NCBI RefSeq assembly: GCF_058153355.1 | Contig: NZ_CM177019.1 | Reading direction: 5' to 3' (one strand) | DNA: 64,000 bases | In this document: piece by piece, positions 1 through 64,000 of the stretch | Layout: every line of letters begins with the position of its first letter | Position numbering within the stretch: position 1 is the first letter of the stretch | Translations under genes and position numbers: made by a program | The notes under the pieces: model-generated | What the model saw: the letters and a program-made list of their open reading frames with translations, nothing else | Database searches by the model: none | What the model was told of the DNA's origin: nothing

Positions 1-1651
1 AGAAGGTGGTAAAGAGTACAACACCGTCGATATGAGTCCGCAGCGCCTGTTTAATGATTATATGCCGCCGTACAAAGCGGGGCTGGACGCAGGCAGCGGC
101 GCGGTGATGGTGGCGCTGAACTCGCTGAACGGCACGCCAGCCACCTCCGACTCCTGGCTGCTGAAAGATGTTCTGCGCGACCAGTGGGGCTTTAAAGGCA
201 TCACCGTTTCCGATCACGGCGCAATCAAAGAGCTGATTAAACATGGCACGGCGGCAGACCCGGAAGATGCGGTGCGCGTGGCACTGAAATCGGGCATCAA
301 CATGAGTATGAGCGACGAGTATTACTCGAAGTATCTGCCTGGGTTGATCAAATCCGGCAAAGTGACGATGGAAGAGCTGGATGACGCTGCCCGTCATGTA
401 CTGAACGTGAAATATGATATGGGGTTGTTTAACGACCCGTACAGCCATCTCGGTCCGAAAGAGTCTGACCCGGTGGATACCAATGCCGAAAGCCGCCTGC
501 ACCGCAAAGAAGCGCGTGAAGTGGCACGCGAAAGCCTGGTGTTGCTGAAAAACCGTCTCGAAACGTTACCGCTGAAAAAATCAGCCACCATTGCGGTGGT
601 TGGGCCACTGGCGGACAGCAAACGTGACGTGATGGGCAGCTGGTCCGCAGCCGGTGTTGCCGATCAATCCGTGACCGTACTGACCGGGATTAAAAATGCC
701 GTCGGTGAAAACGGTAAAGTGCTGTACGCCAAAGGGGCGAACGTTACCAGTGACAAAGGCATTATCGATTTCCTGAATCAGTATGAAGAGGCGGTCAAAG
801 TCGATCCGCGTTCGCCCCAAGAGATGATTGATGAAGCGGTGCAAACCGCGAAACAATCTGATGTGGTGGTGGTTGTGGTCGGTGAAGCTCAGGGGATGGC
901 GCACGAGGCTTCCAGCCGTACCGATATTACTATTCCGCAAAGCCAACGTGACTTGATTGCGGCGCTGAAAGCCACCGGTAAACCGCTGGTGCTGGTGCTG
1001 ATGAACGGACGTCCACTGGCGCTGGTGAAAGAAGATCAGCAGGCTGATGCGATTCTGGAAACCTGGTTTGCGGGGACTGAAGGCGGTAATGCGATTGCCG
1101 ATGTGTTGTTTGGCGATTACAACCCGTCGGGCAAGCTGCCGATGTCCTTCCCGCGTTCTGTCGGGCAGATCCCGGTGTACTACAGCCATCTGAATACCGG
1201 TCGGCCGTATAATGCCGACAAGCCGAACAAATACACTTCGCGTTATTTTGATGAAGCTAACGGGGCGCTGTATCCGTTCGGCTATGGTCTGAGCTATACC
1301 ACCTTCACCGTCTCTGATGTGAAACTTTCTGCGCCGACCATGAAGCGTGACGGCAAAGTGACCGCCAGTGTGCAGGTGACGAACACCGGTAAGCGCGAAG
1401 GGGCGACGGTAGTGCAGATGTACTTGCAGGATGTGACGGCTTCCATGAGTCGCCCGGTGAAGCAGCTGAAAGGCTTTGAGAAAATCACCCTGAAACCGGG
1501 CGAAACTCAGACCGTCAGCTTCCCGATTGATATCGAGGCGCTGAAGTTCTGGAATCAACAGATGAAATATGACGTCGAGCCTGGCAAGTTCAATGTCTTT
1601 ATCGGCACTGATTCCGCACGCGTTAAGAAAGGCGAGTTTGAGTTGCTGTAA
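1..1651 (+). CDS. bglX: Periplasmic beta-glucosidase BglX (GH3), 3' portion; 5' end lies outside the window
   Basis: ORF 32..1651 stays open in-frame to the window start; translation matches BglX as I recall it. Confidence 0.9.
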   Translation, partial: EGGKEYNTVDMSPQRLFNDYMPPYKAGLDAGSGAVMVALNSLNGTPATSDSWLLKDVLRDQWGFKGITVSDHGAIKELIKHGTAADPEDAVRVALKSGINMSMSDEYYSKYLPGLIKSGKVTMEELDDAARHVLNVKYDMGLFNDPYSHLGPKESDPVDTNAESRLHRKEAREVARESLVLLKNRLETLPLKKSATIAVVGPLADSKRDVMGSWSAAGVADQSVTVLTGIKNAVGENGKVLYAKGANVTSDKGIIDFLNQYEEAVKVDPRSPQEMIDEAVQTAKQSDVVVVVVGEAQGMAHEASSRTDITIPQSQRDLIAALKATGKPLVLVLMNGRPLALVKEDQQADAILETWFAGTEGGNAIADVLFGDYNPSGKLPMSFPRSVGQIPVYYSHLNTGRPYNADKPNKYTSRYFDEANGALYPFGYGLSYTTFTVSDVKLSAPTMKRDGKVTASVQVTNTGKREGATVVQMYLQDVTASMSRPVKQLKGFEKITLKPGETQTVSFPIDIEALKFWNQQMKYDVEPGKFNVFIGTDSARVKKGEFELL

Positions 1652-1684
1652 TGCTTTAGTAAGGGCGCGACGTCTGCGCCCTTT

Positions 1685-1784
<100 letters not shown>

Positions 1785-1923
1785 AACGCCGGGCAAAATA
1801 TGCCCTTTAAGTATTTATCTGATTCTGCAACTGAATCCTTCCGCTCAGGCTAACCCCGCCATTATCAACTATGCTTTTCTCTTAATTCGCTGAAAACAAC
1901 AGTAAAAGAATGAGGAAAGCATC

Positions 1924-2841
1924 ATGCCACTCTCAAAGCTCTGGGCAGGTTCACTGGTTTTGTTGGCAGCCGTGAGCCTGCCGCTACAGGCGGCTTCCCC
2001 CGTTAAAGTCGGTTCGAAAATCGATACCGAAGGCGCGCTACTCGGCAACATTATTTTGCAAGTGCTGGAAAGCCACGGCGTACCGACGGTGAATAAAGTC
2101 CAGTTGGGAACCACGCCGGTGGTGCGCGGGGCGATTACTTCCGGTGAACTGGATATCTATCCGGAATATACCGGCAATGGCGCGTTTTTCTTTAAAGATG
2201 AAAACGATGCGGCGTGGAAAAATGCCGGGCAAGGCTACGAGAAAGTCAAAAAGCTCGATGCAGAACAAAACAAGTTAATCTGGCTGACGCCTGCGCCTGC
2301 AAATAACACCTGGACCATCGCCGTGCGTCAGGATGTTGCAGAGAAAAACAAACTCACTTCGCTTGCCGACCTGAGTCGTTATCTGAAAGACGGTGGCACC
2401 TTCAAACTGGCGGCCTCAGCAGAGTTTATCGAACGCGCCGATGCCTTACCCGCTTTTGAAAAAGCCTATGGCTTTAAGCTCAGTCAGGATCAGTTGCTGT
2501 CACTGGCCGGTGGCGACACTGCGGTGACAATCAAAGCTGCTGCCCAGCAAACATCCGGCGTTAATGCGGCGATGGCTTACGGCACCGACGGCCCGGTCGC
2601 GGCGCTGGGGCTGCAAACCTTAAGCGATCCGCAAGGCGTGCAACCTATCTACGCGCCTGCACCAGTGGTGCGTGAATCGGTGTTGAAGGAGTATCCGCAA
2701 ATGGCACAGTGGCTACAGCCAGTCTTCGCCAGCCTCGATGCAAAAACATTGCAGCAACTGAATGCCAGCATTGCTGTGGAAGGACTGGATGCCAAAAAAG
2801 TGGCTGCCGACTACCTGAAACAAAAAGGGTGGACGAAGTAA
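1924..2841 (+). CDS. osmF: Glycine betaine ABC transporter periplasmic binding protein OsmF (YehZ)
   Basis: 305 aa ORF with signal peptide; first gene of the osmF-yehYXW block. Confidence 0.9.
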   Translation: MPLSKLWAGSLVLLAAVSLPLQAASPVKVGSKIDTEGALLGNIILQVLESHGVPTVNKVQLGTTPVVRGAITSGELDIYPEYTGNGAFFFKDENDAAWKNAGQGYEKVKKLDAEQNKLIWLTPAPANNTWTIAVRQDVAEKNKLTSLADLSRYLKDGGTFKLAASAEFIERADALPAFEKAYGFKLSQDQLLSLAGGDTAVTIKAAAQQTSGVNAAMAYGTDGPVAALGLQTLSDPQGVQPIYAPAPVVRESVLKEYPQMAQWLQPVFASLDAKTLQQLNASIAVEGLDAKKVAADYLKQKGWTK

Positions 2842-2847
2842 TTTCCC

Positions 2848-4005
2848 GTGACTTATTTCCGTATTAATCCTGTTCTGGCGCTGCTGCTGTTGCTGACGGC
2901 AATCGCAGCGGCGCTGCCGTTTATCAGTTACGCGCCTAATCGTTTAGTCTCGGGTGAGGGGCGTCATCTCTGGCAGCTGTGGCCGCAAACGATCTGGATG
3001 CTGGTGGGCGTTGGTTGCGCCTGGCTGACCGCCTGTTTTATTCCCGGTAAAAAAGGCAGCATTTTTGCACTCATTCTGGCGCAATTCGTCTTCATATTGC
3101 TGGTGTGGGGCGCGGGAAAGGCGGCGACACAACTGGCGCAAAATGGCAGTGCGCTGGCGCGTACCAGCCTCGGCAGTGGTTTCTGGCTGGCTGCGGCGCT
3201 GGCATTGCTGGCCTGTAGCGATGCCATCCGCCGAATCTCCACGCATCCGCTGTGGCGCTGGTTGTTGCATATGCAGATTGCCATTATTCCGCTGTGGTTG
3301 CTGTACTCCGGTACGCTTAACGATCTTTCGCTAATGAAAGAATACGCCAACCGTCAGGATGTGTTTAATGACGCGCTGGCGCAACATCTGACGTTGCTGT
3401 TTGGTGCGGTGCTGCCTGCGTTAGTGATTGGTGTGCCGCTGGGCGTCTGGTGCTACTTTTCCACTGCGCGGCAGGGGGCGATTTTTTCTCTGCTGAATGT
3501 CATTCAGACCGTGCCTTCGGTGGCGCTCTTTGGCCTGTTGATTGCGCCGCTTGCCGCGCTGGTTACGGCCTTTCCGTGGCTGGGTAAGCTCGGCATAGCA
3601 GGAACCGGAATGACACCCGCACTGATTGCGCTGGTGCTCTATGCCTTGCTGCCGCTGGTGCGCGGTGTGGTAGTCGGCTTGAACCAGATCCCGCACGATG
3701 TGCTGGAGAGCGCCACAGCGATGGGCTTGAACGGAGCACAGCGATTCCTGCATGTGCAGCTACCGCTGGCGTTACCGGTATTTCTGCGCAGCCTGCGGGT
3801 GGTGATGGTGCAAACCGTCGGCATGGCGGTGATTGCGGCATTAATCGGCGCAGGTGGTTTTGGTGCGCTGGTTTTCCAGGGGCTGCTAAGCAGTGCCATT
3901 GATTTAGTGTTGCTGGGGGTGATCCCGGTAATCGTACTGGCGGTGCTGATCGACGCACTGTTCGATCTGGTTATCGCACTGCTGAAGGTGAAACGTAATG
4001 ATTGA
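2848..4005 (+). CDS. yehY: ABC transporter permease YehY
   Basis: 385 aa hydrophobic multi-TM ORF, GTG start 7 bp after osmF. Confidence 0.85.
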
Positions 4006-4924
4006 ATTTAGCCATGTCAGCAAACTGTTCGGCACACAAAAAGCCGTTAACGATCTCAATCTCAATTTTCAGGAAGGGAGTTTTTCGGTGCTGATTGGTA
4101 CATCAGGCTCCGGTAAATCCACCACATTGAAAATGATCAACCGTCTGGTAGAGCATGACAGCGGAGTGATCCGCTTTGCCGGAGAAGAAATTCGCTCGCT
4201 GCCAGTGCTGGAGTTACGCCGCCGGATGGGCTATGCCATTCAATCTATTGGCCTGTTTCCCCACTGGAGCGTGGCGCAAAACATTGCTACTGTGCCGCAA
4301 TTACAAAAATGGTCGCGGGCGCGGATCGACGACCGTATCGACGAATTAATGGCGCTACTGGGGCTGGAGCCGAATTTGCGTGAGCGTTATCCGCATCAGC
4401 TTTCCGGCGGTCAGCAGCAACGTGTGGGAGTGGCCCGCGCACTGGCTGCCGATCCGCAAGTCTTACTGATGGATGAACCCTTTGGCGCACTGGACCCGGT
4501 AACGCGCGGCGCGTTGCAACAAGAGATGACGCGTATTCACCGTTTGTTAGGGCGCACCATTGTGCTGGTCACTCATGATATTGATGAGGCGCTACGGCTG
4601 GCAGAACATCTGGTATTGATGGATCACGGTGAAGTGGTGCAGCAGGGCAATCCGCTGACGATGCTGACTCGTCCGGCGAATGAATTTGTCCGCCAGTTTT
4701 TTGGCCGTAGTGAACTGGGTGTGCGCCTGCTTTCGTTACGTAGCGTGGCGGATTATGTGCGCCGCGAAGAGCGGGCTGAAGGTGAGGCGCTGGCAGAAGA
4801 AATGACGCTACGCGATGCGCTCTCCCTGTTTGTCGCGCGGGGATGCGAAGTGCTGCCGGTGGTGAACACGCAGGGCCAGCCTTGCGGTACGCTGCATTTT
4901 CAGGATCTGCTGGTGGAGGCGTAA
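3998..4924 (+). CDS. yehX: ABC transporter ATP-binding protein YehX
   Basis: Walker [13 protein letters not shown] signature LSGGQQQR, Walker B LLMDEP; 8-bp overlap with yehY. Confidence 0.9.
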
Positions 4925-4928
4925 GCGT

Positions 4929-5660
4929 ATGAAGATGTTGCGCGATCCGCTGTTCTGGCTCATTGCTCTGTTTGTGGCGCTGATTTTCTGGCTGCCTTAC
5001 AGCCAGCCGCTGTTTTCTGCCTTGTTCCCACAACTGCCACGACCCGTTTATCAGCAAGAAAGTTTTGCCGTCCTGGCGCTGGCCCATTTCTGGCTGGTGG
5101 GAATTTCGAGTTTGTTTGCTGTGATCATTGGCGTTGGTGCCGGAATTGCCGTCACTCGACCGTGGGGTGCGGAATTTCGCCCACTGGTAGAAACTATCGC
5201 TGCCGTTGGGCAGACTTTTCCGCCCGTCGCGGTGCTGGCGATTGCTGTTCCGGTGATGGGGTTTGGTCTGCAACCGGCGATTATCGCCTTGATCCTGTAC
5301 GGTGTGCTGCCCGTCCTGCAGGCGACACTTGCCGGGCTGGGATCGATTGATGCCAGCGTGACAGAAGTTGCTAAAGGTATGGGAATGAGCCGTGGTCAGC
5401 AACTGCGTAAGGTCGAGCTACCGCTGGCGGCTCCGGTGATTCTGGCGGGCGTGCGAACTTCGGTGATTATCAACATTGGTACGGCGACGATCGCCTCAAC
5501 GGTAGGGGCCAGCACGCTGGGTACGCCCATCATCATCGGGCTTAGCGGATTTAATACCGCGTATGTGATCCAGGGGGCGTTACTGGTGGCACTGGCGGCG
5601 ATCATCGCAGACCGCCTGTTTGAAAGGCTGGTGCAGGCGCTTAGCCAGCACGCAAAATAA
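4929..5660 (+). CDS. yehW: ABC transporter permease YehW
   Basis: 243 aa hydrophobic ORF 4 bp after yehX. Confidence 0.85.
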
Positions 5661-5748
5661 AGGTATAACCTGCGAGCATGACGCCACCAATTCCGCCTAA
5701 CGCCATAAACAGGAACAGGGCGATGACCCCAATTTTAGCTATGCGCAT
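5641..5748 (-). CDS. yohO: Small membrane protein YohO (35 aa, [35 protein letters not shown])
   Basis: Below the 60-aa ORF-track cutoff; AGGAG Shine-Dalgarno upstream; single hydrophobic helix; overlaps the 3' end of yehW on the opposite strand. Confidence 0.65.
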
Positions 5749-5807
5749 AATGCACTCCTTATGTTAACGAAAGGATTGTACAGTAAAGCGCATTTGTTAA
5801 CGAATCA

Positions 5808-6539
5808 TTAAATGCCGAGTGGGAAAATATCATGGCCTTGTTCCTGCCAACTGGTAAGTTGCTGCTGTTGGGCAGAGGTTCGATTTTCACCGCACCACAC
5901 CAGCAATGTACGGCCTTCGAACAGTTCAGGGCGTAGTTGATTGAGCGAGTGGGCGAGGACATCAATGCGCCAGCCCTGTTGACTGGCAATCCAGCCCTCT
6001 AGCCACAGACGGGTGGTATCCTGAATATTCCAGCCAACCACCAGCGCATCTTTACCCTGTTTTTTACGTGCCGAAGCCAGACAAATGGCGATGTAGTTGA
6101 TCAGTACGCCGTCGAGGATCGCCAGCAGCGCCTGGAGAGTCGGTTGTTGGCACTGAAGTCGTCGGCGCAGAGGAATAAACAGGTGCGTGGTGAGTGTCTG
6201 GGCGGGGTAATCCTGACCGCGCTCTTTGATCCACGTTCGCAGGCTATGCAGATTGCCGCTTTGCAGGTAAGTCAGTAATGTTTCTTGCTGATCGCGCCAG
6301 CCGTTCTGCACATCAACATTTTCATTACTGAGCAGCATTTTAACTTTGCTGACCTGCACGCCGTTGTCGATCCAGCGTTTGATCTCGCGGATCCGGTCAA
6401 TATCGGCATCATTGAACAGCCGATGACCGCCGTCTGTCCGTTGCGGTTTCAGCAATCCGTAACGCCTCTGCCACGCGCGTAACGTGACAGGGTTAATATC
6501 ACAAAGCAACGCCACTTCACCAATTGTGTAAAGCGCCAT
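5808..6539 (-). CDS. mlrA: MerR-family transcriptional regulator MlrA (curli/csgD regulator)
   Basis: 243 aa, N-terminal MerR-type HTH (YTIGEVALLCDINPVTLRAWQRRYGLL). Confidence 0.9.
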   Translation of the reverse strand: MALYTIGEVALLCDINPVTLRAWQRRYGLLKPQRTDGGHRLFNDADIDRIREIKRWIDNGVQVSKVKMLLSNENVDVQNGWRDQQETLLTYLQSGNLHSLRTWIKERGQDYPAQTLTTHLFIPLRRRLQCQQPTLQALLAILDGVLINYIAICLASARKKQGKDALVVGWNIQDTTRLWLEGWIASQQGWRIDVLAHSLNQLRPELFEGRTLLVWCGENRTSAQQQQLTSWQEQGHDIFPLGI

Positions 6540-6760
6540 CGTCTCACCCTTGCTCGCGAGGTCCCAGTTTAACTTTAGACGCAGTTTTGCGAACCAGGTA
6601 GTTTTGCCCGTTTTTTGTTCATCTATAGGGTGATTTTATTTTTGCCAGGCGATTTTGAGTGATCGTACTCACGAATTCTCATTTTTTTGCAAGAGTTCAA
6701 AGAAAGTTAAACGCAGGCAATGTATGTTACGCGTTTTAAAGGGAAGTGTGGTTTGCGGGT

Positions 6761-8446
6761 ATGTACGATTTTAATCTGGTGTTGCTGCTGCTTCAGCAGA
6801 TGTGCGTTTTTTTAGTCATTGCGTGGTTAATGAGTAAAACGCCATTATTCATACCGTTAATGCAGGTCACGGTTCGTCTGCCGCATAAATTTCTCTGCTA
6901 CATCGTCTTTTCCATCTTCTGCATCATGGGCACTTGGTTTGGGCTGCACATTGACGATTCTATTGCCAATACCCGTGCGATTGGTGCGGTAATGGGCGGC
7001 TTACTCGGCGGTCCGGTCGTCGGTGGGCTGGTTGGTCTGACCGGCGGGTTACATCGATATTCGATGGGGGGCATGACCGCGCTAAGTTGCATGATCTCGA
7101 CCATCGTTGAAGGATTGCTCGGCGGCCTGGTACACAGCATCCTGATCCGTCGCGGGCGCACTGATAAAGTCTTTAACCCCATTACCGCCGGTGCCGTCAC
7201 GTTCGTCGCTGAAATGGTGCAAATGTTGATCATCCTGGCGATCGCCCGACCTTATGAAGATGCGGTGCGTCTGGTGAGTAATATTGCTGCGCCAATGATG
7301 GTCACCAATACCGTCGGCGCGGCGCTGTTTATGCGTATATTGCTCGATAAACGCGCGATGTTTGAAAAATACACTTCGGCTTTTTCTGCTACTGCGCTGA
7401 AAGTGGCTGCCTCGACGGAAGGCATTTTGCGCCAGGGGTTTAACGAAGTGAACAGCATGAAAGTGGCACAGGTGCTGTATCAGGAGCTGGATATTGGTGC
7501 AGTCGCGATTACCGATCGAGAGAAATTGCTGGCCTTTACCGGAATTGGTGACGACCACCATTTACCTGGTAAACCGATTTCTTCGACTTACACCTTAAAA
7601 GCGATTGAAACCGGTGAAGTGGTCTACGCCGATGGCAACGAAGTGCCTTACCGTTGCTCGTTGCATCCGCAATGCAAACTGGGTTCGACGCTGGTGATTC
7701 CGTTGCGTGGTGAAAATCAGCGGGTGATGGGCACCATCAAATTGTATGAAGCCAAAAACCGTTTGTTCAGTTCAATCAATCGCACGCTGGGCGAGGGGAT
7801 TGCGCAACTGCTTTCGGCGCAGATCCTCGCCGGGCAATATGAGCGGCAAAAAGCGATGCTCACCCAGTCAGAGATCAAACTGCTTCACGCTCAGGTGAAC
7901 CCCCATTTTTTGTTTAATGCGCTTAACACCATTAAAGCGGTGATCCGCCGCGACAGCGAACAGGCCAGCCAGCTGGTGCAGTATCTTTCCACTTTTTTCC
8001 GCAAAAACTTAAAGCGGCCTTCGGAGTTTGTTACTCTCGCCGACGAAATTGAACATGTGAACGCTTATCTGCAAATTGAAAAGGCGCGCTTCCAGTCGCG
8101 GTTGCAGGTCAGCATTGCTATTCCGCAAGAATTATCCCAGCAGCAATTGCCCGCGTTTACCCTGCAACCGATTGTGGAAAACGCCATTAAACATGGGACA
8201 TCACAACTGCTGGATACAGGGCGAGTAGCAATCAGCGCCCGACGTGAGGGGCAACATTTGATGCTGGAGATCGAAGACAATGCTGGCTTGTATCAACCGG
8301 TAACCAATGCCAGCGGGCTGGGGATGAATCTGGTGGATAAGCGTTTACGTGAACGGTTTGGCGATGACTATGGGATAAGCGTCGCCTGTGAACCTGATAA
8401 TTACACCCGAATAACGTTACGACTGCCATGGAGGGACGAGGCATGA
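6761..8446 (+). CDS. btsS: LytS-type sensor histidine kinase BtsS (YehU)
   Basis: 561 aa from ATG 6761 (ORF track starts 15 bp upstream at GTG); multi-TM N-terminus and histidine kinase C-terminus. Confidence 0.9.
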
Positions 8447-9162
8447 TTAAAGTCTTAATTGTCGATGACGAACCGTTAGCACGGGAGAACCTGCGCGTAT
8501 TTTTGCAGGAGCAGAGTGATATTGAAATTGTCGGCGAGTGTTCAAACGCTGTAGAAGGGATCGGCGCGGTGCATAAACTGCGCCCGGACGTGCTGTTCCT
8601 CGATATCCAGATGCCGCGCATCAGTGGTCTGGAAATGGTGGGAATGCTCGACCCGGAACATCGTCCGTATATCGTTTTTCTCACCGCGTTTGACGAATAC
8701 GCCATTAAAGCCTTTGAAGAACATGCATTTGATTATCTCCTGAAGCCAATTGATGAAGCGCGGCTGGAGAAAACGCTGGCGCGTTTGCGTCAGGAGCGCA
8801 GCAAGCAGGATGTTTCGCTGTTACCGGAAAATCAACAGGCGCTGAAATTTATCCCTTGTACGGGGCATAGTCGGATTTATTTGCTGCAAATGAGAGATGT
8901 AGCATTTGTCAGCAGTCGGATGAGCGGTGTCTACGTTACCAGCCACGAAGGGAAAGAAGGTTTTACCGAACTGACTTTGCGCACCCTGGAGAGCCGTACA
9001 CCACTACTGCGCTGCCATCGTCAGTACCTGGTTAACCTCGCGCATTTACAGGAGATTCGTCTGGAAGATAACGGCCAGGCCGAGTTGATTTTACGTAATG
9101 GCTTAACTGTTCCGGTCAGCCGCCGCTATCTGAAAAGTTTAAAAGAGGCGATTGGCCTGTAA
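8443..9162 (+). CDS. btsR: LytTR-family response regulator BtsR (YehT)
   Basis: 239 aa from [17 protein letters not shown]; ATGA overlap with the btsS stop. Confidence 0.9.
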
Positions 9163-9208
9163 AAGACTGCTAAAATGGTTTTTTGCCTCATCAACACCTG
9201 AAGGCCTC

Positions 9209-9679
9209 ATGCTAAGTAACGATATTCTGCGCAGCGTGCGCTACATTTTGAAAGCCAATAATAACGACTTGGTGCGCATTCTGGCGCTGGGTAATGTCGA
9301 AGCCACTGCGGAACAGATCGCCGTCTGGCTACGCAAAGAAGACGAAGAAGGGTTTCAGCGTTGTCCGGACATTGTTCTGTCTTCATTCCTGAATGGCCTG
9401 ATTTATGAAAAACGTGGCAAGGATGAGTCAGCTCCGGCACTGGAGCCGGAACGTCGCATTAATAACAACATCGTGCTGAAAAAATTACGTATCGCGTTTT
9501 CGCTGAAAACTGATGATATTCTGGCGATCCTTACCGAACAGCAGTTCCGCGTTTCGATGCCGGAAATTACGGCGATGATGCGTGCACCGGATCATAAAAA
9601 CTTTCGTGAATGCGGCGATCAATTCATGCGTTATTTTCTGCGTGGGCTGGCAGCGCGCCAGCATGTGAAGAAAAGCTAA
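9209..9679 (+). CDS. yehS: DUF1456 protein YehS
   Basis: 156 aa from MLSNDILRSV; ORF track starts further upstream. Confidence 0.8.
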   Translation: MLSNDILRSVRYILKANNNDLVRILALGNVEATAEQIAVWLRKEDEEGFQRCPDIVLSSFLNGLIYEKRGKDESAPALEPERRINNNIVLKKLRIAFSLKTDDILAILTEQQFRVSMPEITAMMRAPDHKNFRECGDQFMRYFLRGLAARQHVKKS

Positions 9680-9686
9680 GACGGGT

Positions 9687-9718
9687 ATGGCGGCCATGCG
9701 AAGAACATGGCCGCCGAC
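9687..9718. terminator. Bidirectional hairpin between convergent yehS and yehR
   Basis: Stem atggcggccatg / catggccgccga with loop cgaagaa. Confidence 0.5.
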
Positions 9719-9721
9719 AGA

Positions 9722-10183
9722 TTATTTCACTTCTTTAAAACCAGCGGCTTTCATCACCAGTTCCATTTGCGCCATAGTGATACCTTTTTTGGCATCTTCA
9801 GCAGAAACGTTGATACCTGAAATACCCTGCAGGGCTTTAAAATCAACTTTTTCCATATCGATAGTCACGTTTTCCTGAGCATAAGTATCGGTAAAGGTTA
9901 ATTTTTCTTCAACGCCAGGGATGTTTTTATATTTGGCACTTAACGGCTCAAGTGTCTTGGCAGCATCTTCTTTGGTGGTTGCACCAATGGAAGCAAATTG
10001 AATTTTGGTTTCAGAAGATTGCTTAAGAACCTTGTCACCTTTGTAGACATAGGTAATAGCAATTTCAGTACCGTTCAGATTAGCGCTAAATTTCTTCGAT
10101 TCTTCTTTGTCACCGCAGCCAGCAAGAGAGAAAACCAGAACAGATGCAACAACAAGGGAAAACAGCTTATTGAAAGCCTTCAT
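9722..10183 (-). CDS. yehR: Lipoprotein YehR (DUF1307)
   Basis: 153 aa from MKAFNKLFSLVVASVLVFSLAGC; lipobox LAGC. Confidence 0.85.
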   Translation of the reverse strand: MKAFNKLFSLVVASVLVFSLAGCGDKEESKKFSANLNGTEIAITYVYKGDKVLKQSSETKIQFASIGATTKEDAAKTLEPLSAKYKNIPGVEEKLTFTDTYAQENVTIDMEKVDFKALQGISGINVSAEDAKKGITMAQMELVMKAAGFKEVK

Positions 10184-10314
10184 GTAAAACTCCATTTTAT
10201 TTAATCAAGGAACTGGTGACCACACCAGGGGCCATATAGGATATGCCTAATACCTTGGCGTGAGCAGTCCGGAACTGGAGTAGAACTCTTTGTAAAAAGC
10301 ACTATTTGTCCTTG

Positions 10315-12306
10315 TTACTCAAGCAAGGTTAATAATTGTTCGCAAAGCAAAACGCAGTTATTCATTGCTTCTCCCCGTGCCTCGCCTTCTGTATTACGAA
10401 ATTGTCCCAACACATGTGCCAGCCGATAAAAACCCATCGCGGTGAGTTCATTGACCAGCAACTCTGACTGACTAATGGCACTCTGTTCCTGATAGCGCCA
10501 GCCATTATGGAGCAGTTGAATAAGCAACGCCTGACAGCGCATCAGTAACTGATGAGTGGTAGACGGTACAGGCAGAACGCTGGCAGAAGGTAGCGGTGCC
10601 ACAGGCGCAGTTTCTGCGTCCAGCGCCCAGGCGCGGGTTTTTGTCATCATCACCCGTGGTTCCAGTGTCAATTGCCCCTCTACAAAACTGACAAAGCCAG
10701 AAACCAGACTCACGGGGTCGTCTGTTTGTTGTAACAGAGCTGCCATGCGTTCAACGGCAAAAGGAGAACAGGCAGATGCCGGAAGGGATAACGTCAGCAC
10801 ATTATCGTCACCTTCGCCACTGATTACCTGCGCATCCAGTGTCTGCCGACTGCTGTCCCAACCGAGTGAAATGCACTCTTCTACTGGCAGAATAAATAAG
10901 TTATCGACCTGGTTAAGCTGTCGTATGGCGGCTGGCGGACGTTGGCGTAAATATTCCCGCAAAGCCACAATGCCCGGCTGGCGCAGTGGTGCGCTCAACA
11001 TTTGCCAGGCATCAGGCGACAGCGGAACAACACTGCTTAAGCGGTTGCGGGTAGCTAATAGCAACTCGCCATCAGCACTGCGTTTTGCTGCTTGTGAAAC
11101 AATTTGCCCACCCGCCAGCGCGCCAGCCTGAAAACTAAACAGCCGCCGTTTTGCCGCTGGAGAGTTATCCTGTTCACTTCTCGGCCAACTGCGCGAAAGA
11201 TGCAAAATACTGCCGGTGTCGGGATCGGTGAACCAGATGCGTAAACCATACCGCTCATTATCCTGCCAGCAACGCATACCTAGTGACACCAGCCGCAAAT
11301 GATCAAGCTTTGCTTCGCCAGCAATGCCTGCGCCAATGACCGTGCGCCACGGTATGGGCGGTACTTCACCGACACTGTCACGTCGCGCCATCTCTTGTGC
11401 ACTGTTCAAGCGACTGGTTAACGCCGCAAGCTGGCACAAGCATTTTCCGGCATGATAGTAGCTGGCGCGGGCGTGGAAGGCATCAACGCTTGCCCGTAGC
11501 TGTCGTAGTGATTCACTTACCCAACGCCAGTTGCAGCGTTCCGCCGCTTGCTGCGCGCGGCTGAAAGCGGCCTCGTAGTGGATTGACGGTTGGCTGATGC
11601 CTCCCAGCCATAATGCCTGACTTAATTGCTGAACATATTGACGACATGCTTTACCTTCGTCGCTGGAAAACGGATCGTCAGATGATGTGACGTGTTCACT
11701 GTGCATCTGCCAGATCAAATGAGTAAATTCTGCTTGTTGATTTTTGGCCTCGACGAAGGCCTGCACAGCCAGTGCTACGTGTTCACACAGCGTTCCTTCA
11801 ATACAATCACAACGGGCGAAACGAATGCTGCTGCGGGAATAAAAACGCACATCGCTCATCGGTAAGCGGGCAGAGGGAATTTCGCCCGGCGTGCAGAACA
11901 ACTCAATGGTGATGCCTTTAGCGACCAGCGCCTGCGCGCGTTTGCGCGTGGTATTGGGCAGGGTAGCCAGTTCTTCCTGCCAGATTGCCGGATCCCACTC
12001 TTCTTCTTTTTCCGTAGGCTGGGCGGTGGCACAAAGTCGTTGATAACTTAACACCAGCATCACGCGATGACGGCACATGCCGCTGGCCCCGCAGCTGCAT
12101 TGAGCCTCTTTCAGTGCCTGACTGTTCGCCAGCCGGGTACGGACACCGTCACTGAACGTGGCGATTAAAGCGCCGTTCTCATGGCAGATTTCCGGGACAT
12201 TGCCATTTTCCAGTTCCTTAAGGCTGCGCTTCACAAAACCAGCATTGCTTAACGCCGTCAGGGCCTGCGGTGTCAGTTCTAATAATTCCGGACGTAGTGA
12301 ATTCAT
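10315..12306 (-). CDS. yehQ: SWIM zinc-finger protein YehQ
   Basis: Start taken at MNSLRPELL (ATGA overlap with yehP stop); two CxC-x(n)-CxH signatures (CSCGASGMCRH and CDCIEGTLCEH). Confidence 0.75.
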   Translation of the reverse strand: MNSLRPELLELTPQALTALSNAGFVKRSLKELENGNVPEICHENGALIATFSDGVRTRLANSQALKEAQCSCGASGMCRHRVMLVLSYQRLCATAQPTEKEEEWDPAIWQEELATLPNTTRKRAQALVAKGITIELFCTPGEIPSARLPMSDVRFYSRSSIRFARCDCIEGTLCEHVALAVQAFVEAKNQQAEFTHLIWQMHSEHVTSSDDPFSSDEGKACRQYVQQLSQALWLGGISQPSIHYEAAFSRAQQAAERCNWRWVSESLRQLRASVDAFHARASYYHAGKCLCQLAALTSRLNSAQEMARRDSVGEVPPIPWRTVIGAGIAGEAKLDHLRLVSLGMRCWQDNERYGLRIWFTDPDTGSILHLSRSWPRSEQDNSPAAKRRLFSFQAGALAGGQIVSQAAKRSADGELLLATRNRLSSVVPLSPDAWQMLSAPLRQPGIVALREYLRQRPPAAIRQLNQVDNLFILPVEECISLGWDSSRQTLDAQVISGEGDDNVLTLSLPASACSPFAVERMAALLQQTDDPVSLVSGFVSFVEGQLTLEPRVMMTKTRAWALDAETAPVAPLPSASVLPVPSTTHQLLMRCQALLIQLLHNGWRYQEQSAISQSELLVNELTAMGFYRLAHVLGQFRNTEGEARGEAMNNCVLLCEQLLTLLE

Positions 12307-13439
12307 GACTGAAGATTCTCCGCAAGCCAGGTAGCCAGTTCGCCCGGCGTCATTGCGGCTATTTGTGCGCCGACATTTACCAGCGCCTGGGCTGTATCGC
12401 GGTCGTAGCAAGGTGTTGCGGTGCTATCGAGCGCTGCCAGTCCCAGCACTTTGATGCCGCTCTGGACACACTTTTTCACCTGATGCGTCAGCAATGATGA
12501 TGAACCCCCTTCATAAAAATCGCTCACGAGGATGATGACGCTTTTCGCTGGTTGTTCAATAAGTTGCCGACCATATTCCACGGCGCTGGCGATATTGGTC
12601 CCGCCATCCAGCTGTACTTTCATTAATAACTCTACCGGATCGGCAACGTCTGCCGTGAGATCGACGACGCTTGTGTCAAAAGCGACCAGATGGGTGCGGA
12701 TACCGGGTAACTGCCATAAACAGGCCGCCATCACCGCTGAGTGGATCACCGAATCGACCATTGAGCCGCTTTGATCAACCAGTAACACCAGCTGCCATTG
12801 TTCGCTATGGCGTTTAATTCGGCTGTTAAAGCGGGGGGATTCGATATACAACTTGCCGTGTTGCGGGTGCCAGTGTTGCAGGTTGGCGCGCAGAGTACTT
12901 TTGAAATCGAAATTACGTGCCAGTGGAATAAATGAGCGGCGACGGCGATCGCGGACACCTGAAAAAGCCTGACGAACTTCCTTTGCCAGTCGCGCCATAA
13001 TTTCTTCAACAACCTGGCGCACTATCCGGCGGGCGGCAGCCAGCACTTCGGGATTCATCAGATGTTTGGTGTGCAAAACGGCGCGTAGCAGGCTTTCAGA
13101 AGGCTGCATACGCTCCAGCACGTCGAGATTCGTCACCACATCTTCAATGCCGTAGCGCAGTACGGCATCGCTTTCCAGCCGCTCAATCACCCGTTGCGGA
13201 AATAGTGTGTGAATACTGTTGATCCACTCAGGGGTGGTGAGATTTGAGTCACCTAATCCACCGGAGCGTTCACCACGCTGGAGCCGTTCAGGATCGCGCC
13301 CATACAGCCACTCCAGCGCGTGGTCTATCTGCCGGGCATTGTCATCCAGCCCACAAAGCGTCGTTTCTGCCGCTTCGCCAAGAATTAATCGCCAGCGTTG
13401 TAGCTCACGAGTGGTCAGAAGATCGTTCAGTTCAGACAT
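12303..13439 (-). CDS. yehP: von Willebrand factor A (VWA) domain protein YehP
   Basis: 378 aa from MSELNDLL; MIDAS-like motif DQSGSM. Confidence 0.8.
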   Translation of the reverse strand: MSELNDLLTTRELQRWRLILGEAAETTLCGLDDNARQIDHALEWLYGRDPERLQRGERSGGLGDSNLTTPEWINSIHTLFPQRVIERLESDAVLRYGIEDVVTNLDVLERMQPSESLLRAVLHTKHLMNPEVLAAARRIVRQVVEEIMARLAKEVRQAFSGVRDRRRRSFIPLARNFDFKSTLRANLQHWHPQHGKLYIESPRFNSRIKRHSEQWQLVLLVDQSGSMVDSVIHSAVMAACLWQLPGIRTHLVAFDTSVVDLTADVADPVELLMKVQLDGGTNIASAVEYGRQLIEQPAKSVIILVSDFYEGGSSSLLTHQVKKCVQSGIKVLGLAALDSTATPCYDRDTAQALVNVGAQIAAMTPGELATWLAENLQS

Positions 13440-15711
13440 GGAAAACTCCCCAGTGTTGCAGTGATGCCAGTGCCTGCTGTTCGAGTTGTTGATGATGTGC
13501 AATGGCTTGCGGTGGACAATGCAACGGCATTTGCAGCGCTGAAACGGGAAGCTGTGCGAGCTGGTAATGCTCAAGCACCTGATGCGCCAGCGTCCCGCGT
13601 TCTCGTGGTGGTAGCCAGGCCATCGCCGCGCGTAAATCGGGCAGGGCGTTAATAAAATCGTCGTCACTCAGTTGATTTAAATGACTACTGAAACCGGCGA
13701 TAAATGCCGGCTGACAGGCCAGTTGATGGCGGGCCAGCGCCAGCAAACCGTGCAGCGCCTCGCCAGATTGTGCCGGGGATAATTGTGCCAGCATCGTCAG
13801 CGCCGCTTCGGCACTGGCGTTGGGATGTTCCAGACGCATCAGCGCGCCAAGGGCCGCACCGCGATCCAGCGCTGGGGCATGAATCGCCTGACTGCGACGT
13901 TCCAGTAAGGCTACCGCCGCAGAAAGCGAAACGCCGGGTAAATTAACGCCGCTATTTAGATCGCGCAGGATATGGCAAAGCGCCTGCCAGCTATGCAGGT
14001 GAGCGTGAAACTCCTTCTCATCCGGCCTGCCGTTGGATTCACATAGCCACAGTGTGCGATCGATAGCCGCGTATAACGTCGTCTGTAATATCTGCGCGCC
14101 TTGCATACCGCTGATTTCATCGAGCTGCCACAAGGCGTAAAGCACTTCCAGCGCCTGGCCCATTTCGGCAAACTGATTTTCCTTGGCGATTAATAATGTG
14201 AGTTGTTCCAGTAATTGCTGACTGAAGGACGCCAGACCCGCTAACGCGGCCTGGCTAAGACATGTGGTGATGCCGCTGATTCCACCCGCGTCCAGCATAT
14301 CGGCTTCTAATTTATTGCGTGCGGCCTCCTGGAGTGTGGCACCAAAGCAGGCGGCTTCAATCAATGCCGCATGTTGGCTAAGTGGCTGGGTTAATGTCCA
14401 GCGTTCTTCACCGTTGCCCGCCAGCGTCAGTGTACTTCCTTGCTCGCGCACAATGCCGGGAATCTCCAGTATTACCAACTGATGTAGCACCTGACTTTGC
14501 GCCAGTCCATCGGGGGTAAAGCGATTTAAGGTAAGCTCCGCCGGAAGAGAGATTCCGGTACGTTCCAGTTCGTAGGTGACATCTTTTGGCAGAGGTGGCT
14601 GTGGCGTCGAGGGGGCAAGTTTACCGAATCCGTCACCTGCTAATGTGTCTATCAACGTTACCAGTATCGGATCGGTATCGGGATGAATAACGTCGCGATA
14701 GCTCCACGGCAACGGCGCATTCAAGGCTTCTTTAATCAGCGAGCCTGCTATGGCATCCAGCCAGTCAGTGCGTAACGGTAGTGTATGACCGCGCAACTGT
14801 GCCAGCGCCATCGCATGTAAATGAGCGGCAGCCATATCCGCGGTTGAAGCAGGCAATTTGTGCTGGCGCAAACGGGTAAGAACCGTTTTTAGTAGTTGTT
14901 CACCTGCCTGCTGCAAGCCCCACCGCCAGCACCAGTTTTGCCAGACCGGGGCAGGCATTCCTGAAAGGTATCCTGCCAGCACATCAAGGCGCTTTTCACT
15001 GTATGGCGTGAGATAGCAACCTGTAACGGCATCATCCTGTGAGAGCAATTCTGGCTTGTTAATTTCTTGCGGGCATTCGCGCCACATTTTTGCCAGTGCC
15101 GGAGCGTGCCAGCCTCCGCAGACGACTAATACGTCGCCATTATTTTGCTGCATCGCCCATGCAATCCAGCGGGCCATAAAGGCTTCGCGCTGACGATTGA
15201 GTGCATCGCCGGAGGCGTCGCCCCGCAGTTGTGCAAAATAGTGCGCCAGTGCAGAGGGTAATATAGTTTGCTGGCTTTCATCTTCGAACAAGTGATCCCA
15301 CAAGGTGTCGCTGTTATCCATGCGGGTGGCACGCAGCAGAAAGGCCTGGCTTTCCTCTTGCATATCAGGCGAATCATCCTCTTCTTCACTTTGTGCCCAG
15401 CAAGGCAAATCGATGAAGTAAGTTTGTGCCTGAATACGACGTGCGGCTTGTAGCGCCTGCCACTCCGGCGAAAATTCAGCAAATGGCGTCCAGGCACCAC
15501 GCCCGGGGGCCGCACCGTCCTGATACTGGCAATAACTGTAAATAGCTACCGGAAGCTGGTGGGCTAACAACAGTTCGTCTACCCGGTCATTAAAATCAGC
15601 CGGGCCTTCAATCAACACGTATCGTGGCCGCTGGCTTTCGATTAACGATTTCACCAGCCGGGCGCAGGCCGGACTATGATGCCGGATGCCGACAATTAAC
15701 GGCTCGCTCAT
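13432..15711 (-). CDS. yehM: Large uncharacterized protein YehM
   Basis: 759 aa from MSEPLIVGIRHH; 8-bp overlap with yehP start; no motif I recognise. Confidence 0.8.
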   Translation of the reverse strand: MSEPLIVGIRHHSPACARLVKSLIESQRPRYVLIEGPADFNDRVDELLLAHQLPVAIYSYCQYQDGAAPGRGAWTPFAEFSPEWQALQAARRIQAQTYFIDLPCWAQSEEEDDSPDMQEESQAFLLRATRMDNSDTLWDHLFEDESQQTILPSALAHYFAQLRGDASGDALNRQREAFMARWIAWAMQQNNGDVLVVCGGWHAPALAKMWRECPQEINKPELLSQDDAVTGCYLTPYSEKRLDVLAGYLSGMPAPVWQNWCWRWGLQQAGEQLLKTVLTRLRQHKLPASTADMAAAHLHAMALAQLRGHTLPLRTDWLDAIAGSLIKEALNAPLPWSYRDVIHPDTDPILVTLIDTLAGDGFGKLAPSTPQPPLPKDVTYELERTGISLPAELTLNRFTPDGLAQSQVLHQLVILEIPGIVREQGSTLTLAGNGEERWTLTQPLSQHAALIEAACFGATLQEAARNKLEADMLDAGGISGITTCLSQAALAGLASFSQQLLEQLTLLIAKENQFAEMGQALEVLYALWQLDEISGMQGAQILQTTLYAAIDRTLWLCESNGRPDEKEFHAHLHSWQALCHILRDLNSGVNLPGVSLSAAVALLERRSQAIHAPALDRGAALGALMRLEHPNASAEAALTMLAQLSPAQSGEALHGLLALARHQLACQPAFIAGFSSHLNQLSDDDFINALPDLRAAMAWLPPRERGTLAHQVLEHYQLAQLPVSALQMPLHCPPQAIAHHQQLEQQALASLQHWGVFHV

Positions 15712-15721
15712 GCATCTTTCC

Positions 15722-16810
15722 TCACGGCAGGCGGTGGCGAGCTTGATAATAAGCCTGCCAGTGAGCTTCTTTATGTGTAGCGACACGTTGTTCGAAGTAA
15801 CGGCGCAGACGTGCGCGATCTTCTTCGTTATCTTTGACGATGGTTCCGGCAATACAGTCCACCAGGTCGGCTGGCTCCCCCGCGCGATTCGCTAAAAACC
15901 AGGCGCGGACGCCCACGGCGTGGGCCACGTTAACGGCTTCAGCGGTGGACATAATCGCTGTAAGGGTATCCATTGACGTTTTCTTTTCGCCGTTGGCACG
16001 CAGATCGCGGAAGGTGCGTACCAGTAACTCAAGTACCGCGTCAGGCACTTTATGCGGAATACCGCTATGGGCCAACAAACGCGCCGAAGCACTGGCGACC
16101 AGTTCCAGCTCCTGGGCGAAATCCATAATCGGAAAAACCGTTTCAAAATCGAATCGGCGTTTTAGTGCCGCGCTCATTTCATTAACGCCGCGATCGCGGG
16201 TATTGGCGGTGACAATAATATTAAAGCCTTCCCGCGCATAGAGCTGACTGGCTTCACCAGTGAGTTCCGGCACCGTCATAACCCTGTCAGAAAGCATACC
16301 TAACAGACAGTCTTGTACTTCCAGTGGTGTACGCGTTATCTCTTCAAAACGGACAATTTTGCCGTCGCGCATTCCCTGGTAGAGCGGGGCAGGGACCAGC
16401 GCTTCCGTTGACGGACCATGATTAATAAGCAGGGCGTAGTTCCAGCCGTACTTGATTTGATCTTCGGTGGTAGATGCGCCGCCCTGGATAGTTAACCCAG
16501 CATCGCCGCTAATAGCGGTTGCCAGTAATTCAGACAGGAGAGATTTTGCGGTGCCAGGTTCCCCCACCAACATCAAACCGCGCCCGGTAGCAAGAGTGAC
16601 TAACATGCGTTCGACAGCGGAGGGACTAATCACGACTTTACGGCTGATATTTTGCGCGCTATCGCCAAGAATAAAAGAACGGGCCGCAGGCAAACTTAAC
16701 TGCCAACCGGGCGGGCAAGGTGCGTTATCATTTTGCTTTAATTTTGCCAGTTCATCGGCGTATAACACAGCGGCAGGCGGACGCTGCAGATGATTATTCT
16801 GCGGTGACAT
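15722..16810 (-). CDS. yehL: MoxR-type AAA+ ATPase YehL
   Basis: 362 aa; Walker A GEPGTAKS; first gene of the yehLMPQ array. Confidence 0.85.
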   Translation of the reverse strand: MSPQNNHLQRPPAAVLYADELAKLKQNDNAPCPPGWQLSLPAARSFILGDSAQNISRKVVISPSAVERMLVTLATGRGLMLVGEPGTAKSLLSELLATAISGDAGLTIQGGASTTEDQIKYGWNYALLINHGPSTEALVPAPLYQGMRDGKIVRFEEITRTPLEVQDCLLGMLSDRVMTVPELTGEASQLYAREGFNIIVTANTRDRGVNEMSAALKRRFDFETVFPIMDFAQELELVASASARLLAHSGIPHKVPDAVLELLVRTFRDLRANGEKKTSMDTLTAIMSTAEAVNVAHAVGVRAWFLANRAGEPADLVDCIAGTIVKDNEEDRARLRRYFEQRVATHKEAHWQAYYQARHRLP

Positions 16811-16921
16811 ATATTCATCCCTGAAATGTATTAATCAAATAAACGATATTTTACGCGCAATAAATGTTTGGCGCATTAGTTGTTTGAGCGGAAAATATCT
16901 GGAAAGCAGATCACAGTAAAT

Positions 16922-17002
16922 AAAAAAACCTGCTGGTGAGGCAGGTTCTTTTATTTACTACTTTGACGATAACTTGCTGATTGTGCAACATTTCGTACCA
17001 AC
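16922..17002 (-). ncRNA. orzO: Candidate antisense sRNA antitoxin (OrzO-like), about 80 nt
   Basis: Minus-strand TTGCAA-N17-TATAAT promoter (-10 at 17009..17014), 5' 18 nt complementary to the zorO leader, intrinsic terminator hairpin ~16929..16947 plus T-run. Confidence 0.55.
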
Positions 17003-17008
17003 GAATGA

Positions 17009-17059
17009 ATTATAACCATATCCACATCCCGTTGCAATTCACTAAGCGAGATTTATAAT
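17009..17059. promoter_or_regulatory. Back-to-back divergent sigma70 promoters sharing one palindromic -35 hexamer
   Basis: TTGCAA at 17032..17037 serves as -35 for TATAAT at 17054..17059 (plus strand) and for TATAAT on the minus strand at 17009..17014. Confidence 0.5.
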
Positions 17060-17240
17060 CGTGCCCGTTGGGAGGTTGTGCCGGATTGAACCAATTTCAA
17101 GTCCTGGCTGCCGGACGGGGGGTGCCGCAGGTGGTGCCCTGATCCGGAGAGCAACGTTTCGTACCAACATACGTAAACCAGTATCGACAGGCAGTGTAAG
17201 GGTAAGGTGCTGGTGTTGCGCTCCTTAATAAGGAGAGCGG

Positions 17241-17330
17241 ATGGACACGCTGACACAAAAGTCAACCGTGCTCATTGCCGTACTGGAGTTATTAGTGGCT
17301 CTGTTGCGGTTGATTGATTTGTTGAAGTAA
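17241..17330 (+). CDS. zorO: Small hydrophobic type I toxin (29 aa, MDTLTQKSTVLIAVLELLVALLRLIDLLK), ZorO-like
   Basis: Below the ORF-track cutoff; AAGGAGA Shine-Dalgarno held inside palindrome gcgctccttaataaggagagcg; ~175-nt leader; terminator follows. Confidence 0.6.
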   Translation: MDTLTQKSTVLIAVLELLVALLRLIDLLK

Positions 17331-17353
17331 CGGGCAAATTGAAACGCATCTAA

Positions 17354-17380
17354 GGGGGAATACCGTTTCCCCCTTTAATA
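17354..17380 (+). terminator. Intrinsic terminator of the zorO transcript
   Basis: Hairpin gggggaa-taccg-tttccccc followed by a T-rich tract on the plus strand. Confidence 0.6.
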
Positions 17381-17383
17381 AAG

Positions 17384-17704
17384 CTATTTTTCTATTTGTT
17401 GGATGAATATATTTTGTAGTTCACGATTAAAAATTGCTATTACAGTTTTAGGTGATTCACCTCGTAATTTACGCTCATCAATAAATTCATCTCTTATATA
17501 AATCAACGCATCATTTATTAGCGGGTCGACATCTTCTCGATCACGTTGATGAAATGTTGGATGTAGCCGGAATCGCTCCAACCGGTAGACGGAACCAGTA
17601 AATAATTCAGAGCATTTATGGATCTCAAGTCTGAAGGAAAACGGATCTTCAGGTACAGGGACTTCATAATCATAAGTAGCGACCAGCTCTTTTTGCACGA
17701 TCAT
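17384..17704 (-). CDS. yehK: Uncharacterized protein YehK
   Basis: 106 aa ORF about 60 bp downstream of yehI on the same strand. Confidence 0.75.
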   Translation of the reverse strand: MIVQKELVATYDYEVPVPEDPFSFRLEIHKCSELFTGSVYRLERFRLHPTFHQRDREDVDPLINDALIYIRDEFIDERKLRGESPKTVIAIFNRELQNIFIQQIEK

Positions 17705-17764
17705 CGCTTTTCCCGGTGGTAAGTCGTGTTGATAACGGGCAGTCGCATCACTGCCCGCTGTGTT

Positions 17765-20700
17765 TTAATGGAAAATGACGTCAGGTGCGCTTAACGCTTC
17801 ACTCAAATCAAACGTATCGAGTTCGGCAAAAGTGACAGATTTATTGTCACGGTACACTCGAAGAGAACGGAAGCTCATTAGCGCTTTGCTATCAGCACTG
17901 TAGTGGTTAAAACCGGGTGAAAACTTAAGGACCAGCCGATACTCGCCCAGGTCATAGACACATGCGTCCTCAAAACCTGACTCCCAGCCTTTGTATCGCA
18001 TTCCCATAAGTTGCCCAACGGTTGCGGATTTACCTTCCCAGCGAGTCAGGCTGTTACTGGCTGACTCGTCAGGTGTGAGCAGCACTGTGCGCCGCATCAA
18101 CTGGCGAAAAGGCGGCATAATTTCGTAATCGGCAAAAACCTGTGCAAATTCACTGCGCATTTCTGCTGTCATTTCTAACGGGTGGGCAATGCCAATCAGA
18201 GCATCCGCAGGCAGGTCAATTGGCTCATCTTGTGCGTTGCAGAACTCCCCCTCAGCGGCCACGCGAAAGGCGTTGAGTAAACGACGCGGTTCATTTGCCG
18301 GATAAACCGCCCATATTAATCGCTGAGTAACCAGGCGAGTAAAGGGATGATTAACAAACAGAGAATGAAAATCTGCCAGCGACCAGCGTCGGGTGGTGCG
18401 TAGGGCAGTTTCAAGACGCGGGAGCAGGTTTTTGCTCACCTGAGTGGCATCTTTTTTTAGCCCTTTTAGTCGGGCCAGTGCCTCGGGTGCTTTCAGCTGA
18501 TCGTCATCGGCGCGCAACCGGGGAACACTTTTCTGGCGAACGTTTTGCTGATCAAAGATAACCGGGTTGAGGTTTTCATCGAAGCGAACGGTAAACTGCC
18601 GGGGTCCAAAATCAAATATCAACGCCTGCGGATCATCCAGGCCCAGTGTTGGGACTAATCTGTCCGCTAACTCTTCCTGGCTTAGTCCACGATTTTCTGC
18701 GACCACCTGAAGAAATTCCGCCGCGTTATCACGTAAGGGACGGGATTTCGCCCGTTGCGATATATGATGCAGCTGTATCAGCGCCATATCATTATTCATC
18801 AGGGTAAGTATGTTCAGGCCACTGACGGCGCGGGCAGATTTGCCTTCCTGTGGCCAGGCGAGGATCTGTGTTGTCAGATCCCGAGCCGTGCTTTCGTCAC
18901 CAAAGAGACTTAACGCCAAAAAAGCCCAGTTGTCTTTTGCGGGGGCGCCAGCCTGTTGCCAGGCGGTGAAGAGATCCCAGGCAAAAGCGGCCAGCGTTTG
19001 TGGCTGGCAGAACGTTTTCAGTTGTTCCAGCCCACAATAAAAACGTCCGCCCTGGGTAAAGCGCAGCATTTCGCCGATAATTTCCAGAGCATCATCAGTA
19101 ACATGTTGATTATTCGTGATAATTCTCGGTCTGGACCACATTGTCGGATGCCAGAAATCAGGGGCTTTGGGAATGCGTGCCGGGTAAATGTCCATTGGAC
19201 CCTGTTTAAGTAATTGCTCCAGGGCAGGCCATACATCTGTATGCTGCCAGCGGTTTGCCACGGTTTGCAGTAATTCGCCATGCCCTTGTTCATACAGTAA
19301 ACGCAGAGCGCTGAGTGCCGCTTCGCTGTTATCGCCAGACCTGGCAAAGATTAATGGGATCAGCGCCGTAGCCGTATGCTCCGGCCATTGTAAAATCCAC
19401 TGGCGAGCCAGATTACGCTGGCCCGCAAAACGATGCCAGACGCGGGCAACGGGCAGCGCCAGTTCTGTTGCGCCAAAATGAATCAGCAGCGGAAATATCT
19501 CTTTGGGATGTCGGGCAAAGGCGGTGATTAATCCGGGCAAAGCATCGGTACCCAGGACACTTAACAGATATTCTACCCCGGTGTAATGAAAATCAGCCGC
19601 GACAATTTGTTGCCAGCACGATACCGCCATTTCGCGCGGCATTTGCGCGATAAGATACAGGTTCCATACTCCCCAACGCTTTTCATCAGTGTAATTAAAT
19701 TTGCGTTGGAAAGTTCGCCACCCCTCCATCAACGCAACACTATCTTGTGCCAGTAATGCGCTGGCGGCCTCTTCCCGGTAGTGTTTATTTTCATTCTGTT
19801 TTGCCTGATAATTGAGCAATCTTCCTACTGAAGTATGTGTCTCTAGTTGATCGGTATCCAGAGCATCCAATTGTCCTTTGAGAATAAACTCATTAAACTT
19901 CCACCTGTGATCTTCAAAACCTAATTCCCGCAAGAAGGTATCCGCCCCTCTGTTAGCAAGACGTTCGTCAAAAGACATGGCGCTAAAATGGTCAATTGCA
20001 GTTTGCTGTTCCGGCGTCCAGTGTTTATTCGGCGACCTGTACGCTTGCGGTACAAGCGTAAGTTCAGGTAGCGAAAAGTGAGTTATGGAAGCCTTTTTCC
20101 TGCCACGCCACGGTGGTGAAACGAGGATTTCAGGCAGACTACTGTTATCGGTGCTATCAATAACCGGTTTTGGCGAAGCCGATAAATAACTATTCACCAC
20201 TGCCCGGGCTTGAGTACTTAACGACGGGATCACCTCTTCTGCCAGTTGTGGCTGCGATGCCATCAGCGTTTGTAACAGCGTACGCCAGTATTCATCACGT
20301 GCTTTTTGCTGTGCAGGCAGCTTTTTGTCTTCGATGATAGGATAACCAGGGCGCGTAGGGGGGGCTTTTAACGCCAGTAGTTCTGCCAGTGCGGCGAGCG
20401 TCGCATGGGGAAAGTTTTTACTGTATTTAGCCACACGCTGCAGGCTGGGTTTGTTTTTATCGGCAACTAACAGCAAGATGCGAATAACTTGCGGATGGTT
20501 AATTTGTACCAGCAGGCTACCGCAATCTTCTTTATGGGCATACATCGCGAGGCGTGGAACGGCTGCAATTCCTTGTTCGCGCAAAAGGGCGGCGCAGGCC
20601 GCGTAGCCGAAGTGGTTTTCATGCGACATGTAGCTGGCTTCGCGATCGCTAAATATATCCTGGCTCCAGTAGCGTTCGAGTTTTCTCACCGCTCTGGGGT

Positions 20701-21421
20701 CATTAGCAACAACTTTTAACCACTCCTTAGAATGAAAATGAGTCCGCGGGCATTCAAGGCCTACCAACTCATTGGCGATTTCTGGTTTCTCCGGGAGGAT
20801 GAGTGCAATAAAAGGACGGCGAACTTGGGGTAGTCCTGGCAGTGCGGCAATGAGTTTGTCGGCGCAACGCTGCCAGCAGCTTTCCTCTGCCAGAGAGAGA
20901 GGCTTACGCAGTCGGAGATCGAATTCGTTATAGGTTTCTGAGCGATAACCATAACCATAGCCATAGTCCTCCTTCTGATACTGCAATGTTACTACCAGAG
21001 GATCGTTCTCATAACACCGCGCAATAAACTGGCGTGCAATCACCACCTCAGTCGCATATTCCAGCCCCTCTTGTTGGACGATTTCGTCGAGCAACTGTTG
21101 GCTGTCATTTTGCGCGATACAGGCTAGCGCCGCCATTGTCCGGGCCGGAATTGAGGGTTTGTGCTCGCCGATCAAGTTGATGGCTTGCGTAATGGCCGAC
21201 TGCCACTCCAGTGAAAAATTTTCATAACGCCAGACAATGTTTTTTTTCTTCTCAGCAATGTGTAGCAATTTATCACCCAGTGTCTGGATGAGGCTTTCAG
21301 TGATAACAGGCACCGGTTCGCCCGGCCAATTGCGATGGCTGAGTGGTGTTTTGCCTTTTTTATATTTCAGTTCCAGTTGGGCGTTATCCGCCAGCCACGG
21401 TAATTCCTTGTCCATGCTCAT
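17765..21421 (-). CDS. yehI: Large DUF4132 protein YehI (no WGR domain)
   Basis: 1218 aa; C-terminal ~500 aa homologous to the two upstream paralogs. Confidence 0.85.
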   Translation of the reverse strand: MSMDKELPWLADNAQLELKYKKGKTPLSHRNWPGEPVPVITESLIQTLGDKLLHIAEKKKNIVWRYENFSLEWQSAITQAINLIGEHKPSIPARTMAALACIAQNDSQQLLDEIVQQEGLEYATEVVIARQFIARCYENDPLVVTLQYQKEDYGYGYGYRSETYNEFDLRLRKPLSLAEESCWQRCADKLIAALPGLPQVRRPFIALILPEKPEIANELVGLECPRTHFHSKEWLKVVANDPRAVRKLERYWSQDIFSDREASYMSHENHFGYAACAALLREQGIAAVPRLAMYAHKEDCGSLLVQINHPQVIRILLLVADKNKPSLQRVAKYSKNFPHATLAALAELLALKAPPTRPGYPIIEDKKLPAQQKARDEYWRTLLQTLMASQPQLAEEVIPSLSTQARAVVNSYLSASPKPVIDSTDNSSLPEILVSPPWRGRKKASITHFSLPELTLVPQAYRSPNKHWTPEQQTAIDHFSAMSFDERLANRGADTFLRELGFEDHRWKFNEFILKGQLDALDTDQLETHTSVGRLLNYQAKQNENKHYREEAASALLAQDSVALMEGWRTFQRKFNYTDEKRWGVWNLYLIAQMPREMAVSCWQQIVAADFHYTGVEYLLSVLGTDALPGLITAFARHPKEIFPLLIHFGATELALPVARVWHRFAGQRNLARQWILQWPEHTATALIPLIFARSGDNSEAALSALRLLYEQGHGELLQTVANRWQHTDVWPALEQLLKQGPMDIYPARIPKAPDFWHPTMWSRPRIITNNQHVTDDALEIIGEMLRFTQGGRFYCGLEQLKTFCQPQTLAAFAWDLFTAWQQAGAPAKDNWAFLALSLFGDESTARDLTTQILAWPQEGKSARAVSGLNILTLMNNDMALIQLHHISQRAKSRPLRDNAAEFLQVVAENRGLSQEELADRLVPTLGLDDPQALIFDFGPRQFTVRFDENLNPVIFDQQNVRQKSVPRLRADDDQLKAPEALARLKGLKKDATQVSKNLLPRLETALRTTRRWSLADFHSLFVNHPFTRLVTQRLIWAVYPANEPRRLLNAFRVAAEGEFCNAQDEPIDLPADALIGIAHPLEMTAEMRSEFAQVFADYEIMPPFRQLMRRTVLLTPDESASNSLTRWEGKSATVGQLMGMRYKGWESGFEDACVYDLGEYRLVLKFSPGFNHYSADSKALMSFRSLRVYRDNKSVTFAELDTFDLSEALSAPDVIFH

Positions 21422-21424
21422 TCC

Positions 21425-24400
21425 TTATTCAAACAGGGCTTCGATGTCGTTAATTAACTCGCTAGCGGTGATGTCATCGAGTGCGGAGAACTGCGCTTCC
21501 TGTGTTGAATTAATCCCCCAGCCATAGCTTTCTGCTTTGCCTTCCCATAGCCACAGCTTGCTTAAGAGTTGCTCGGCACTGAGTTCGGCTGGCGACATAC
21601 CAACTGCAAATCCTTCATCGATTTCCATGATTAATGACCAGCGGCCCAGAGGTTTGATCATCCAGCCGATCCAGCCACCGTCCTGCGGTTCACCACGCAT
21701 CCAGCCTTTATTCGCCAGCCCCATTACCCGACCGCTCGGGCATTTTCTGCCTGCCCAGCGGGTCAATTCGCTGGCATTGCGCTCGGTTTCTGTCAGGGCG
21801 TAACTGTTACGGTCGAGCTGGCGGAACGGCGGTAGCAGTTCGTAGTCGGCAAAAAGCTGACCAAAGGCGGCAGCATCCGTGGGTGATATTTCCAGAACGT
21901 GAGGAATGCCAACAGAGATATCGCCTTCCGGCAGGGTGAAAAGATCATCGTCAGCGGTGCTGTAGCTGTTATCTTCCGCCACACGGAAGCACGCCAGTAA
22001 CTGGTTGTCTGCGCTATAAATGCCCCAAATCAGACGGCGGGTTAAGTGGCAGACCAGCGGATGCTCAACCAGAAAGAGCTGAAAGTTTTCTGGCGACCAG
22101 CGGCGGCGCAGGCACATGGCGGATTCCAGCCTTGCCACCTGCTGGGCGGCAACGGTACGCGCATCTTTTTTCAGCAGTTTGTAGCGGTTAACTGCATCGT
22201 TCGCTTGAGTTTCATCATCGCTTTTGTTCGGTTTAGGCAAGTCTTTCAGGCGGCTGCCGGAAGCATCACGCACAAACGGTTTTAAGGTTTCATCAAAGCT
22301 GACGGTGAACTGCCGTGGCCCGAAATCCAGCAGCAGCGAACCGTTATCATCCAGACCGAGATCCGGTGCTAACCGGTCTTCAAGCTCCGCCACCGTGAGT
22401 TCGCGGCTCTCGGCAATGTCGGCAATTTTTTCTTTTGCCCGCTCCTGTAATGCTTTGAATTTCAGTTTCTGGGCGATGCCGTTAAGCTGCATCAGGGCGA
22501 TATCACTACCGATAGCAGCGAGAATATCCAGCCCGACGGTGGCGCGTTTATGCTGGGATTCACCAGGCCAGGCGCGAATCAAAGGCGTCAGTTTGCGGGC
22601 GGTATCATCGTTGCCGAGAACACCTAACGCAGTGAACGCCCAGCTTTCTTTCGACGGTGCGCCAGCGGTCTGCCAGGCGGTAAACAGATCCCAGGCAAAT
22701 TCAGCCAGTGAGTCGGCGGTACAGGCATCTTTCACCTGCAATAACCCCGCATACAGAGCCTCTTCCTGAGGGAAGCGGAGCATTTCACCGAGGTGGAGGA
22801 GGGCGTTATCTGGCAGTGATTGGGCGTTTGCTTTTAATACCGGGCGTGTCCAGAGCGATGGCTGATAAAAGGCCGGAAGTGTCGGGATTTTAGTCGGGTG
22901 ATTATCTAAGGGATCGAGCGCAAGTAGAGCGTTCACCGCATCGGTTACTTCCGGCTGGTTATAACGCTGGGCGATTTCTTGCAGTAATGACGGATAACCA
23001 CTTTCAATCAACATACGTAAGGCGGCGCGGGCGTTATCCTGGGCTTCACCAGCTTTGCCGAGTGCCGCAGGCAACAGGCCGATAATGGCATGTTCCGGAT
23101 ATTTCAGCAGCCAGGTGCGGGCGTCTTGTCGTAGAGTTTTGAGTTTGTTAAAGGCGCGGGCGACGGCAGGAGCCAGTTCCGTTGCGGCAAAATAATTAGC
23201 AACCGCAAAACCTTCTTGAGGGTAGCGTGAAAACGAGTGTAGAAAACCACTCATACCTGCCAGTCGCAAATAAAGCATGACAGGTTTTACCGCGGTATGC
23301 GGCTCTTTGCTGAGAAACTCCCATAGTTTAATCGCTGTTTGCATAGGTAAAAAGGGAAGTGAGTTGAGATGCCACTCCCCCTGATACGGTGCATGGTGGG
23401 CTTTAAACATTTGGATGAGTGTAGCGAAGTCCTCACGTTCCCATGCGTCAATTGCCGAGTCAGAAGCGCCGATATATTTATATGTGTCAAAATCCCAGCG
23501 GCGATACCCCAGCGAGTAAAGGAAATCTTTAGCACCTTCACCTGGCTTATGCGATTCCCAGTCCCAATGAGTTTGAAACTCTTTTGCTTCTGTGTCGGTT
23601 ATTGTGCATATGGATTTGAGTTTGAGCGGTGCTAAATCCAACACCGGAATCGTCGATTTTTTCTTTTTCGAAAGCCAGGGAGGTAAGACTAATACGGCTG
23701 GCAGTAGAGCGGCGCAGGCATGGTTTGACGGTTGTATCAGTTGTTGCTGGCATGATTTCAGCACTTCAACTGCGGCTGTCGAGAGCCAGGGAGTGACCTG
23801 TTCTGCCAGTGCCGGTTGCGAGATAAGCATCGTCATTAGCATAATGCGCCAAGTATTCTCTTCTTTTTGCGCAAGAAGTTCCGCCAGTGCCGCCAGTGCT
23901 GCGTGTGGGAACGCAGCGCAAGCTTTCGTCATCCGATCGTGACAGCGTTTAGTTTGCCCGGCTACACGTATGAGCAGTGTTAATGCGAACGGATGATTGA
24001 TATGACGCAATACATCTGCGCAGTAGTCACTTGCGGCATAGGGAGCAAATCTGGGCAGGGCTGCAACACCTTGCTCCTGTAATACGGTGGCTGACAATAT
24101 CGCACCACAATAGTAATCATCAAAAATGGCATATGGCTCGTGATATTTTTCTAATGAGGCAAGAATGTGCTCATCAGTCGCCACTATTTTTAGCCACTCA
24201 AGCGAGGGTAATTTTTTTTTCCCCAGTAGACGCTGGGCAATTTCATGTGCAATTTCTGGTTTTTCGGGTAATAACAAAGCAATTAATGGTTGCCGCCATT
24301 CTGGAATATGTGGAATTGCGGCAATAAGTTTTTGTGCACATTTTTGCCAGAGAGACTCTTCCGCCAGTGATAAATGTTTCCGTAGGCGTAATTCAAAACT

Positions 24401-25213
24401 GGAATATTGCTGCAGGTTATCAGGTGCAATACCAGACGGCAGAATAATAATGGTATTATTCGCATAATCCCATTCAATATCAATCTGTTGAAGATGTATT
24501 ACTACATCAGTAGCATATTCCAGGCCACCTTCCTGAACGAGCTGATCCATAACATCCTCACGCTCTTTATATCTCGTGCACTTCAGTTCAAGTGCCGTGA
24601 GTACAGCCATTACTGGTGATGGTAACTGTGTTGTTTTCAGGCAGTCGATCTGACTGAGCGCCTGGGAGATGGCGTTTTGCCATTCTAAAGAACAGGCGCT
24701 GAAGTCAAATGTGGCTGTTTTATTATCCCGTTGCAACACGCTACAGGCTAAGCGGCGTAACTGGGTCAATTCGTCTGCTTGCTGAACAGGAACTCCGGGA
24801 AAGCGGCGATGGCTTAACGTGGTGTGTACAACTTCGGGCGGAAAAACGACAGCAATATCTTTCGCCAGCCACGGTAAAACATCATCTGTATTTTTGTCAG
24901 CCACACGGGCTTCTGCTACGCAAAAGGGTTGTTCCTGAATAATGGTGGATAAGGCCGCTACCTTGAGAGAATCCGTTACCGTTTGGGAAGGTTGCAAAGA
25001 ATTATCCTTCGCTTGCCCCACATACCCCTTCTTCACCTTCTCCGCAATCAGCCTCAGTTCCGCTTTTTCCGCCGCCGCAGCATCAGCAAAGCTTTTTACC
25101 TGGCTTTGCCCGTTGGTACTGACTTTGCCCCAACTAATATGCAGCTCGTTTCCCTGTTGCTCCACTGCCCAGAATTTATGTGATTTTTCGTCCTGATAAA
25201 TATAGGTTTTCAT
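21425..25213 (-). CDS. WGR domain + DUF4132 protein, MolR-family paralog (middle copy)
   Basis: 1262 aa; N-terminal WGR signature KFWAVEQQGNELHISWGKVSTNGQ; stop 3 bp from the yehI start. Confidence 0.8.
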   Translation of the reverse strand: MKTYIYQDEKSHKFWAVEQQGNELHISWGKVSTNGQSQVKSFADAAAAEKAELRLIAEKVKKGYVGQAKDNSLQPSQTVTDSLKVAALSTIIQEQPFCVAEARVADKNTDDVLPWLAKDIAVVFPPEVVHTTLSHRRFPGVPVQQADELTQLRRLACSVLQRDNKTATFDFSACSLEWQNAISQALSQIDCLKTTQLPSPVMAVLTALELKCTRYKEREDVMDQLVQEGGLEYATDVVIHLQQIDIEWDYANNTIIILPSGIAPDNLQQYSSFELRLRKHLSLAEESLWQKCAQKLIAAIPHIPEWRQPLIALLLPEKPEIAHEIAQRLLGKKKLPSLEWLKIVATDEHILASLEKYHEPYAIFDDYYCGAILSATVLQEQGVAALPRFAPYAASDYCADVLRHINHPFALTLLIRVAGQTKRCHDRMTKACAAFPHAALAALAELLAQKEENTWRIMLMTMLISQPALAEQVTPWLSTAAVEVLKSCQQQLIQPSNHACAALLPAVLVLPPWLSKKKKSTIPVLDLAPLKLKSICTITDTEAKEFQTHWDWESHKPGEGAKDFLYSLGYRRWDFDTYKYIGASDSAIDAWEREDFATLIQMFKAHHAPYQGEWHLNSLPFLPMQTAIKLWEFLSKEPHTAVKPVMLYLRLAGMSGFLHSFSRYPQEGFAVANYFAATELAPAVARAFNKLKTLRQDARTWLLKYPEHAIIGLLPAALGKAGEAQDNARAALRMLIESGYPSLLQEIAQRYNQPEVTDAVNALLALDPLDNHPTKIPTLPAFYQPSLWTRPVLKANAQSLPDNALLHLGEMLRFPQEEALYAGLLQVKDACTADSLAEFAWDLFTAWQTAGAPSKESWAFTALGVLGNDDTARKLTPLIRAWPGESQHKRATVGLDILAAIGSDIALMQLNGIAQKLKFKALQERAKEKIADIAESRELTVAELEDRLAPDLGLDDNGSLLLDFGPRQFTVSFDETLKPFVRDASGSRLKDLPKPNKSDDETQANDAVNRYKLLKKDARTVAAQQVARLESAMCLRRRWSPENFQLFLVEHPLVCHLTRRLIWGIYSADNQLLACFRVAEDNSYSTADDDLFTLPEGDISVGIPHVLEISPTDAAAFGQLFADYELLPPFRQLDRNSYALTETERNASELTRWAGRKCPSGRVMGLANKGWMRGEPQDGGWIGWMIKPLGRWSLIMEIDEGFAVGMSPAELSAEQLLSKLWLWEGKAESYGWGINSTQEAQFSALDDITASELINDIEALFE

Positions 25214-25225
25214 TGCTAATTCCTT

Positions 25226-28200
25226 TTAATTAAACAGTGATTCAATGTCGTTAATCAGCTCGCTGGCGGTGATGTCGTCGAGTACGGAGAAAGTGGGTGA
25301 GGATTGCTTACCATAGCGATCATAAGGGGCGATGATTTTTACGCTTTCGACAGGCAGCAGGTCGCTATACCCCGTTTCGCCATAAATTAATGAAAAAGGT
25401 TCTGTTTCAAGTTCGAGAGCGCCATAAGGGGTAGATTTGCGCATCGCATAGACGCTGCCGCTTTCTTCCAGACGTTGCCAGCCTCTGCGTTCCAGCCCGA
25501 CAATGCGTCCGGCCTGGCAGAGACGTCCGTTCCAGCGTGACAATTCATGGACATTACGTTCGTTATCAGCAAGGTGGTAACTACCACGTTCGAGCTGTTG
25601 GAAGGGGGGAAGCAGTTCGTAATCAGCGTAAATTTGCCTGAATGCAGCGACAGATTCAGGGGGGATTTCCAGCATATGCGGAATACCGATGTTTCCTGCT
25701 GGTAGCGTGAATAGCTCATCCTGCATATCGCTGTAAGTGCTGTCTTCTGCGACCCGGAAGCAGGCAATCAGCGTGTTTTCCTCAGTATATACTCCCCATA
25801 ACAGCCGTCGGGTTAAGTGACGTACCAGCGGATGCTCCACCAGAAACAGGCGGAACTGTTCTGCCGTCCAGCGTCTGCGCTGGCACATAGCCTGCTCCAG
25901 ACGATCAATCTGCTGACTGGCAATGGCGCGCACATCTTTCTTCAATTGTTTGAAGAGGTTAACGGCGTCAGTTGCCAGTGTTTTATCATCGCTCTGATTT
26001 GGTTTGGGTAAATCTTTCAGGACTTTGCCGTTTGCATCGCGCACTACAGGTTTTAAGGTTTCGTCAAAACCAACGGTGAATTGACGTGGGCCGAAATCCA
26101 GTATCAGCGAGCCACTGCTATCAAGCCCTAAATCTGGAGCCAGGCGGTCTTCCAGTTCAGCCATTGTCAGTCCGCGATTTTCGGCGACCATATTGATTTT
26201 GTCGCGGGCGTGTTCCTGCAATGCTTTGAATTTAATTTTTTGTGCAATGCCATTAAGCAGCATCAGCGCAATATCGCTACCGATACTGGCTAACACATCC
26301 AGCCCAGAAACCGCACGTTTATGCTGGGATTCACCCGGCCAGACCCGGATAAGCGGGGTTAGTTTACGCGCGGTGTCGTCATTGCCTAAAATCCCCAGCG
26401 AGGTAAATGCCCAGTTTTCTTTTGCGGGCGCGCCAGATTCCATCCATGCCGTGTAGAGATCCCAGCCAAAGTCAGCCAGTGATTCCCGGGTGAAGGTCTC
26501 TTTGATGATCGCCAGCCCAGCGTAGGAGGTAATGTCGCGTGGAAAGCTCAATATTGTGCCCAGGTGGCGCATAGCGTCATCGGGCAGAGGCAGGTTGTTA
26601 CTTTTAAGCCGTGGTCTGCGCCATAAGGTGAACTGATAAAAGCCGGGCAGTGGGGCGATTTTTGCAGGATATTCTTCCAGTGGATCGCTATCGAACAATG
26701 TTGCCAGCGCAGCTAAAACATCAGGTTGATTATATCCCCGGGCGATTTCCTCAATCGTTTCTCGCTGGTTTAAATTCACCAGCAGGCGAAGCGCCTGGCG
26801 GGCACAATCACGATCTTTTCCTTTTTTGCCCAGGGCCACAGGAAGTAGCCCGGCGGCGGCATGGTGTGGGAAGTTAGCCAGCCATTTTCGGGCATCTTCA
26901 TAAGACATTTTTTTCTGTAATCGCTGCGCCATCGGTAATGCTAATTCGCTGACGCCCAGGAAAAGGGTGAATATCCACAACTGTTGTGGCTTACGTTGCA
27001 GACATTTCATAAACGCAGGAATGGCCGCATCACCAAAAATCGCCAGAATTTCTCTCTCGCCGGAGAATTGCTCTTCATTAATTATTTGATTGAGAAAAGA
27101 AATAGCATGCTGAGTGGGTAGGAAGCAGAGCGCGTACAACTGCCAGTGTCTGCTTCCTTTATTATGGTATTGCGCAAACTCTGCTTTCAGCGCGGGGAAA
27201 TCGAAACGTAACAGGGCCTCAACTGCGCTTTGTGGCATTATTTTTTTTTCGTATTGTTCTTCTCCGGTTCTGCTCCATTCCTTAAACCCCAGTCGCCAAA
27301 GGATTTGCTGTTCTGGCGTTAAAGGGATGAAAGACGTTTCCCAGCTTTCCTTTTCAATTAGTGGCAGATCGGTAAATAAGGTTTGCTGTGATGCCTGATA
27401 TTTCGCGATTTCACTGAATCTGGATATGTCAGTGTGACTGATTAACTCTGTAATTCCAGGTGTGATGTCAGTGACGGAAGGGATGGGAAGTACCGGTAAA
27501 TCAAATACGGGTATTACATTCTTTTTCTTATTTATTGCCCACGGTGGAGCGACAAGCAGTTCTGGCAACATATTCGCAGTGGCATACTCACATTCTTTAG
27601 CTACTGACTGAGGACGACATTCAGATAAGATGCCTGCCGCTTTAGCATTAACCCAGGGAATGACGTCGCGTACTAACTCTGGCGTGACGGTAACCAGTTT
27701 GACAAGCGCGTTGCGCCACTGTGCATCTTCATGTATTGCCAGCAAAGTAGCATAAGCGGCAATAGCCGCAGCGGGATGTTTTTGGCAGGCTTTGCTTAAG
27801 TATTCCAGGTGCTTTTTCTTGCCATTTACACCGAGGATCAGAATTTGAATCGCATCCGGGTGATTCGTTTTCCATAGCCATTTGACAAGATCTTCAGTCT
27901 CGCTGATGCGCTCGAAGAGATAAGTGGGATTGTCAGAATGCTCTTCCGTAAACTCAGTAAGTATCCGGCTTACACCGCGCCCCCCATTATTTGCCAGCAA
28001 CATTGCCAGATAAGCGCGAAAATCACGATACAACGGTGGGAAGTCGTATTTTTCTGCTGTAGTCAGAGCTATATCATCGGTTACTACCACTCTTAACCAG
28101 GTTATCGCCGGAACGTTTTGGTCTGCATAGCGTAGAGCCATAGCATTGGCAATATCCGGGCGTTCAGGGAGCAGTAACGCGGCAAAAGGTTGCCGTGCTG

Positions 28201-29023
28201 GGGATAGCGTCGGAATAGCAGTAAGCACTTTATCCACACAGCGTTGCCACTCATCTTCTGAAGCGAGTGAAAGATGATGACATAGACGTTGATGCCAACT
28301 CGGTAGCGATTCTGCTTCGTGATTAGGTGGAATGATGGTGGTTACTGCGCCTTTTACTGGTTTATATTTGAGTTGAAGAGCGAGAAGGGCGATTTCAACG
28401 GCACTTTCCAGACCACAGCGAATGACTAAGTCATCGACCAGTTCATCTTGAGAGTAAGAGTTCCAAAAGCCCCAGAGCAATGCCGCATCAGATTGCGCAC
28501 TCCCTGTCTGTTTATTACCCAGAATTCGCATTTGTACCTCAGCAAAAGCCTGCTGCCAGTTTTCTGGATAAGAACGGTAATTGTTGTCGGGGTCATATGC
28601 CCTGGTGTTATTCGCGATGCGCTTCCATATTTGACCATCTTTGTGCAGATAATTGATATCTCTGGGGCGAGAGCGATGTGGAAAAGCAAATCGGTTAATA
28701 TCGTCGGTTAGCGGAATGACTGCATCATCAGCCAGCCATGGGCGTTTGTTTTTACTCTCGGGTGAAGTTTTAACGTCAGGAGTGACTTTGGTGACGGGGG
28801 ATATATGCACGTTTGCCGAAGCGTCTTCCACATAGCCTTTTTTCGTTTTCTCTGCGATAAGCTTCAGTTCCGCTTTTTCCGCTGCTGCAGCATCAGCAAA
28901 ATTTTTTACCTGGCTTTGCCCTTGGGTACCAACTTTTCCCCAACTGATATGCAAATCGTTACCTTGCTGCTCCACCGCCCAGAATTTATGCGATTTTTCG
29001 TCCTGAAAGATAAAGTGTCTCAT
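25226..29023 (-). CDS. molR: WGR domain + DUF4132 protein, MolR-family paralog (metG-proximal copy)
   Basis: 1265 aa; near-identical N-terminal WGR module; 12-bp gap to the middle paralog; sits where K-12 has molR. Confidence 0.75.
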   Translation of the reverse strand: MRHFIFQDEKSHKFWAVEQQGNDLHISWGKVGTQGQSQVKNFADAAAAEKAELKLIAEKTKKGYVEDASANVHISPVTKVTPDVKTSPESKNKRPWLADDAVIPLTDDINRFAFPHRSRPRDINYLHKDGQIWKRIANNTRAYDPDNNYRSYPENWQQAFAEVQMRILGNKQTGSAQSDAALLWGFWNSYSQDELVDDLVIRCGLESAVEIALLALQLKYKPVKGAVTTIIPPNHEAESLPSWHQRLCHHLSLASEDEWQRCVDKVLTAIPTLSPARQPFAALLLPERPDIANAMALRYADQNVPAITWLRVVVTDDIALTTAEKYDFPPLYRDFRAYLAMLLANNGGRGVSRILTEFTEEHSDNPTYLFERISETEDLVKWLWKTNHPDAIQILILGVNGKKKHLEYLSKACQKHPAAAIAAYATLLAIHEDAQWRNALVKLVTVTPELVRDVIPWVNAKAAGILSECRPQSVAKECEYATANMLPELLVAPPWAINKKKNVIPVFDLPVLPIPSVTDITPGITELISHTDISRFSEIAKYQASQQTLFTDLPLIEKESWETSFIPLTPEQQILWRLGFKEWSRTGEEQYEKKIMPQSAVEALLRFDFPALKAEFAQYHNKGSRHWQLYALCFLPTQHAISFLNQIINEEQFSGEREILAIFGDAAIPAFMKCLQRKPQQLWIFTLFLGVSELALPMAQRLQKKMSYEDARKWLANFPHHAAAGLLPVALGKKGKDRDCARQALRLLVNLNQRETIEEIARGYNQPDVLAALATLFDSDPLEEYPAKIAPLPGFYQFTLWRRPRLKSNNLPLPDDAMRHLGTILSFPRDITSYAGLAIIKETFTRESLADFGWDLYTAWMESGAPAKENWAFTSLGILGNDDTARKLTPLIRVWPGESQHKRAVSGLDVLASIGSDIALMLLNGIAQKIKFKALQEHARDKINMVAENRGLTMAELEDRLAPDLGLDSSGSLILDFGPRQFTVGFDETLKPVVRDANGKVLKDLPKPNQSDDKTLATDAVNLFKQLKKDVRAIASQQIDRLEQAMCQRRRWTAEQFRLFLVEHPLVRHLTRRLLWGVYTEENTLIACFRVAEDSTYSDMQDELFTLPAGNIGIPHMLEIPPESVAAFRQIYADYELLPPFQQLERGSYHLADNERNVHELSRWNGRLCQAGRIVGLERRGWQRLEESGSVYAMRKSTPYGALELETEPFSLIYGETGYSDLLPVESVKIIAPYDRYGKQSSPTFSVLDDITASELINDIESLFN

Positions 29024-29122
29024 TCTGCATCCCTGTAATTTTATCCAGTTGAATGCAGATGCTACCAGTATTTATGCGGGTTAGAGAGAGACAAAATCGC
29101 AAGAAAACAACTTTAGGAATTT

Positions 29123-29156
29123 ATAAAGAAAAGGCGCTGTCGATACAGCGCCTTGA
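29123..29156 (-). terminator. metG intrinsic terminator
   Basis: Minus-strand hairpin aaggcgctgt-atcg-acagcgcctt followed by a T-rich run. Confidence 0.6.
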
Positions 29157-29163
29157 AAGGAGA

Positions 29164-31197
29164 TTATTTCACCTGATGACCCGGTTTAGCACCGGCATCC
29201 GGGCTTAGCAGGAAAATATCTTTCCCGCCAGGACCGGCAGCCATCACCATGCCTTCAGAGATACCGAAGCGCATTTTACGTGGTGCCAGGTTAGCCACCA
29301 TAATGGTGTGACGACCAATCAGTGCCTGCGGATCCGGGTAGGCAGAACGAATGCCGGAGAAGACATTGCGTTTTTCACCGCCGAGATCCAGCGTCAGGCG
29401 CAGCAGTTTGTCAGAACCTTCAACAAACTCTGCGTTTTCGATCAACGCCACGCGCAGGTCAACTTTGGCGAAGTCGTCAAAGGTGATGGTTTCCTGAATC
29501 GGATCATCTGCCAGCGGGCCAGTAACTGGTGCGGCAGTGGCTTTCACTTCTTCTTTAGATGCTTCCACCAGTGCTTCAACCTGCTTCATGTCAATACGGT
29601 TATACAGTGCTTTGAACGGATTCACTTTATGGCCCAGCAGCGGTTGCTGGATACCATCCCAGGTCAGTTCCGTATTCAGGAATGCTTCCGCTCGTTCAGT
29701 CAGTTTCGGCAGTACCGGTTTCAGGTAGGTCATCAGCACGCGGAACAGGTTAATGCCCATCGAGCAAATCGCCTGCAGATCGGCATCGCGACCTTCCTGC
29801 TTCGCCACCACCCACGGAGCCTGTTCATCGACATAGCGGTTAGCCAGATCAGCCAGCGCCATAATTTCGCGCACTGCTTTACCAAATTCGCGGCTTTCCC
29901 ATGCTTCACCAATCACTTCAGCGGCATCCGTGAAGGTTTTGTACAACTGCGGGTCAGCCAGTTCGCTTGCCAACACGCCGTCAAAACGCTTGTTGATAAA
30001 GCCCGCGTTACGGGATGCCAGGTTTACAACCTTATTAACGATATCGGCATTCACGCGCTGGACGAAATCCTCGAGATTGAGATCGATATCATCAATGCGC
30101 GAAGAGAGTTTCGCAGTGTAGTAGTAACGCAGGCTGTCAGCGTCAAAATGATTCAGCCAGGTGCTGGCTTTAATAAAGGTGCCGCGAGACTTGGACATCT
30201 TCGCGCCGTTCACCGTTACATAGCCGTGAACAAACAGGTTGGTCGGCTTGCGGAAGTTGCTACCTTCCAACATGGCAGGCCAGAACAGGCTGTGGAAGTA
30301 AACAATATCTTTACCGATGAAGTGGTACAGCTCGGCGGTGGAGTCTTTCTTCCAGTATTCATCGAAGCTTACGCTGTCGCCGCGCTTGTCACACAGATTC
30401 TTGAAAGAACCCATGTAGCCAATCGGTGCGTCCAGCCAGACGTAGAAATATTTGCCCGGCGCGTTCGGAATTTCAAAACCGAAGTACGGTGCATCGCGGG
30501 AGATATCCCATTGTTGCAGGCCAGATTCAAACCACTCCTGCATTTTGTTTGCCACCTGCTCCTGCAACGCACCGCTGCGGGTCCATGCCTGCAGCATTTC
30601 GCTGAAAGAGGGCAGATCAAAGAAGAAGTGTTCAGAATCACGCATTACCGGGGTAGCGCCAGAAACCACCGATTTCGGCTCGATCAATTCAGTCGGGCTA
30701 TATGTTGCGCCGCAGACTTCACAGTTATCGCCGTATTGATCCGGTGATTTACATTTCGGGCAGGTGCCTTTCACAAAACGGTCCGGCAGGAACATGCCTT
30801 TTTCCGGATCGTACAGTTGAGAGATGGTGCGGTTTTTAATAAAACCGTTTTCCTTCAGGCGAGTATAGATAAGTTCTGACAACTGGCGGTTCTCTTCGCT
30901 GTGCGTCGAGTGATAGTTGTCATAGCTGATGTTAAAGCCTGCAAAATCAGTCTGATGTTCCTGACTCATTTCGCCAATCATCTGCTCCGGAGTGATACCA
31001 AGCTGCTGAGCTTTCAGCATGATCGGTGTACCGTGGGCATCGTCGGCGCAGATGAAGTTGACCTCGTGGCCGCGCATTCGCTGGTAACGGACCCAGACAT
31101 CAGCCTGGATGTGCTCCAGCATATGGCCGAGGTGGATTGAGCCGTTAGCGTACGGCAGTGCGCACGTCACCAGAATTTTCTTCGCGACTTGAGTCAT
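29164..31197 (-). CDS. metG: Methionyl-tRNA synthetase
   Basis: 677 aa from [25 protein letters not shown]; HIGH-type and KMSKS motifs present. Confidence 0.95.
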
Positions 31198-31328
31198 AGT
31201 AGGCATTACTTCTTAATAGTGAAAAGGGGTTAGATAGTACCAAATGGGAAAATGTTAAGTAAGTACTTCTCTATATTCTTCAGGTAAACTATCAGCTGAT
31301 GGTTTATCTATACAAAAAAGGAGTCGGG

Positions 31329-32438
31329 ATGAACGAACAATCCCAGGCCAAATCACCAGAAGCCTTGCGCGCAATGGTCGCCGGGACACTGGCCAATTTT
31401 CAGCACCCAACCCTGAAGCATAACCTCACCACGCTGAAAGCGTTGCACCATGTCGCCTGGATGGACGACACGTTGCATGTGGAACTGGTTATGCCGTTTG
31501 TCTGGCATAGCGCGTTCGAAGAGTTAAAAGAGCAATGTAGCGCCGAACTGCTGCGCATCACCGGGGCGAAAGCTATCGACTGGAAACTGTCGCACAATAT
31601 CGCCACCTTAAAACGCGTGAAGAATCAGCCGGGAATTAACGGCGTGAAGAACATCATTGCGGTCAGCTCCGGTAAAGGCGGCGTGGGTAAATCCTCCACG
31701 GCGGTAAATCTGGCGCTGGCACTGGCGGCGGAAGGGGCGAAAGTCGGCATTCTGGACGCCGATATCTACGGCCCATCAATACCCACCATGCTGGGCGCAG
31801 AAAATCAGCGTCCAACTTCGCCGGACGGTACCCATATGGCACCGATTATGTCTCATGGACTGGCAACCAATTCAATTGGTTATCTGGTCACTGACGACAA
31901 TGCGATGGTGTGGCGTGGTCCGATGGCGAGCAAGGCGTTAATGCAGATGTTGCAGGAAACCTTGTGGCCGGATCTCGACTATCTGGTGCTTGATATGCCG
32001 CCAGGCACCGGTGACATTCAATTGACACTGGCACAAAATATTCCAGTAACTGGCGCGGTAGTGGTCACCACCCCGCAGGACATTGCGTTGATCGATGCGA
32101 AAAAAGGCATTGTGATGTTCGAGAAAGTCGAGGTTCCGGTGCTCGGTATTGTCGAGAACATGAGTGTGCATATTTGCAGTAACTGTGGTCACCATGAACC
32201 GATTTTCGGTACCGGTGGTGCAGAGAAACTGGCCGAGAAATACCACACGCAGTTGCTGGGGCAGATGCCGTTACACATTTCCTTACGTGAAGATCTCGAT
32301 AAAGGCACGCCAACAGTTATCAGCCGTCCGGAGAGCGAATTTACTGCTATCTACCGCCAGCTGGCTGACCGCGTTGCAGCCCAGCTTTATTGGCAGGGAG
32401 AAGTCATTCCTGGCGAGATTTCCTTCCGCGCGGTCTGA
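31329..32438 (+). CDS. apbC: Fe-S cluster carrier ATPase ApbC (Mrp)
   Basis: 369 aa from MNEQSQAK; P-loop SGKGGVGKS; AAGGAG Shine-Dalgarno. Confidence 0.9.
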   Translation: MNEQSQAKSPEALRAMVAGTLANFQHPTLKHNLTTLKALHHVAWMDDTLHVELVMPFVWHSAFEELKEQCSAELLRITGAKAIDWKLSHNIATLKRVKNQPGINGVKNIIAVSSGKGGVGKSSTAVNLALALAAEGAKVGILDADIYGPSIPTMLGAENQRPTSPDGTHMAPIMSHGLATNSIGYLVTDDNAMVWRGPMASKALMQMLQETLWPDLDYLVLDMPPGTGDIQLTLAQNIPVTGAVVVTTPQDIALIDAKKGIVMFEKVEVPVLGIVENMSVHICSNCGHHEPIFGTGGAEKLAEKYHTQLLGQMPLHISLREDLDKGTPTVISRPESEFTAIYRQLADRVAAQLYWQGEVIPGEISFRAV

Positions 32439-32467
32439 CGCGCATTAACCTTTTTGGTTGTTTTTCA

Positions 32468-32509
32468 TACACCGCAGAGATGTTACATTGATGCGGTGTA
32501 TTTGTTTTT
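32468..32509 (+). terminator. apbC intrinsic terminator
   Basis: Hairpin tacaccgca ... tgcggtgta followed by tttgttttt. Confidence 0.55.
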
Positions 32510-32700
32510 GCCGCATTAATGAACACTTATTTAATGCTGCGAATATTCTGCGGACCTTCGTCCGAAACTCTATAAAGTCGATTGATCGTACAGGCAATGC
32601 TTCATTATCATCCTTCGTGGCTGTGTAGTGGATGTACAGCTATAGTTTGTTATGCACTCATTCTATCCAGGCATAACCTTTACTACAGGGATAACGTTCA

Positions 32701-32982
32701 ATGAATAAGTACTGGCTGTCAGGAATTATTTTTCTTGCCTATGGAATGGCTTCTCCCGCGTTCTCTTCACAGACTGCCACATTAACGATTAATGGCAGGA
32801 TCAGTCCCCCAACATGCAGTATGGCTATGGTTAATGGTCAACCTCAACAGCATTGTGGTCAGTTAACGTATGATGTTGATACCCGTCATCAGGTTTCTTC
32901 GCCAGTCAAAGGTGTGACGACAGAAGTGGTTGTTGCAGGTAGTGATAGCAAACGTCGAATCGTGTTAAATCGCTACGATTAA
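32701..32982 (+). CDS. yehE: Small secreted protein YehE
   Basis: 93 aa ORF with signal peptide, immediately upstream of the yeh fimbrial genes. Confidence 0.75.
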   Translation: MNKYWLSGIIFLAYGMASPAFSSQTATLTINGRISPPTCSMAMVNGQPQQHCGQLTYDVDTRHQVSSPVKGVTTEVVVAGSDSKRRIVLNRYD

Positions 32983-33013
32983 TTTGCCACCCTGGTTTTT
33001 TAAGCGGATTTAG

Positions 33014-33054
33014 AAAGCTGAAATCATTCGTGTGAATGATTTCAGCTTTTTTAT
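33014..33054 (+). terminator. Intrinsic terminator after yehE
   Basis: Hairpin agctgaaatcattc-gtgt-gaatgatttcagct followed by a T-run. Confidence 0.65.
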
Positions 33055-33277
33055 TGATATTAATAATACCATTTAAAAAAATCTGCATTAATTAATAGAT
33101 GTGATAAATATTTAATATGCTTAAGTATTTGTTGTATTTATATTGCAATAGTTAATTTGTTTTAAATCAATAAAACAATATGTTTACATTGCGGCAACTT
33201 TTTTGATGTGAGAAATTTGTTTCCAAGAGATACAGACTCTTAACAACCAAAAAATAAATTTTATTAAGGAACATATT

Positions 33278-33820
33278 ATGAAACGTTCAATTATTGCTGC
33301 CGCTGTCTTTTCTTCTTTTTTTATGAGCGCTGGGGTATTTGCCGCAGACGTTGATACCGGAACATTAACCATTAAAGGGAATATTGCAGAATCTCCGTGT
33401 AAATTCGAAGCGGGTGGCGATTCAGTAAGTATTAATATGCCAACTGTACCAACCACTGTCTTTGAAGGTAAAGCTAAATACTCGACCTATGATGATGCAG
33501 TCGGTGTAACCAGCAGCATGTTAAAAATTAGCTGTCCGAAAGAAGTTGCTGGTGTAAAACTCTCGTTGATTACCAACGATAAAATAACCGGAAACGATAA
33601 GGCGATAGCCAGTAGCAACGATACCGTGGGGTACTATCTCTATTTAGGTGATAACAGCGATGTCCTGGATGTTTCTGCGCCTTTTAACATTGAAAGTTAT
33701 AAAACAGCGGAAGGTCAATATGCCATTCCGTTTAAAGCGAAATATCTGAAACTGACAGATAACTCAGTGCAATCAGGTGATGTGTTATCTTCTCTGGTTA
33801 TGCGTGTGGCGCAGGATTAA
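33278..33820 (+). CDS. yehD: Fimbrial major subunit YehD
   Basis: 180 aa with signal peptide; AT-rich upstream region. Confidence 0.85.
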   Translation: MKRSIIAAAVFSSFFMSAGVFAADVDTGTLTIKGNIAESPCKFEAGGDSVSINMPTVPTTVFEGKAKYSTYDDAVGVTSSMLKISCPKEVAGVKLSLITNDKITGNDKAIASSNDTVGYYLYLGDNSDVLDVSAPFNIESYKTAEGQYAIPFKAKYLKLTDNSVQSGDVLSSLVMRVAQD

Positions 33821-33856
33821 TAAATAAAATTTCAAATTTCTCCAGGTAATAAACAT

Positions 33857-33884
33857 GGCCGCTATCCCCATGGCGGCCTTTTAA
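33857..33884 (+). terminator. Stem-loop between fimbrial subunit and chaperone genes (partial terminator)
   Basis: GC stem ggccgc/gcggcc followed by ttttaattt. Confidence 0.4.
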
Positions 33885-33900
33885 TTTAAGAGGCATTAAG

Positions 33901-34575
33901 ATGAAAGGATTATTAGCTTTACTTATTTCTTCTATGGTCCTTCCTGCGCATGCCGGAATTGTTATCTACGGGACGCGCATTATTTACCCGGCAGAAAATA
34001 AAGAAGTGATGGTGCAGTTGATGAACCAGGGAAACCGTTCTTCGCTGCTGCAGGCGTGGATTGATGATGGCGATACGTCGTTACCACCAGAAAAAATTCA
34101 GGTTCCTTTCATGTTAACGCCACCAGTGGCAAAAATAGGGGCAAATTCCGGGCAGCAAGTAAAAATCAAAATTATGTCGAATAAACTGCCCACTAATAAA
34201 GAGAGCATTTTTTATCTGAATGTTCTGGATATTCCACCAAATAGTCCAGAGCAAGAGGGCAAGAATGCACTGAAATTTGCAATGCAAAACAGAATCAAAT
34301 TGTTTTACCGGCCTGCGGGTATTGCACCGGTAAATAAAGCGACATTTAAAAAGTTACTGGTAAATCGCAGTGGCAATGGATTGGTGATAAAAAATGACTC
34401 AGCAAATTGGGTAACGATTTCGGATGTCAAAGCTAATAATGTTAAAGTCAATTATGAAATTATCATGATTGCACCATTGGAAAGTCAGAGTGTTAATGTC
34501 AAAACTAATAATGCGAATAGCTGGCATCTGACCATTATCGATGACCATGGCAACTATATTAGTGACAAAATTTAA
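33901..34575 (+). CDS. yehC: Periplasmic pilus chaperone YehC
   Basis: 224 aa with signal peptide; position between major subunit and usher. Confidence 0.85.
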   Translation: MKGLLALLISSMVLPAHAGIVIYGTRIIYPAENKEVMVQLMNQGNRSSLLQAWIDDGDTSLPPEKIQVPFMLTPPVAKIGANSGQQVKIKIMSNKLPTNKESIFYLNVLDIPPNSPEQEGKNALKFAMQNRIKLFYRPAGIAPVNKATFKKLLVNRSGNGLVIKNDSANWVTISDVKANNVKVNYEIIMIAPLESQSVNVKTNNANSWHLTIIDDHGNYISDKI

Positions 34576-34590
34576 TTGCAGGAGCTACCT

Positions 34591-37071
34591 ATGTTGAGAA
34601 TGACCCCACTTGCATCAGCAATCGTAGCGTTATTGCTTGGCATTGAAGCTTATGCGGCTGAAGAAACTTTTGATACTCATTTTATGATAGGTGGAATGAA
34701 AGACCAGCAGGTTGCAAATATTCGTCTTGATGATAATCAACCCTTGCCAGGGCAGTATGAAATCGATATTTATGTCAATAAGCAATGGCGAGGGAAATAC
34801 GAGGTTATCGTTAAAGATAATCACGAAGAAACATGCCTGGAAAGGGAAATTATAAAGCGATTGGGTTTTAATACCGATAACTTTGCCAGCGGTAAGCAAT
34901 GTTTAACATTTGAGCAACTTGTTCACGGTGGGAGCTATACCTGGGATATCGGAGTTTTTCGTCTCGATTTCAGTGTACCGCAGGCGTGGGTGGAAGAACT
35001 GGAAAGTGGCTATGTTCCACCGGAAAACTGGGAGCGGGGTATTAATGCGTTTTATACCTCTTATTATGTGAGTCAGTATTACAGCGACTATAAAGCGTCG
35101 GGTAATAGCAAGAGTACATATGTACGTTTTAACAGCGGGTTAAACTTACTGGGGTGGCAACTGCATTCTGATGCCAGTTTAAGTAAAACAAATAGCAATC
35201 CAGGGGTGTGGAAAAGCAATACCCTGTATCTGGAACGTGGATTTGCCCAACTTCTCGGCACGCTTCGCGTGGGTGATATGTACACATCAAGCGATATTTT
35301 TGATTCTGTTCGCTTCAGCGGTGTGCGGTTGTTTCGTGATATGCAGATGTTGCCTAACTCGAAACAAAATTTTACTCCACGGGTGCAGGGGATTGCTCAG
35401 AGTAACGCGCTGGTAACTATTGAACAGAACGGTTTTGTGGTTTATCAGAAAGAGGTTCCTCCTGGCCCGTTTGCGATTACAGATTTGCAGTTGGCCGGTG
35501 GTGGAGCAGATCTTGATGTCAGCGTGAAAGAGGCGGACGGTTCGGTAACCACCTATCTGGTGCCTTATGCAGCAGTGCCGAATATGCTGCAACCCGGCGT
35601 GTCGAAATATGATTTTGCGGCAGGTCGTAGCCATATTGAAGGGGCGAGCAAACAAAGTGATTTTGTTCAGGCGGGTTATCAGTATGGTTTTAATAACTTA
35701 TTGACGCTGTATGGCGGATCGATGGTCGCGAATAATTATTACGCGTTCACTTTGGGGACTGGCTGGAATACACGCATTGGTGCCATTTCCGTCGATGCCA
35801 CGAAGTCGCATAGTAAACAAGACAACGGCGATGTGTTTGACGGGCAAAGTTATCAAATTGCCTACAACAAATTTGTGAGCCAAACGTCGACGCGTTTTGG
35901 TCTGGCGGCCTGGCGTTATTCGTCGCGTGATTACCGGACATTTAACGATCACGTTTGGGCAAACAATAAAGATAATTATCGCCGTGATGAAAACGATATC
36001 TATGACATTGCCGATTATTACCAGAACGATTTTGGCCGTAAAAATAGCTTTTCTGCCAATATGAGCCAGTCATTGCCAGAAGGCTGGGGTTCTGTGTCTT
36101 TAAGTACGTTATGGCGAGATTACTGGGGGCGTAGCGGCAGCAGTAAGGATTATCAGTTGAGTTATTCCAACAACCTGCGACGGATAAGCTATACCCTCGC
36201 GGCAAGCCAGGCTTATGACGAGAATCATCATGAAGAGAAACGTTTTAATATTTTTATATCGATTCCCTTTGATTGGGGTGATGACGTTACGACGCCTCGT
36301 CGGCAAATATATATGTCTAACTCAACGACGTTTGATGATCAGGGTTTTGCCTCAAATAATACGGGATTATCGGGAACCTTTGGAAGCCGGGATCAATTTA
36401 ACTATGGGGTCAACCTGAGTCATCAGCATCAGGGAAATGAAACGACAGCTGGAGCGAATTTAACCTGGAACGCGCCGGTTGCGACAGTGAATGGCAGTTA
36501 TAGTCAGTCGAGTGCTTATCGACAAGCTGGAGCCAGTATTTCAGGGGGCATTGTCGCCTGGTCGGGTGGCGTTAATCTGGCGAACCGTCTTTCCGAAACG
36601 TTTGCTGTAATGAACGCACCTGGAATTAAAGATGCTTATGTCAATGGGCAAAAATATCGTACAACAAATCGTAATGGAGTGGTGGTATACGACGGAATGA
36701 CACCTTATCGGGAAAATCACCTGATGCTGGATGTGTCGCAAAGCGATAGTGAAACAGAATTACGTGGTAACCGGAAAATTGCCGCACCTTATCGCGGCGC
36801 GGTCGTACTGGTTAATTTTGATACCGATCAGCGCAAGCCCTGGTTTATAAAAGCGTTAAGAGCGGATGGGCAACCATTAACGTTTGGTTATGAAGTCAAT
36901 GATATCCACGGTCACAATATTGGTGTTGTCGGTCAGGGAAGCCAGTTATTTATTCGCACTAATGATGTACCGCCATCGGTTAATGTGGCAATTGATAAAC
37001 AACAAGGGCTCTCATGCACAATCACCTTCGGTAAAGAGATTGATGAAAATAGGAACTATATTTGCCAGTAA
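34591..37071 (+). CDS. yehB: Outer membrane fimbrial usher YehB
   Basis: 826 aa from MLRMTPLASAIV; ORF track starts 15 bp upstream. Confidence 0.85.
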   Translation: MLRMTPLASAIVALLLGIEAYAAEETFDTHFMIGGMKDQQVANIRLDDNQPLPGQYEIDIYVNKQWRGKYEVIVKDNHEETCLEREIIKRLGFNTDNFASGKQCLTFEQLVHGGSYTWDIGVFRLDFSVPQAWVEELESGYVPPENWERGINAFYTSYYVSQYYSDYKASGNSKSTYVRFNSGLNLLGWQLHSDASLSKTNSNPGVWKSNTLYLERGFAQLLGTLRVGDMYTSSDIFDSVRFSGVRLFRDMQMLPNSKQNFTPRVQGIAQSNALVTIEQNGFVVYQKEVPPGPFAITDLQLAGGGADLDVSVKEADGSVTTYLVPYAAVPNMLQPGVSKYDFAAGRSHIEGASKQSDFVQAGYQYGFNNLLTLYGGSMVANNYYAFTLGTGWNTRIGAISVDATKSHSKQDNGDVFDGQSYQIAYNKFVSQTSTRFGLAAWRYSSRDYRTFNDHVWANNKDNYRRDENDIYDIADYYQNDFGRKNSFSANMSQSLPEGWGSVSLSTLWRDYWGRSGSSKDYQLSYSNNLRRISYTLAASQAYDENHHEEKRFNIFISIPFDWGDDVTTPRRQIYMSNSTTFDDQGFASNNTGLSGTFGSRDQFNYGVNLSHQHQGNETTAGANLTWNAPVATVNGSYSQSSAYRQAGASISGGIVAWSGGVNLANRLSETFAVMNAPGIKDAYVNGQKYRTTNRNGVVVYDGMTPYRENHLMLDVSQSDSETELRGNRKIAAPYRGAVVLVNFDTDQRKPWFIKALRADGQPLTFGYEVNDIHGHNIGVVGQGSQLFIRTNDVPPSVNVAIDKQQGLSCTITFGKEIDENRNYICQ

Positions 37072-37086
37072 TAATCGGGTGGCTCT

Positions 37087-38121
37087 ATGAAAATTCGCAT
37101 AATGTTATTTATATTAATTATGATGGTAATGCCTGTGAGTTATGCAGCATGTTATGGAGAGTTATCTGCCCAGCATAATTTTGCTGTTCAGGGGGATTTT
37201 GCACTTACTCAAACACAAATGGCAACATATGAGCATAATTTTAATGATTCGTCATGCGTGAGTACAAATACTATCACCCCTATGAGCCCGTCGGATATTA
37301 TTGTTGGACTTTATAACGATACCATTAAATTAAATTTACATTTTGAATGGATCAATAAAAACAACATCACGTTGTCAAATAATCAGACCAGTTTCACCAA
37401 TGGTTATTCGGTAACGGTGACACCTGCGGCCAGTAATGCAAAAGTGAATGTTTCTGCGGGGGGCGGCGGTTCAGTGATGATTAATGGTGTTGCGACATTA
37501 TCCAGTGCTTCATCATCGACACGCGGGAGTGCTGCAGTACAATTTTTACTGTGTTTATTCGGTGGCAAGTCATGGGATGCATGTGTAAATAGCTACAGAA
37601 ATGCATTGGCACAAAATGCAGGTGTCTATTCCTTTAATCTGACATTGTCATACAACCCGATAACCACAACCTGCAAACCGGACGATTTATTAATTACTTT
37701 AGAGAGTATTCCCGTTTCACAATTACCAGCTACAGGTAACAAAGCAACAATAAATAGTAACAAAGGGGATATTGTTCTGCGTTGTAAAAACTTATTAGGT
37801 CAACAAAATCAAACATCACGGAAAATGCAGGTGTATTTATCAAGTTCTGACTTGTTAACCAACAGCAACACAATACTGAAAGGTGCGGAAGATAATGGCG
37901 TAGGATTTATTCTTGAAAGTAATGGTTCTCCAGTCACACTTTTAAATATCACTAACAGCAGTAAAGAATACACAAATTTAAAAGAAATTGCGGCAAAGTC
38001 AAAACTTACAGATACAACGGTTTCAATTCCGATAACTGCCAGTTACTACGTCTACGATACAAATAAAATTAAATCTGGCGCACTGGAGGCAACCGCATTA
38101 ATCAACGTGAAATACGACTAA
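37087..38121 (+). CDS. yehA: Fimbrial adhesin-like protein YehA
   Basis: 344 aa with signal peptide; last gene of the yehDCBA array. Confidence 0.8.
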   Translation: MKIRIMLFILIMMVMPVSYAACYGELSAQHNFAVQGDFALTQTQMATYEHNFNDSSCVSTNTITPMSPSDIIVGLYNDTIKLNLHFEWINKNNITLSNNQTSFTNGYSVTVTPAASNAKVNVSAGGGGSVMINGVATLSSASSSTRGSAAVQFLLCLFGGKSWDACVNSYRNALAQNAGVYSFNLTLSYNPITTTCKPDDLLITLESIPVSQLPATGNKATINSNKGDIVLRCKNLLGQQNQTSRKMQVYLSSSDLLTNSNTILKGAEDNGVGFILESNGSPVTLLNITNSSKEYTNLKEIAAKSKLTDTTVSIPITASYYVYDTNKIKSGALEATALINVKYD

Positions 38122-38176
38122 TAACAAGCAAGACGAGCAAGTGGCTAATAATAAAAAATAACAAGGTGTCTGCATT

Positions 38177-38204
38177 TCCCCCTCATGATGAGGGGGCTTT
38201 TTTT
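38177..38204. terminator. Bidirectional terminator between yehA and rcnB
   Basis: Hairpin ccccctca-tga-tgaggggg with T-run on the plus side and A-run on the other. Confidence 0.65.
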
Positions 38205-38541
38205 AGCGATGATAAAAAATCTCACCATCGTAGGCTTTAATGATTTTACCGTCGGTGTCGCTGATCAACACGTACGCGCCACCCATATAGGTCCAGTGCG
38301 TCCCGGCATCAGGCGCGGGCAGGTTACGTAACTGCCACTGCTTAATGTTGTACTCATCGGTGCGGTACATCTCTGGGACGGTATCGCCTGGTTTGAAATG
38401 CTTAAAGTCAGCAATGAAACTGCTTAACTCATACTTAGAAATTCCCGAGGTATTGGTCGAACCCGCGGTGGCTGGTGCGGCCCAGGCGGCACTGGTAACC
38501 AGCAAAAGCACACCCAGCAACATCTTATTTTTAATGGTCAT
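38203..38541 (-). CDS. rcnB: Periplasmic Ni/Co homeostasis protein RcnB (YohN)
   Basis: 112 aa from MTIKNKMLLGVLLLVTSAAWA; ORF track extends a further 60 codons upstream. Confidence 0.85.
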   Translation of the reverse strand: MTIKNKMLLGVLLLVTSAAWAAPATAGSTNTSGISKYELSSFIADFKHFKPGDTVPEMYRTDEYNIKQWQLRNLPAPDAGTHWTYMGGAYVLISDTDGKIIKAYDGEIFYHR

Positions 38542-38654
38542 AAACTCTCCACTTTGGGGATCTGTAATATCAGTCGCATATCTTTCCTGCCATACAATAT
38601 AACTGACAAGCGATATTTTGTTAGTGATCCCATGATTTCGTAAAAAGTGTAAAT

Positions 38655-38682
38655 GAAAGGATGCCCTAAAAGCATCCTTAGC
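38655..38682 (-). terminator. Probable rcnA terminator hairpin
   Basis: aaggatgc-cctaaaa-gcatcctt; downstream T-run on the minus strand is weak. Confidence 0.35.
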
Positions 38683-38759
38683 GAGCAGAGAGCCAGCGGA
38701 AATAGCTGATTTAAGAATCATCCTGGGCTGAAGATAACATGCAAGCCTAAAGGATTGAG

Positions 38760-39581
38760 TTATCGCATTATGCCCATAAAGCCATGTACGCCCATATACA
38801 CACCAACTAAGCCAATCAACAGACTGGAAAAATAGGGGGCGCGTTTAGCGAGAGTGTTAAATCCGCTCCAGCGTTTTGCGACCTGCTGAACGCTGATTGC
38901 TGCGCCAATGCCTACGGTGACCAGCGTTAACGCAAGGCCAATGCTGAAACTGACGACCAGTGTTGCGCCCAGTGTCAGGGCTTTCAACTGAATGCAAATC
39001 AACAGCACGGTAATTGCTGCCGGGCAGGGGATAAGGCCACCGGTTAAGCCAAATAACAAAATTTGCCAGTTGGTGACCTCTCTACCATCGAAGCGTCGTT
39101 TAATGTCATTGGCATGGGCTCGTGCATGAGCATCCTGATACTCCCCATGTTCGTGATGGTGATGATGTCCATGGTCGTGGTGATCTTCGTGATCGTGATG
39201 ATACTCATGATCATGCCCGTGCATATTCTCCAGCCAGTTGCGTTCGCCGCGCCAGGTACGCCAGAACATCCAGAACGCGGTGCCAATAATGATCACCGCG
39301 GAAATCAACTGGAGCCACGGTTCTGCAGATTGAGCAGTAAAACGTTTGCTGATCACCATCCCGCCAAAGGCAATCAACCAGACCACCGCGGTATGCGAAA
39401 TGGTTGCTGCCAGTCCGAGCATCACCGCCTGTTTAATGGTGCCTTTGATGGCGATGATAAACGCCGCCATCATCGTTTTTGAGTGCCCTGGTTCCAGGCC
39501 ATGAAGCGCACCAAGTAAGATGGCGCTGGGGATGAAGAACCAGGCATTTCCTTGCTGAAGAAGAGTGGTAAATTCGGTCAT
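38760..39581 (-). CDS. rcnA: Nickel/cobalt efflux protein RcnA (YohM)
   Basis: 273 aa membrane protein with His-rich loop HGHDHEYHHDHEDHHDHGHHHHHEHGE. Confidence 0.9.
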   Translation of the reverse strand: MTEFTTLLQQGNAWFFIPSAILLGALHGLEPGHSKTMMAAFIIAIKGTIKQAVMLGLAATISHTAVVWLIAFGGMVISKRFTAQSAEPWLQLISAVIIIGTAFWMFWRTWRGERNWLENMHGHDHEYHHDHEDHHDHGHHHHHEHGEYQDAHARAHANDIKRRFDGREVTNWQILLFGLTGGLIPCPAAITVLLICIQLKALTLGATLVVSFSIGLALTLVTVGIGAAISVQQVAKRWSGFNTLAKRAPYFSSLLIGLVGVYMGVHGFMGIMR

Positions 39582-39618
39582 GATAATAATTCTTAGTATT
39601 AATTCGGCAATCCGATTC

Positions 39619-39652
39619 TACTCCCCCCCAGTACCTGATACTACCCCCAGTA
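39619..39652. promoter_or_regulatory. Two RcnR operator sites in the rcnA-rcnR divergent region
   Basis: TACT-C7-AGTA at ~39619..39633 and TACT-ACCCCC-AGTA at ~39639..39652. Confidence 0.7.
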
Positions 39653-39700
39653 GAATAATAGTGCTATGATTTTTCATGTTCTTGTTAACCAGGTGTTGCC

Positions 39701-39973
39701 ATGTCTCATACAATCCGTGATAAACAGAAACTGAAAGCGCGTGCCAGTAAGATTCAGGGCCAGGTCGTGGCGCTCAAGAAAATGCTCGACGAGCCGCACG
39801 AATGCGCAGCTGTTCTACAACAGATTGCTGCTATCCGTGGCGCGGTAAACGGCCTGATGCGCGAAGTGATTAAGGGGCATCTGACGGAACACATCGTTCA
39901 CCAGGGGGATGAGCTAAAACGTGAAGAAGATCTGGATGTCGTTCTGAAGGTGCTGGATTCTTATATCAAATGA
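39701..39973 (+). CDS. rcnR: Ni/Co-responsive repressor RcnR (YohL)
   Basis: 90 aa, [22 protein letters not shown]... Confidence 0.9.
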
Positions 39974-40082
39974 AAGTGCCTAATATGGCCGTAGTTGAGG
40001 CAATAAATAGAGGGACAAGTGACGTTAAGCTGAATTAGAGTAAATGGCGTGAGGACACACGCCATTCGAGGATATAGTTTGA

Positions 40083-40397
40083 TTAATTTTCGAAAAATTG
40101 CTTCACAGCCCAGCCACCATGACCACCTGGAGTTATGAATGAAACAAAACCTTTGTCATCGACGCTCTGGATTTCTACTGTCATTGATTCATCTAACACG
40201 CGACATTTATTGGATGTAATGAGACTCAGCATAGCCTGTTGGTCATTGTCCTGGATGTAACTGATCATCTCGTAAAAGTCAGTTAACTTTTTACAGTTAA
40301 ATGTACCTTCTTTAAGTGTTGCGCTGTCTCCGTGACTTAGTGCGAATGCATTTGGCATCATTGCCACAAAGATGACGGTAACGAGTAGTTTTTTCAT
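40083..40397 (-). CDS. Hypothetical small secreted protein (104 aa, two Cys in mature part)
   Basis: Signal peptide MKKLLVTVIFVAMMPNAFA; low-GC island; no family recognised. Confidence 0.55.
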   Translation of the reverse strand: MKKLLVTVIFVAMMPNAFALSHGDSATLKEGTFNCKKLTDFYEMISYIQDNDQQAMLSLITSNKCRVLDESMTVEIQSVDDKGFVSFITPGGHGGWAVKQFFEN

Positions 40398-40406
40398 TGT
40401 AGCCTC

Positions 40407-40754
40407 TTATAATTCAGAACATTCACTGATGTTGTAAGTGCCTTTTCTACCATCATCGTTTACGAGATGTAGCACGAAGATGATGGGATTGGCATCAATG
40501 AAAGATACAGAGACGTTCCCGCTTTCGGTGCTATACATCTTTGCAATCTGTTTTTCACCAATATATGAAAGATCCCAACTCACTCCGTTCAAGCTAAAAT
40601 GCATCTGTTTGCCGTCAATATCGATGGAGGATTGTGCCGTAACGGTTTTCCCATTGCTGCCAATTTGACCCTGCTGAAGAGCATCACATTTATAGGAGCT
40701 TGCATAAGTAAATAGAGGTAGTAGCAGAAGTGCAGCAAAAATTTTACTCTTCAT
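40407..40754 (-). CDS. Hypothetical small secreted protein (115 aa, Cys near both ends of mature part)
   Basis: Signal peptide MKSKIFAALLLLPLFTYA; 9 bp upstream of the 104-aa ORF on the same strand. Confidence 0.55.
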   Translation of the reverse strand: MKSKIFAALLLLPLFTYASSYKCDALQQGQIGSNGKTVTAQSSIDIDGKQMHFSLNGVSWDLSYIGEKQIAKMYSTESGNVSVSFIDANPIIFVLHLVNDDGRKGTYNISECSEL

Positions 40755-41807
40755 ATTTTCCCTTTGCTTGGATTTGAGTTACCTATTTTGGGGTAGTCAT
40801 TATAAAACTATTAATTAGTAAAATGAACAAGTTTTCATTTGTTTAGTAATGGTATTGTTTAGGTTTGAAATTATTACGTACTTTCATAGCAATAGGTTGG
40901 ATAAACAGCAGTTCAGAGAACAAGTTGCACTATCTACATACTTTCCCGCTTTCCATTGTATGTTAGGTAATAGATAGCCTTTGCCCGTAAGACTAAAAAT
41001 ATTAGAAATGACTCATTCGAATACCTTCTATTCACCTTAATATAGGTTTGATTATTGTAATCGTTTAATGTGTCTTATGGATTTTTTCCTACTTTTCATT
41101 TGCATAATATAGGGGGCACAGCATGCTCTTGAAATTAATTATTAAGATATTTAAATTTTACAGCACACAACTACTTTTCGTTGTCTTATGTGTTGAACGT
41201 ACTTCGAGTATAGGTAGGGTTGTATATATATTGCGTGGGTAGAGTTAGAATAGAGGAGGCATCATTTATAGAATATTCAAGAACGTTAACCTGTGATCAA
41301 TAAATAAAAATATCAAATGGTGTTCAAACATATTTTTCTATGAAAAATCCAGCCATCTATGATGAATTTTTAGATCCATTTTAATTAAAGTATGATTATG
41401 AACCAATATTTAGCCAAGAATGGTGGTATAGCGCGTATCCAATGACACCGGAAAACGCATCTATGAAGTCCTTGTTTATCTCTATAAGAGGAAATCAACA
41501 CTAATAAAATATAGTGATGTAACACATCGAGCAGGTTGCTCTGATGCTGGTCTTCAACTGTGGCTTAAACAGCTATCAAACTTCGGTGTTATTGAGATGA
41601 AAGAATTATCTTTCTCAACTTTCAATCTCAAAAAGCTAGAGGAAATAGACCTTAATTATTCCACTCTCTAAACTTATCTCTTTATTTAAAGTAAAAATGA
41701 AAATATTATGGTATCAGCTACGTGGTGGTAACTGGTGTTTATGATCATAGGTACACATATACAGGGAACCCTGGAAAACAAAAGTAATATATTGATGATT
41801 TCGTTTG

Positions 41808-42047
41808 TTATAACTTCGTGGTATCAAGTCCGGCGGCTTTGAGTCGCTCGGTAAGATTTCTCATTTTGCTGAACTCTGTACCAAAGCTGGCTTTAAGTCC
41901 TACACCTTCGCAAAACTCTTTTGCCGTGACGTTTTTAAGATGGTCAGCGTATTTGATCATCTGGAGGTGCATTTCCATCGTTTGGCTATTTCGTGGTGCG
42001 CTGCTAATGGCTTGCTTAATGTTCTCGTAGATCTGGGTTTCTGTCAT
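41808..42047 (-). CDS. Hypothetical 79-aa protein, possible helix-turn-helix
   Basis: AGGTGAG Shine-Dalgarno ~8 nt upstream; HTH call is by eye only. Confidence 0.4.
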   Translation of the reverse strand: MTETQIYENIKQAISSAPRNSQTMEMHLQMIKYADHLKNVTAKEFCEGVGLKASFGTEFSKMRNLTERLKAAGLDTTKL

Positions 42048-42271
42048 TTTTTATCTCACCTATCAAATTTAGATAAATAATATAAATTAGATAAATAAGA
42101 TAATCAATAGTTTTTACCATATGAATAATGGATGTGGATTGTTTCTTTTTCATTTCTGATATGGAGTACAAAATGGGGTCACAATGAAGAAGCGATGAAT
42201 GGAGGCGAGCTTGCATCTGCAAGCCTCTTCCCCTAATCTGGCACAAAATATAGAGATTCAACCAAACGACT

Positions 42272-42392
42272 CGGGGTGCCCTTCTGCGTGAAGGCTGAGA
42301 AATACCCGTATCACCTGATCTGGATAATGCCAGCGTAGGGAAGTCACGGACCACCAGGTCATTGCTTCTTCACGTTATGGCAGGAGCAAACT
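42272..42392 (+). ncRNA. TPP (thiamine pyrophosphate) riboswitch in the thiM leader
   Basis: THI-box core ...ggggtgcccttctgcgtgaaggctgagaaatacccgtatcacctgatctggataatgccagcgtagggaa... directly upstream of thiM ATG. Confidence 0.9.
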
Positions 42393-43181
42393 ATGCAAGT
42401 CGACCTGCTGAGTTCCGCGCAATCTGCGCACGCGTTACACCTTTTTCACCAACATTCCCCTCTTGTGCATTGCATGACCAATGATGTGGTGCAAACCTTT
42501 ACTGCCAATACCTTGCTGGCGCTCGGTGCATCGCCAGCGATGGTTATCGAAACCGAAGAAGCCAGTCAGTTTGCGGCTATCGCCAGTGCCTTGCTAATTA
42601 ACGTCGGCACGCAGACGCAGCCACGCGCACAGGCGATGCGTGCTGCCGTTGAACAGGCAACACACTCTCAAACCCCCTGGACGCTTGATCCGGTCGCGGT
42701 TGGCGCACTCGATTATCGTCGCCGTTTTTGTCATGAACTTTTATCTTTTAAACCGGCAGCGATACGTGGTAATGCTTCGGAAATCATGGCATTAGCTGGC
42801 GTTGCTAATGGTGGACGGGGAGTGGACACCACTGACGCCGCAGCTAATGCGATACCCGCTGCACAAACACTGGCACGGGAAACTGGCGCAATCGTCGTGG
42901 TCACAGGCGAGGTGGATTATGTTACCGATGGTCGTCGCACCGTTGGCATTCACGGCGGCAATCCGTTAATGACCAAAGTGGTAGGAACTGGCTGTGCATT
43001 ATCGGCAGTTGTCACTGCCTGTTGCGCATTACCAGGCGATATGCTGGAAAATATCGCATCTGCCTGTCACTGGATGAAACAAGCCGGAGAACGCGCCGTC
43101 GCCAGAAGTGAAGGGCCTGGCAGTTTTGTTCCCCATTTTCTTGATGCGCTCTGGCAATTGACGAAGGAGGTGCAGGCATGA
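42393..43181 (+). CDS. thiM: Hydroxyethylthiazole kinase
   Basis: 262 aa ORF following the TPP riboswitch. Confidence 0.9.
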
Positions 43182-43978
43182 AACGGATTAACGCTCTGAC
43201 AATTGCAGGCACTGATCCCAGTGGTGGTGCGGGGATTCAGGCAGATCTCAAAACGTTCTCGGCACTTGGTGCTTATGGTTGCTCAGTGATTACTGCACTG
43301 GTGGCGCAAAATACCCGTGGCGTACAGTCGGTGTATCGCATTGAGCCTGATTTTGTCGCCGCCCAGCTCGATTCGGTGTTCAGCGATGTGCGAATCGACA
43401 CCACTAAAATCGGTATGTTGGCGGAAACCGATATTGTTGAAGCGGTGGCAGAACGGTTGCAACATTATCAGATCCAAAACGTGGTACTCGACACCGTTAT
43501 GCTGGCAAAAAGCGGCGACCCTCTGCTTTCACCTTCGGCGGTTGCCACGCTGCGCAGTCGATTATTGCCACAGGTTTCATTAATAACGCCAAACTTGCCC
43601 GAAGCAGCTGCCTTGCTCGACGTGCCACACGCGCGCAACGAACAGGAAATGCTGGAACAAGGACGAGCGCTGTTAGCGATGGGCTGTGGCGCAGTGCTGA
43701 TGAAAGGCGGTCATCTGGATGATGAGCAAAGCCCGGACTGGCTGTTTACCCGAGAGGGGGAACAACGGTTTACTGCACCGCGCATTATGACCAAAAACAC
43801 CCACGGCACTGGTTGTACGATCTCTGCGGCGTTGGCTGTACTACGCCCGCGCCATACAAACTGGGCTGACACCGTTCAGGAGGCAAAAAGCTGGCTTTCA
43901 TCGGCGTTAGCCCAGGCCGACACGCTGGAAGTTGGTCACGGTATTGGTCCGGTTCACCACTTCCACGCGTGGTGGTGA
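43178..43978 (+). CDS. thiD: Hydroxymethylpyrimidine / phosphomethylpyrimidine kinase
   Basis: 266 aa; ATGA overlap with thiM. Confidence 0.9.
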
Positions 43979-44042
43979 GCACCTTACTATAGCTGCTTTG
44001 GTTATTGTCAGTATTTGGCGCTGACATTCAGGGATGAAACCA

Positions 44043-44861
44043 ATGCAGCTGAGAATCACCAGTCGAAAAAAATTCACCGCTTTATTATGCGCTCTTGGGC
44101 TAATTTCCATCGTTGCAATTTATCCGCGTCAGACGGTGAATTTTTTCTATTCGACAGCTATTCAGATTAAAGACTACATCCACTTCTACGGTTATCGCCC
44201 GGTTAAATCTTTCGCTATTCGCATTCCTGCCAGTTACACCATTCACGGAATAGATGTTTCGCGCTGGCAGGAGCGGATCGACTGGCAGCGGGTGGCTAAA
44301 ATGCGCGATAACGGTATTCGCTTGCAATTTGCCTTTATCAAGGCGACGGAAGGCGAAAAGCTGGTGGACCCGTATTTTTCGCGTAACTGGCAACTAAGCC
44401 GCGAAAATGGCCTGTTGCGTGGGGCGTATCATTATTTTTCCCCGTCGGTATCCGCCTCAGTTCAGGCGCGATTATTTCTGCAAACGGTGGATTTCTCACA
44501 AGGCGATCTCCCTGCCGTGCTGGACGTAGAAGAACGGGGAAAATTATCGGCAAAAGAATTACGCAAGCGGGTAAGTCAGTGGCTAAAAATGGTCGAAAAA
44601 CGCACGGGAAAAAAGCCGATTATTTACTCAGGAGCCGTTTTTTATCACACCAATCTGGCGGGCTATTTCAATGAATATCCGTGGTGGGTGGCTCACTATT
44701 ATCAACGTCGTCCGGACAATGACGGCATGGCCTGGCGCTTCTGGCAGCATTCCGACCGTGGACAGGTAGATGGCATTAATGGTCCGGTGGATTTTAATGT
44801 GTTTAATGGCACGGTGGAGGAGTTGCAGGCATTCGTTGGTGGGATTAAAGAAACGCCTTAA
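44043..44861 (+). CDS. yegX: GH25 lysozyme-like (muramidase) family protein YegX
   Basis: 272 aa from MQLRITSRKKF; N-terminal signal/TM segment. Confidence 0.8.
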   Translation: MQLRITSRKKFTALLCALGLISIVAIYPRQTVNFFYSTAIQIKDYIHFYGYRPVKSFAIRIPASYTIHGIDVSRWQERIDWQRVAKMRDNGIRLQFAFIKATEGEKLVDPYFSRNWQLSRENGLLRGAYHYFSPSVSASVQARLFLQTVDFSQGDLPAVLDVEERGKLSAKELRKRVSQWLKMVEKRTGKKPIIYSGAVFYHTNLAGYFNEYPWWVAHYYQRRPDNDGMAWRFWQHSDRGQVDGINGPVDFNVFNGTVEELQAFVGGIKETP

Positions 44862-44912
44862 ATAAGAAGCAGTGATATACTCCCACCAGACTCCCTGGCA
44901 GGAAAAAGACAA

Positions 44913-45659
44913 ATGGAACAAGCGCATACCCAGCTGATTGCCCAACTGAACGAACGTATTTTAGCGGCGGATAACACGCCGCTTTATATTAAGTTTGCCG
45001 AAACGGTGAAAAATGCCGTGCGCAGCGGGGTGCTGGAACATGGCAATATTTTACCCGGCGAGCGCGATTTAAGTCAGTTAACCGGCGTTTCGCGTATTAC
45101 GGTGCGCAAGGCGATGCAGGCGCTGGAAGAAGAGGGCGTGGTGACACGTTCGCGCGGCTACGGCACGCAGATTAATAACATCTTTGAATACTCGTTAAAA
45201 GAAGCGCGAGGATTTTCTCAGCAGGTGGTGTTGCGCGGGAAAAAGCCCGATACGCTATGGGTTAACAAGCGAATGGTTAAATGCCCTGAAGAGGTGGCGC
45301 AGCAATTGGCGGTCGAAGCGGGTAGTGATGTCTTTTTGCTTAAGCGTATTCGCTATGTTGATGAAGAAGCGGTCTCTATTGAGGAGTCGTGGGTTCCGGC
45401 GCATTTAATTCATGATGTTGATGCCATCGGAATCTCTCTTTATGACTACTTCCGCAGTCAGCATATTTTTCCAAAGCGTACCCGTTCCCGCGTTAGCGCC
45501 CGGATGCCGGATGCCGAGTTTCAGTCACATATTCAATTAGATAGTAAAATACCGGTGCTGGTGATCAAGCAAGTGGCGCTTGACCAACAGCAACGGCCTA
45601 TTGAGTACAGCATCAGCCACTGTCGCAGTGATCTATACGTTTTTGTGTGTGAGGAGTAG
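44913..45659 (+). CDS. yegW: GntR/HutC-family transcriptional regulator YegW
   Basis: 248 aa; N-terminal winged HTH (ERDLSQLTGVSRITVRKAMQALEEEG). Confidence 0.85.
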   Translation: MEQAHTQLIAQLNERILAADNTPLYIKFAETVKNAVRSGVLEHGNILPGERDLSQLTGVSRITVRKAMQALEEEGVVTRSRGYGTQINNIFEYSLKEARGFSQQVVLRGKKPDTLWVNKRMVKCPEEVAQQLAVEAGSDVFLLKRIRYVDEEAVSIEESWVPAHLIHDVDAIGISLYDYFRSQHIFPKRTRSRVSARMPDAEFQSHIQLDSKIPVLVIKQVALDQQQRPIEYSISHCRSDLYVFVCEE

Positions 45660-46598
45660 TTCCTCGCGGGTTGGCGCGCAATCACCGCCGCGATGCCCGA
45701 CAACCCACGACGCCACTGCATTGCCCAGCAATACGGCATCCGCCAGTGGCAAACCAGAGGCCAGTCCAGCTAATACGCCACCTGCATGACTGTCGCCCGC
45801 CCCAATGGTGTCTACAACTTGCGTTGGAAATGCCGGGATGCAGCCAGAAGCGTTATTGCTGAAATACCATGCGCCTTCTTTATCCAGACGGACGATCAAC
45901 GACGCGGCAAATTTCTCCTGCCATTGTTTGCCAAGTGTTGTTATCTCTGCGGATAAAGCAAAACGTTCGGCGGCAATCTCAGCCTCTTGACGATTGAGTG
46001 ACACTAAAGGTCGACAGGCCATGATCCGCGCCAGTAATGCATCCGGGATATCGCCAATACGTGGGCCAAAATCGATGAACGGCGTCACGTCTTGCAGACT
46101 CTCCAGCCATTCCACTAATAATTCACCGCAGGGCGAGGCCAGTTGATAACCGGAAAAATAGAGCAGGCTGCCAGGCGCAACGGTTAATCGCGCCAACCAT
46201 TCGCGATTCCACTGATTTTCCACACCACTGAACGACATAAACGTGCGTTCACCATCAGGCTCAACCAGCGCCAGACACCAGCCGTTATCGCCTTCGGCGT
46301 TATCGATGAGGCTGATTAATCCTTCTTTCGCCATCCGGTTACGAATAATTTCCGCCCACACACCCTGGCCGAGCGGCAGGGCATTACCCGCTTCGATACC
46401 GAGGCGATTTAACGCCACGGCAATATTCAGTGCACAGCCGCCAACGTTAACGCTCTGCTGTTTCAGTTCGATATCGCACCCACGCCAGGGTAGGGCATAA
46501 GCGTCGGCGATCACATCAATGACCGCCGCGCCGACGACCATCACCGGCTGACGCGTGGTTAATTCAGGCAGCAGCGTGTGTAATCGAGCGCCGCTCAT
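45633..46598 (-). CDS. yegV: PfkB-family carbohydrate/nucleoside kinase YegV
   Basis: 321 aa; GAGDSHAGG-type motif; converges on yegW with 27-bp overlap. Confidence 0.85.
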   Translation of the reverse strand: MSGARLHTLLPELTTRQPVMVVGAAVIDVIADAYALPWRGCDIELKQQSVNVGGCALNIAVALNRLGIEAGNALPLGQGVWAEIIRNRMAKEGLISLIDNAEGDNGWCLALVEPDGERTFMSFSGVENQWNREWLARLTVAPGSLLYFSGYQLASPCGELLVEWLESLQDVTPFIDFGPRIGDIPDALLARIMACRPLVSLNRQEAEIAAERFALSAEITTLGKQWQEKFAASLIVRLDKEGAWYFSNNASGCIPAFPTQVVDTIGAGDSHAGGVLAGLASGLPLADAVLLGNAVASWVVGHRGGDCAPTREELLLTHKNV

Positions 46599-47599
46599 AC
46601 CGCCTCCCGTTGTTGGCGATACTTCGCCAGCGCCGTGGCGTAATGATTAAAATCAAGCTGATTTACCGCATCCAGCTCCGTCTTAAACGCAGGATCGATA
46701 GCGTTAACGCCATGCAATGCGCCGCAAATCGCCGTCGCCATAGCGCCGATGGTGTCTGTGTCGCCGCCAAGATTGGCGCACAGAATGGCGCAGCGATTCG
46801 GGTCGGTTTGTGCCAGTTCAACCAGCGCAATGGCGCACGGAACGGACTCAATAGTGCTGGTACCTGCGCCAATGACCTGGTAAAGCTGTTCGCTGGCGGA
46901 TTCGGTGCCGTCGGCATTGCGCACAATTTTCAGCGCAATCTCCAGACGTGCTGCCAGTGAGGCGCTGAAGGTAGTGATGCGTTTTTGCTGTGCATGTCGC
47001 GCAATTGAAGGCAGTGAATCAACAATCGCTGACCAGCTTTCTCCGTCAATGGCACGAGAAACCGCCCATGCGATGACTACCGCGCCTGCCACCGCCAGAT
47101 CGGATTTATGAGTCGGGCTGGACGCCAGCGCTACATCATCAATAAAGGAATCAACATCACGCGCCGGAAGCAAACAACCTAATGGCGAGACGCGCATCGC
47201 TGCGCCGTTAGTCACGCCATTGTTTTCCAGTTCAGCAACGGGTTTACCGTCGCGAATGGCGTTAAGCGCAATCTTCGAAGTTGGGCCAAGCACGTTTTTG
47301 TTAAAGGCGTTGAAACGCAGCGCCCAGTCGAGAATATTACGCCCAATCAGATCCGGATCGATCTCGCCTTCACGTTCCAGTAACGCATCCGCCAGACACA
47401 GCGCCATTGAGGTATCGTCGGTGAATTCGGCGCGGTTAAAATAACAGGCCGCGTTATTCTCCTTTGGTCCAGGCAGAAAACGGTCAATCCAGCCAAAGTG
47501 TGCTTTAACGCGGCTGCGTGGCCAAAGCTCGGAGGGCATCCCCATCGCATCCCCTAACGCCTGCCCATAAAGAGCACCGAGAATACGTTCTGTTTTCAT
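46595..47599 (-). CDS. yegU: ADP-ribosylglycohydrolase-family protein YegU
   Basis: 334 aa; 4-bp overlap with yegV. Confidence 0.8.
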   Translation of the reverse strand: MKTERILGALYGQALGDAMGMPSELWPRSRVKAHFGWIDRFLPGPKENNAACYFNRAEFTDDTSMALCLADALLEREGEIDPDLIGRNILDWALRFNAFNKNVLGPTSKIALNAIRDGKPVAELENNGVTNGAAMRVSPLGCLLPARDVDSFIDDVALASSPTHKSDLAVAGAVVIAWAVSRAIDGESWSAIVDSLPSIARHAQQKRITTFSASLAARLEIALKIVRNADGTESASEQLYQVIGAGTSTIESVPCAIALVELAQTDPNRCAILCANLGGDTDTIGAMATAICGALHGVNAIDPAFKTELDAVNQLDFNHYATALAKYRQQREAV

Positions 47600-48873
47600 T
47601 TAACTTCCCCTTGTGTCAACGCAATATCGCGATCATCGACCTTGATAGCCGTAATTTCGTTGTCGGATTCGCGGAAAAAAATCATGAACAGCACGGCGAT
47701 AATGGCAATCATCACCGCGCCGAAAGTCCACATCCCGGACCAGTTGAAAGTCAGTCCGTTTACCGGTTCCGGATAAGCGAACATTTTCTCCATCATCACA
47801 CCGCCAAGACGATAGCCGAGCAAACTGCCGAATCCCTGGCAGCAGAGCGTGATCAGCCCCTGCGCAGCGGTACGCATATGCACGGGGGCTTTTTTATCGA
47901 CATAGATGTAAGCGGTAACGTAGTAAAAATCGTAACTTACTCCATGCAGCAAAATGCCAAGGAACAGTAACGCGTAGGTGAAATATTCATCCGCACTACC
48001 GTAAATAAAGAAGCCATAGCGGATCGCAGCGGTGACCAGACCAAGTAATAATACCTTTTTGATACCAAAGCGTTTGGTAAAAAACGGCAATGCCAGCATA
48101 AAGAAGATTTCAGAGAACTGGCCGAGCGTCATCCAGCCGGTGGCGTTTTTCATGCCGACTTCTGTCAGATAACCGTTGGCAAAGATGTAATAGAACGCCA
48201 GTGGCATCGCAAACAGGAATGAACAGAAGAAAAAGACGAGGAAGTTTTTATCGCGCAGCAGGATCAGCGCATCCAGGCCTAGCATGACTTTAATGTCCAT
48301 TTTGCCGGTGCTTTTTGGCGGCGTGTCGGGCAGGAAAAACGCAAACACACCGAGTAATGCGGAGCTTCCGGCGGTAATTAATAGTGGAATATTGGTCGGT
48401 GAGATATCGTCATATCCCAGCATCTGAGGCAGGAATCCGCAGACCAGGCCAGAGGCAATCCAGCCTATAGTCCCCAGTACGCGAATGCGCGGAAAATCGC
48501 GCTCCACATCCGGGACGTTAGCAAACGCGATGCTGTTAGTCAGCGCAATGGTCGGCATATAGGTCAATGAGTAGGCCAGCAGTAACGGGAAGAACCCGGC
48601 AAAAGTAGTCTGTTGCGCAGCGAAATACATCAGCACCGCACCAGCGAACATCAATACCGCCAGCACTTTCTGCGCCGAGAAAAAGCGGTCAGTGATGGAG
48701 CCAACCAGAATTGGCGACAGGATCGCCGCAATGGCGGTACAGGCATACGACCAGCCAATTTCCCCGGCACTAAAACCGCTTTTACTTAACCACAACCACA
48801 ATGGCACAAACCACGCGCCCCAGATAAACCATTCAACAAACATCATGAACGACAGCTTTGCTGTTGTTTTCAT
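47596..48873 (-). CDS. yegT: Nucleoside:H+ symporter family MFS transporter YegT
   Basis: 425 aa multi-TM; 4-bp overlap with yegU. Confidence 0.85.
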   Translation of the reverse strand: MKTTAKLSFMMFVEWFIWGAWFVPLWLWLSKSGFSAGEIGWSYACTAIAAILSPILVGSITDRFFSAQKVLAVLMFAGAVLMYFAAQQTTFAGFFPLLLAYSLTYMPTIALTNSIAFANVPDVERDFPRIRVLGTIGWIASGLVCGFLPQMLGYDDISPTNIPLLITAGSSALLGVFAFFLPDTPPKSTGKMDIKVMLGLDALILLRDKNFLVFFFCSFLFAMPLAFYYIFANGYLTEVGMKNATGWMTLGQFSEIFFMLALPFFTKRFGIKKVLLLGLVTAAIRYGFFIYGSADEYFTYALLFLGILLHGVSYDFYYVTAYIYVDKKAPVHMRTAAQGLITLCCQGFGSLLGYRLGGVMMEKMFAYPEPVNGLTFNWSGMWTFGAVMIAIIAVLFMIFFRESDNEITAIKVDDRDIALTQGEVK

Positions 48874-49129
48874 CTTTTAATTCCTTCATGACAGGTAATG
48901 TAAGGTACGCGATGACAATACCATTTAATAATACCTTTTAAATACCTTTGCGGTGAAAACTTGACCGCGGTAACATTTTTTCTGATGAATCGAGCCAACA
49001 GAAAACGCTGAAAAAACATCCAAAAGATGGAAAAACTCGCCTGTAACGACCAGGATTATGATTGCCCGCAAAAGGCGGGCCAGGACAATCCATAGCCGAT
49101 ATCCAATCGGAATTTACGGGAGCATAGTA

Positions 49130-50182
49130 ATGACAGATATTGCGCAGTTGCTTGGCAAAGACGCCGACAACCTTTTACAGCACCGTTGTATGACTATTCC
49201 TTCTGACCAGCTTTATCTCCCCGGACATGACTACGTAGACCGCGTGATGATTGACAATAATCGCCCGCCAGCGGTGTTACGTAATATGCAGACGTTGTAC
49301 AACACCGGGCGCCTGGCTGGCACAGGATATCTTTCTATTCTGCCGGTTGACCAGGGCGTTGAGCACTCTGCCGGAGCTTCATTTGCCGCTAACCCGCTCT
49401 ACTTTGACCCGAAAAACATTGTTGAACTGGCGATCGAAGCGGGCTGTAACTGTGTGGCGTCAACCTACGGCGTGCTGGCATCGGTATCGCGGCGTTACGC
49501 GCATCGCATTCCATTCCTCGTCAAACTTAATCACAACGAGACGCTAAGTTACCCGAATACCTACGATCAAACGCTGTATGCCAGCGTGGAGCAGGCGTTC
49601 AACATGGGCGCGGTGGCGGTTGGCGCGACCATCTATTTTGGCTCGGAAGAGTCACGTCGCCAGATTGAAGAAATTTCTGCGGCCTTTGAACGTGCGCACG
49701 AACTGGGCATGGTGACCGTGCTGTGGGCCTATTTGCGTAACTCCGCCTTTAAGAAAGATGGCGTTGATTACCATGTTTCCGCCGACCTGACAGGTCAGGC
49801 GAACCATCTGGCGGCAACCATAGGTGCAGATATCGTCAAACAAAAAATGGCGGAAAATAACGGCGGTTATAAAGCGATTAATTACGGTTATACCGACGAT
49901 CGCGTGTACAGCAAGTTGACCAGCGAAAACCCGATTGATCTGGTGCGTTATCAGTTAGCTAACTGCTATATGGGCCGGGCAGGGTTGATAAACTCCGGCG
50001 GTGCTGCAGGCGGTGAAACTGACCTCAGCGATGCAGTGCGTACTGCGGTCATCAACAAACGCGCTGGCGGAATGGGGCTGATTCTTGGACGTAAGGCGTT
50101 CAAGAAATCGATGGCTGACGGCGTGAAACTGATTAACGCCGTGCAGGACGTTTATCTCGATAGCAAAATTACTATCGCCTGA
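49130..50182 (+). CDS. fbaB: Class I fructose-bisphosphate aldolase
   Basis: 350 aa from [16 protein letters not shown]; ORF track extends 24 codons upstream. Confidence 0.9.
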
Positions 50183-50204
50183 TACGCCTCATACGAACAG
50201 CACT

Positions 50205-50336
50205 ACCCCGTAGGGCGGATAAGGCGTTCACACCGCATCCGGCAACCTATGCCTGATGCGACGCTGAAGCGTCTTATCATGCCTACACAGCGCTGCCACG
50301 TATGCCGGATAAGGCGTTTACGTTGCATCTGGCATA
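50205..50336. repeat. Cluster of REP/BIME extragenic palindromes
   Basis: Three REP-like units (gtagggcggataaggcgttcacaccgcatccggcaa and relatives). Confidence 0.6.
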
Positions 50337-50357
50337 AAAACACGCGCACTTCGTTAC

Positions 50358-50384
50358 GGCTTCCCCCGGGAGGCCGTTTTTTTT
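50358..50384 (+). terminator. Intrinsic terminator downstream of fbaB
   Basis: Hairpin ggcttcccccgggaggcc followed by an 8-T run. Confidence 0.65.
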
Positions 50385-50439
50385 ACCTGTCATTCTGATT
50401 AATTTTCATATTGTCGTTTTTGTGATCGTTATCTCGACA

Positions 50440-51366
<927 letters not shown>

Positions 51367-51367
51367 A

Positions 51368-52644
<1,277 letters not shown>

Positions 52645-52653
52645 GGACGGTAT

Positions 52654-53103
52654 ATGACTAACCTGTTTGTTCGTAGCGGAATTTCTTTTGTCGATCGTAG
52701 CGAAGTTTTAACCCATATCGGTAATGAGATGATCGCGAAAGGTGTGGTTCATGAAACCTGGCCACAGGCATTAATTGCCAGAGAAGCAGAATTCCCCACC
52801 GGGATAATGCTTGAACAGCACGCCATTGCAATACCGCATTGTGAGGCGATTCATGCTAAGTCGTCAGCTATTTATCTGTTAAGACCGGCGAATAAAATAA
52901 AGTTTCAGCAAGCTGATGATGATAACGACGTGGCGGTGTCGTTGATTATCGCGCTGATTGTCGAAAATCCGCAGCAGCAACTGAAGCTTTTGCGGTGCTT
53001 ATTTGGCAAGTTGCAGCAACCAGATATCGTTGAAACGCTAATCACCATTTCTGAATCGCAATTAAAGGAATATTTCACACAGCATATTTTAGATTCCGAA
53101 TAA
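52654..53103 (+). CDS. gatA: Galactitol PTS enzyme IIA
   Basis: 149 aa. Confidence 0.85.
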   Translation: MTNLFVRSGISFVDRSEVLTHIGNEMIAKGVVHETWPQALIAREAEFPTGIMLEQHAIAIPHCEAIHAKSSAIYLLRPANKIKFQQADDDNDVAVSLIIALIVENPQQQLKLLRCLFGKLQQPDIVETLITISESQLKEYFTQHILDSE

Positions 53104-53143
53104 CCAAAAACCTCTGTACCAATAAAAAGGATTGATTATGAAA

Positions 53144-53428
53144 CGCAAGATAATTGTCGCTTGCGGAGGCGCGGTTGCGACCTCTACGATGGCGGCGGAA
53201 GAAATTAAAGAGTTGTGCCATAGCCATAATATCCCCGTTGAAGTAATCCAGTGTCGGGTTAATGATAATGAAATAGAAACCTATATGGATGGCGTACATC
53301 TTATTTGTACTACCGCCAGAGTTGACCGCAGTTTTGGCGATATTCCGTTAGTTCACGGCATGCCTTTTGTTTCTGGTGTCGGTATCGAAGCATTACAAAA
53401 TAAAATTCTGACTATCTTACAGGGGTGA
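53144..53428 (+). CDS. gatB: Galactitol PTS enzyme IIB
   Basis: 94 aa from [16 protein letters not shown]. Confidence 0.85.
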
Positions 53429-53431
53429 CCT

Positions 53432-54787
53432 ATGTTTTCAGAAGTCATGCGTTATATTCTCGACCTCGGCCCTACGGTCATGTTGCCGATTGTCATCATT
53501 ATTTTTTCTAAGATATTAGGCATGAAGGCAGGCGATTGCTTTAAAGCGGGTCTGCATATCGGGATTGGCTTTGTTGGTATCGGCCTGGTGATTGGCTTAA
53601 TGCTGGATTCCATTGGCCCGGCGGCGAAAGCAATGGCGGAAAATTTCGACCTGAATCTGCATGTGGTCGATGTCGGCTGGCCGGGCTCTTCACCAATGAC
53701 CTAGGCGTCGCAAATTGCGCTGGTGGCGATTCCGATTGCGATTCTGGTTAACGTGGCGATGCTACTGACCCGTATGACGCGGGTGGTAAATGTTGATATA
53801 TGGAATATCTGGCATATGACCTTCACCGGCGCATTGCTGCATCTGGCAACCGGTTCATGGATGATAGGGATGGCGGGTGTGGTAATTCACGCGGCGTTTG
53901 TTTATAAGCTCGGCGACTGGTTTGCCCGCGATACCCGAAATTTCTTTGAGCTGGAAGGCATTGCTATTCCGCACGGTACGTCGGCGTATCTGGGGCCAAT
54001 TGCGGTGCTGGTCGATGTTATCATCGAGAAAATCCCAGGGGTTAACCGTATTAAATTTAGCGCCGACGATATTCAGCGCAAATTTGGCCCATTTGGCGAA
54101 CCTGTCACCGTGGGCTTTGTGATGGGGCTGATTATCGGCATCCTCGCGGGTTACGATGTCAAAGGTGTATTACAGCTGGCGGTAAAAACGGCGGCAGTTA
54201 TGCTGCTGATGCCACGGGTGATTAAACCCATCATGGATGGTTTAACGCCCATCGCTAAGCAGGCCCGTAGTCGTTTACAGGCGAAGTTCGGCGGTCAGGA
54301 GTTCCTGATTGGCCTTGATCCGGCGTTGCTGCTGGGGCATACGGCGGTGGTATCGGCAAGCCTGATTTTTATCCCGCTCACCATTTTAATTGCTGTTTGT
54401 GTTCCGGGTAATCAGGTACTGCCGTTTGGCGACCTTGCCACCATCGGCTTCTTTGTTGCGATGGCAGTTGCCGTGCATCGTGGAAATCTGTTCCGCACCT
54501 TAATCTCGGGTGTCATCATTATGAGCATCACCCTGTGGATCGCGACGCAAACTATTGGTTTGCACACCCAACTGGCGGCTAATGCTGGGGCGTTAAAAGC
54601 CGGGGGCATGGTGGCTTCAATGGATCAGGGCGGTTCTCCCATTACCTGGTTACTGATTCAGGTTTTCTCCCCGCAAAATATTCCCGGTTTCATTATTATC
54701 GGTGCCATTTATCTTACCGGTATTTTCATGACCTGGCGTAGAGCGCGCGGCTTTATTAAACAAGAGAAAGCCGTTCTCGCAGAATAA
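53432..54787 (+). pseudogene. gatC: Galactitol PTS enzyme IIC interrupted by an in-frame amber (TAG) codon at 53702..53704
   Basis: ORFs 53432..53704 and 53723..54787 are in the same frame separated by a single TAG; the codon encodes Trp (TGG) in intact GatC as I recall it. Confidence 0.7.
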
Positions 54788-55326
54788 TTTTTACCTGAGG
54801 GGGAGTTTATCCCCCTTAATAATCAGGAGTTTTTATGAAATCAGTGGTGAATGATACTGATGGTATCGTACGCGTTGCCCAACGAGTCATTCCTGAAATT
54901 AAACATCAGGATGAGGTGCGGGTAAAAATTGCCAGCTCGGGATTATGTGGTTCCGATTTACCCAGAATTTTTAAAAATGGTGCACATTATTATCCAATAA
55001 CGTTAGGCCATGAATTTAGCGGCTATATTGATGCTGTGGGATCCGGTGTTGATGATTTACATCCTGGCGATGCGGTTGCCTGTGTGCCGTTATTACCCTG
55101 TTTTACTTGTCCAGAGTGTCTGAAAGGGTTTTATTCCCAGTGCGCAAAATATGATTTTATTGGCTCACGGCGTGATGGTGGGTTTGCCGAATATATTGTC
55201 GTTAAGCGGAAAAATGTCTTTGCTCTACCTGCGCATATGCCTATTGAGGATGGGGCTTTTATTGAACCGATTACCGTTGGCCTGCATGCTTTCCATTTAG
55301 CGCAAGGTTGTGAGAATAAAAACGTT

Positions 55327-55339
55327 ATTATTATTGGTG
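55327..55339. repeat. Left copy of 13-bp target site duplication attattattggtg
   Basis: Identical 13-mer at 56766..56778. Confidence 0.8.
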
Positions 55340-56765
55340 TAATGCCAGTCAGTTAAGCAACTGACTGGCTCTTTTTCGGGGCTGTGGGGTATTTCCAGGG
55401 CCTCTCCTTTACCACTCTCGGGAAGGCCCTTTCCCTTCTTGTCGGTAATTTCACAAGTTGTCCCATACTTGCAAGATCGCGCATCAGCTCCGGTATACGT
55501 CCCGGTGAAGCGCCCTGCAATGTCATCAGCATTCTCATCACCATTCCGCATGATTCTGAGAAACTCAGTTGATTCGGCCAGTAACCTTTCAGATGTTCCG
55601 CCATTTTAATCATCTGATATCTCACCAGATTATAAGCCAGTAAGACACCCCACAGCTCTTGCTCCACAAGCTCCGGCTTTTTACTTCTCAGCGTCAGCCT
55701 GCTCAGTTGCATCGTCTGTTTTATCTCCCTGTATCCCAGTTCGATTTCCCAGCGATGACTGTACAGATCCGCCATTTCTCCTCCGGGGAAGCGCATGGCG
55801 TCCGTCATCGACGTCAGCAGATGGCAGACTTTTCCTTTGCGCGTCACGGTCAGCAGGCGGGCTGTCACTTCATTTCCCAGTCCCGGCCACTTTTTTCGTG
55901 CCTGCGGGCTGGTTTTCAGCTTCACCAGATGATCGCCTTTACCCAGTTTTCTGATCTCTTCATATTGCGCTCCCTTTCTGAGAGGTATCATCCAGTGGCG
56001 GTGTTCTCCCGCCAGGCTCCAGGCATTTAACAGTCCCAGTGAGTAATAACCTTTATCCATTAACGTCAGAGTGTTATCGCCGGTTTGTTCTATAAGTTGC
56101 TCAGCAAGCTCATTTTCGCTGTTCTTCATCGTGCCGAAGGCTGCAGCCGTCAGCAGATGGCTGGTCAGTTCCATCTGGCAGACCATTTTGACCTGCGGGT
56201 AGAGCGCCGGGTTCCCGGCATGTGTCTGGCGGGGGAAGGCTGCATCGTTCTCTGGTGTATCCGGTGTGCGCCAGAACACACCATCGATGGCCAGCAGGGT
56301 CAGGCCGCACCAGTGCGGATGCGGCGTGGCGTTATGCCAGAGCTGCGCTGTTTTCGTGAACACGCGGCGGACAGCCTCACTTCCCAGGCGCTGGCGGGCC
56401 TGAATAACGGCACTGGGGGCAACGAAGGGGCGATTGCCCGGCAGCATGATGTCCAGGCGATTCACAATCTGGTGAAGAGGTTCTTTACGCTCAAGCGCCA
56501 TGCCAACAATACACCAGACCATCATTTCGAGGGGAAGACGGCGCTTGCGTAGCGTTACAGTACCTGATTCGGCAAGGCAACGAGAGATGAGTTCGGGGTC
56601 GAGGTAATCCCCCAGAGAAGTCAGTGGGTTACGCAGAGAATCGTAACGGGATACCAGATCAAGAGCCTGTCCAATGTGCATAAAAAAATCCGGAAACAAG
56701 TGAGCGTTTCCGGATTCTTACACAGCCACTGGATCGGTCAACTGATCCTTAACTGATCGGCATTA
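55340..56765 (-). mobile_element. IS4 insertion sequence (1426 bp)
   Basis: Terminal inverted repeats taatgccagtcagttaag / taatgccgatcagttaag; single transposase ORF; flanked by 13-bp direct duplication. Confidence 0.85.
55353..56681 (-). CDS. IS4 transposase (DDE family)
   Basis: 442 aa from [20 protein letters not shown]; ORF track starts at an upstream TTG. Confidence 0.85.
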
Positions 56766-56778
56766 ATTATTATTGGTG
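56766..56778. repeat. Right copy of 13-bp target site duplication attattattggtg
   Basis: Identical to 55327..55339. Confidence 0.8.
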
Positions 56779-57413
56779 CCGGAACCATTGGCCTGCTGGC
56801 CATTCAGTGCGCTGTCGCGCTGGGAGCAAAGAGTGTGACGGCTATCGACATTAGCTCAGAAAAACTGGCACTGGCAAAATCTTTCGGTGCGATGCAAACA
56901 TTTAACAGCCTTGAAATGAGCGCGCCGCAAATGCAGCCCGTTTTACGCGAGCTGCGCTTTAATCAGCTTATCCTCGAGACGGCTGGCGTCCCGCAAACCG
57001 TCGAACTGGCGGTAGAGATTGCCGGGCCTCATGCCCAGCTGGCGCTGGTGGGCACGTTGCATCAGGATCTGCATTTAACATCGACAACGTTTGGCAAAAT
57101 ATTACGTAAAGAGCTGACGGTTATCGGCAGTTGGATGAACTACTCCAGCCCTTGGCCGGGGCAGGAGTGGGAAACGGCGAGCCGGTTGCTGACAGAACGT
57201 AAGTTAAGCCTGGAGCCATTAATCGCTCACCGTGGAAGCTTTGAAAGCTTCGCCCAGGCGGTGCGTGACATCGCTCGTAATGCTATGCCGGGCAAAGTGT
57301 TGCTTATTCCCTGAAACCGCGGGCCAGCGTGATGCTGGCCCGGTATTGTGCAAAACAGATCATTCACCAATGGTCCCCCTTCGTTTACACTAGCCACAAT
57401 TGAATATGGGTAA

Positions 57414-58193
57414 ATGACGATGAATTCATTCGAGCGAAGGAATAAGATCATCCAATTAGTGAATGAACAGGGAACCGTGCTTGTTCAGGATCTGGCGGGA
57501 GTATTTGCTGCCTCGGAAGCGACAATCCGTGCCGATTTGCGCTTTCTCGAACAAAAAGGCGTGGTTACGCGCTTTCATGGCGGTGCGGCGAAAATAATGT
57601 CCGGTAATAATGAAACCGAGACCCAGGAAGTCGGGTTTAAAGAGCGATTTCAGCTCGCCAGCGCGCCGAAAAACAGAATAGCGCAGGCGGCAGTCAAAAT
57701 GATCCACGAAGGGATGACCGTTATTCTCGACAGCGGAAGTACGACAATGCTTATCGCCGAAGGTTTAATGACCGCCAAAAATATCACGGTGATTACCAAC
57801 AGTCTCCCGGCGGCGTTTGCCCTTTCCGAAAATAAAGACATTACTCTGGTCGTCTGTGGTGGCACGGTCCGCCATAAAACGCGCTCGATGCATGGCTCCA
57901 TTGCCGAGCGTTCATTGCAGGATATTAATGCCGATTTAATGTTTGTCGGTGCTGATGGTATTGATGCGGTTAATGGTATTACGACCTTTAATGAAGGTTA
58001 TTCGATTAGCGGTGCGATGGTCACAGCCGCTAATAAAGTGATTGCCGTTCTCGATTCATCGAAATTTAACCGTCGCGGTTTTAATCAGGTACTGCCAATC
58101 GAAAAAATTGACATTATTATTACTGATGATGCCGTGTCAGAGGTGGATAAACTGGCATTGCAGAAAACACGGGTGAAATTAATTACGGTGTAG
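57414..58193 (+). CDS. gatR: DeoR-family galactitol operon repressor (intact)
   Basis: 259 aa uninterrupted; N-terminal HTH. Confidence 0.85.
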   Translation: MTMNSFERRNKIIQLVNEQGTVLVQDLAGVFAASEATIRADLRFLEQKGVVTRFHGGAAKIMSGNNETETQEVGFKERFQLASAPKNRIAQAAVKMIHEGMTVILDSGSTTMLIAEGLMTAKNITVITNSLPAAFALSENKDITLVVCGGTVRHKTRSMHGSIAERSLQDINADLMFVGADGIDAVNGITTFNEGYSISGAMVTAANKVIAVLDSSKFNRRGFNQVLPIEKIDIIITDDAVSEVDKLALQKTRVKLITV

Positions 58194-58204
58194 CATTGTT
58201 CTTT

Positions 58205-58237
58205 ATGCCGGATAAGGTGTGTACACCGAATCCGGCA
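58205..58237. repeat. REP element
   Basis: atgccggataaggtgtgtacaccgaatccggca. Confidence 0.55.
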
Positions 58238-58274
58238 ACACTGATACTCCCTGAATTAAGAAAGGGAAATTTGA

Positions 58275-59174
58275 TTAACGCAATAATGGACAATCCGGTG
58301 GTAATCGACAGCGCAATGCTGCCGGAAGTATTTCAATATGGAAGTTTTGTCCACTCAACGGTTCGCCATCAAGATTAAAGGTAATTTCGTGTGGCGCTTG
58401 TATATCGAACCACGCCGAAGCACCTTCGATAATATTCGGGTTATCTTCGTCAGATTTTAAGGTTGATACGAGAGCCGGAAGAATTTCATCGCCGGTGAAA
58501 ATGCGTAGTTGCAGCAAGCCGTCGTTAATTAATGCGTTCGGGCACAATTGCTGACCGCCACCTGCCTGACGGCCGTTACCAATACCAATGACTAGTGCGT
58601 CACCTTGCCAGTGAAAGTTTTCACCGCGGATTTCACAACGGTCCGGTTGCAGTGTATCCATGCGCATTAAGCCGTGAATGATGTAAGAGACGCCACCCAG
58701 CGCGGCTTTTAATTTTTCCGGCGTTTCTGTGGTAATACGTGTCCCAAACCCACCCGTTGCCATATTAATAAAACAGGTTTTTTTGTTGACCTGCGCCATA
58801 TCAATCGCAATAGCATCACCAGCAATTGCTAGTTTCAGCGCCTTATCCAGTGCCTCAGGTATACCCACGCTGGTCGCGAAATCGTTCGCTGTACCTAGTG
58901 GCAAAATCCCCAGCGCGGGTATGTCATCGCCCTCACACTGAATCAGCGCCGAGGAAACTTCATTAATAGTGCCATCGCCGCCACCGGCAATTACCGTTGC
59001 GACGCCCAGCTTCCGGGCCTCTTCTACAAATCGGGCGGCATCGCCTTTCTCCCAGGTGACCCGCACATGGATCGTCATTCCTTCCTCGCGCAACAGCATA
59101 ATTGCTTCGCGCAAGGGTTGATTGTCAGTACTTTTGCCGTTAAGAATCAGTAAGCTGGCGGGAAATTCTGCCAT
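58275..59174 (-). CDS. yegS: Lipid kinase YegS (diacylglycerol kinase catalytic domain family)
   Basis: 299 aa; GGDGT motif. Confidence 0.85.
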
Positions 59175-59257
59175 AATCGTATGCCTTTATGATTGGTCTG
59201 TAGATAGTGTAGAGCAGAAAAGAAAAGGCGGAGTCAGAACAGGATGAAAATCGGAGG

Positions 59258-59390
59258 ATAAAAAATCAGTTCAAGGATGGGGAATTCAGTGGTTACCAGT
59301 AAGGGGGGCAACGGTACACTCGGTTTTTATCGGCATAAATGATCACTGAAAGCACTTAAGCATTATTTTACTGTGGATTCAGCGTGGCAG
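59258..59390. repeat. Degenerate copy of the P2-type attachment core plus int-proximal arm
   Basis: By-eye alignment to 60321..60455, estimated 70-75% identity: ataaaaaat, accagta.ggggg, caacggtaca, cggcataaat, cactgaaagc, tactgtgga. Confidence 0.5.
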
Positions 59391-59530
59391 CGAACATTAA
59401 CGGTAGTCAGGGACAAACTTCAAAAGAGCATATGCATCATATTCAACAAAGCAATGGCATCCTCAATGTACGATTCCAATTATATTAAATAATTCCTATG
59501 AGGTTATCTGTGATAGGCCTCCATGTCTGT

Positions 59531-59552
59531 ATTTCCTACTTATGTAGGAAAT
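59531..59552. promoter_or_regulatory. Perfect 22-bp palindrome (candidate operator) upstream of yegR
   Basis: atttcctac-ttat-gtaggaaat, ~19 bp upstream of a TATAAT hexamer at ~59571..59576. Confidence 0.4.
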
Positions 59553-59656
59553 TCTGCACAAAACATTTATTATAATCCTATTCAATAATGACAATGATGT
59601 CATTATTATATTTCAACACTAGAGAGTGTCGTTGGTGTTTAATGGGGGAAGGTGAG

Positions 59657-59974
59657 ATGAAAAAGACAGTTGCTATATCATTAATTAGTGTTTTTCTTAT
59701 GTCTGGTTGTGCTGTGCATAATGATGAGACAAGTATCGGTAAATTCGGTCTTGCCTATAAAAGTAATATCCAGCGTAAACTCGATAACCAATACTACACT
59801 GAAGCCGAAGCATCTTTAGCCAGGGGCAGAATATCTGGTGCGGAAAATATAGTGAAAAATGATGCAGCTAATTTCTGTGTTACTCAGGGCAAAAAAATGC
59901 AGATAGTTAACCTGAAGACTGAAGGGGCAGGATTACATGGCGTCGCGCGTCTGACATTCAAATGTGGAGAGTGA
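59657..59974 (+). CDS. yegR: Small lipoprotein YegR
   Basis: 105 aa from MKKTVAISLISVFLMSGC; lipobox LMSGC. Confidence 0.8.
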   Translation: MKKTVAISLISVFLMSGCAVHNDETSIGKFGLAYKSNIQRKLDNQYYTEAEASLARGRISGAENIVKNDAANFCVTQGKKMQIVNLKTEGAGLHGVARLTFKCGE

Positions 59975-60322
59975 GAATAGATTCAAGACTACCATGGACA
60001 CATCCATTTTTATCTCTGATAAGGTATTCTTCAACACCATTATTGAATGTGAGTAATAATGACAAGCAGATAGATGAAACTACAGCAGAATTTTTATTTT
60101 ATGCGGCTATCAGAAAATGATGGCATAAATATTCCTATGCTTTAGCTTCATTTTTTGTAAGCGTCAAACATGCGCGTTCTGGCTGTGCGTAGCCGGACCC
60201 TGTGCGAGCACGATGCCGTTAAGTGAAAGGCATCGTGCTATGAAGGGGAATTCTATCGATATGGTCAATGGAAGGAGGTAACCAGGTATGAATCCTTCCT
60301 TCTGTTTCATTGAATTACGCAT

Positions 60323-60349
60323 AAAAAATAAGCCCGTGTAAGGGAGATT
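60323..60349. other. P2-type attachment core at the host/prophage junction (attL)
   Basis: aaaaaataagcccgtgtaagggagatt, the 27-bp P2 core as I recall it, ~80 bp from the int stop. Confidence 0.7.
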
Positions 60350-60428
60350 TAGGGTGTCACCAGTAGGGGCTTTCAACGGTACAATGCGGGTTTGAGCGGC
60401 ATAAATTACCACTGAAAGCCCTTAAACG

Positions 60429-61442
60429 TTACTCTACTGTGGACACTGTGTGGACACTCTCGGCCTCAGTACCACCTCTTAGCGGATTAAGAGAAATGGC
60501 GTCCTGAAGGTACTCTGGCGCAAAGTGAGCGTAAACCATAGTTTGCTCAATCCGCGTGTGACCTAGTATCCGTTGTAGCGTGATAATACTTCCTCCATTA
60601 ATCATGAAATGAGTGGCAAAGCTGTGCCTTAGTGCATGTGTGGCTTGCCCCATTGGCAAATCCGGTTTTATTGCTTTCATTGTTCGTCTGAAGCGAGGGT
60701 AATCAGCATCAGGGAATAAAAAACCTCGTTTGTTATCCGCGATCATTTTGGCAACAGCCTCTGAGATCGGGACGGTGCGTGGTTTGTTTGTTTTCGTTTT
60801 AACAAACGTGACGCGGTTATGGATGATATTTTCTGCTTTCAAACGAGCTGCTTCTCCCCAACGTGCTCCAGTACTCAGGCAAAGAATCGCAATCTTTTTA
60901 TTGTCGCCGTCAAGAGCAGCAAGCAGTAAGGCAATTTCTTCCTGCGTGAGATAGCCTGTGTCTGGTTTTTCCTCCTTAAGCCTTTTTGTCCCTCTGATAG
61001 GGTGCTCACCAAAGAATAACTCCGCTTCAATCAGGGCTGTAAACATGCCGCTAATACATGTTAAATCACGATTGATACTCGAAGGTTTAATACCCTGACT
61101 TCTTCGGGTGGCGCAGTACTGGCTGATAAGCGATTTCGTAATTTGAAATGCGCATGGGTCATTCGTTATTTTTGTGAAGATTTCAATTTTTCCAAGATTA
61201 GATTTCCCATGCTCTTCGTGTTTACCCTTTAAATCCCACCAGATCTGTGTCAGCTCCGACAGACGTCGCTTGTCTGTTGGTTTTGATAGCCATTCTTTAT
61301 TGTGGTGGTTGTACAACGTGTATTTCTCGAAAGCGACAGCTTCGCTTTTCTTATCAAACTTCCTACGGATGCGTTTTCCATTACGTCCAGTAGGGCGGAT
61401 GTCCACTTCATATCGACCATCATCGAGTTTTTTGATTGCCAT
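60429..61442 (-). CDS. int: P2-type tyrosine integrase
   Basis: 337 aa; catalytic RxxR...HxxRH...Y signature in the C-terminus. Confidence 0.9.
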   Translation of the reverse strand: MAIKKLDDGRYEVDIRPTGRNGKRIRRKFDKKSEAVAFEKYTLYNHHNKEWLSKPTDKRRLSELTQIWWDLKGKHEEHGKSNLGKIEIFTKITNDPCAFQITKSLISQYCATRRSQGIKPSSINRDLTCISGMFTALIEAELFFGEHPIRGTKRLKEEKPDTGYLTQEEIALLLAALDGDNKKIAILCLSTGARWGEAARLKAENIIHNRVTFVKTKTNKPRTVPISEAVAKMIADNKRGFLFPDADYPRFRRTMKAIKPDLPMGQATHALRHSFATHFMINGGSIITLQRILGHTRIEQTMVYAHFAPEYLQDAISLNPLRGGTEAESVHTVSTVE

Positions 61443-61557
61443 CAGAAAACCCTCCGAGTGGTGTGTTTTTTGGCGACTACTAATCGCTTTTTTCGTGGTG
61501 GCTGAAATTTAGCCACCAATAGTAGGCACTTGTGATGAATATATTCACGATGAATTG

Positions 61558-61857
61558 TTAACCAGTCTTTTGACCGGAGTGGGGCGACGTTGTTTCGTTT
61601 TGCCCAAAGTGTGCGAGAGCGGGCGCAATTTGCCCGGACTCAGGAGCGATCTGATTGGTCATGAACCATAAAGTGTATTTGGTGAATTGTGGGGTCTGCA
61701 GGATGTTCATCATGACATCTGTTGGAGGTGTTGAACGACCACTTTCATAGTAACTCAGCGTGCCATACGGAACCCCTGTTAAATCAGCAAGTTGTTGTCT
61801 GCTCAAATACTCTGATTTTCGCATTAAGACTATCTTCTCGCTTATCGTGTTTGACAT
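61558..61857 (-). CDS. C: P2-type immunity repressor C
   Basis: 99 aa with HTH (LSRQQLADLTGVPYGTLSYYESGRSTP). Confidence 0.85.
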   Translation of the reverse strand: MSNTISEKIVLMRKSEYLSRQQLADLTGVPYGTLSYYESGRSTPPTDVMMNILQTPQFTKYTLWFMTNQIAPESGQIAPALAHFGQNETTSPHSGQKTG

Positions 61858-61971
61858 GGTGTTTAGATCTCAATAGTATTTAGTTTAGATGTAGATTGTT
61901 TAGTGCTTGGATGTGGGCACTAAAAGGCATTATAAGGCATTAAACGCAATTCATGAGGGCTGGAGGACGAC
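61858..61971. promoter_or_regulatory. P2 Pc/Pe divergent promoter-operator switch region
   Basis: Divergent C and cox starts; tttagat-type direct repeats (tttagatctc, tttagtttagatgtagattgtttag). Confidence 0.6.
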
Positions 61972-62247
61972 ATGAGCAAGCAAGTAACACTCATGACTGA
62001 TGCGATTCCTTATCAGGAGTTCGCAAAACTAATAGGAAAATCGACAGGAGCGGTTCGTCGGATGATCGATAAAGGAAAGCTGCCTGTAATTGATATGACC
62101 GATCCACAATCAGCTTCAGGTCGTGCAGGTGAATATTGGGTATACCTTCCGGCATGGAATAACGGACTAAAACTGGCTTATGAAAGCCGCCCTAAAGAGA
62201 TTCGTGACGGCTGGTTGATGTGGTTAGGTCTCGGTGAACCACGTTAA
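61972..62247 (+). CDS. cox: P2 Cox (excisionase / repressor of Pc)
   Basis: 91 aa, first gene of the early rightward operon. Confidence 0.85.
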   Translation: MSKQVTLMTDAIPYQEFAKLIGKSTGAVRRMIDKGKLPVIDMTDPQSASGRAGEYWVYLPAWNNGLKLAYESRPKEIRDGWLMWLGLGEPR

Positions 62248-62428
62248 GGAGAACCGTATGAATGAGCCTCGTTGTATTGCTCAGTTACTGCGTAACGAAA
62301 GCCCCAGGGCGATTGACTTCAACATCACCCACGGTAAGGGGCGTAAGGGAATCATTATCCGCACCAAAAAACAGAGTCCGTTAAAAAAGGCTCTGACCTT
62401 TCTGAAAAGCCGGAGGGTATGGAAATGA
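62234..62428 (+). CDS. P2 orf78-like small protein
   Basis: 64 aa ORF overlapping the cox end, in P2 gene order. Confidence 0.6.
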   Translation: MNHVKENRMNEPRCIAQLLRNESPRAIDFNITHGKGRKGIIIRTKKQSPLKKALTFLKSRRVWK

Positions 62429-62925
62429 CAGTGATGACGCTCAATCTCGTTGAAAAACAGCCAGCAACTATGCGCCGGATAATTGGTAAGCATCTGGCCG
62501 TCCCTCGCTGGCAGGAGACATGCGATTATTATAATCAGATGATGGAACGTGAACGGCTAACGGTTTGCTTCCATGCGCAGTTAAAACAGCGTCACGCAAC
62601 GATGCGTTTTGAAGAAATGAACGACGTCGAACGTGAACGACTGGTATGTGCAATTGATGAATTGCGTGGGGCATTCTCAAAACGCCGTCAGGTTGGCGCA
62701 AGTGAGTATGCATATATTAGTTTTTTAACAGTCAGTCAGCGTCGCACTTTATTTATGCACGCACGACTGACAGAAAAAGAATTTAACCAGCCATACTGGC
62801 GAATTAATGAAGAATCATGTTACTGGCGTGATGCTTTATTCCGTGCATTACGTGAATTATTCAGTCTGTTTGAGTATGCACCGACAATTCTGACGTCGGT
62901 AAAACCAGAGCAATATCTGCATTAA
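62425..62925 (+). CDS. B: P2 replication protein B
   Basis: ~166 aa; position after cox/orf78. Confidence 0.75.
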   Translation: MTVMTLNLVEKQPATMRRIIGKHLAVPRWQETCDYYNQMMERERLTVCFHAQLKQRHATMRFEEMNDVERERLVCAIDELRGAFSKRRQVGASEYAYISFLTVSQRRTLFMHARLTEKEFNQPYWRINEESCYWRDALFRALRELFSLFEYAPTILTSVKPEQYLH

Positions 62926-62955
62926 GTAATTAACCAGAGTTTTTAACGCACTTAA

Positions 62956-63213
62956 TTGTGCGGGGCTTCTTTTTGCCTGGAGAAAGTCATGCATACAGTT
63001 TCTGAAAATCAGTGCGGTATATACGCATTACTGCTGCAACAGGCCAGAACCGAAGCACAGGCTGACGCTGCGACGCGCTTTTCTTCTCATCTTGACGCCA
63101 TGATTCGCCACATCACAAAGGCGGAGTTATCCCGCGTGGAGATAGTCGAGCTGCTCAGTCAGGAGTCGGAAAAATTTCACAATATCGGATTGTCTCGTGG
63201 GGAGGTGCTTTGA
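62956..63213 (+). CDS. P2 orf80-like protein
   Basis: 85 aa ORF in the early operon. Confidence 0.6.
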
Positions 63214-63515
63214 TGTCCTGTTCTCATTCAGTTGTATTACTGAATAACGCCTTAAAAATCGCCGTTATGGAAAATGGCGATTTGTCTCTTATTCAACTTG
63301 GTCTTGATAAAGAAAAGCGCGACATAACTGAATCTGTTATCGCGATTTATCAGAGCGAATTAAACCTCCTGTCTGATGTGATCAATTTACTTGTGAAACG
63401 CGCTGTATTTCACAAGCAAATTTCCTCAGTGGATGAACTGACAAAATTAACGACAGAACTCGCCAGCTATTGCGCTGATGAATTTAAGAAACTGAACGAC
63501 AAAAGGAACTGGTAA
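63210..63515 (+). CDS. P2 orf81-like protein
   Basis: 101 aa; 4-bp overlap with previous ORF. Confidence 0.6.
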
Positions 63516-63739
63516 TGCCGGACAACGTAGATTTCATTCAGGAACAACAGGCTGAATTACTGGAGCGCCAGATTAACGCGGCAAGGGTAAAACATTGCGG
63601 TGCTTCTGCGCTGGTTTGCGAAGAGTGTGACGCGCCAATACCTGCTGCCCGTCGTGCGGCTTATCCGTCAGCCACGCGTTGTGTTTCCTGTCAGTCAGTC
63701 TTTGAAGCAAAAAACAAACATTACCGGAGAACGGCATGA
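63515..63739 (+). CDS. P2 orf82-like TraR/DksA-family zinc-finger protein
   Basis: 74 aa with C-x2-C ... C-x2-C motif. Confidence 0.65.
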   Translation: MPDNVDFIQEQQAELLERQINAARVKHCGASALVCEECDAPIPAARRAAYPSATRCVSCQSVFEAKNKHYRRTA

Positions 63740-64000
63740 GTATTCGTATTGAAATTGGCGAACGTTATGTCGTTACCAGTGACAGCTTCCAGTTTATTCT
63801 CCACGAGAAAAAGAGAGCGGAAAGCGGTAAAAACGCCGGTCAGGAATGGCTGGCGGTGGTTGGTTATTACCCGAAATTAAGCCAGCTCGTTTCCGGCCTG
63901 ATGCATCACGATATTCTGACCGGAAGCGCAAAGTCTTTTGCTGATTTAAACGCGCAGGTTGAGCAACTCAGCAAGCGTTGTTCAGAGGCTTTTGGCTCAT
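63736..64000 (+). CDS. P2 orf83-like protein, truncated by the window end
   Basis: ATG at 63736 overlapping the orf82 stop; frame open to position 64000. Confidence 0.5.
   Translation, partial: MSIRIEIGERYVVTSDSFQFILHEKKRAESGKNAGQEWLAVVGYYPKLSQLVSGLMHHDILTGSAKSFADLNAQVEQLSKRCSEAFGS

Follow-up and report, generated by a model that had tools for sequence, protein, structure and literature searches.

The 64,000-nt stretch of DNA analysed here, hereafter referred to as the window, carries on its minus strand the gene yohO (positions 5641 to 5748, stop codon included), which encodes a small membrane protein of 35 amino acids according to the open reading frame listing, NCBIfam and the RefSeq annotation. 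Its upstream neighbour on the same strand is mlrA (5808 to 6539; open reading frame listing and RefSeq annotation), and the yehW gene is listed on the plus strand at positions 4929 to 5660. The open reading frame coordinates place the 3' ends of yohO and yehW in a convergent overlap (5641 to 5660). An earlier note on this DNA had described a 35-codon minus-strand reading frame with a good Shine-Dalgarno sequence that overlaps about 20 bp of yehW, and had named its product YohO. Both statements were borne out. The overlap comprises exactly 20 bp, the Shine-Dalgarno sequence AAGGAG (5755 to 5760, minus strand, read from the sequence) is located 6 nt before the ATG, and the NCBIfam equivalog NF010225 matched the reading frame with 80.1 bits against a cutoff of 57, aligning residues 1-35 with profile positions 1-35. 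RefSeq likewise places yohO at this position in E. coli, between mlrA and yehW. With respect to the YohO family (NCBIfam NF010225 / PRK13681), the full-length match, the same genomic position and a protein identical to WP_001216963.1 of the RefSeq genomes revealed no difference. A Pfam search of YohO yielded only a sub-threshold match to B12D (10.7 bits versus 21.5), and a sequence search of the PDB with YohO matched no chain. The identification of the gene is correct and was already known. YohO is said to have been first reported as a small membrane protein by Hemm and colleagues in 2008. Ribosome profiling, which had been suggested as a check of the small reading frame, provides published support for its translation, and the protein was also detected in a top-down mass spectrometry proteomics study of 2025 with a coverage of less than 50%.

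The region is carried by 5,423 of 5,426 complete E. coli genomes. Relatives were sampled by a scan for MlrA with one genome per species, which resulted in 80 loci from Enterobacteriaceae, including the genera Escherichia, Citrobacter, Enterobacter, Leclercia, Lelliottia, Kosakonia, Phytobacter, Pluralibacter, Cedecea, Buttiauxella, Atlantibacter and Franconibacter as well as Salmonella arizonae and others. A YohO homolog is encoded immediately downstream of mlrA in all 80 loci, with the near-invariant core MA(I/V/L)(G/S)GI(G/S)GVML, and yohO overlaps yehW or a yehW remnant in each of them. The tail-to-tail overlap with yehW is kept in 79 of the 80 loci and comprises 20 bp in 33, 23 bp in 4 and 26 bp in 42 of them. 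The yohO-yehW pair of E. coli has been listed as a convergent excludon in a paper describing an RNA-seq tool (PMC12288877), and it resembles other convergent excludons in its tail-to-tail overlap, which is a matter separate from the repeat discussed below. In Escherichia sp. MOD1-EC7003 (locus L002, positions 3370-4200), the signal-peptide region of OsmF is joined in frame to the final ~28 codons of yehW; this strain accordingly has an internal deletion of the osmF-yehYXW transporter operon that leaves the yehW segment overlapping yohO intact.

The 10-bp repeat and the yohO promoter

The earlier note had also pointed to a perfect 10-bp direct repeat upstream of yohO. The sequence TGTTAACGAA is indeed present at positions 5762 to 5771 and 5795 to 5804, with an offset of 33 bp and at distances of 13 and 46 nt from the yohO ATG, and no third occurrence was detected on either strand of the window. 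These coordinates were exact, but the assignment of the repeat to the 3' end of mlrA was not: since the mlrA stop codon occupies positions 5808 to 5810, both copies are located outside mlrA in the 59-bp spacer that separates this gene from yohO. A 68-nt spacer sequence is identical in 4,095 of 5,425 E. coli records, and two sampled variants differ outside both copies. A search of the window with the motif TTCRTTAACA returned 14 matches with at most one mismatch, compared with 9.1 expected, the two known sites being the only exact ones.

The repeat by itself is not statistically remarkable. The window contains nine exact direct repeats of at least 10 bp with an offset of at most 60 bp, including the yohO pair, whereas first-order Markov simulations gave an expectation of 3.06 +/- 1.8 with a maximum of 11 in 200 simulations. 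The remaining eight repeats start at 3246/3288, 7398/7458, 8335/8373, 31615/31642, 37172/37232, 42069/42087, 50443/50475 and 60438/60449, and together with the yohO pair they amount to about three times the simulated expectation. With about three such repeats expected and nine seen, one more of them would be unremarkable, and the identity over the full 10 bp is confined to Escherichia, as would befit a chance repeat devoid of function. This explanation is nevertheless very improbable, since the core of the repeat is kept at both positions and at a fixed spacing in many genera, and a published ChIP-seq peak lies over the pair. The significance of the repeat thus derives from its conservation and position and not from the repetition itself.

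The position of the copies can be stated relative to a published transcription start site. Table S1 of Kim et al. 2012 lists a yohO start at genome coordinate 2213659(+) that is represented by 2 reads and implies a 5' UTR of 20 nt; the 50 nt upstream of it are identical to the window. When genome coordinates were mapped through the yohO ATG (2213679 equals window position 5748), this start corresponded to position 5768 on the minus strand, which is the G of the downstream GTTAAC and lies 6 nt after the hexamer TACAAT. Despite the two reads, the start fits exactly to the conserved -10 region, which is formed in the window by TACAAT at 5775 to 5780 (minus strand, -12 to -7) and in 79 of the 80 loci by TATAAT (57), TACAAT (16) or TATACT (6), almost always 32 nt from the ATG. 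The geometry of the start site and the -10 region places a weak -35 hexamer, TTCGTT, at 5799 to 5804 (minus strand, -36 to -31). The -35 hexamer is TTCATT in most genera, and the E. coli version TTCGTT matches the consensus at two of six positions and was not called by a simple sigma-70 consensus scan. The resulting layout is that of a sigma-70-type promoter, with a -10 region that ends 6 nt before the published start and a -35 region at a spacer of 18 bp. TTAACA was considered as an alternative -35 hexamer and rejected, as its distance to the -10 region supported by the start site would be 14 bp.

An alignment of the 78 nt upstream of the ATG, comprising 73 distinct sequences, revealed the conserved layout GGTTCATTAACA - N14 - TATAAT - N6 - GTTAACA - N2 - AGGAG - N6 - ATG. 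Within the Shine-Dalgarno sequence, GGA does not vary at all, and the A and G on either side of it reach at least 90% conservation. Based on the published start and the conserved -10 region, the upstream copy of the repeat occupies positions -36 to -27 and the downstream copy positions -3 to +7. Moreover, in most genera the mlrA stop codon lies within a palindrome, TTAATG-N3-CATTAA (alignment columns 24-38); the E. coli version of this palindrome (window positions 5797 to 5811) is the weaker TTAATG-ATT-CGTTAA, the right arm of which is part of the upstream repeat copy. Kim et al. 2012 assign another start site of 2 reads to yohO, namely 2213369, which lies within mlrA at a distance of 310 nt upstream (window position ~6058, minus strand). 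An RNA-polymerase SELEX peak at 2214150 that was published beside yohO lies inside yehW and is unrelated to the yohO promoter.

A scan of the mlrA-yohO spacer detected no terminator-like site, and this result bears on a possible regulation at the RNA level, in which the GUUAAC palindromes or their neighbours in an mlrA-yohO read-through transcript would pair and mask the yohO ribosome-binding site. The missing terminator would permit such a transcript, and the E. coli read-through RNA (5735 to 5815, minus strand) is predicted to fold at -18.4 kcal/mol (z = -1.95), pairing UCCUU with the Shine-Dalgarno sequence and AUGCGC of the promoter spacer with GCGCAU at the yohO start codon. However, RNAalifold yielded 0 consensus pairs in the 73 sequences, the pairing predicted for E. 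coli is not kept in other genera, and the minimum free energy structure leaves the two repeat copies unpaired with each other. Moreover, the upstream copy is absent from the primary transcript, because this transcript starts inside the downstream copy, and a search of Rfam at E values up to 1 returned no match. The fold, the RNAalifold prediction, the terminator scan and the Rfam search led us to reject an RNA hairpin, a terminator or a known RNA family, and a mechanism acting on the RNA appears exceedingly improbable.

ArcA-type half-sites, occupancy and the response to oxygen

The regulator behind the repeat had been proposed to be an unknown one. Read on the plus strand of the window, each copy corresponds to (A/T)TGTTAACGA, the consensus of the direct-repeat element bound by ArcA, and this likeness was quantified with a 10-bp half-site matrix that was rebuilt from 235 elements of 100 sites in Table S4 of Park et al., leaving yohO out. 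The half-site next to the transcription start, ATGTTAACGA (5761 to 5770, plus strand; -2 to +8), which contains the copy at 5762 to 5771, scored 10.06 bits, and the upstream half-site TTGTTAACGA (5794 to 5803, plus strand; -35 to -26), which contains the copy at 5795 to 5804, scored 10.05 bits, compared with a median of 7.0 bits for the training elements. The comparison with known regulator motifs that had been envisaged for the 10-mer thus returned values of about 10 bits for both copies on the ArcA matrix. In the 128 kb of the two window strands, no more than 18 positions reached 10 bits, and the yohO copies are the sole same-strand pair of at least 9 bits at an offset of 11, 22 or 33 bp in the window. 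Between the copies, the positions at +11 and +22 scored -4.9 and -8.0 bits and are unlike an ArcA element. Beyond the upstream copy, a weak half-site, TCATTAAATG (5805 to 5814, plus strand), covers the mlrA stop codon and scored 2.44 bits. The resulting order of half-sites is strong, none, none, strong, weak. The downstream copy is devoid of a partner at 11 bp (-4.9 and -7.9 bits at +11 and -11) and does not form a two-element ArcA box, so that it could be counted solely as an additional element at 33 bp.

Occupancy of this region by ArcA has been published. In the ChIP-seq analysis of Park et al. 2013 (PLoS Genet 9:e1003839), yohO is one of 176 ArcA-bound regions, with peaks at 2213656 and 2213637 in two replicates and enrichments of 2.5 and 1.9. 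The best ArcA box assigned to it is ttgttaacgaatcattaa at 2213630(-) with 14.2 bits, and Tables S3 and S4 of this study describe a two-element site consisting of DR1 at 2213630(-) with 10.04 bits and DR2 at 2213619 with 1.56 bits. Coordinate mapping through the yohO ATG identified DR1 with window positions 5794 to 5803, that is, with the upstream copy of the repeat; DR2 corresponds to the weak half-site over the mlrA stop codon. At 14.2 bits, the box formed by TTGTTAACGA and its weak partner TCATTAAATG is above the 10-bit reporting limit of the paper and below its 15-bit cutoff for genome scans. The downstream copy (2213663) is not recorded among the elements of Park et al. 2013, and the catalogue extends sites only by elements that are 10-12 or 22 bp away from the core pair. 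The assumption of an unknown regulator therefore did not hold up as well as that of binding sites: the conserved core and fixed spacing make the copies likely sites, but their regulator is probably one that is already known, because a published ArcA box under a ChIP-seq peak has the upstream copy as its strong half-site.

With respect to the peak position, the mean of the two replicates (2213647, equal to window position 5780) coincides with the midpoint of the two copies. When the systematic offset of peaks from boxes in the dataset was allowed for (median -30 bp, standard deviation 30), the peak ranked at the 92nd percentile relative to the annotated box and at the 76th relative to the downstream copy. 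The position would therefore suit the downstream copy, or both copies, better than the annotated box alone, which we count as weak evidence only. Among the 128 sites with a predicted ArcA box and a peak in each of the two replicates, yohO shows the lowest enrichment. For a further ArcA ChIP study (Federowicz 2014), yohO was not found in the accessible supplementary files. The window additionally contains two further ArcA boxes of Park et al. 2013, the yehB_intragenic box as an exact match (34900 to 34920, minus strand) and that of the yehD promoter with 1 mismatch (33168 to 33200, minus strand). Two ArcA-like half-sites with scores of at least 8 bits, spaced by 22 bp, TTGTAAAAAG ... TTGTTACTCA (10290 to 10321, plus strand), are absent from the published ArcA list.

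Expression data relate yohO to the oxygen supply. In RNA-seq data of Shigella flexneri, yohO expression changed by a log2 fold-change of -2.96 without oxygen, an 8-fold fall, and no effect of an fnr deletion on yohO was reported. An anaerobic decrease that is independent of FNR is the pattern expected for an ArcA-repressed gene and lends indirect support to such a regulation. In the array data of Park et al. 2013, the log2 signals of yohO were 7.17 in the wild type and 7.77 in the arcA mutant, which is no significant change, and the gene was classed as lowly expressed.

Conservation of the two copies in the Enterobacteriaceae

Conservation in related genomes had been named as decisive for the repeat, and the core TGTTAA proved to be conserved at both positions and with fixed spacing in most of the 80 loci across many genera. 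The upstream position carries an element of at least 7.8 bits in nearly all loci and the downstream position one of at least 6 bits in most of them; in the background, a match of 8 bits or more occurs once per 2,388 positions. The downstream element is present in Escherichia, most Citrobacter, S. arizonae, Enterobacter, Leclercia, Lelliottia, Phytobacter, Pluralibacter, Cedecea and part of Kosakonia, and it was not found among the 80 loci in Buttiauxella, Atlantibacter, Franconibacter, Pseudescherichia and two Kosakonia. The 10-bp identity itself is restricted to Escherichia, in which the upstream copy changed from TTCATTAACA to TTCGTTAACA, and outside this genus the copies share only the 6-7 bp (R)TTAACA.

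In the Citrobacter freundii group, 8 bp are deleted from the stretch that separates the upstream TTAACA from the -10 region, which reduces the spacing to 25 bp, and the downstream element is decayed to TGTGAA. The deletion affects loci L008, L010, L012-L015, L017, L019 and L023, about 50 to 25 nt before the yohO ATG, and brings the TTAATA over the mlrA stop codon into the -35 position. In loci L008, L010, L018 and L019, 15-140 bp are inserted between mlrA and the promoter.

The conservation near -35 and +1 may in part reflect promoter and leader function. In its strict form, this explanation would hold that the upstream copy is merely the -35 region with adjacent spacer, that the downstream copy is the A/U-rich leader at which transcription initiates, and that the ArcA ChIP signal is incidental. 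The upstream copy does overlap the -35 hexamer, with which the extra conserved bases of the upstream element coincide, such that the additional TGA of TGTTAATGA is explained by the -35 region and not by ArcA; the transcription start lies inside the downstream copy; and the ChIP enrichment of yohO is the weakest in the table, with an arcA effect that is not significant. On the other hand, the upstream TTAACA (-32 to -27) is at least 90% conserved among the 73 sequences, although it lies in the spacer, where sigma-70 makes no base-specific contacts. The conservation of the downstream copy follows the ArcA matrix position by position from +1 to +8. Across 47 distinct promoter haplotypes, TGTTAA is retained, position -3 is restricted to A or T and +4 to +6 vary freely, and per-position conservation and the information content of the matrix are correlated with a Spearman coefficient of 0.88, the p-value of which is only nominal because the haplotypes are phylogenetically related. 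Two 10-bit matches in phase are furthermore unlikely to arise by chance, and the FNR-independent anaerobic repression demands some regulator. We consider promoter and leader function alone an unlikely, but by no means negligible, account of the data.

A DNA-binding protein other than ArcA might also recognize TGTTAA or GTTAAC, for instance a regulator of the OmpR/PhoB family such as PhoP (TGTTTA) or an uncharacterised factor. In favour of such a protein, the half-site is short and similar to the half-sites of related winged-helix regulators, the arrangement with 33 bp is not that of a canonical ArcA box, and both E. coli copies contain the palindrome GTTAAC and also score 7.3-8.1 bits on the opposite strand. 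The conserved unit is, however, the asymmetric TGTTAA and not the palindrome, since the upstream copy reads ATTAAC outside Escherichia. The PhoB, PhoP and OmpR operators are alike in type, being tandem direct repeats spaced by about one helical turn and bound by winged-helix response regulators, but the PhoP consensus TGTTTA and the PhoB consensus CTGTCA differ from the yohO elements. Autoregulation by the adjacent mlrA gene product through TGTACAAT, which presumably resembles half of an MlrA box, was rejected: by inspection, this sequence is the -10 region of E. coli, reads TATAAT elsewhere and has no upstream partner. PhoB and ArcA boxes have been described as highly similar in spacing and composition (Park et al. 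2013). ArcA is the only factor for which in vivo occupancy data were found at yohO, and no link of yohO to another regulator was found in the literature. Binding by a different protein is accordingly regarded as distinctly unlikely.

A model for ArcA-dependent repression of yohO

Taken together, we favour, by a little more than even chance, the explanation that the two copies are equally strong ArcA half-sites and that phosphorylated ArcA represses yohO by occluding its promoter. According to this model, yohO would be transcribed independently of mlrA from a promoter in the 59-bp gap after this gene and would encode a 35-amino-acid inner-membrane protein. The copies would act as ArcA-P elements of the same orientation with the core TGTTAA, 33 bp and thus three helical turns apart, one over the -35 region (-36 to -27) and the other over the start site (-3 to +7). 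When oxygen is scarce, ArcA-P would bind to these elements and block RNA polymerase, so that YohO would be made mainly under aerobic conditions. That the copies lie over -35 and +1, where repression is usually exerted, counts in favour of this model. We infer from the evidence given above that the downstream copy is bound, that the binding represses transcription and that ArcA is behind the anaerobic repression.

Like the ArcA-repressed multi-element promoters of icdA, sdhC and cyoA (Park et al. 2013), yohO has elements with the consensus (A/T)TGTTAA that are present in one orientation, phased by multiples of 11 bp and overlapping with sigma-70 promoter elements. Unlike the catalogued ArcA sites, in which the core pair is spaced by 11 bp and additional elements follow at 10-12 or 22 bp, the strong half-sites of yohO are 33 bp apart. 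This spacing is non-canonical, the canonical unit consisting of two half-sites 11 bp apart. Isolated half-sites at -35 and +1, with none between them, might cooperate as a non-canonical ArcA operator that brackets the RNA-polymerase footprint, for example by means of two ArcA-P dimers with one good half-site each or of a higher ArcA-P oligomer that spans the promoter. We regard such an operator as rather unlikely; if it exists, YohO would be an ArcA-controlled small membrane protein specific to aerobic conditions. By analogy, YohO could be imagined as an accessory to the aerobic respiratory machinery, in the way that CydX and CydH are accessories to cytochrome bd, but this is pure speculation.

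The case matters little insofar as yohO was already annotated and experimentally detected and its promoter region was already among the published ArcA-bound sites. Only the second half-site, which had not been recorded, and the geometry of the promoter go beyond what is essentially contained in the literature. The present analysis adds another ArcA-type half-site of equal strength that covers the transcription start, the promoter anatomy by which the two half-sites fall on -35 and +1, the conservation of both half-sites across much of the Enterobacteriaceae and the tie to the FNR-independent anaerobic repression in Shigella. The yohO promoter would thereby provide a minor example of an ArcA site architecture with 33-bp spacing and the testable hypothesis that YohO is made when oxygen is present.

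Follow-up and report, generated by a model that had tools for sequence, protein, structure and literature searches.

The yehLMPQ operon and its WGR-DUF4132 partner: a conserved five-gene unit predicted to encode an ATP-driven complex

The yehLMPQ genes form a real, tightly packed operon of an uncharacterised ATP-driven machine, and with an upstream gene for a WGR-DUF4132 protein they make up a unit of five genes. What might such a machine do? We tentatively favor, with a probability of roughly 0.4, a single nucleic-acid-associated complex of five components, predicted to act as an AAA+/VWA-gated hydrolase and tied to DNA damage. Both the domains and the pairing of MoxR with VWA are already stated in RefSeq and K-12 annotation; new here are the five-gene unit, the fold of YehM and natural fusions of YehM to YehP. 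A literature search found no published function for yehLMPQ, in line with an earlier note on this DNA that had called its function undetermined.

A five-gene unit across phyla

Within the window, the stretch of 64,000 nucleotides analyzed here, the four reading frames of the block occupy 16810..10315 on the minus strand: yehL (16810..15722, 362 aa), yehM (15711..13432, 759 aa), yehP (13439..12303, 378 aa) and yehQ (12306..10315, 663 aa). The yehL stop codon TGA is followed by GGAAAGATGC, a gap of 10 bp, and then by the yehM ATG; yehM and yehP overlap by 8 bp within ATGTCTGA, and yehP and yehQ by the 4 bp ATGA. These are the spacings that the earlier note had given, and close packing recurs across orthologous loci: with gaps computed from estimated gene starts, the distance is at most 0 between yehP and yehQ in 65 of 76 loci and between yehM and yehP in 63 of 77, and at most 30 bp between yehL and yehM in 66 of 79.

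Upstream on the same strand lie three DUF4132 paralogues, 32-44% identical to each other, two with a WGR domain (29023..25226, 1265 aa, molR/yehF in K-12; 25213..21425, 1262 aa) and one without (21421..17765, 1218 aa). In K-12 the first two of these genes are degraded. Both domains come from precomputed Pfam assignments, and the N-terminus of WGR-DUF4132 matches the WGR structure 2ra8 (2.5e-15); its C-terminus models as a HEAT-like repeat plus an alpha/beta module, in which only the helical repeats found structural matches and no enzyme was matched. DUF4132 adjoins yehL in nearly all taxa outside Escherichia, where DUF4132 is single-copy the protein essentially always carries WGR, and duplication into 2-4 tandem paralogues has occurred in several genera. 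As the fifth component, DUF4132 has been expanded into this array in Escherichia.

Of 80 species-representative loci, 70 hold the complete set of WGR-DUF4132, YehL, YehM, YehP and YehQ, and six of the ten without it are cut by a contig end. Among these loci the set spans Enterobacterales, Burkholderiales, Lysobacterales, Neisseriales, Myxococcota and Actinomycetota, and the genes are co-inherited in at least three phyla (Proteobacteria, Myxococcota, Actinomycetota), in the same direction and with overlapping stop and start codons. A Streptomyces plasmid carries all five in the usual order; in Burkholderia and on an Agrobacterium plasmid the order is permuted and all five are kept. The four yeh genes are co-conserved across phyla in the same order and closely packed, and the partnership with the upstream WGR/DUF4132 proteins that the earlier note had suggested gains strong support. 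Its proposal of an ATP-driven machine of four components stands as regards the MoxR, VWA and SWIM parts, but the components number five.

Clustering of all flanking ORFs in the 80 loci yielded no further conserved neighbor family. A 106-aa ORF, yehK (17384..17704, minus strand), separates the DUF4132 array from yehL. Among 81 loci it is present only in the four Escherichia ones, and its sole family match is one near-identical PHROG; it probably lies outside the core of the system.

An ATPase-VWA engine and its relatives

Judged by its sequence, YehL is a MoxR-class AAA+ ATPase of the YehL subfamily, one of the named MoxR subfamilies (PMC3893208), with all AAA+ catalytic motifs present. Walker A (GEPGTAKS), a Walker B-like VRFEEITR, TANTRD and ALKRRF are at least 90% conserved across 80 orthologues. 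The best-scoring Pfam family is AAA_5 (1.1e-33), not AAA_3, the MoxR-proper family, and the bpMoxR match is marginal (0.0021). YehP classifies in the same way as a CoxE-type VWA protein with an intact MIDAS motif: Pfam VWA_CoxE matches at 2e-71 over 222 of 222 model positions and VWA_2 at 5.8e-8, and a helical N-terminal region precedes the VWA domain, whose MIDAS is complete (DQSGSM ... GGT ... DFxEGG) and has residues at least 90% conserved. The profile searches bear out the Walker A and DQSGSM motifs of the earlier note and the MoxR and VWA calls based on them.

The resemblance to MoxR-VWA pairs such as RavA-ViaA, CoxD-CoxE, NorQ-NorD and CbbQ-CbbO lies in a MoxR-class AAA+ ATPase adjoining a VWA/MIDAS partner; the yeh system adds three obligatory subunits (DUF5682/TIKI-HEAT, SWIM and WGR-DUF4132) and lacks a conserved adjacent client enzyme. 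Most characterized pairs mature enzymes or insert metals, and the yeh machine might likewise be a maturation or metal-cofactor-insertion chaperone, comparable to the last three pairs, for a metalloenzyme encoded elsewhere. The full-length CoxE-family match of YehP is consistent with this, as is the haem binding of ChaN, a TIKI-fold relative. The name of the first DUF4132 gene, molR, hints at molybdoenzymes and reportedly derives from a molybdate-utilization phenotype. We nevertheless consider such a role unlikely. Clients usually adjoin these pairs, and no client gene is conserved in the 80 loci; WGR and SWIM point to recognition of nucleic acid or protein and not to metal handling; the SOS control described below fits poorly; and depletion of DdrO in Deinococcus left molybdate-metabolism genes unaltered.

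Among solved structures, the top match of YehL is to the AAA modules of midasin (2.7e-8). Midasin (Rea1/Mdn1) also combines AAA_5-type modules with a MIDAS domain, which there grips the substrate, but it is one eukaryotic polypeptide, ~4,700-4,900 residues long, in which six AAA modules are fused, whereas the 362-aa yeh ATPase has a single module and the MIDAS domain sits on a separate subunit. The intact YehP MIDAS motif offers a parallel, and the helical parts of YehM and DUF4132 are similar to symplekin, Integrator 4/7, Utp20 and Mak21, HEAT proteins found in pre-ribosome and RNA-processing complexes. Together these features could suggest that the system remodels some large ribonucleoprotein (a ribosome, for example, or an RNA-processing complex), with the AAA+ ring and MIDAS pulling a factor off a particle held by HEAT-repeat subunits. 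We regard this as very improbable: HEAT-repeat similarity is generic, and the TIKI domain and SOS control would be left unexplained. Because the system is rare among bacteria, with relatives in 328 of ~100,000 species representatives by the patterns used for the search, and deletable in E. coli, it has no core ribosome role.

The remaining subunit, YehQ, carries the SWIM signatures CSC..CRH and CDC..CEH, and Pfam detects SWIM twice, weakly (0.0036 and 0.24); across orthologues, SWIM is found at E<=0.1 in 24 of 28. The CxC..CxH of the first (C70, C72, C78, H80) does not vary, and 60-90% of orthologues retain the second (C166, C168, C174, H176). The double SWIM described earlier therefore holds as a call, with both signatures present, but the second is conserved only in part. 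The C-terminal ~450 aa contain no recognized domain, and YehQ has no sequence match in the PDB.

A predicted hydrolase domain in YehM

YehM, in which the earlier note had recognized nothing, matches Pfam DUF5682 (5.4e-96), and its N-terminal domain models as a TIKI/TraB-superfamily fold. In the AF2 model (pLDDT 87.6), residues ~1-250 form an alpha/beta domain of the TIKI/TraB/ChaN/Ere superfamily and residues ~255-759 a HEAT-like helical solenoid. Four positions of the alpha/beta domain do not vary among orthologues (G8, R10, H11, E35), and three more reach at least 90% conservation (G199, G200, H202). The His-Glu-His set H11, E35 and H202, placed at strand ends, thus comprises two invariant residues and one conserved at that level. 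From this model, the N-terminal domain is likely a catalytic TIKI-type hydrolase and the rest a HEAT scaffold.

Some points set YehM apart from the TIKI/TraB/PrgY/ChaN/erythromycin-esterase superfamily. Comparison of the N-terminal domain with TraB/YbaP profiles gave a non-significant hhalign probability of 0.9%, and a Pfam search returned no significant TraB match, so the hydrolase call rests on predicted fold and motif positions. In YehM there is no clear counterpart of the first Glu in the 2His/2Glu motif. The domain is fused to a 500-residue HEAT solenoid inside an AAA+/VWA system. Some TIKI-fold proteins (ChaN, PMT) are non-enzymes, which counts against the hydrolase reading. Natural YehM-YehP fusion proteins occur on two independent contigs with the same neighbors and speak for a physical link between these two subunits.

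DNA damage, conflict and the favored setting

A LexA (SOS) box, AACTGGATAAAATTACAGGG, lies at 29031..29050 on the minus strand, 8 nt upstream of the first WGR-DUF4132 ATG (molR/yehF). It is the sole site of such quality within the window, an identical copy precedes yehF in K-12, and molR is already on record as an SOS-box gene (PMC6590174). Because a LexA-like box turned up among the 80 loci in no genera other than Escherichia and Klebsiella, the link to the SOS response may be local. In E. coli, moreover, terminator-like hairpins, yehK and a toxin-antitoxin insert lie between the SOS-controlled genes and yehLMPQ, which has its own H-NS-silenced promoter region. The yehK-yehL spacer (16811..17383) holds a terminator-like hairpin 3' of yehK, an insertion of the type I toxin-antitoxin pair zorO/orzO and a promoter-like site, TTGCAA-17-TATAAT (17037..17009, minus strand). 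In hns/stpA mutants yehL and yehM are reportedly up-regulated, and there is an intergenic H-NS site, the yehL promoter region being reported as H-NS-bound in K-12 (PMC3686432).

The resemblance to PARP-type WGR DNA-damage sensors and bacterial MolR-like WGR proteins comprises the N-terminal WGR and DNA-damage-inducible expression in E. coli, through the SOS box, and in Deinococcus, where the DUF4132 protein DRA0166 and the WGR protein DR2173, compared as single proteins and not as complete five-gene systems, are induced by mitomycin C via DdrO/IrrE. In PARPs, WGR serves as the module that senses DNA breaks, and SWIM is a zinc finger that binds nucleic acid or protein; protein contacts are also possible for both. 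WGR-DUF4132 differs from the PARP-type sensors in lacking a PARP catalytic domain; after the WGR come helical repeats and the DUF4132 module, ~1,100 residues in all, the module without an enzyme match.

Might the system instead fight phages or other mobile elements? As a MoxR-vWA conflict system, it would sense an invader through variable WGR-DUF4132 and SWIM subunits, set an activation threshold with MoxR-VWA and cleave a host or invader protein with the YehM TIKI-type peptidase as effector. The vWA-MoxR ternary conflict systems (VMAP, iSTAND and beta-propeller types; Kaur et al. 2020, eLife) derive from CoxD-CoxE-type pairs and share with the yeh locus a MoxR-vWA core, a CoxE-like helical vWA N-terminus, large extra components and a peptidase as possible effector, and YehP is of CoxE type. 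Several features agree with such a role. The system occurs patchily across taxa, and some copies sit on megaplasmids. The locus diverges more than its flanks (90-95% versus 95-99% identity), some strains lack it through a clean deletion, and it is SOS-inducible, H-NS-silenced and adjacent to type I toxin-antitoxin genes. Sequence change is fast in the recognition-type subunits, which also form tandem duplicates; identity between E. coli and actinomycetes is 65% for YehL, 60% for YehP, 38% for YehM, 36% for DUF4132 and 28% for YehQ, the fastest-evolving subunit. At the sequence level YehL and YehP are the most constrained parts and YehQ and WGR-DUF4132 evolve fastest, but engine subunits so unusually conserved speak against a conflict role. 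Unlike a typical defense island, the locus occupies one fixed core-genome site in E. coli, between metG and yehR, in 5353 of 5426 complete genomes, and synteny is stable within genera elsewhere. It has no VMAP, STAND or beta-propeller component, effector-associated domain or classical toxin domain, and the sole phage-labeled match appears bacterial. A PADLOC-DB v2 search with all seven proteins gave no match, leaving the phage-defense option of the earlier note unsupported by PADLOC. On balance a conflict role seems possible but somewhat unlikely.

For the favored DNA-damage-linked hydrolase complex, we think the most likely setting is surveillance or clean-up of protein-nucleic-acid complexes. 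The four yehLMPQ subunits and the upstream-encoded WGR-DUF4132 would form a self-contained cytoplasmic five-component machine, in which YehL, as a hexamer, and YehP, as MIDAS adaptor, may together serve as an ATP-driven switch or remodeler, as in other MoxR-VWA pairs and midasin, with the YehM scaffold as docking platform for YehP. WGR-DUF4132 and the SWIM protein would recognize the target, most likely a nucleic-acid-bound structure, and the TIKI-type site of YehM would provide the catalytic output, cutting a peptide or ester bond of the captured target. With a putative hydrolase domain in YehM, the function of the system is now testable.

A co-inherited five-gene unit

The yehLMPQ array comprises yehL (16810..15722, 362 aa), yehM (15711..13432, 759 aa), yehP (13439..12303, 378 aa) and yehQ (12306..10315, 663 aa), all on the minus strand. 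The yehL/yehM junction reads stop TGA, GGAAAGATGC, start ATG, leaving a 10-bp gap; yehM and yehP overlap by 8 bp (ATGTCTGA), and yehP and yehQ by 4 bp (ATGA). The four genes are real, and the junctions match exactly the gap and overlaps given in the earlier note.

Relatives were collected with a YehM profile from 328 species-representative genomes, and the best 80 loci of these, taken with 10-kb flanks, span Enterobacterales, Burkholderiales, Lysobacterales, Neisseriales, Myxococcota and Actinomycetota. When all ORFs were searched with the window's proteins, about 60 of the 80 loci carried DUF4132 (1-4 copies), YehL, YehM, YehP and YehQ in that order on one strand, and family HMMs found all five genes together in 70, so that yehLMPQ does co-occur with DUF4132/WGR genes across genera, as the earlier note had wanted checked. 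Its proposal of a four-component machine, possibly working with WGR/DUF4132 proteins, stands as regards the partnership, but the unit is one of five genes, not four. Six of the ten loci short of the full set run into a contig end and four longer ones lack at least one of the five genes; YehP is present in 76 of 80, and three of the four loci without it end at a contig end. A WGR domain begins nearly every single-copy DUF4132 protein. Two loci from Betaproteobacteria MS502 isolates (L055 and L061) keep YehL and YehM about 850 bp apart, with YehP, YehQ and DUF4132 not found within the flanks examined, and may represent a degraded or rearranged system.

Gene order is not fixed: DUF4132 is placed after yehQ in Burkholderia, an Agrobacterium vitis plasmid has the order AAA, DUF5682, DUF4132, VWA, SWIM, and a Streptomyces linear plasmid carries all five genes in the usual order. 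Retention of the set despite changed gene order is good evidence of functional linkage. Spacing is tight throughout, with gene starts estimated: the median gap from DUF4132 to YehL is 53 bp, that from YehL to YehM is at most 30 bp in 66 of 79 loci, and gaps are zero or negative from YehM to YehP in 63 of 77 and from YehP to YehQ in 65 of 76, the YehP gene usually overlapping its neighbours.

Does the unit have a sixth member? When the other 1,493 flanking ORFs of the 80 loci were clustered, no partner family emerged beyond within-genus synteny. metG was rejected as a conserved neighbour, since it adjoins the locus in Enterobacteriaceae only; an apparent 13-locus family proved to be generic ABC ATPases; and yehK is limited to Escherichia loci. 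These results bear on whether the unit might be a cofactor-insertion chaperone like CoxDE or NorQD, as its CoxE-type VWA protein and the old gene name molR would suggest. CoxDE, NorQD and CbbQO normally have their client enzyme in the same cluster, whereas yehLMPQ has no conserved neighbour beyond the five genes in the 80 loci; with a conserved client gene absent, we regard this function as distinctly unlikely.

YehM and YehP are also linked by gene fusion. We found 3,871 DUF5682 (YehM family) proteins at E<=1e-3 among 1.84 billion cluster representatives, or roughly 3,900 clusters at 50% identity, and in several of them, about 1,170-1,220 aa long, a complete YehP follows YehM. Two such DUF5682-VWA_CoxE fusions (1,180-1,222 aa) were traced to contigs, at 8001-11543 of locus L088 and 3096-6764 of locus L089, and both lie in the usual gene context, with neighbours in the order DUF4132, AAA_5, fusion, YehQ-sized gene. 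In L088 there is, in addition, a second tandem AAA_5-DUF5682 system with a HEAT_2 protein ahead of it.

Rates of evolution differ markedly within the unit. Between the window proteins and their actinomycete orthologues, identity is 65% for YehL and 60% for YehP, then 38% for YehM, 36% for DUF4132 and 28% for YehQ, and the three tandem DUF4132 paralogues of the window (17765..29023, minus strand) share only 32-44% identity with one another. YehL and YehP form a constrained engine, around which the peripheral subunits evolve faster and duplicate, a pattern that fits their having a role in recognition.

An AAA+/MIDAS pair and a putative hydrolase

The earlier note had assigned MoxR, VWA and SWIM domains by eye and proposed profile HMM searches, which support all three calls. 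YehL matches Pfam AAA_5 (1.1e-33), with a marginal bpMoxR match (0.0021), and is an AAA_5/MoxR-type module in which the Walker A, Walker B, sensor-1 and arginine motifs are all intact; GEPGTAKS (Walker A), VRFEEITR (Walker B-like), TANTRD and ALKRRF are each conserved to 90% or more across 80 orthologues. It is one of the named MoxR subfamilies (PMC3893208). An NCBIfam search returned only weak sub-threshold matches, to GvpN, MadB, McrB and cobaltochelatase. The closest relatives of YehL with solved structures are the midasin AAA modules, and we consider it very improbable that the system is a midasin-like ribonucleoprotein remodeller. Searches of PDB sequences with YehM, YehP and YehQ gave no match.

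YehP matches VWA_CoxE over the full model (2e-71), as well as VWA_2. Its MIDAS set is complete (DQSGSM, GGT and DFxEGG, each at least 90% conserved), following the DxSxS ... T ... D pattern within the VWA fold, and together YehL and YehP make a competent AAA+/MIDAS pair. In YehQ the two Pfam SWIM matches are weak (0.0036 and 0.24), and orthologues reach E<=0.1 in 24 of 28 cases and E<=0.001 in only 4 of 28. The SWIM call is nevertheless credible, because the domain is detected in those 24 orthologues and the first signature, C70/C72/C78/H80, is invariant in all 28; the second is kept in only 60-90% of orthologues, so the double SWIM of the earlier note holds firmly for one copy and less so for the other.

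YehM, in which the earlier note had recognised nothing, belongs to Pfam DUF5682 (5.4e-96), a family for which our literature search found no mention. A confident AlphaFold2 model (pLDDT 87.6, pTM 0.82), for which 32 diverse sequences were used, gives its N-terminal domain an alpha/beta fold resembling the TIKI superfamily, with the parallel beta-sheet core common to TraB, ChaN, HopBA1, PMT, RRSP and Ere; the superfamily structures listed in the RRSP paper include ChaN, HopBA1 and PMT (PMC6254334). Active TIKI members carry conserved His and Glu residues at the edge of the parallel sheet, with a basic residue nearby (PMC6254334). In YehM no variation is seen at G8, R10, H11 or E35, and conservation at G199, G200 and H202 is complete or no lower than 90%; the conserved residues, including H11, E35 and H202, directly follow model strands 5-9, 31-37 and 194-199. 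RRSP has a 2His/2Glu catalytic set, whereas in YehM we identified a candidate His-Glu pair and a candidate second His but no second Glu.

The pattern and spacing of these motifs are like those of the E. coli TraB protein YbaP (LVGSIH, then IVEAD, then VGALH). A Pfam scan of YehM gave no TraB (TraB_PrgY_gumN) match, and hhalign of its N-terminal domain against a YbaP/TraB profile was not significant (probability 0.9%, E 0.06), though the TraB profile was shallow, with 9 sequences of 65% or higher identity. We therefore claim a resemblance of fold and motif at the superfamily level, not membership of Pfam TraB. On the basis of the model, YehM probably has a hydrolase site, with H11, E35 and H202 as residues to mutate.

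DNA damage, defence and the Escherichia locus

The window is Escherichia DNA. Of 5426 complete E. coli genomes, 5353 (~99%) match the 6.5-kb yehLMPQ block, at a fixed site between metG and yehR. Identity is mostly 90-95% (best 97.8%), against 95-99% for the flanking btsSR and metG (6746-9162 and 29164-31206), and the divergence of the locus (10315-16810) is therefore roughly twice that of its surroundings. Some E. coli strains and S. sonnei lineages have lost the whole block, and the DUF4132 region of ST131 sublineages contains a transposon.

A LexA-type SOS box, AACTGGATAAAATTACAGGG, lies at 29031-29050 on the minus strand, 8 nt upstream of the first WGR-DUF4132 start, and is the sole site of such quality within the 64-kb window. 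It is identical to one upstream of K-12 yehF (formerly molR), and molR is among the genes with a known SOS box (PMC6590174). In Escherichia, expression of the WGR-DUF4132 gene is linked to DNA damage. Scanning the 80 loci for LexA boxes, we found a comparable site elsewhere in Klebsiella grimontii only, along with one doubtful Variovorax site, and so do not claim universal SOS control. Independently of this, mitomycin C induces two Deinococcus proteins by way of DdrO/IrrE: DRA0166, which has DUF4132, and DR2173, which has WGR.

Between the DUF4132 array and yehL lie yehK and a 573-bp spacer. Besides a terminator-like hairpin, the spacer contains an ORF for a 29-aa zorO-like type I toxin (MDTLTQKSTVLIAVLELLVALLRLIDLLK, 17241-17330, plus strand) and an OrzO-P antitoxin RNA (16922-16995, minus strand; Rfam RF02083, 90.6 bits). 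The K-12 spacer is 306 bp and lacks both the zorO-like ORF and OrzO-P. A repeated element, GTTGGTACGAAAYGTTGC, occurs at ~17000 and ~17170. In K-12 hns/stpA mutants yehL and yehM are upregulated, and there is an intergenic H-NS site (PMC3686432).

K-12 itself (MG1655 2196474-2203911) has a first DUF4132 gene cut down to a 274-aa WGR fragment (yehF) and a second that is the pseudogene yehH; only yehI is intact, and it has no WGR domain. A fully functional fifth component is therefore probably missing from K-12, and the degradation of its first two DUF4132 genes makes this strain a poor model.

Phage defence was among the roles the earlier note had entertained. PADLOC-DB v2 offers it no support, with no family matched by any of seven proteins, and Pfam scans of the locus proteins showed no VMAP, iSTAND or beta-propeller domains of a third component. 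Nor does the location resemble that of a variable defence island: the metG-yehR site is fixed in E. coli, and flanks are conserved within genera. A MoxR-vWA conflict or defence system would account for the fast-evolving, duplicated subunits, the patchy distribution, the plasmid copies and the sporadic loss; given the absence of PADLOC matches and the constant position within the E. coli core genome, we judge it unlikely.

PHROG families 30700, 33984, 31592, 29006, 36295, 20839 and 36602 match YehM, YehP, YehQ, YehK and DUF4132 proteins near-perfectly (E down to 0; window 10315-25213). We do not read them as a sign of phage origin; these PHROGs are probably E. coli host genes caught in over-extended prophage calls. 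Among 50,697 phage records searched by tblastn, the only match was an unverified contig (L085; MT835988.1, 'UNVERIFIED: Bacteriophage sp.'), 14 kb long, with distant YehL-YehM-YehP homologues beside a PdaB-like polysaccharide deacetylase and a RarA-like ATPase. Despite its label it looks like bacterial DNA, and it may carry a three-gene variant of the system without recognisable YehQ or DUF4132.

Possible role and significance

What might such a unit do? We tentatively propose, with a probability of roughly 40%, that it acts in a DNA-damage setting, with YehL and YehP as an ATP-driven switch or remodeller, YehM as scaffold and catalytic output, and WGR-DUF4132 and YehQ locating the target, probably on nucleic acid. 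A more specific form, which we hold to be decidedly improbable, is a damage-induced clean-up in which the WGR and SWIM proteins would find a trapped or crosslinked protein on damaged DNA, YehL-YehP would extract or unfold it, and the TIKI-type site of YehM would cut it. If true, this would be a functional analogue, built from unrelated parts, of the eukaryotic SPRTN/Wss1 protease with the p97 ATPase.

Much of the composition was already on record. E. coli RefSeq entries annotate the block as ATP-binding (yehL), DUF5682 (yehM), VWA (yehP) and SWIM zinc-finger proteins, K-12 is annotated with a "putative AAA(+) MoxR family ATPase YehL", a "VWA domain-containing protein YehP" and a "SWIM zinc finger domains-containing protein YehQ", and the YehL subfamily has its name. 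A literature search found no functional study of yehLMPQ, gene-name queries being confounded by author names, in agreement with the earlier note that no function has been assigned. New, as far as we found, are the definition of the unit as five genes, the assignment of YehM as a TIKI-superfamily hydrolase and its fusions with YehP.

K-12 is said to have just two MoxR proteins, RavA and YehL, of which RavA has been studied for years and YehL has not (PMC3893208). The near-universal presence of the locus in E. coli and the abundance of DUF5682 clusters place the system among the larger E. coli multi-subunit machines without an assigned function. With the true unit being five genes, the WGR-DUF4132 gene is needed in any experiment, and the system gains tractability from this definition, from putative hydrolase residues that can be mutated and from the recognition that K-12 is a poor model. 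If the unit serves in genetic conflict, it would be an immune module of the MoxR-VWA type, resident in the core genome and with a TIKI protease as its effector; if it acts on DNA damage, it would represent a new way in which bacteria deal with protein-DNA lesions.

What the first reader, a model, noticed from the sequence alone, without database searches (positions are those of the whole stretch)
16920..17380. Compact type I toxin-antitoxin locus (zorO-orzO-like) between yehK and yehL
Seen in sequence: a 29-codon ORF (MDTLTQKSTVLIAVLELLVALLRLIDLLK) with its AAGGAGA ribosome-binding site inside a palindrome; a ~175-nt leader; and an intrinsic terminator. A minus-strand promoter (TTGCAA-N17-TATAAT) would start a transcript of ~80 nt ending at a hairpin plus T-run near 16929. 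The two promoters are back-to-back and share the same palindromic TTGCAA hexamer as -35. An 18-bp direct repeat (gcaacatttcgtaccaac at ~16985..17002 and gcaacgtttcgtaccaac at ~17151..17168) means the 5' end of the minus-strand RNA can pair with the toxin leader over 18 nt (one G-U pair). Established knowledge: this layout (small hydrophobic toxin, long structured leader, divergent sRNA with ~18-nt complementarity) is that of tisB/istR, shoB/ohsC and zorO/orzO. The peptide and the 174-nt leader / 81-nt sRNA sizes match what I recall of ZorO/OrzO from E. coli O157:H7, a locus reported absent from K-12. Inference: the gene names, and any regulatory cross-talk with the flanking yeh operons.
Basis: partly seen in the sequence, partly recalled or inferred. 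Interest (0 to 1): 0.6.

Follow-up and report, generated by a model that had tools for sequence, protein, structure and literature searches.

The report
Known zorO-orzO toxin-antitoxin locus

Summary
The minus-strand RNA (17002 to 16922, 81 nt) matches Rfam family OrzO-P at 90.6 bits, against a gathering score of 60. It is the only such match in the window. The plus-strand ORF (17241-17330) is 28/29 identical to UniProt ZORO_ECO57.

Compared with the zorO-orzO copy of E. coli O157:H7, these parts are identical:
- both promoters, including the shared TTGCAA -35 hexamer;
- the 18-nt OrzO/zorO pairing (17 Watson-Crick pairs plus one G-U);
- the OrzO-specific "GAA" V1 triplet;
- the EAP (exposed after processing) standby region;
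- the hairpin that sequesters the ribosome-binding site.

Only 3, 5 and 2 substitutions fall in the sRNA, the leader and the ORF. The locus lies between yehL and yehK, as published.

Three differences from the textbook case:
- There is one copy, not the O157 tandem pair. About 25% of E. coli are reported to have a single pair.
- The host is a divergent Escherichia lineage labelled E. coli, about 95% identical to complete genomes.
- The toxin carries L8S. Three near-identical assemblies lack it, as do about 5,000 zor copies in 3,318 complete E. coli genomes and 15 metagenome copies. Published N-terminal truncations stay toxic, so L8S is probably neutral.

Verdict: already known, low interest.

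The parts
16922..17002 (-). orzO gene: 81-nt antitoxin sRNA OrzO. The 5' end is set by homology to the mapped EDL933 start. The 3' end is the U-run of the terminator.
   Evidence: Rfam RF02083 OrzO-P: 90.6 bits against a gathering score of 60, E = 8e-15, full model. Three substitutions relative to O157:H7 OrzO (nt 34, 40, 41), all outside the pairing domain. Fold z-score -3.26.
16985..17002 (-). OrzO 5' pairing domain, GUUGGUACGAAAUGUUGC. Nucleotides +9..+11 are GAA, the V1 triplet that defines OrzO as opposed to OrzP (ACG).
   Evidence: V1 definition from PMC3919570. Identical to O157:H7 OrzO.
16927..16947 (-). OrzO intrinsic terminator: G/C core of the hairpin, followed on the minus strand by 7 U (16928-16922).
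   Evidence: (I1). Invariant in 7 loci.
17009..17014 (-). orzO -10 hexamer, TATAAT.
   Evidence: Same hexamer as in EDL933, and conserved in 99.8% of loci (PMC11264685 Table 3).
17032..17037 (.). Palindromic TTGCAA that serves as the -35 hexamer for both divergent promoters.
   Evidence: PMC11264685 Table 3.
17054..17059 (+). zorO -10 hexamer, TATAAT.
   Evidence: Invariant in 7 loci.
17067..17240 (+). zorO 5' UTR of 174 nt. The first 28 nt (17067-17094) correspond to the segment removed by processing in EDL933.
   Evidence: [quoted passage not shown] Five substitutions relative to O157:H7 (+21, +23, +32, +54, +66), none in the EAP region or the RBS.
17139..17168 (+). EAP region (+73..+102), the putative ribosome standby site. 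It contains the GGAGAG motif (17146-17151) and the OrzO target GCAACGUUUCGUACCAAC (17151-17168).
   Evidence: In RNAfold the target is paired with the mRNA 5' end in the full-length RNA and is largely open after removal of 28 nt.
17218..17238 (+). Hairpin that sequesters the RBS (AAGGAG, 17230-17235).
   Evidence: (I10). The RBS is fully paired in both the full-length and the processed predicted folds, as shown by probing in PMC5397157.
17241..17330 (+). zorO ORF: 29 aa plus stop, MDTLTQKSTVLIAVLELLVALLRLIDLLK. The codon at 17262-17264 is TCA (Ser8) where all relatives have TTA (Leu8).
17352..17375 (+). zorO 3' hairpin, AAGGGGGAA-UACCGU-UUCCCCCUU, the presumed terminator. It lies 8 nt before the convergent yehK stop codon.
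   Evidence: Conserved in 7 loci. Not flagged by the scan because the T-run is short.
15722..16810 (-). Flanking gene yehL (MoxR/AAA_5 ATPase).
17384..17704 (-). Flanking gene yehK (106 aa).

Best explanation

How it works (taken from EDL933 experiments, not tested in this strain):
- Two back-to-back sigma-70 promoters share one TTGCAA -35 hexamer.
- One promoter drives the zorO mRNA: a 174-nt leader followed by a 29-aa ORF. The other drives the 81-nt OrzO sRNA.
- The full-length zorO mRNA is poorly translated for two reasons. Its RBS is locked in a hairpin, and its own 5' end pairs with the upstream EAP (exposed after processing) standby region.
- Removing the first 28 nt opens the EAP region and allows ribosome loading.
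- The first 18 nt of OrzO pair with +85..+102 inside that region. This blocks standby loading and triggers RNase III-dependent decay, so the inner-membrane-depolarising peptide is not made.

Shown here: sequence identity of every functional element, family membership of the sRNA, and predicted folds that reproduce the published structural switch.

Inferred by homology: transcription, processing, toxicity and repression in this strain.

The toxin carries a private L8S substitution that most likely leaves it functional.
For: - sRNA family: Rfam OrzO-P at 90.6 bits, gathering score 60.
- Toxin: 28/29 identical to the sequence named 'Small toxic protein ZorO, ZORO_ECO57'. The same sequence is printed in PMC6669753.
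- Locus identity: 95.5% over about 490 nt to the yehK-proximal copy (z3289 = zorO) of O157:H7.
- Identical to O157:H7: promoter hexamers, RBS, EAP region, GGAGAG motif and both 18-mers.
- Type: V1 = GAA, the OrzO type.
- Pairing specificity: the cognate 18-mer duplex is -28.1 kcal/mol, against -16.9 and -15.7 for cross pairs with the P type.
- Concerted change: across 7 loci in 5 genomes (4 or more lineages), the orz 5' end and the zor target change together at 4 positions between the O and P types, which keeps complementarity.
- Folding: RNAfold pairs nt 1-13 with the target in the full-length leader and frees it after removal of 28 nt, while the RBS stays paired. This matches the probing data in PMC5397157.
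- Published experiments: toxicity, rescue by OrzO, RNase III dependence and sufficiency of the 18 nt (PMC3919570).
- Position: between yehL and yehK/yehI, as published (PMC2887945).
Against: - There is no expression or toxicity data for this strain.
- L8S lies next to K7, and K7E abolishes toxicity (PMC9860968). L8S is absent from all other copies examined. An effect on activity or membrane insertion therefore cannot be excluded.
- The leader's overall folding energy is not unusual for its composition (z = -1.28).
- The zorO 3' hairpin lacks a long U-run.
- NCBIfam has no model that matches the peptide.
Confidence: 0.93

Rival explanations
1. The locus is zorO-orzO, but the toxin is attenuated or inactivated by L8S. 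On this reading the strain carries a decaying or domesticated module on its way to the orz-only state seen in about 30% of E. coli.
For: - 17263 C (Ser8) is private to the window. Three near-identical assemblies have T: GCA_043012465.1, GCA_015332025.1 and SRR28786219.
- The Ser8 context gives 0 hits in 5,426 complete E. coli genomes. The Leu8 context gives 5,067 places in 3,318 genomes.
- In JGI metagenomes the counts are 0 for Ser8 and 15 for Leu8.
- The exact L8S peptide is not in the 15-billion-protein collection.
- It was the only difference in 7,089 bp from the closest contig.
- Hydropathy (GRAVY) falls from 1.40 to 1.24.
- The neighbouring K7 is functionally sensitive.
Against: - Deleting the N-terminal 8 or 13 residues leaves ZorO toxic. 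The essential segment is ALLRL, residues 20-24, which is intact here (PMC6669753).
- All regulatory elements are intact, which would not be expected in a decaying locus.
- The window has 2-4 other private SNPs in about 39 kb, so one SNP in zorO is compatible with drift.
Confidence: 0.08
2. The C at 17263 is a sequencing or assembly error, or an introduced change. On this reading the real locus encodes canonical ZorO.
For: All three near-identical assemblies read T. The variant is unique among thousands of copies.
Against: Other private transitions exist in the window at a similar density (873, 9269, 34482), which is what a distinct isolate of the same clone would show. No read data are available.
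Confidence: 0.15
3. It is a member of another zor-orz type (zorP-orzP or zorQ-orzQ), or a different divergent type I family (shoB-ohsC, tisB-istR).
For: There is a weak sub-threshold Rfam hit to ohsC_RNA: 28.5 bits against a gathering score of 50. The general layout is shared.
Against: - V1 is GAA, not ACG.
- The peptide has T3 (ZorP has S3) and A20 (ZorQ has S20).
- Identity to the O copy is 95.5%, against about 89% to the P copy.
- The ohsC hit rests on the terminator only.
Confidence: 0.01

Closest known systems
zorO-orzO of E. coli O157:H7 EDL933 (z3289 / sRNA-1; Fozo 2010, Wen 2014, Wen 2017)
   Same: Same position (the yehL-yehK/yehI spacer) and the same divergent layout. Identical -35 and -10 hexamers, OrzO 5' 18-mer with V1 = GAA, zorO target, EAP (exposed after processing) region, RBS hairpin, 174-nt leader, 81-nt sRNA and 29-aa ORF.
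   Different: - L8S in the toxin.
- 3 substitutions in OrzO, 5 in the leader, 8 in the 64-nt promoter spacer, and 1 synonymous substitution in the ORF.
- A single copy that abuts the yehL side, with no zorP-orzP partner.
- The zorO hairpin lies 8 nt from the yehK stop codon, against about 65 nt in O157.
zorP-orzP (z3290 / sRNA-2) and the orphan orzPmg of K-12
   Same: Same family, the same Rfam model and the same promoters and terminators. The left flank toward yehL is shared with these copies.
   Different: V1 is ACG, and the target sequence differs at 6 of 18 positions. ZorP has T3S. K-12 retains only orzP plus about 45 nt of leader.
tisB-istR1, shoB-ohsC and dinQ-agrB (divergent type I loci of E. 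coli)
   Same: The mechanistic class is the same:
- a small hydrophobic inner-membrane toxin;
- a long structured leader with a sequestered RBS;
- activation by 5' processing that exposes a standby site;
- a divergently encoded sRNA whose 5' end pairs about 18-20 nt far upstream of the RBS.
   Different: There is no sequence homology of toxin or sRNA. Only a sub-threshold, terminator-driven ohsC hit was seen. There is no SOS (LexA) control as in tisB and dinQ, and no leader ORF such as tisA.

Membership tests
zor-orz type I toxin-antitoxin family (Rfam RF02083 OrzO-P; UniProt ZORO_ECO57) | The sRNA matches the OrzO-P covariance model at or above the gathering score. | tested here: met
   90.6 bits against a gathering score of 60, full-length match at 16922-16995 on the minus strand.
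zor-orz type I toxin-antitoxin family (Rfam RF02083 OrzO-P; UniProt ZORO_ECO57) | A 29-aa hydrophobic Zor peptide homologous to ZorO, with the ALLRL motif (residues 20-24) and the charged residues K7, E16, R23 and K29. | tested here: met
   28/29 identical. ALLRL, K7, E16, R23 and K29 are all present. The only difference is L8S.
zor-orz type I toxin-antitoxin family (Rfam RF02083 OrzO-P; UniProt ZORO_ECO57) | Divergent genes with TTGCAA -35 and TATAAT -10 promoters and an AAGGAG RBS. | tested here: met
   The hexamers match Table 3 of PMC11264685.
zor-orz type I toxin-antitoxin family (Rfam RF02083 OrzO-P; UniProt ZORO_ECO57) | The Orz 5' end is complementary to the zor leader. The published threshold for repression is at least 15 continuous or at least 17 discontinuous nt. 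| tested here: met
   18 of 18 positions pair (17 Watson-Crick plus 1 G-U) at +85..+102, -28.1 kcal/mol.
zor-orz type I toxin-antitoxin family (Rfam RF02083 OrzO-P; UniProt ZORO_ECO57) | Chromosomal position in the yehI/yehK-yehL spacer. | tested here: met
O type within zor-orz (zorO-orzO rather than P or Q) | OrzO V1 triplet (+9..+11) is GAA. The Zor peptide has T3 and A20. | tested here: met
zor-orz type I toxin-antitoxin family (Rfam RF02083 OrzO-P; UniProt ZORO_ECO57) | [quoted passage not shown] | tested here: met
   In silico only. The RNAfold minimum-free-energy structures of the full-length and delta-28 leaders reproduce the published probing pattern. The overall energy z-score is not significant (-1.28).
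Type I toxin-antitoxin system (functional definition) | The peptide is toxic on overproduction, and the toxicity is neutralised by the sRNA through base pairing (RNase III-dependent). | not testable with these tools
   Demonstrated for the EDL933 ortholog (PMC3919570, PMC5397157). Not tested for the L8S variant.
Type I toxin-antitoxin system (functional definition) | Both RNAs are transcribed in the host. | not testable with these tools
   No transcriptome is available. The promoters are identical to the mapped EDL933 promoters (PMC2887945).

The most novel reading that the evidence does not exclude
The private L8S change is not neutral. On this reading it is a selected hypomorphic or specificity-altering mutation of the toxin, for example one that alters membrane insertion depth or oligomerisation next to K7. 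It would then be a natural intermediate between intact zor-orz loci and the widespread orz-only state.
Probability: 0.07. Interest if true: 0.25.

Novelty: already known. Interest (0 to 1): 0.1.

Why it matters
It matters little beyond annotation. The locus should be labelled zorO and orzO, because automatic pipelines usually leave it blank (RefSeq records list 'none' under the match). It also shows that the O-type pair occurs unchanged in its regulatory parts in a lineage about 5% diverged from mainstream E. coli. That fits strong purifying selection on the RNA-RNA interaction and the leader switch. The L8S allele is a ready-made natural variant for anyone mapping ZorO structure-function.

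Tried and rejected
- NCBIfam scan of the 29-aa peptide gave no family. The peptide is too short, or no model exists, so this is not evidence against.
- Searching the supplement of PMC11264685 for the peptide strings found nothing. I could not check whether L8S is in their variant tables.
- The species-representative genome scan for a conserved 25-mer found three non-coli Escherichia species (sp. E1V33, sp. MOD1-EC7003, E. whittamii). None is the source: they are 90-96% identical.
- My first parse of the MOD1-EC7003 locus suggested a missing target. The alignment showed an ordinary P-type RNA pair with a ZorO-type peptide.
- A whole-molecule RNAduplex of OrzO against the leader gave a physically meaningless extended structure. 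I replaced it with 18-mer duplexes.
- Covariation in the self-inhibitory 5'-end/EAP (exposed after processing) helix could not be tested. Its paired positions are invariant among the loci collected.
- The weak Rfam hits to ohsC, STnc370 and the Thr and Trp leaders, and the plus-strand OrzO-P hit, all come from the symmetric terminator hairpin and were dismissed.
- The promoter scan alone is not above chance: 2 found against 1.7 expected.

Full report
**1.

- A 29-codon ORF, MDTLTQKSTVLIAVLELLVALLRLIDLLK, lies at 17241-17330 on the + strand.
- The RBS AAGGAG (17230-17235) sits in a 10-bp inverted repeat, 17218-17227 / 17229-17238.
- Two promoter-like sites each match 10 of 12 consensus positions and share the palindromic TTGCAA at 17032-17037 as -35. 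The + strand site has -10 at 17054-17059. The - strand site has -10 at 17014-17009.
- An 18-bp direct repeat lies at 16985-17002 and 17151-17168 and is 17/18 identical. None was expected in shuffles of the window.
- On the minus strand a G/C hairpin (16927-16947) followed by seven U ends an 81-nt RNA that starts at 17002.
- After the ORF a 9-bp G/C-rich hairpin (17352-17375) is present. Its U-run is short, so the simple scan did not flag it.

The promoter matches are not above chance on their own: 2 found against 1.7 expected. Their weight comes from homology.

**2. What it is.**

- The minus-strand RNA matches Rfam RF02083 (OrzO-P antitoxin) over the full model at 90.6 bits, against a gathering score of 60. 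It is the only such match in the 64-kb window.
- The region is 95.5% identical over about 490 nt to E. coli O157:H7. In that genome the 1.24-kb yehL-yehK spacer holds two tandem units.
- The yehK-proximal unit encodes MDTLTQKLTVLIAVLELLVALLRLIDLLK. The protein collection names this sequence 'Small toxic protein ZorO, ZORO_ECO57', and PMC6669753 prints it as ZorO. The yehL-proximal unit encodes the T3S variant, ZorP.
- The window's unit aligns with the O copy.
- Its sRNA begins GUUGGUACGAA..., so nt +9..+11 are GAA. This V1 triplet distinguishes OrzO from OrzP, which has ACG (PMC3919570).
- The differences from O157:H7 are 3 nt in OrzO (positions 34, 40, 41), 5 nt in the 174-nt leader (+21, +23, +32, +54, +66), 8 nt in the 64-nt promoter spacer outside the hexamers, and 2 nt in the ORF.
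- With the transcription start at 17067, the RBS falls at +164..+169 and the target at 73-90 nt upstream of the ATG. Both match the published numbering.
- The flanking ORFs are yehL (15722-16810, minus strand) and yehK (17384-17704, minus strand), by homology to annotated RefSeq records.

**3. How it most likely works.**

The mechanism is taken from experiments on the EDL933 ortholog.

- ZorO overproduction arrests growth and OrzO rescues it. Rescue needs RNase III but not Hfq. The first 18 nt of OrzO suffice (PMC3919570).
- The full-length leader hinders translation, and a form lacking the first 28 nt is more active. The RBS stays in a stem in both forms. Processing opens the EAP region, a putative standby site, which is also where OrzO binds and blocks translation (PMC5397157).
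- ZorO localises to the inner membrane and depolarises it. The ALLRL segment (residues 20-24) is required (PMC6669753).

For the window's sequence I could test the RNA part in silico.

- RNAfold pairs nt 1-13 of the leader with the OrzO target in the full-length RNA. It leaves most of the target unpaired after removal of 28 nt. The RBS is fully paired in both forms.
- The cognate 18-mer duplex is -28.1 kcal/mol. The cross pairs with the P type are -16.9 and -15.7 kcal/mol.
- I compared seven loci from five genomes: the window, O157:H7, Escherichia sp. E1V33, sp. MOD1-EC7003 and E. whittamii. The orz 5' end and the zor target change in concert at four positions between the O and P types, and complementarity is preserved. 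This is comparative support for the RNA-RNA interaction.

Transcription, processing, toxicity and repression in this particular strain are inferred, not shown.

**4. What differs from the textbook locus.**

(a) Copy number. The window has one unit, and its left flank is the yehL-proximal flank that zorP-orzP and the K-12 remnant use elsewhere. Single-pair genomes make up about 25% of E. coli (PMC11264685).

(b) Host.
- The window is only about 95% identical to the best of 5,426 complete E. coli genomes over 24 kb, and at most 98% over yehM-yehL.
- Its YehL and YehK proteins are nevertheless labelled E. coli in NCBI.
- Near-identical draft contigs exist: GCA_043012465.1, GCA_015332025.1 and several Logan assemblies.
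- The family was already reported in most E. coli, Shigella and E. fergusonii (PMC2887945).

(c) Toxin variant.
- Ser8 (TCA) replaces Leu8 (TTA).
- This T-to-C change at 17263 was the only difference in 7,089 bp from GCA_043012465.1. It is also absent from GCA_015332025.1 and SRR28786219.
- A 37-mer centred on the Ser codon has no hit in complete E. coli genomes. The Leu version hits 5,067 places in 3,318 genomes.
- In JGI metagenomes the counts are 0 and 15.
- The exact peptide is absent from the 15-billion-protein collection. Small ORFs are often not called, so this is weak evidence.
- The window has 2-4 other private transitions in about 39 kb, so one SNP in zorO is compatible with drift.
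- Deleting the N-terminal 8 or 13 residues does not abolish toxicity, so L8S is probably tolerated. The adjacent K7 is sensitive to charge reversal, so an effect cannot be excluded. A sequencing error also cannot be excluded.

**5. Comparison with known systems, and novelty.**

Membership in the zor-orz family, and in the O type, is met on every sequence-level criterion I could test (see the membership table). The functional criteria cannot be tested with these tools.

Mechanistically the locus belongs with tisB-istR1, shoB-ohsC and dinQ-agrB. All are divergent type I loci with standby-site control.

A K-12-like genome retains an intact orzP, both promoters and about 45 nt of leader. This was published in 2024 as the expressed orphan antitoxin OrzPmg.

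Nothing here is new in kind. The locus is already known and extensively characterised.

**6. Verdict.**

- Observation: confirmed.
- Interpretation: supported.
- Novelty: already known.
- Interest: about 0.1. The only mildly interesting residue is the private L8S allele.

Noticed in passing
window 17263 (codon 17262-17264): The single base that makes ZorO Leu8 into Ser8 is private to this window. Three near-identical assemblies and all other copies examined have T. It was the only difference in 7,089 bp from GCA_043012465.1.
   Followed up: yes
L002 2523-2700 (K-12-like strain LTE0, yehL-yehK spacer): The K-12 lineage keeps an intact orzP gene (Rfam 99.9 bits), both promoters and about 45 nt of the zor leader, but has no toxin ORF. 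This matches the published orphan antitoxin OrzPmg (PMC11264685).
   Followed up: yes
window 1-64000: The window is only about 95% identical to the best complete E. coli genome over 24 kb (98% at best over yehM-yehL). Its proteins are nevertheless labelled E. coli in NCBI drafts (GCA_015332025.1, GCA_043012465.1). The source appears to be a divergent Escherichia lineage.
   Followed up: partly
window 42262-42358 (+): A TPP riboswitch (RF00059, 71.2 bits) lies directly upstream of the ORF at 42393-43181, presumably the thiM operon.
   Followed up: no
window 50213-50283 (+): A borderline match to naRNA4 / CssrE (RF02564, 60.0 bits against a gathering score of 59.5), a REP-derived nucleoid-associated RNA family.
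   Followed up: no
window 17765-29023 (-): Three large tandem WGR/DUF4132 paralogues (1218, 1262 and 1265 aa; yehI and neighbours) are all intact here. In the near-identical Logan assembly SRR28786219 the middle one is split by a 2-nt indel at window 24820-24823.
   Followed up: partly
window 16809-16827 and 17394-17412: An imperfect 19-nt inverted repeat (84% complementary) brackets the whole yehL-yehK spacer and overlaps the yehL start and the yehK 3' end. It is possibly chance, or possibly related to gain and loss of zor-orz units.
   Followed up: no
L005 12011-12645 (Escherichia whittamii) and L004 1678 (Escherichia sp. MOD1-EC7003): Other Escherichia species carry zor-orz. E. whittamii has an O-type plus P-type tandem pair, in which the P-type unit encodes a Q6R peptide variant. 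MOD1-EC7003 has a P-type RNA pair that encodes the canonical ZorO peptide. RNA type and peptide type are therefore not strictly linked.
   Followed up: partly
window 9269, 873, 34482: Further transitions distinguish the window from near-identical assemblies. Position 9269 (T against C) differs from two assemblies. Positions 873 and 34482 could each be checked against only one assembly.
   Followed up: no

Follow-up and report, generated by a model that had tools for sequence, protein, structure and literature searches.

The metG–yehI locus

The sequence analyzed, referred to here as the window, is a stretch of 64,000 nucleotides (nt) from contig NZ_CM177019.1 of RefSeq assembly GCF_058153355.1. 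The gene order within it is metG–A–B–yehI, where A and B denote tandem genes on the minus strand that are separated by 12 nt and that both have intact open reading frames (ORFs; Table 1). As expected of members of the WGR+DUF4132 family, both encoded proteins match the two Pfam models in full, with bit scores above the cut-offs for A (67.1 for WGR at aa 5-69 and 173.3 for DUF4132 at aa 999-1182) as well as for B (55.8 and 174.1, respectively). The original prediction had placed two WGR paralogs in direct orientation at positions 21425-29023, and the two genes fill exactly that span. The protein encoded by the third paralog, yehI (gene C), is 32-37% identical to those of A and B. Colinear alignment identifies B as the ortholog of the body of yehF/yehH (molR) of strain K-12, likewise located between metG and yehI, at 92-93% DNA identity from nt ~168 of the gene onward. 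The window differs from K-12 in having a further complete paralog (A) upstream, and neither of its two genes is disrupted. The K-12 copy is an A/B fusion that is interrupted by a nonsense mutation and a frameshift and also has a W15R substitution.

Table 1. Features of the metG–yehI interval, in window coordinates.
Feature	Position	Strand	Basis or remark
Gene A, WGR+DUF4132 paralog nearest metG, 1265 aa	25226..29023	-	ORF and Pfam
Gene B, second WGR+DUF4132 paralog, 1262 aa	21425..25213	-	ORF and Pfam
Gene C (yehI), third paralog, 1218 aa, DUF4132 without WGR	17765..21421	-	ORF and Pfam
metG–A spacer, carrying the metG terminator hairpin at 29131-29154	29024..29163	-	
5' similarity block, A copy (gene nt 1-196)	28828..29023	-	196 nt, 83.2% identical to 25018-25213
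5' similarity block, B copy (gene nt 1-196)	25018..25213	-	Pairwise alignment
Crossover zone in B (gene nt 16-167)	25047..25198	-	Counterpart in A at 28857-29008
K-12-type junction (gene nt 160-167)	B 25047-25054; A 28857-28864	-	
3810-nt unit absent from K-12-type genomes	25047..28856	-	A nt 168 to end, 12-nt spacer, and B nt 1-167
3'-third similarity, B copy, includes DUF4132	21755..22732	-	Counterpart in A at 25532-26503
Final 66 nt of B	21425..21490	-	84.8% identical to final 66 nt of A (25226-25291)
Hypervariable stretch 1 of B (aa ~81-360)	24134..24973	-	Protein comparison of alleles
Hypervariable stretch 2 of B (aa ~519-675)	23189..23659	-	K-12 and window unalignable at 23249-23628

Similarity between the two paralogs

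Over their whole length, A and B are 55.5% identical in DNA and 44% identical in protein, far above chance as judged from a shuffled control, in which forced-aligned columns were 40.7% identical and 709 columns were gaps. Direct-repeat families common to both genes (D1 to D4) are spaced 3771-3810 nt apart. At the 5' end, 196 nt align in register at 83.2% identity (BLAST E 8e-55) and share no exact run longer than 19 nt, and gene nt 16-167 are 86.8% identical between the two copies in the window. The 3' thirds are 65.1% identical over the span originally proposed and 70.5% identical in their best-matching 972 nt, where the longest exact run is 20 nt. The repeat blocks that had been predicted are therefore present, but their identity was overstated and neither is near-identical: the 5' ends, put at close to 90%, had been compared 12 nt out of register, which gives 86.2% over 138 nt, and the value of roughly 80% put forward for the 3' thirds exceeds both of the values measured.

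Identity at synonymous third positions is 0.70 in codons 1-40 and about 0.45 elsewhere. In the 3' third (codons 798-1155) it is only 0.30-0.59, or 0.43-0.59 in the part at 21755..22732, and protein identity in this third is 57-88% with synonymous sites near saturation. The low synonymous identity shows that the 3' similarity reflects protein constraint on old paralogs; only the 5' block appears to have been homogenised recently.

The K-12-type gene is a fusion of A and B

Strain K-12 carries one gene between metG and yehI, annotated as yehF (b2115) plus the pseudogene yehH (b4499) and formerly as molR_1-3. From metG through the metG–A spacer and into nt 1-197 of A, K-12 and the window are 95.7% identical, and the K-12 upstream spacer is A-type. 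At nt 168-215, in contrast, the K-12 gene matches window B at 97.9% of positions and no A allele at more than 71%, and the remainder is colinear with B. The same transition is seen in all eight single-copy alleles compared: their nt 1-15 match E. coli A alleles at 100% and every B allele at 66.7%, their nt 168-215 are 95.8-97.9% identical to window B versus at most 73% to any A, and the switch from A to B falls within nt 16-167 in each (max-chi-square p = 1e-4 to 1.4e-2). The A-specific states of the fusion gene, at nt 5, 7, 8, 11, and 15, include synonymous and non-synonymous ones. With three parent pairs, the K-12-type breakpoint was placed at nt 159/161-168 (max-chi-square, permutation p = 1e-4 to 2e-3), while that of strain MS21199 would lie at nt 110/135-153. 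It should be noted that parent alleles for these tests were picked after inspection of the data, and that the exact breakpoint hinges on the alleles taken as parents, since within nt 16-160 fusion alleles are about equidistant from A (88%) and B (87%). Base-by-base reading covered about 20 loci.

The distance from the metG stop codon to the yehI start codon is 7754 nt in the three-gene strain RIVM_C019217, and in single-copy strains with an intact gene it is 3944 nt. The difference of 3810 nt equals the spacing from the start of A to the start of B, that is, one whole repeat unit. Most strains carry an undamaged fusion gene, and in the seven examined besides K-12 its intact ORF encodes 1262-1264 aa. 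The view that molR of K-12 arose by recombination between the repeats is thus upheld by a single gene that is chimeric, with an A-type start and B-type sequence from nt 168. As to where chimeric junctions had been expected in K-12 and other strains, namely inside the conserved blocks, the 5' WGR block contains one in all eight alleles and the 3' third contains none in the allele pairs examined.

Fusion genes that arise by unequal recombination between tandem paralogs are familiar from the delta-beta globin gene of Hb Lepore and from red/green opsin arrays, and parallels in bacteria include exchange between tufA and tufB and deletions mediated by rrn or Rhs elements. The metG–yehI locus shares four features with a Lepore-type fusion: relatives carry the parental array of tandem direct repeats, the product joins the 5' part of the upstream gene to the 3' part of the downstream gene, the junction lies inside the homology, and one unit has been lost. 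It differs in that the homology between A and B is imperfect (83-93%) and spans ~150 nt of genes whose proteins are otherwise 44% identical, and in that the fusion is found at a frequency of ~68% within the species, coexisting with the parental array.

Exchange is seen only in the 5' WGR block

Across alleles, identity in nt 16-167 is 87.8% between A alleles and 88.1% between A and B alleles, and in a neighbor-joining tree of this segment, built on only 152 nt, A and B alleles are mixed together. Paralogs in the 5' block are therefore as alike as alleles, the pattern expected under concerted evolution. That pattern is not seen in the 3' third, where identity is 90.8% among A alleles, 93.6% among B alleles, and 70.0% (range 68.6-71.2) between A and B. 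None of the 90 A-by-B allele pairs contained an A/B chimera in the 3' third, and this region was rejected as a recombination substrate for that reason and because its two copies are 70% identical, share no exact run longer than 20 nt, and are saturated at synonymous sites. From these allele comparisons, exchange between A and B thus appears to continue only in the WGR-coding segment of ~150 nt (gene nt 16-167). The longest exact A/B runs are 19-20 nt in the window, at 13-17% divergence, versus 31-41 nt in three-gene strains of E. coli. Because exact runs of 19-20 nt make a poor RecA substrate, the window genome is not poised to undergo the deletion.

Could the similarity blocks have arisen with no recombination at all, through purifying selection that acts on WGR and DUF4132, leaving the K-12 gene as a plain ortholog of B whose start resembles A by chance? 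Selection of this kind accounts well for the 3' third, given its protein identity and near-saturated synonymous sites. Applied to the fusion itself, it is very improbable and is contradicted by the data: the fusion gene is preceded by the non-coding spacer of A and carries the five A-specific states listed above, A alleles are no nearer to one another than to B alleles in nt 16-167, and the missing DNA amounts to exactly one repeat unit.

Distribution and direction of change

Population counts were obtained by applying megablast coverage thresholds to 5426 complete E. coli genomes. The fusion junction is present in 3673 of these (~68%) and is not peculiar to K-12. A B body was detected in 5388 of the 5426 genomes and an A body in 1643 (30%). 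The boundary from A to B was found in 1629 genomes, the same number that carry full-length A, and a putative class of fusions retaining only A was rejected on this basis. Outside E. coli, Escherichia whittamii has the order A–B–C, Escherichia sp. E1V33 has metG–A–B–C, and E. albertii has metG–A up to a contig end; A adjoins metG in all three. The outgroup sample comprised five loci found by exact peptide words, with E. fergusonii, E. marmotae, and E. ruysiae falling outside it, and the direction of change is read from three outgroup genomes (one of them ended by the contig end) together with the window.

Because A is retained in three other Escherichia species and in 1643 E. coli genomes, the single-gene state most likely arose by deletion from an older three-gene array. 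With proteins only 44% identical, A did not arise by recent duplication of B. The opposite direction, in which a single gene is ancestral and A was inserted later, either as a circular segment of the A body entering via the 5' block or by horizontal import, is quite unlikely. In its favor, the recombination could formally run either way, the metG tree intersperses three-gene strains with single-gene ones, and Erwinia rhapontici has a single B-like gene beside yehL. However, the divergence of A from B rules out a recent origin of A from B, an insertion would require a donor A–B array to pre-exist somewhere, and A is found beside metG in three other Escherichia and in 30% of E. coli; the Erwinia gene lies in a different context and is informative only on a much older state.

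A closer contender holds that a single ancient deletion gave rise to all fusions and that their variety, with two classes of body and four kinds of 5' block, reflects later allelic recombination with three-gene strains. This is quite possible, though it is given somewhat less than even weight here. Every fusion allele switches from A to B within nt 16-167 and is B-type by nt 168, and all fusions share one class of post-WGR linker that among three-gene genomes occurs only in the window and in EC42405, as would be expected of a common origin. Nevertheless, the 5' blocks of the fusions are polyphyletic, each pairing with a different A allele: K-12 with IAI39/RIVM_C019217, MS21199 with S2 (96.6%), KY177 with O157, and CU39ES-1 with E. 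whittamii. The breakpoints also differ, at nt 159-168 in the K-12 type versus nt 110/135-153 in MS21199, and both arrangements occur inside one metG clade. These comparisons directly establish the chimeric makeup of the gene, the deletion length of one unit, the frequencies among genomes, and the lesions of K-12. Deletion rather than insertion, the pathway of recombination, and the number of independent events are what we infer from them.

Proposed mechanism and the inactivation of the K-12 copy

The explanation that we favor, and consider likely as a whole, is that the tandem paralogs A, B, and yehI are old, that recombination in the 5' block deleted one unit and left a fusion gene, and that the lesions of K-12 came later. 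In-register homologous recombination between the two 5' direct repeats would remove exactly one 3810-nt unit, presumably by a RecA-type pathway acting within the chromosome or through unequal sister exchange. The product would retain the promoter region, ribosome-binding site, and first ~160 nt of A, followed by B from about nt 168 on, and the 3'-third similarity would have taken no part in the deletion. Inactivation in K-12 would have followed the fusion, with a nonsense mutation at codon 275 and then a +1 frameshift at nt 2846.

Eight substitutions and one indel separate the K-12 gene from the intact allele carried by strain 19SZHZ869Rt. Among these differences, T824G converts TTA to TGA at codon 275 and an additional G is present at nt 2846; the K-12 copy also carries W15R. 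Exact K-12 61-mers spanning the two inactivating lesions occur in 706 (codon 275) and 352 (nt 2846) genomes versus the 3673 with the fusion junction. That the fragmentation into yehF and the yehH pseudogene is a scar of the recombination event itself has next to no probability. K-12 is indeed a chimera, but its junction, at about nt 160-167, is distant from the lesions at nt 824 and nt 2846, the ORF is unbroken (1262-1264 aa) in strains that share this junction, and the lesions are found in far fewer genomes than the junction. The pseudogene state of K-12 is thus due to later, simple lesions in an otherwise intact fusion gene. Recombination had originally been proposed in place of point mutation as the cause of the fragmented molR; the fusion part of that interpretation is retained, and the part that dispensed with point mutation is contradicted by the two small lesions and by the intact state of a nearly identical allele.

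Protein family, variable cassettes, and implications

These large proteins begin with WGR (in A and B), contain a region of alpha-helical repeats, and end in a DUF4132 module. Structure models, computed in two halves, show WGR, helical repeats, and an alpha/beta module. The WGR+DUF4132 family (PF05406 and PF13569) has 5993 representatives at E<=1e-3, and its conserved neighborhood includes genes for a MoxR-type ATPase/AAA_5 protein (yehL), DUF5682 (yehM), VWA_CoxE (yehP), and SWIM (yehQ) proteins; the same neighborhood is present in Erwinia and at two distant metagenomic or genomic loci. Escherichia is unlike other WGR+DUF4132 loci in having three tandem copies, while one distant locus has two copies that flank the operon. 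Among nine alleles of B, the lowest pairwise protein identity in the two hypervariable stretches is 18-55%, and the classes of these variable cassettes, which differ by 40-65% in protein, are common to several species. Beyond aa 675, B proteins are 82-99% identical across alleles, and the AF2 model has a pLDDT of 95.5. Copying of the variable B cassettes from A or yehI was ruled out, as A and C resemble them even less closely than other B alleles do.

A PADLOC-DB v2 search with A, B, C, yehK, yehL, yehM, yehP, and yehQ returned no matches, a sequence search of the PDB matched the WGR domain only (2ra8), and fold searches returned only generic HEAT, PUF, or importin-like repeats. The structure models gave no regulator-like match for the "molybdate metabolism regulator" implied by the database name MolR. 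Literature on DUF4132, on yehI, yehL, and molR, on the combination of WGR, MoxR, SWIM, and vWA, and on the molR pseudogene contained nothing on the fusion or on function. It yielded only reports of a hotspot for transposon insertion in ST131 and of the toxin-antitoxin pair ZorO/OrzO.

As a mechanism, this is textbook. What it accounts for here is an old oddity of K-12 annotation, the presence of yehF beside a yehH pseudogene formerly named molR. The difference between strains with one or two genes at this position would then represent a recombinational deletion of unit length that makes a hybrid, not a gain of foreign DNA. Since the K-12-type gene is a hybrid of A and B, it should be treated as such in pangenome and ortholog tables, where it would otherwise be assigned inconsistently to either paralog. 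The wider value of the locus is as a pointer to a widespread WGR-DUF4132/MoxR/VWA module that evolves unusually fast in defined cassettes. It could be speculated, though the idea is rather improbable, that A, B, and yehI encode sensor or adaptor subunits that can replace one another in a conflict or surveillance system made up of MoxR ATPase, VWA, DUF5682, and SWIM proteins, each paralog combining a conserved C-terminal docking module with hypervariable cassettes at matching positions that are shuffled by recombination. If so, the A/B fusion and the frequent pseudogenes would represent changes in repertoire under fluctuating selection rather than neutral decay.

Layout of the metG–yehQ locus

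The window carries three tandem paralogs in the order metG–A–B–C, where C is yehI, with gaps of 12 nt between A and B and 3 nt between B and C. Both A and B encode an N-terminal WGR domain and a C-terminal DUF4132 domain, while C encodes DUF4132 only; a structure model of the N-terminal 720 aa (pLDDT 75.7) consists of the WGR domain and then an alpha-solenoid, each followed by a disordered linker. On its 3' side the array is followed by yehK, yehL (AAA_5/MoxR), yehM (DUF5682), yehP (VWA_CoxE), and yehQ (SWIM). A PADLOC search returned 0 matches. The window is Escherichia sequence, with flanking genes 92-96% identical to those of K-12.

Coordinates of the paralogs, metG and the hypervariable cassettes in the window
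Feature	Position	Strand	Remarks
Gene A, WGR+DUF4132	25226-29023	-	1265 aa, complete ORF
Gene B, WGR+DUF4132	21425-25213	-	1262 aa, complete ORF
Gene C, yehI, third paralog	17765-21421	-	1218 aa
metG, upstream of A	29164-31206		
B cassette 1	24134-24973		aa ~81-360
B cassette 2	23189-23659		aa ~519-675
A cassette	about 26900-27500		
yehI cassette	about 19300-20200		

Hypervariable cassettes occupy matching positions in A, B, and yehI. The lowest pairwise identity in the B cassettes is 18-55%, and the part of B beyond aa 675 is 82-99% identical; cassette allele classes are 50-74% identical in DNA and, for B, 35-60% in protein, with flanks at 90% identity or more. The cassettes assort independently, as in the B genes of strains IAI39 and RIVM_C019217, which are 99.3-100% identical over nt 1-1500 (positions within genes are counted from the gene start) and 54-71% identical over nt 1500-2100. 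One cassette class is common to E. coli O157 and Escherichia sp. E1V33 (85-95%). A short class of B alleles lacks the second variable cassette; it encodes 1010 aa in Escherichia sp. E1V33 (L013 13814-16843), and the O157 copy (L003 7459-10444) is frameshifted.

The K-12 gene is an A/B chimera

K-12 has only one WGR-type unit, in the order metG, yehF (825 nt), yehH pseudogene, yehI. Two overlapping alignments relate it to the window: the first runs from metG through the metG–A spacer to nt 197 of A (95.7%), and the second follows B from its first base over its whole length (92-93%, one stretch unaligned). K-12 and seven other single-copy strains were then aligned base by base with the A and B alleles of nine other genomes that have both genes. 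All eight single-copy genes have A-type upstream sequence and first codons, and are B-type from nt 168, so that the chimeric junction anticipated for K-12 in the original prediction exists. Their first residues are MRHFIY, as in A, rather than the MKTYIY of every B; over nt 1-15 the genes match E. coli A alleles at 100% and every B allele at 66.7%, whereas over nt 168-215 they match the window's B at 95.8-97.9% and no A allele above 73%. The intervening nucleotides are ambiguous, at ~88% to A and B alike. A max-chi-square analysis with three different parent pairs placed the switch of the K-12 type at nt 159/161-168 (p = 1e-4 to 2e-3), a position that is soft because the parent alleles were picked after inspection of the data.

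Between the metG stop and the yehI start lie 7754 nt in RIVM_C019217, a three-gene strain, and 3944 nt in strains with an intact single copy. The latter interval is shorter by 3810 nt, exactly the spacing of the A and B starts, which is the signature of a putative in-register crossover between the similar 5' blocks of the two genes. The proposal that the K-12 gene arose by fusion is thus right: it would be a standard unequal-recombination deletion of one A-to-B spacing, in these genes apparently undescribed until now. Among the papers searched, none described the A/B fusion or any function of these genes.

Which similarity could recombine

Direct A/B similarity blocks were confirmed with a repeat finder and BLAST, although their likeness had been overstated as long and near-identical. 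The 5' ends, put at ~90%, had been compared 12 nt out of register (86.2%); in register, the block spans 196 nt at 83.2% identity with a longest exact run of 19 nt, and nt 16-167 are 86.8% identical. The 3' thirds, put at ~80%, are 65.1% identical over the same stretches and 70.5% over the best-matching 972 nt. The last 66 nt of the genes are 84.8% identical, and full-length A and B share 55.5% of their DNA and 44% of their protein sequence. In a codon-wise comparison, synonymous third-position identity is 0.70 in codons 1-40 versus 0.30-0.59 in the 3' third (codons 798-1155), where protein identity is 53-88%; the 3' similarity therefore reflects protein conservation in old paralogs, and the 5' block alone looks like recent sharing at the DNA level.

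Across nt 16-167, A alleles are as similar to each other (87.8%) as to B alleles (88.1%), and a tree of this stretch mixes the two. Over the 3' third, A-A identity is 90.8%, B-B 93.6%, and A-B 70.0% (68.6-71.2% over 90 pairs), indicating no exchange between the paralogs there. Efficient RecA-dependent recombination in E. coli requires perfect identity over ~23-27 bp, and between diverged sequences it is suppressed by mismatch repair. In E. coli strains with three genes, exact A/B matches reach 31-41 nt, compared with just 19-20 nt in the window, whose own A/B pair is therefore a poor recombination substrate.

Among complete genomes, strain EC42405 is nearest to the window. Its similarity to the window (17765-31206) is mosaic, with B at 99.5%, yehK/L/M at 98%, metG at 97.2%, and yehI at 95.4%, but A at just 90.2%, and the EC42405 A gene starts B-like (MKSYIY); this suggests that the A segment was recently exchanged.

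Lesions and decay of the locus

Fusion had been proposed instead of point mutation as the source of the fragmented K-12 gene; this part was wrong. Compared with 19SZHZ869Rt, a strain whose fusion gene is intact, the K-12 gene has eight substitutions and one indel, three of which matter. T824G converts TTA to TGA at codon 275, the end of 'yehF'; a G insertion at nt 2846 shifts the frame; and T43A (position 4517 of the K-12 locus, yehF nt 43) causes W15R, a private change of a WGR-domain tryptophan kept in 29/29 other A, B, and fusion sequences aligned. The stop and frameshift are far from the fusion junction. Exact matches to the K-12 61-mer that contains the stop codon occur in 706 genomes, and to the one that contains the inserted G in 352; these lesions therefore appear to be lineage-specific and nested and to postdate the fusion.

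Decay of the metG–yehQ region is frequent in E. coli and takes the form of stop codons, frameshifts, and IS1 insertions. The strains IAI39, SY3626, and TUM1881 have IS1 insertions and deletions; stops or frameshifts affect A and B in O157, B in IAI39 and EcPF15, yehI in 19SZHZ869Rt, yehM in O157 and DETEC-P1056, and yehK in CU39ES-1 and S2. In ST131 sublineage L1a, transposon TnMB1860 is located at this region (PMC9334617). The window's yehK–yehL spacer encodes one ZorO/OrzO type I toxin-antitoxin pair (16922-16995, minus strand; 17241-17330, plus strand), with an OrzO-P Rfam match of 90.6 bits and a 29-aa ORF, MDTLTQKSTVLIAVLELLVALLRLIDLLK; the pair is known in O157 and absent in K-12 (PMC2887945). 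A full-length metG, 94.2% identical to the window's, is annotated on strain XH988 record NZ_CP019354.1 (107,661 nt, presumably a plasmid), and 223 of the 8574 places matched in the search that returned this record are on plasmids.

Spread of the fusion and its probable origin by deletion

Across 5426 complete E. coli genomes, the body of B is present in 5388 and that of A in 1643, with full-length A and the A-to-B boundary each in 1629. The fusion junction (A spacer and A start, then B body) occurs in 3673, making the fusion the majority state and no peculiarity of K-12. In a tree of the neighboring metG, fusion strains are interleaved with three-gene strains; in the tree of nt 16-167, every fusion 5' block adjoins a different A allele; and the inferred breakpoints differ between allele groups (nt 159-168 in the K-12 type versus nt 110/135-153 in MS21199). 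These observations are compatible with recurrent deletion as well as with a single deletion and subsequent allelic recombination.

A–B–C arrays are also found in E. whittamii and Escherichia sp. E1V33, and in E. albertii A adjoins metG before the sequence reaches the contig end. A recent duplication of B to give A is ruled out, as the proteins, at 44% identity, are too different. Together, the arrays and the A/B divergence indicate that the three-gene array is older in Escherichia and that the single fusion gene is derived from it, most likely by deletion. In Erwinia rhapontici, a single B-like gene immediately precedes yehLMPQ, an arrangement that bears only on a much earlier state. Distant homologs (L024 1-12804; L026 2926-11474) are located within or adjoining AAA_5-DUF5682-VWA_CoxE operons, and at one of these loci two paralogs lie one on either side of the operon, so that multiple paralogs are not confined to Escherichia.

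Follow-up and report, generated by a model that had tools for sequence, protein, structure and literature searches.

The nickel- and cobalt-responsive repressor RcnR is described as recognizing TACT-G6-N-AGTA motifs in the intergenic region between the divergent genes rcnA and rcnR (PMC7055735, PMC3902906 and PMC7105576, as these papers cite Iwig and Chivers, 2009). One RcnR tetramer occupies each site, contacts being made at the TACT/AGTA repeats and the G-tract having an A-form-like shape (PMC3902906); the contacts at TACT/AGTA lie in the minor groove (PMC7055735, PMC3902906, PMC7105576). When metal is absent, RcnR tetramers fill both sites and repress rcnAB and rcnR (PMC7055735, PMC3902906, PMC7105576, PMC5016687), and the title of Blaha et al. 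(2011), as cited in PMC7055735, refers to a shared operator. The 35-bp operator rcnO, TACTGGGGGGTAGTATCAGGTACTGGGGGGGAGTA, put a foreign promoter under RcnR and cobalt control, standing downstream of that promoter in the construct (PMC7105576 supplement). In Salmonella, RcnR saturates a two-site DNA of approximately 35 bp at 8 monomers, equivalent to two tetramers, with a KDNA of 1.5e-7 M for the apo form that rises to 5.9e-6 M or more in the presence of Ni and to 1.5e-5 M or more in that of Co (PMC5016687). As printed, the S. Typhimurium oligonucleotide has C7 at each of its two sites, and C7 after TACTA amounts to an 8-bp interval at the rcnR-proximal position (PMC5016687 supplement); it is printed as 36 nt, as compared with 35 bp in the text (PMC5016687). 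Other members of the DUF156 family, namely FrmR with its operator in the frmRA promoter and the CsoR systems with type 2 operators, differ in half-site sequences and tract layout as well as in their effectors (formaldehyde and Cu(I), respectively), and a type 2 site takes up two tetramers (PMC3902906). No RcnR structure, free or bound to DNA, is present in the PDB, where FrmR 5lcy and 5lbm are the nearest entries; the lack of an RcnR structure is also stated in PMC11672702.

The 64-kb window analysed here, by which we mean the whole stretch of DNA, contains yehABCD, rcnB, rcnA, rcnR and thiMD in the arrangement known from E. coli. The rcnR gene (39701-39973, plus strand) encodes a Ni(II)/Co(II)-responsive repressor of 90 aa, which scores 197 bits against the NCBIfam RcnR equivalog NF011613 (cut-off 138), matches Pfam PF02583 and is 100% identical to RcnR of K-12; the metal ligands His3, Cys35, His60 and His64 and the RASK motif (residues 14-17) are all visible in its translation. 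The divergent rcnA gene (38760-39581, minus strand) encodes a Ni/Co efflux pump of 273 aa (NCBIfam NF007454, 554 bits; Pfam NicO), followed downstream by rcnB (38203-38541, minus strand; Pfam PF11776 RcnB), the gene of a periplasmic accessory protein, which is so annotated in K-12 and other genomes and whose product differs from that of K-12 by one substitution. Relative to the 274-aa protein of K-12, one residue is deleted from RcnA and five are substituted; the His-rich loop accounts for the deletion and for three of the five replacements. This cytoplasmic loop (39180-39215, codons ~124-134) reads HDHE-YHHDHEDHH, versus HDYEHHHHDHEHHH in K-12, and RcnA protein accessions vary between the E. 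coli genomes inspected. Over 24 kb no complete RefSeq E. coli genome exceeds 97.9% identity to the window, and from yehA to rcnR the window shares 99.7% identity with strain 2013C-4282.

The intergenic region between rcnA and rcnR, delimited by ORF coordinates and alignment, spans 119 bp (39582-39700; 120 bp in K-12) and holds both divergent promoters. Two motifs lie within it, in the context ...GATTC TACTCCCCCCCAGTA CCTGA TACTACCCCCAGTA GAATAA.... The rcnA-proximal site, TACTCCCCCCCAGTA (39619-39633, minus strand), is the same as in K-12 and in the right half of rcnO, and the rcnR-proximal site, TACTACCCCCAGTA (39639-39652, minus strand), is a variant allele, as seen in the alignment of K-12, 2013C-4282 and 504838. 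Both strings stand verbatim at the positions where an initial sequence-only reading had placed them; the 6 bp that it put between them turned out to be a 5-bp spacer, CCTGA (39634-39638), the start-to-start offset of the two sites being 20 bp and the centre-to-centre distance 19.5 bp. TACT/AGTA inverted-repeat half-sites bound both motifs. Read on the rcnA sense strand, the rcnA-proximal site is TACT-GGGGGG-G-AGTA, a canonical TACT-G6-N-AGTA with 7 bp between the half-sites, and the rcnR-proximal site is TACT-GGGGG-T-AGTA, with an interval of 6 bp where the literal motif needs 7. The attribution of both sites to the TACT-G6-N-AGTA type holds literally for the first but not for the second, whose G5 (five C's on the strand shown) had gone unremarked; as the positional orthologue of the published site, the second is classed as a variant allele of it. 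In the 64-kb window the pattern TACT-N(0-2)-CCCCC-AGTA has two matches, both at the operator, against 0.01 expected (100 dinucleotide shuffles, none of which gave two). The stricter 15-mer frame TACT-N7-AGTA has one match versus 0.17 expected, and the only run of seven or more C's in the window is the C7 of the operator. A G-quadruplex or i-motif was rejected, only two G-runs being present, and no RNA element was detected between rcnA and rcnR at the Rfam gathering threshold, the only match being the thiM TPP riboswitch further right.

Comparison with the published footprint, made through papers citing Iwig and Chivers (2009) and through supplementary oligonucleotide tables, showed that the published sites, as represented in these sources, coincide with the window motifs and do not lie elsewhere in the intergenic region. 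The rcnO sequence is the reverse complement of window positions 39619-39652 plus one C (34 of 35 positions identical), and the intergenic region of K-12 MG1655 contains precisely these two motifs, in column-for-column alignment with those of the window. Because the motifs align base for base with K-12 and with rcnO bar one C, they are assigned to the known tandem RcnR operator, and their proposed role in the repression of rcnA and rcnR is backed alike by the K-12 alignment, the identity with rcnO and the literature. Taken as a whole, the best explanation, which we regard as very probable, is that these motifs form the tandem RcnR operator in the divergent promoter region of rcnA and rcnR on an E. 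coli chromosome. With the K-12 operator the window shares the flanking genes, the intergenic position and orientation, the rcnA-proximal site, the CCTGA spacer, the half-sites and the RcnR protein; it differs in carrying G5-T in place of G6-T in the rcnR-proximal site, which gives a total length of 34 rather than 35 bp and a distance between centres of 19.5 rather than 20 bp. Three further substitutions distinguish the intergenic DNA flanking the operator from that of K-12. A in the window corresponds to T in K-12 at position 39655 (AGTAGAAT versus AGTAGATT), and C corresponds to T at 39613.

The Ni/Co efflux locus rcnRAB has all its genes intact and a textbook operator at the expected place, as anticipated by the sequence-only reading, which had considered the sites a sanity check of locus integrity and not a novelty. 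That judgement is sound with regard to the genes and to the operator as a feature, which is known biology at a known position. It is not strictly true that the locus is fully canonical, since the rcnR-proximal site is one base shorter than in the published operator, and only this short site and its polymorphism in the population are added here to what has been described. The literature searched yielded no mention of either a tract-length polymorphism of this operator or a one-base-short site.

Candidate core promoter elements were located by conservation. For rcnA, the putative -10 hexamer reads TAGAAT in the sense of the gene (ATTCTA; 39615-39620, minus strand) and shares the outer TA with the rcnA-proximal site; 46 of 70 species have ATTCTA here, and 11 others have the near-match AATCTA. 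The candidate extended -10 element of the rcnR promoter, TGCTATGAT (39662-39670, plus strand), starts 9 bp past the rcnR-proximal site; TGnTAnnnT occurs downstream of this site in 51 of 70 species, mostly starting exactly 9 bp past it. A generic sigma-70 scan missed both of these elements. It returned TTGCCG/TATTAT on the rcnA strand, with a -10 ending 2 bp before the rcnA ATG, and TTAACC/TACAAT on the plus strand, which runs into the rcnR start codon, and both of these matches were discarded. As judged from conservation, the operator pair would extend over the rcnA promoter's -10 element and spacer, and in both promoters over the -35 region. Given the overlap with the rcnA -10 and the distance of only 9 bp to the extended -10 of rcnR, the bound pair would be expected to occlude both core promoters.

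According to published work, apo-RcnR binds as one tetramer per site, hence two on the 35-bp element, keeping rcnAB-mediated efflux and rcnR switched off, and the loading of Ni(II) or Co(II) onto RcnR lowers its DNA affinity by ~40-100-fold and opens both promoters. The deleted base would lie upstream of the -35 position of rcnA and in the -35 region of the rcnR promoter, which seems to have no recognisable -35 element, so that any effect should be exerted via RcnR binding rather than via promoter geometry. The deletion falls outside both candidate -10 elements and leaves their position relative to the genes unchanged. We infer from the conservation of the 7-bp spacing that the 6-bp interval may weaken RcnR binding at the rcnR-proximal site to some degree; overall Ni/Co-responsive control should nevertheless persist, given the canonical sequence of the other site and the identity of RcnR with that of K-12. 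Against the loss of 1 bp being of consequence stand the Salmonella oligonucleotide that bound two tetramers, printed as it is with an 8-bp interval, and the presence of length variants in ~6-7% of E. coli sequences, apparently fixed in successful lineages, which suggests that a change of one base in either direction is tolerated.

The constraint on the operator was evaluated in rcnR loci collected from 80 representatives of other Enterobacterales species. TACTCCCCCCCAGTA is found upstream of rcnR in nearly all of them, and the tandem pair was detected in 70, with a 5-bp spacer in 69 of these 70 and 7 bp between the half-sites at both sites in 66; among the exceptions, the 6-bp and the 8-bp variants each occur once per site. 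Interruptions of the rcnR-proximal tract (ACCACCC, ATCCCCC and ACCTCCC, in the sites TACTACCACCCAGTA, TACTATCCCCCAGTA and TACTACCTCCCAGTA) leave the 7-bp interval unchanged, which argues that the spacing is under selection. From these alignments, half-site spacing seems to be more constrained than tract continuity. No pair was detected in the remaining 10 loci, eight of which have a single C-tract site, the other two being cut short or having a different sequence upstream of rcnR. Single TACT-C7/8-AGTA sites ~60-100 bp upstream of rcnR were observed in Morganella, Edwardsiella anguillarum, Erwinia psidii and Enterobacter sp. CC120223-11, with what looks like a degenerate sequence (AAACTACCCTTTTGT) at the second-site position in Morganella.

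A parallel to the short site is found in Salmonella. The S. enterica operator rcnRAPro has the same tandem TACT-C-tract-AGTA layout and a 5-bp spacer, and its two-tetramer binding is weakened by Ni and Co (PMC5016687); it differs from the window in its spacer sequence, TAGAA versus CCTGA, and in the C7 printed for both sites. The type strain of S. enterica subsp. arizonae, CCUG 6322T, carries a short site, TACTACCCCCAGTA (positions 1438-1451 of the collected locus), identical to that of the window, and S. enterica subsp. diarizonae has the canonical C6 site.

The two C-tracts (39623-39629 and 39644-39648 in the window) are polymorphic in length, also at seven further loci examined. Variants were counted in complete E. 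coli genomes with K-12-type flanks by means of queries of 91-93 bases carrying K-12 flanks, in which one difference lowers identity below 99%, so that the top band of matches has the same tract lengths as the query. Denoting alleles by the number of C's in the rcnA-proximal and rcnR-proximal tracts, the canonical C7/C6 was found in 4203 records, C6/C6 in 114, C8/C6 in 93, C7/C7 in 27, and C7/C5, the type of the window, in 26 (15 full-length matches). Non-canonical alleles therefore make up 5.8% of genomes with K-12-type flanks, the allele of the window accounting for 0.6%. In another haplotype, at least 10 genomes have C9 as the rcnA-proximal tract, so that the tracts range in E. coli from C6 to C9 at the rcnA-proximal site and from C5 to C7 at the rcnR-proximal site. 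When a 91-base query carried the flanks of the window, the matches were limited to 32 complete E. coli genomes, owing to SNPs in the flanks and a 28-base seed; none of these 32 genomes of the same local haplotype has the G5 allele, and 13 of them have the window sequence plus one C. In metagenome contigs, mostly from short-read assemblies, a length-tolerant pattern recovered 67 operators, comprising 62 canonical, two C6/C6, two C8/C6 and one C7/C7; the non-canonical share (5/67, 7.5%) matches that of the genome collection, and the exact G5 allele was found in none of the 67.

Some of these variants recur in records that resemble one another. Among the C8 records are three of differing origin with the label O121, and among the C6 records several of O111 type with the operator at similar chromosomal positions; some tract-length variants look to be fixed in the O111 and O121:H19 lineages, as far as record labels and positions indicate. 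The six G5 genomes inspected have distinct local haplotypes, 16-67 substitutions apart over 2.9 kb, and the window differs over 2.9 kb by 73-92 substitutions from the other G5 genomes and by 7 from 2013C-4282, which is canonical. The occurrence of G5 on unrelated haplotypes indicates that the allele has arisen recurrently, by mutation or by error. In sum, length polymorphism of the operator tracts in E. coli is real.

The reading in which the palindromes are not RcnR sites, being either chance inverted repeats or sites of another regulator, such as the paralogue FrmR, is extremely improbable and effectively refuted. FrmR is the closest paralogue, the neighbouring gene scoring 76.5 bits against the FrmR model, and FrmR likewise reads a C-tract flanked by T/A-rich inverted repeats (PMC5016687). 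However, this score lies below the FrmR cut-off of 133 and compares with the 197 bits of the RcnR equivalog, so the gene beside the operator is RcnR and neither FrmR nor CsoR. Chance is countered by the 0.01 motif matches expected in the window, and any regulator other than RcnR by the near-identity (34/35) to the operator that confers RcnR- and cobalt-dependent control (PMC7105576 supplement) as well as by the conservation of the operator beside rcnR, in tandem in 70 of 80 species representatives. With the tandem RcnR operator accepted, a homopolymer error of sequencing or assembly may account for its missing C, in which case the true locus would be a canonical TACT-G6-T-AGTA with nothing unusual about it. 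This explanation is quite possible, though on balance not the one we favour. It is in keeping with the rarity of the G5 allele (26 records versus 4203 canonical ones) and its absence from the 32 genomes of the same haplotype and from the 67 metagenome contigs, with the canonical operator of the closest local relative, 2013C-4282, and with the scatter of the six inspected G5 genomes over unrelated haplotypes, as errors would be scattered. As a control, a G6 tract inside the btsS coding sequence (window equivalent 7066-7071) shows the -1 form in 2 of 1084 K-12-haplotype genomes, one of them an MG1655 re-assembly, and the -1 rate at the operator is higher than that of the control, though not significantly (odds ratio 3.3, p = 0.10). 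The re-assembly, K-12 MG1655 record NZ_CP025268.1, has btsS G5 instead of G6, which is due to either faulty assembly or a frameshift that arose in the laboratory. On the other side, the indel in the operator is the sole homopolymer-length change among 14 indels that separate the window from its closest relative over 24 kb, which argues that the record is not error-prone in general. Tract variants are similarly frequent in the metagenome assemblies, mostly short-read (5/67), tract-length variants are common to several independently sequenced genomes labelled O111 or O121, and the same G5 allele stands in the assembly of the S. enterica subsp. arizonae type strain. The balance of this evidence leans slightly towards the particular base missing from the window being a genuine deletion.

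Homopolymeric tracts in promoters are familiar from the contingency loci of Neisseria, Haemophilus, Helicobacter and Campylobacter, in which the tracts are typically longer than 5-7 bp. By analogy, the G-tracts of the RcnR operator could act as a slippage-prone tuning element, in which heritable spacing changes of one or two bases set a lineage-specific basal level of Ni/Co efflux, the G5 of the window being one such step; as a general account we consider this distinctly unlikely. Common to the contingency loci and the RcnR operator is a G/C homopolymer in a promoter or operator whose length differs between strains, including closely related genomes. The RcnR tracts differ in being only 5-9 bp long, in that their variation is known from comparison between genomes alone, and in that this variation alters the half-site spacing of a repressor and not the -35/-10 spacing. 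Favourable to tuning are the series of alleles counted above, from C7/C6 through C6/C6, C8/C6, C7/C5 and C7/C7 to the C9 found elsewhere, and the shares of non-canonical forms in genomes (5.8%) and metagenome contigs (7.5%), together with the variants in three O121-labelled records of different sources and in several O111-type records. Moreover, the longer tract is variant about four times more often, as slippage predicts, and the remainder of the 35 bp is nearly invariant. Yet, for classical phase variation, tract lengths of 5-7 are on the short side, the same pattern would be expected if slippage were neutral at a site that tolerates it, and no such report was found in the literature searched. 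A related proposition takes the loss of the G:C pair as genuine and as belonging to a series of natural alleles, with tract lengths of 5-7 next to rcnR and 6-9 next to rcnA, which would shift the set-point at which Ni/Co efflux is repressed between lineages. It is tentative and rather unlikely, and it rests on RcnR reading both half-site spacing and G-tract shape, through which slippage alleles would act.

Should tuning by tract length hold, it would amount to a simple-repeat 'rheostat' inside the operator of a metal sensor, which was not found described in the literature searched. More generally, if the length changes alter RcnR binding, they would offer a cheap natural means of studying how half-site spacing is measured by a repressor of unsolved structure, and of studying differences in Ni/Co tolerance between strains; if they leave binding unaltered, the repressor tolerates one base more or less.

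Elsewhere in the window, further differences from K-12 were noted. Approximately 2.2 kb of low-GC DNA (0.31-0.41; 39974-42261) separates rcnR from a TPP riboswitch (RF00059, 71 bits; 42262-42358, plus strand) located upstream of thiM (42393-43181). K-12 and 2013C-4282 lack this stretch, with 91 bp between rcnR and the riboswitch; E500002 has it, as apparently do O55:H7 genomes. Three small minus-strand ORFs were recognized in it, at 40083-40397 ('outer membrane protein' in RefSeq, no Pfam match), 40407-40754 (signal-peptide-like N-terminus, no Pfam match) and 41808-42047 (Pfam HTH_73), and positions 40755-41807 comprise ~1 kb of AT-rich DNA without an ORF over 50 aa. A further mechanically called ORF (42016-42354, minus strand) overlaps the riboswitch and is probably spurious. 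At 25226-29023 (minus strand), adjoining metG, the window has an uninterrupted ORF of 1265 aa, where K-12 has yehF and the yehH pseudogene; E500002 carries a frameshifted 'WGR domain-containing protein' at the same position, and the gene of the window appears intact.
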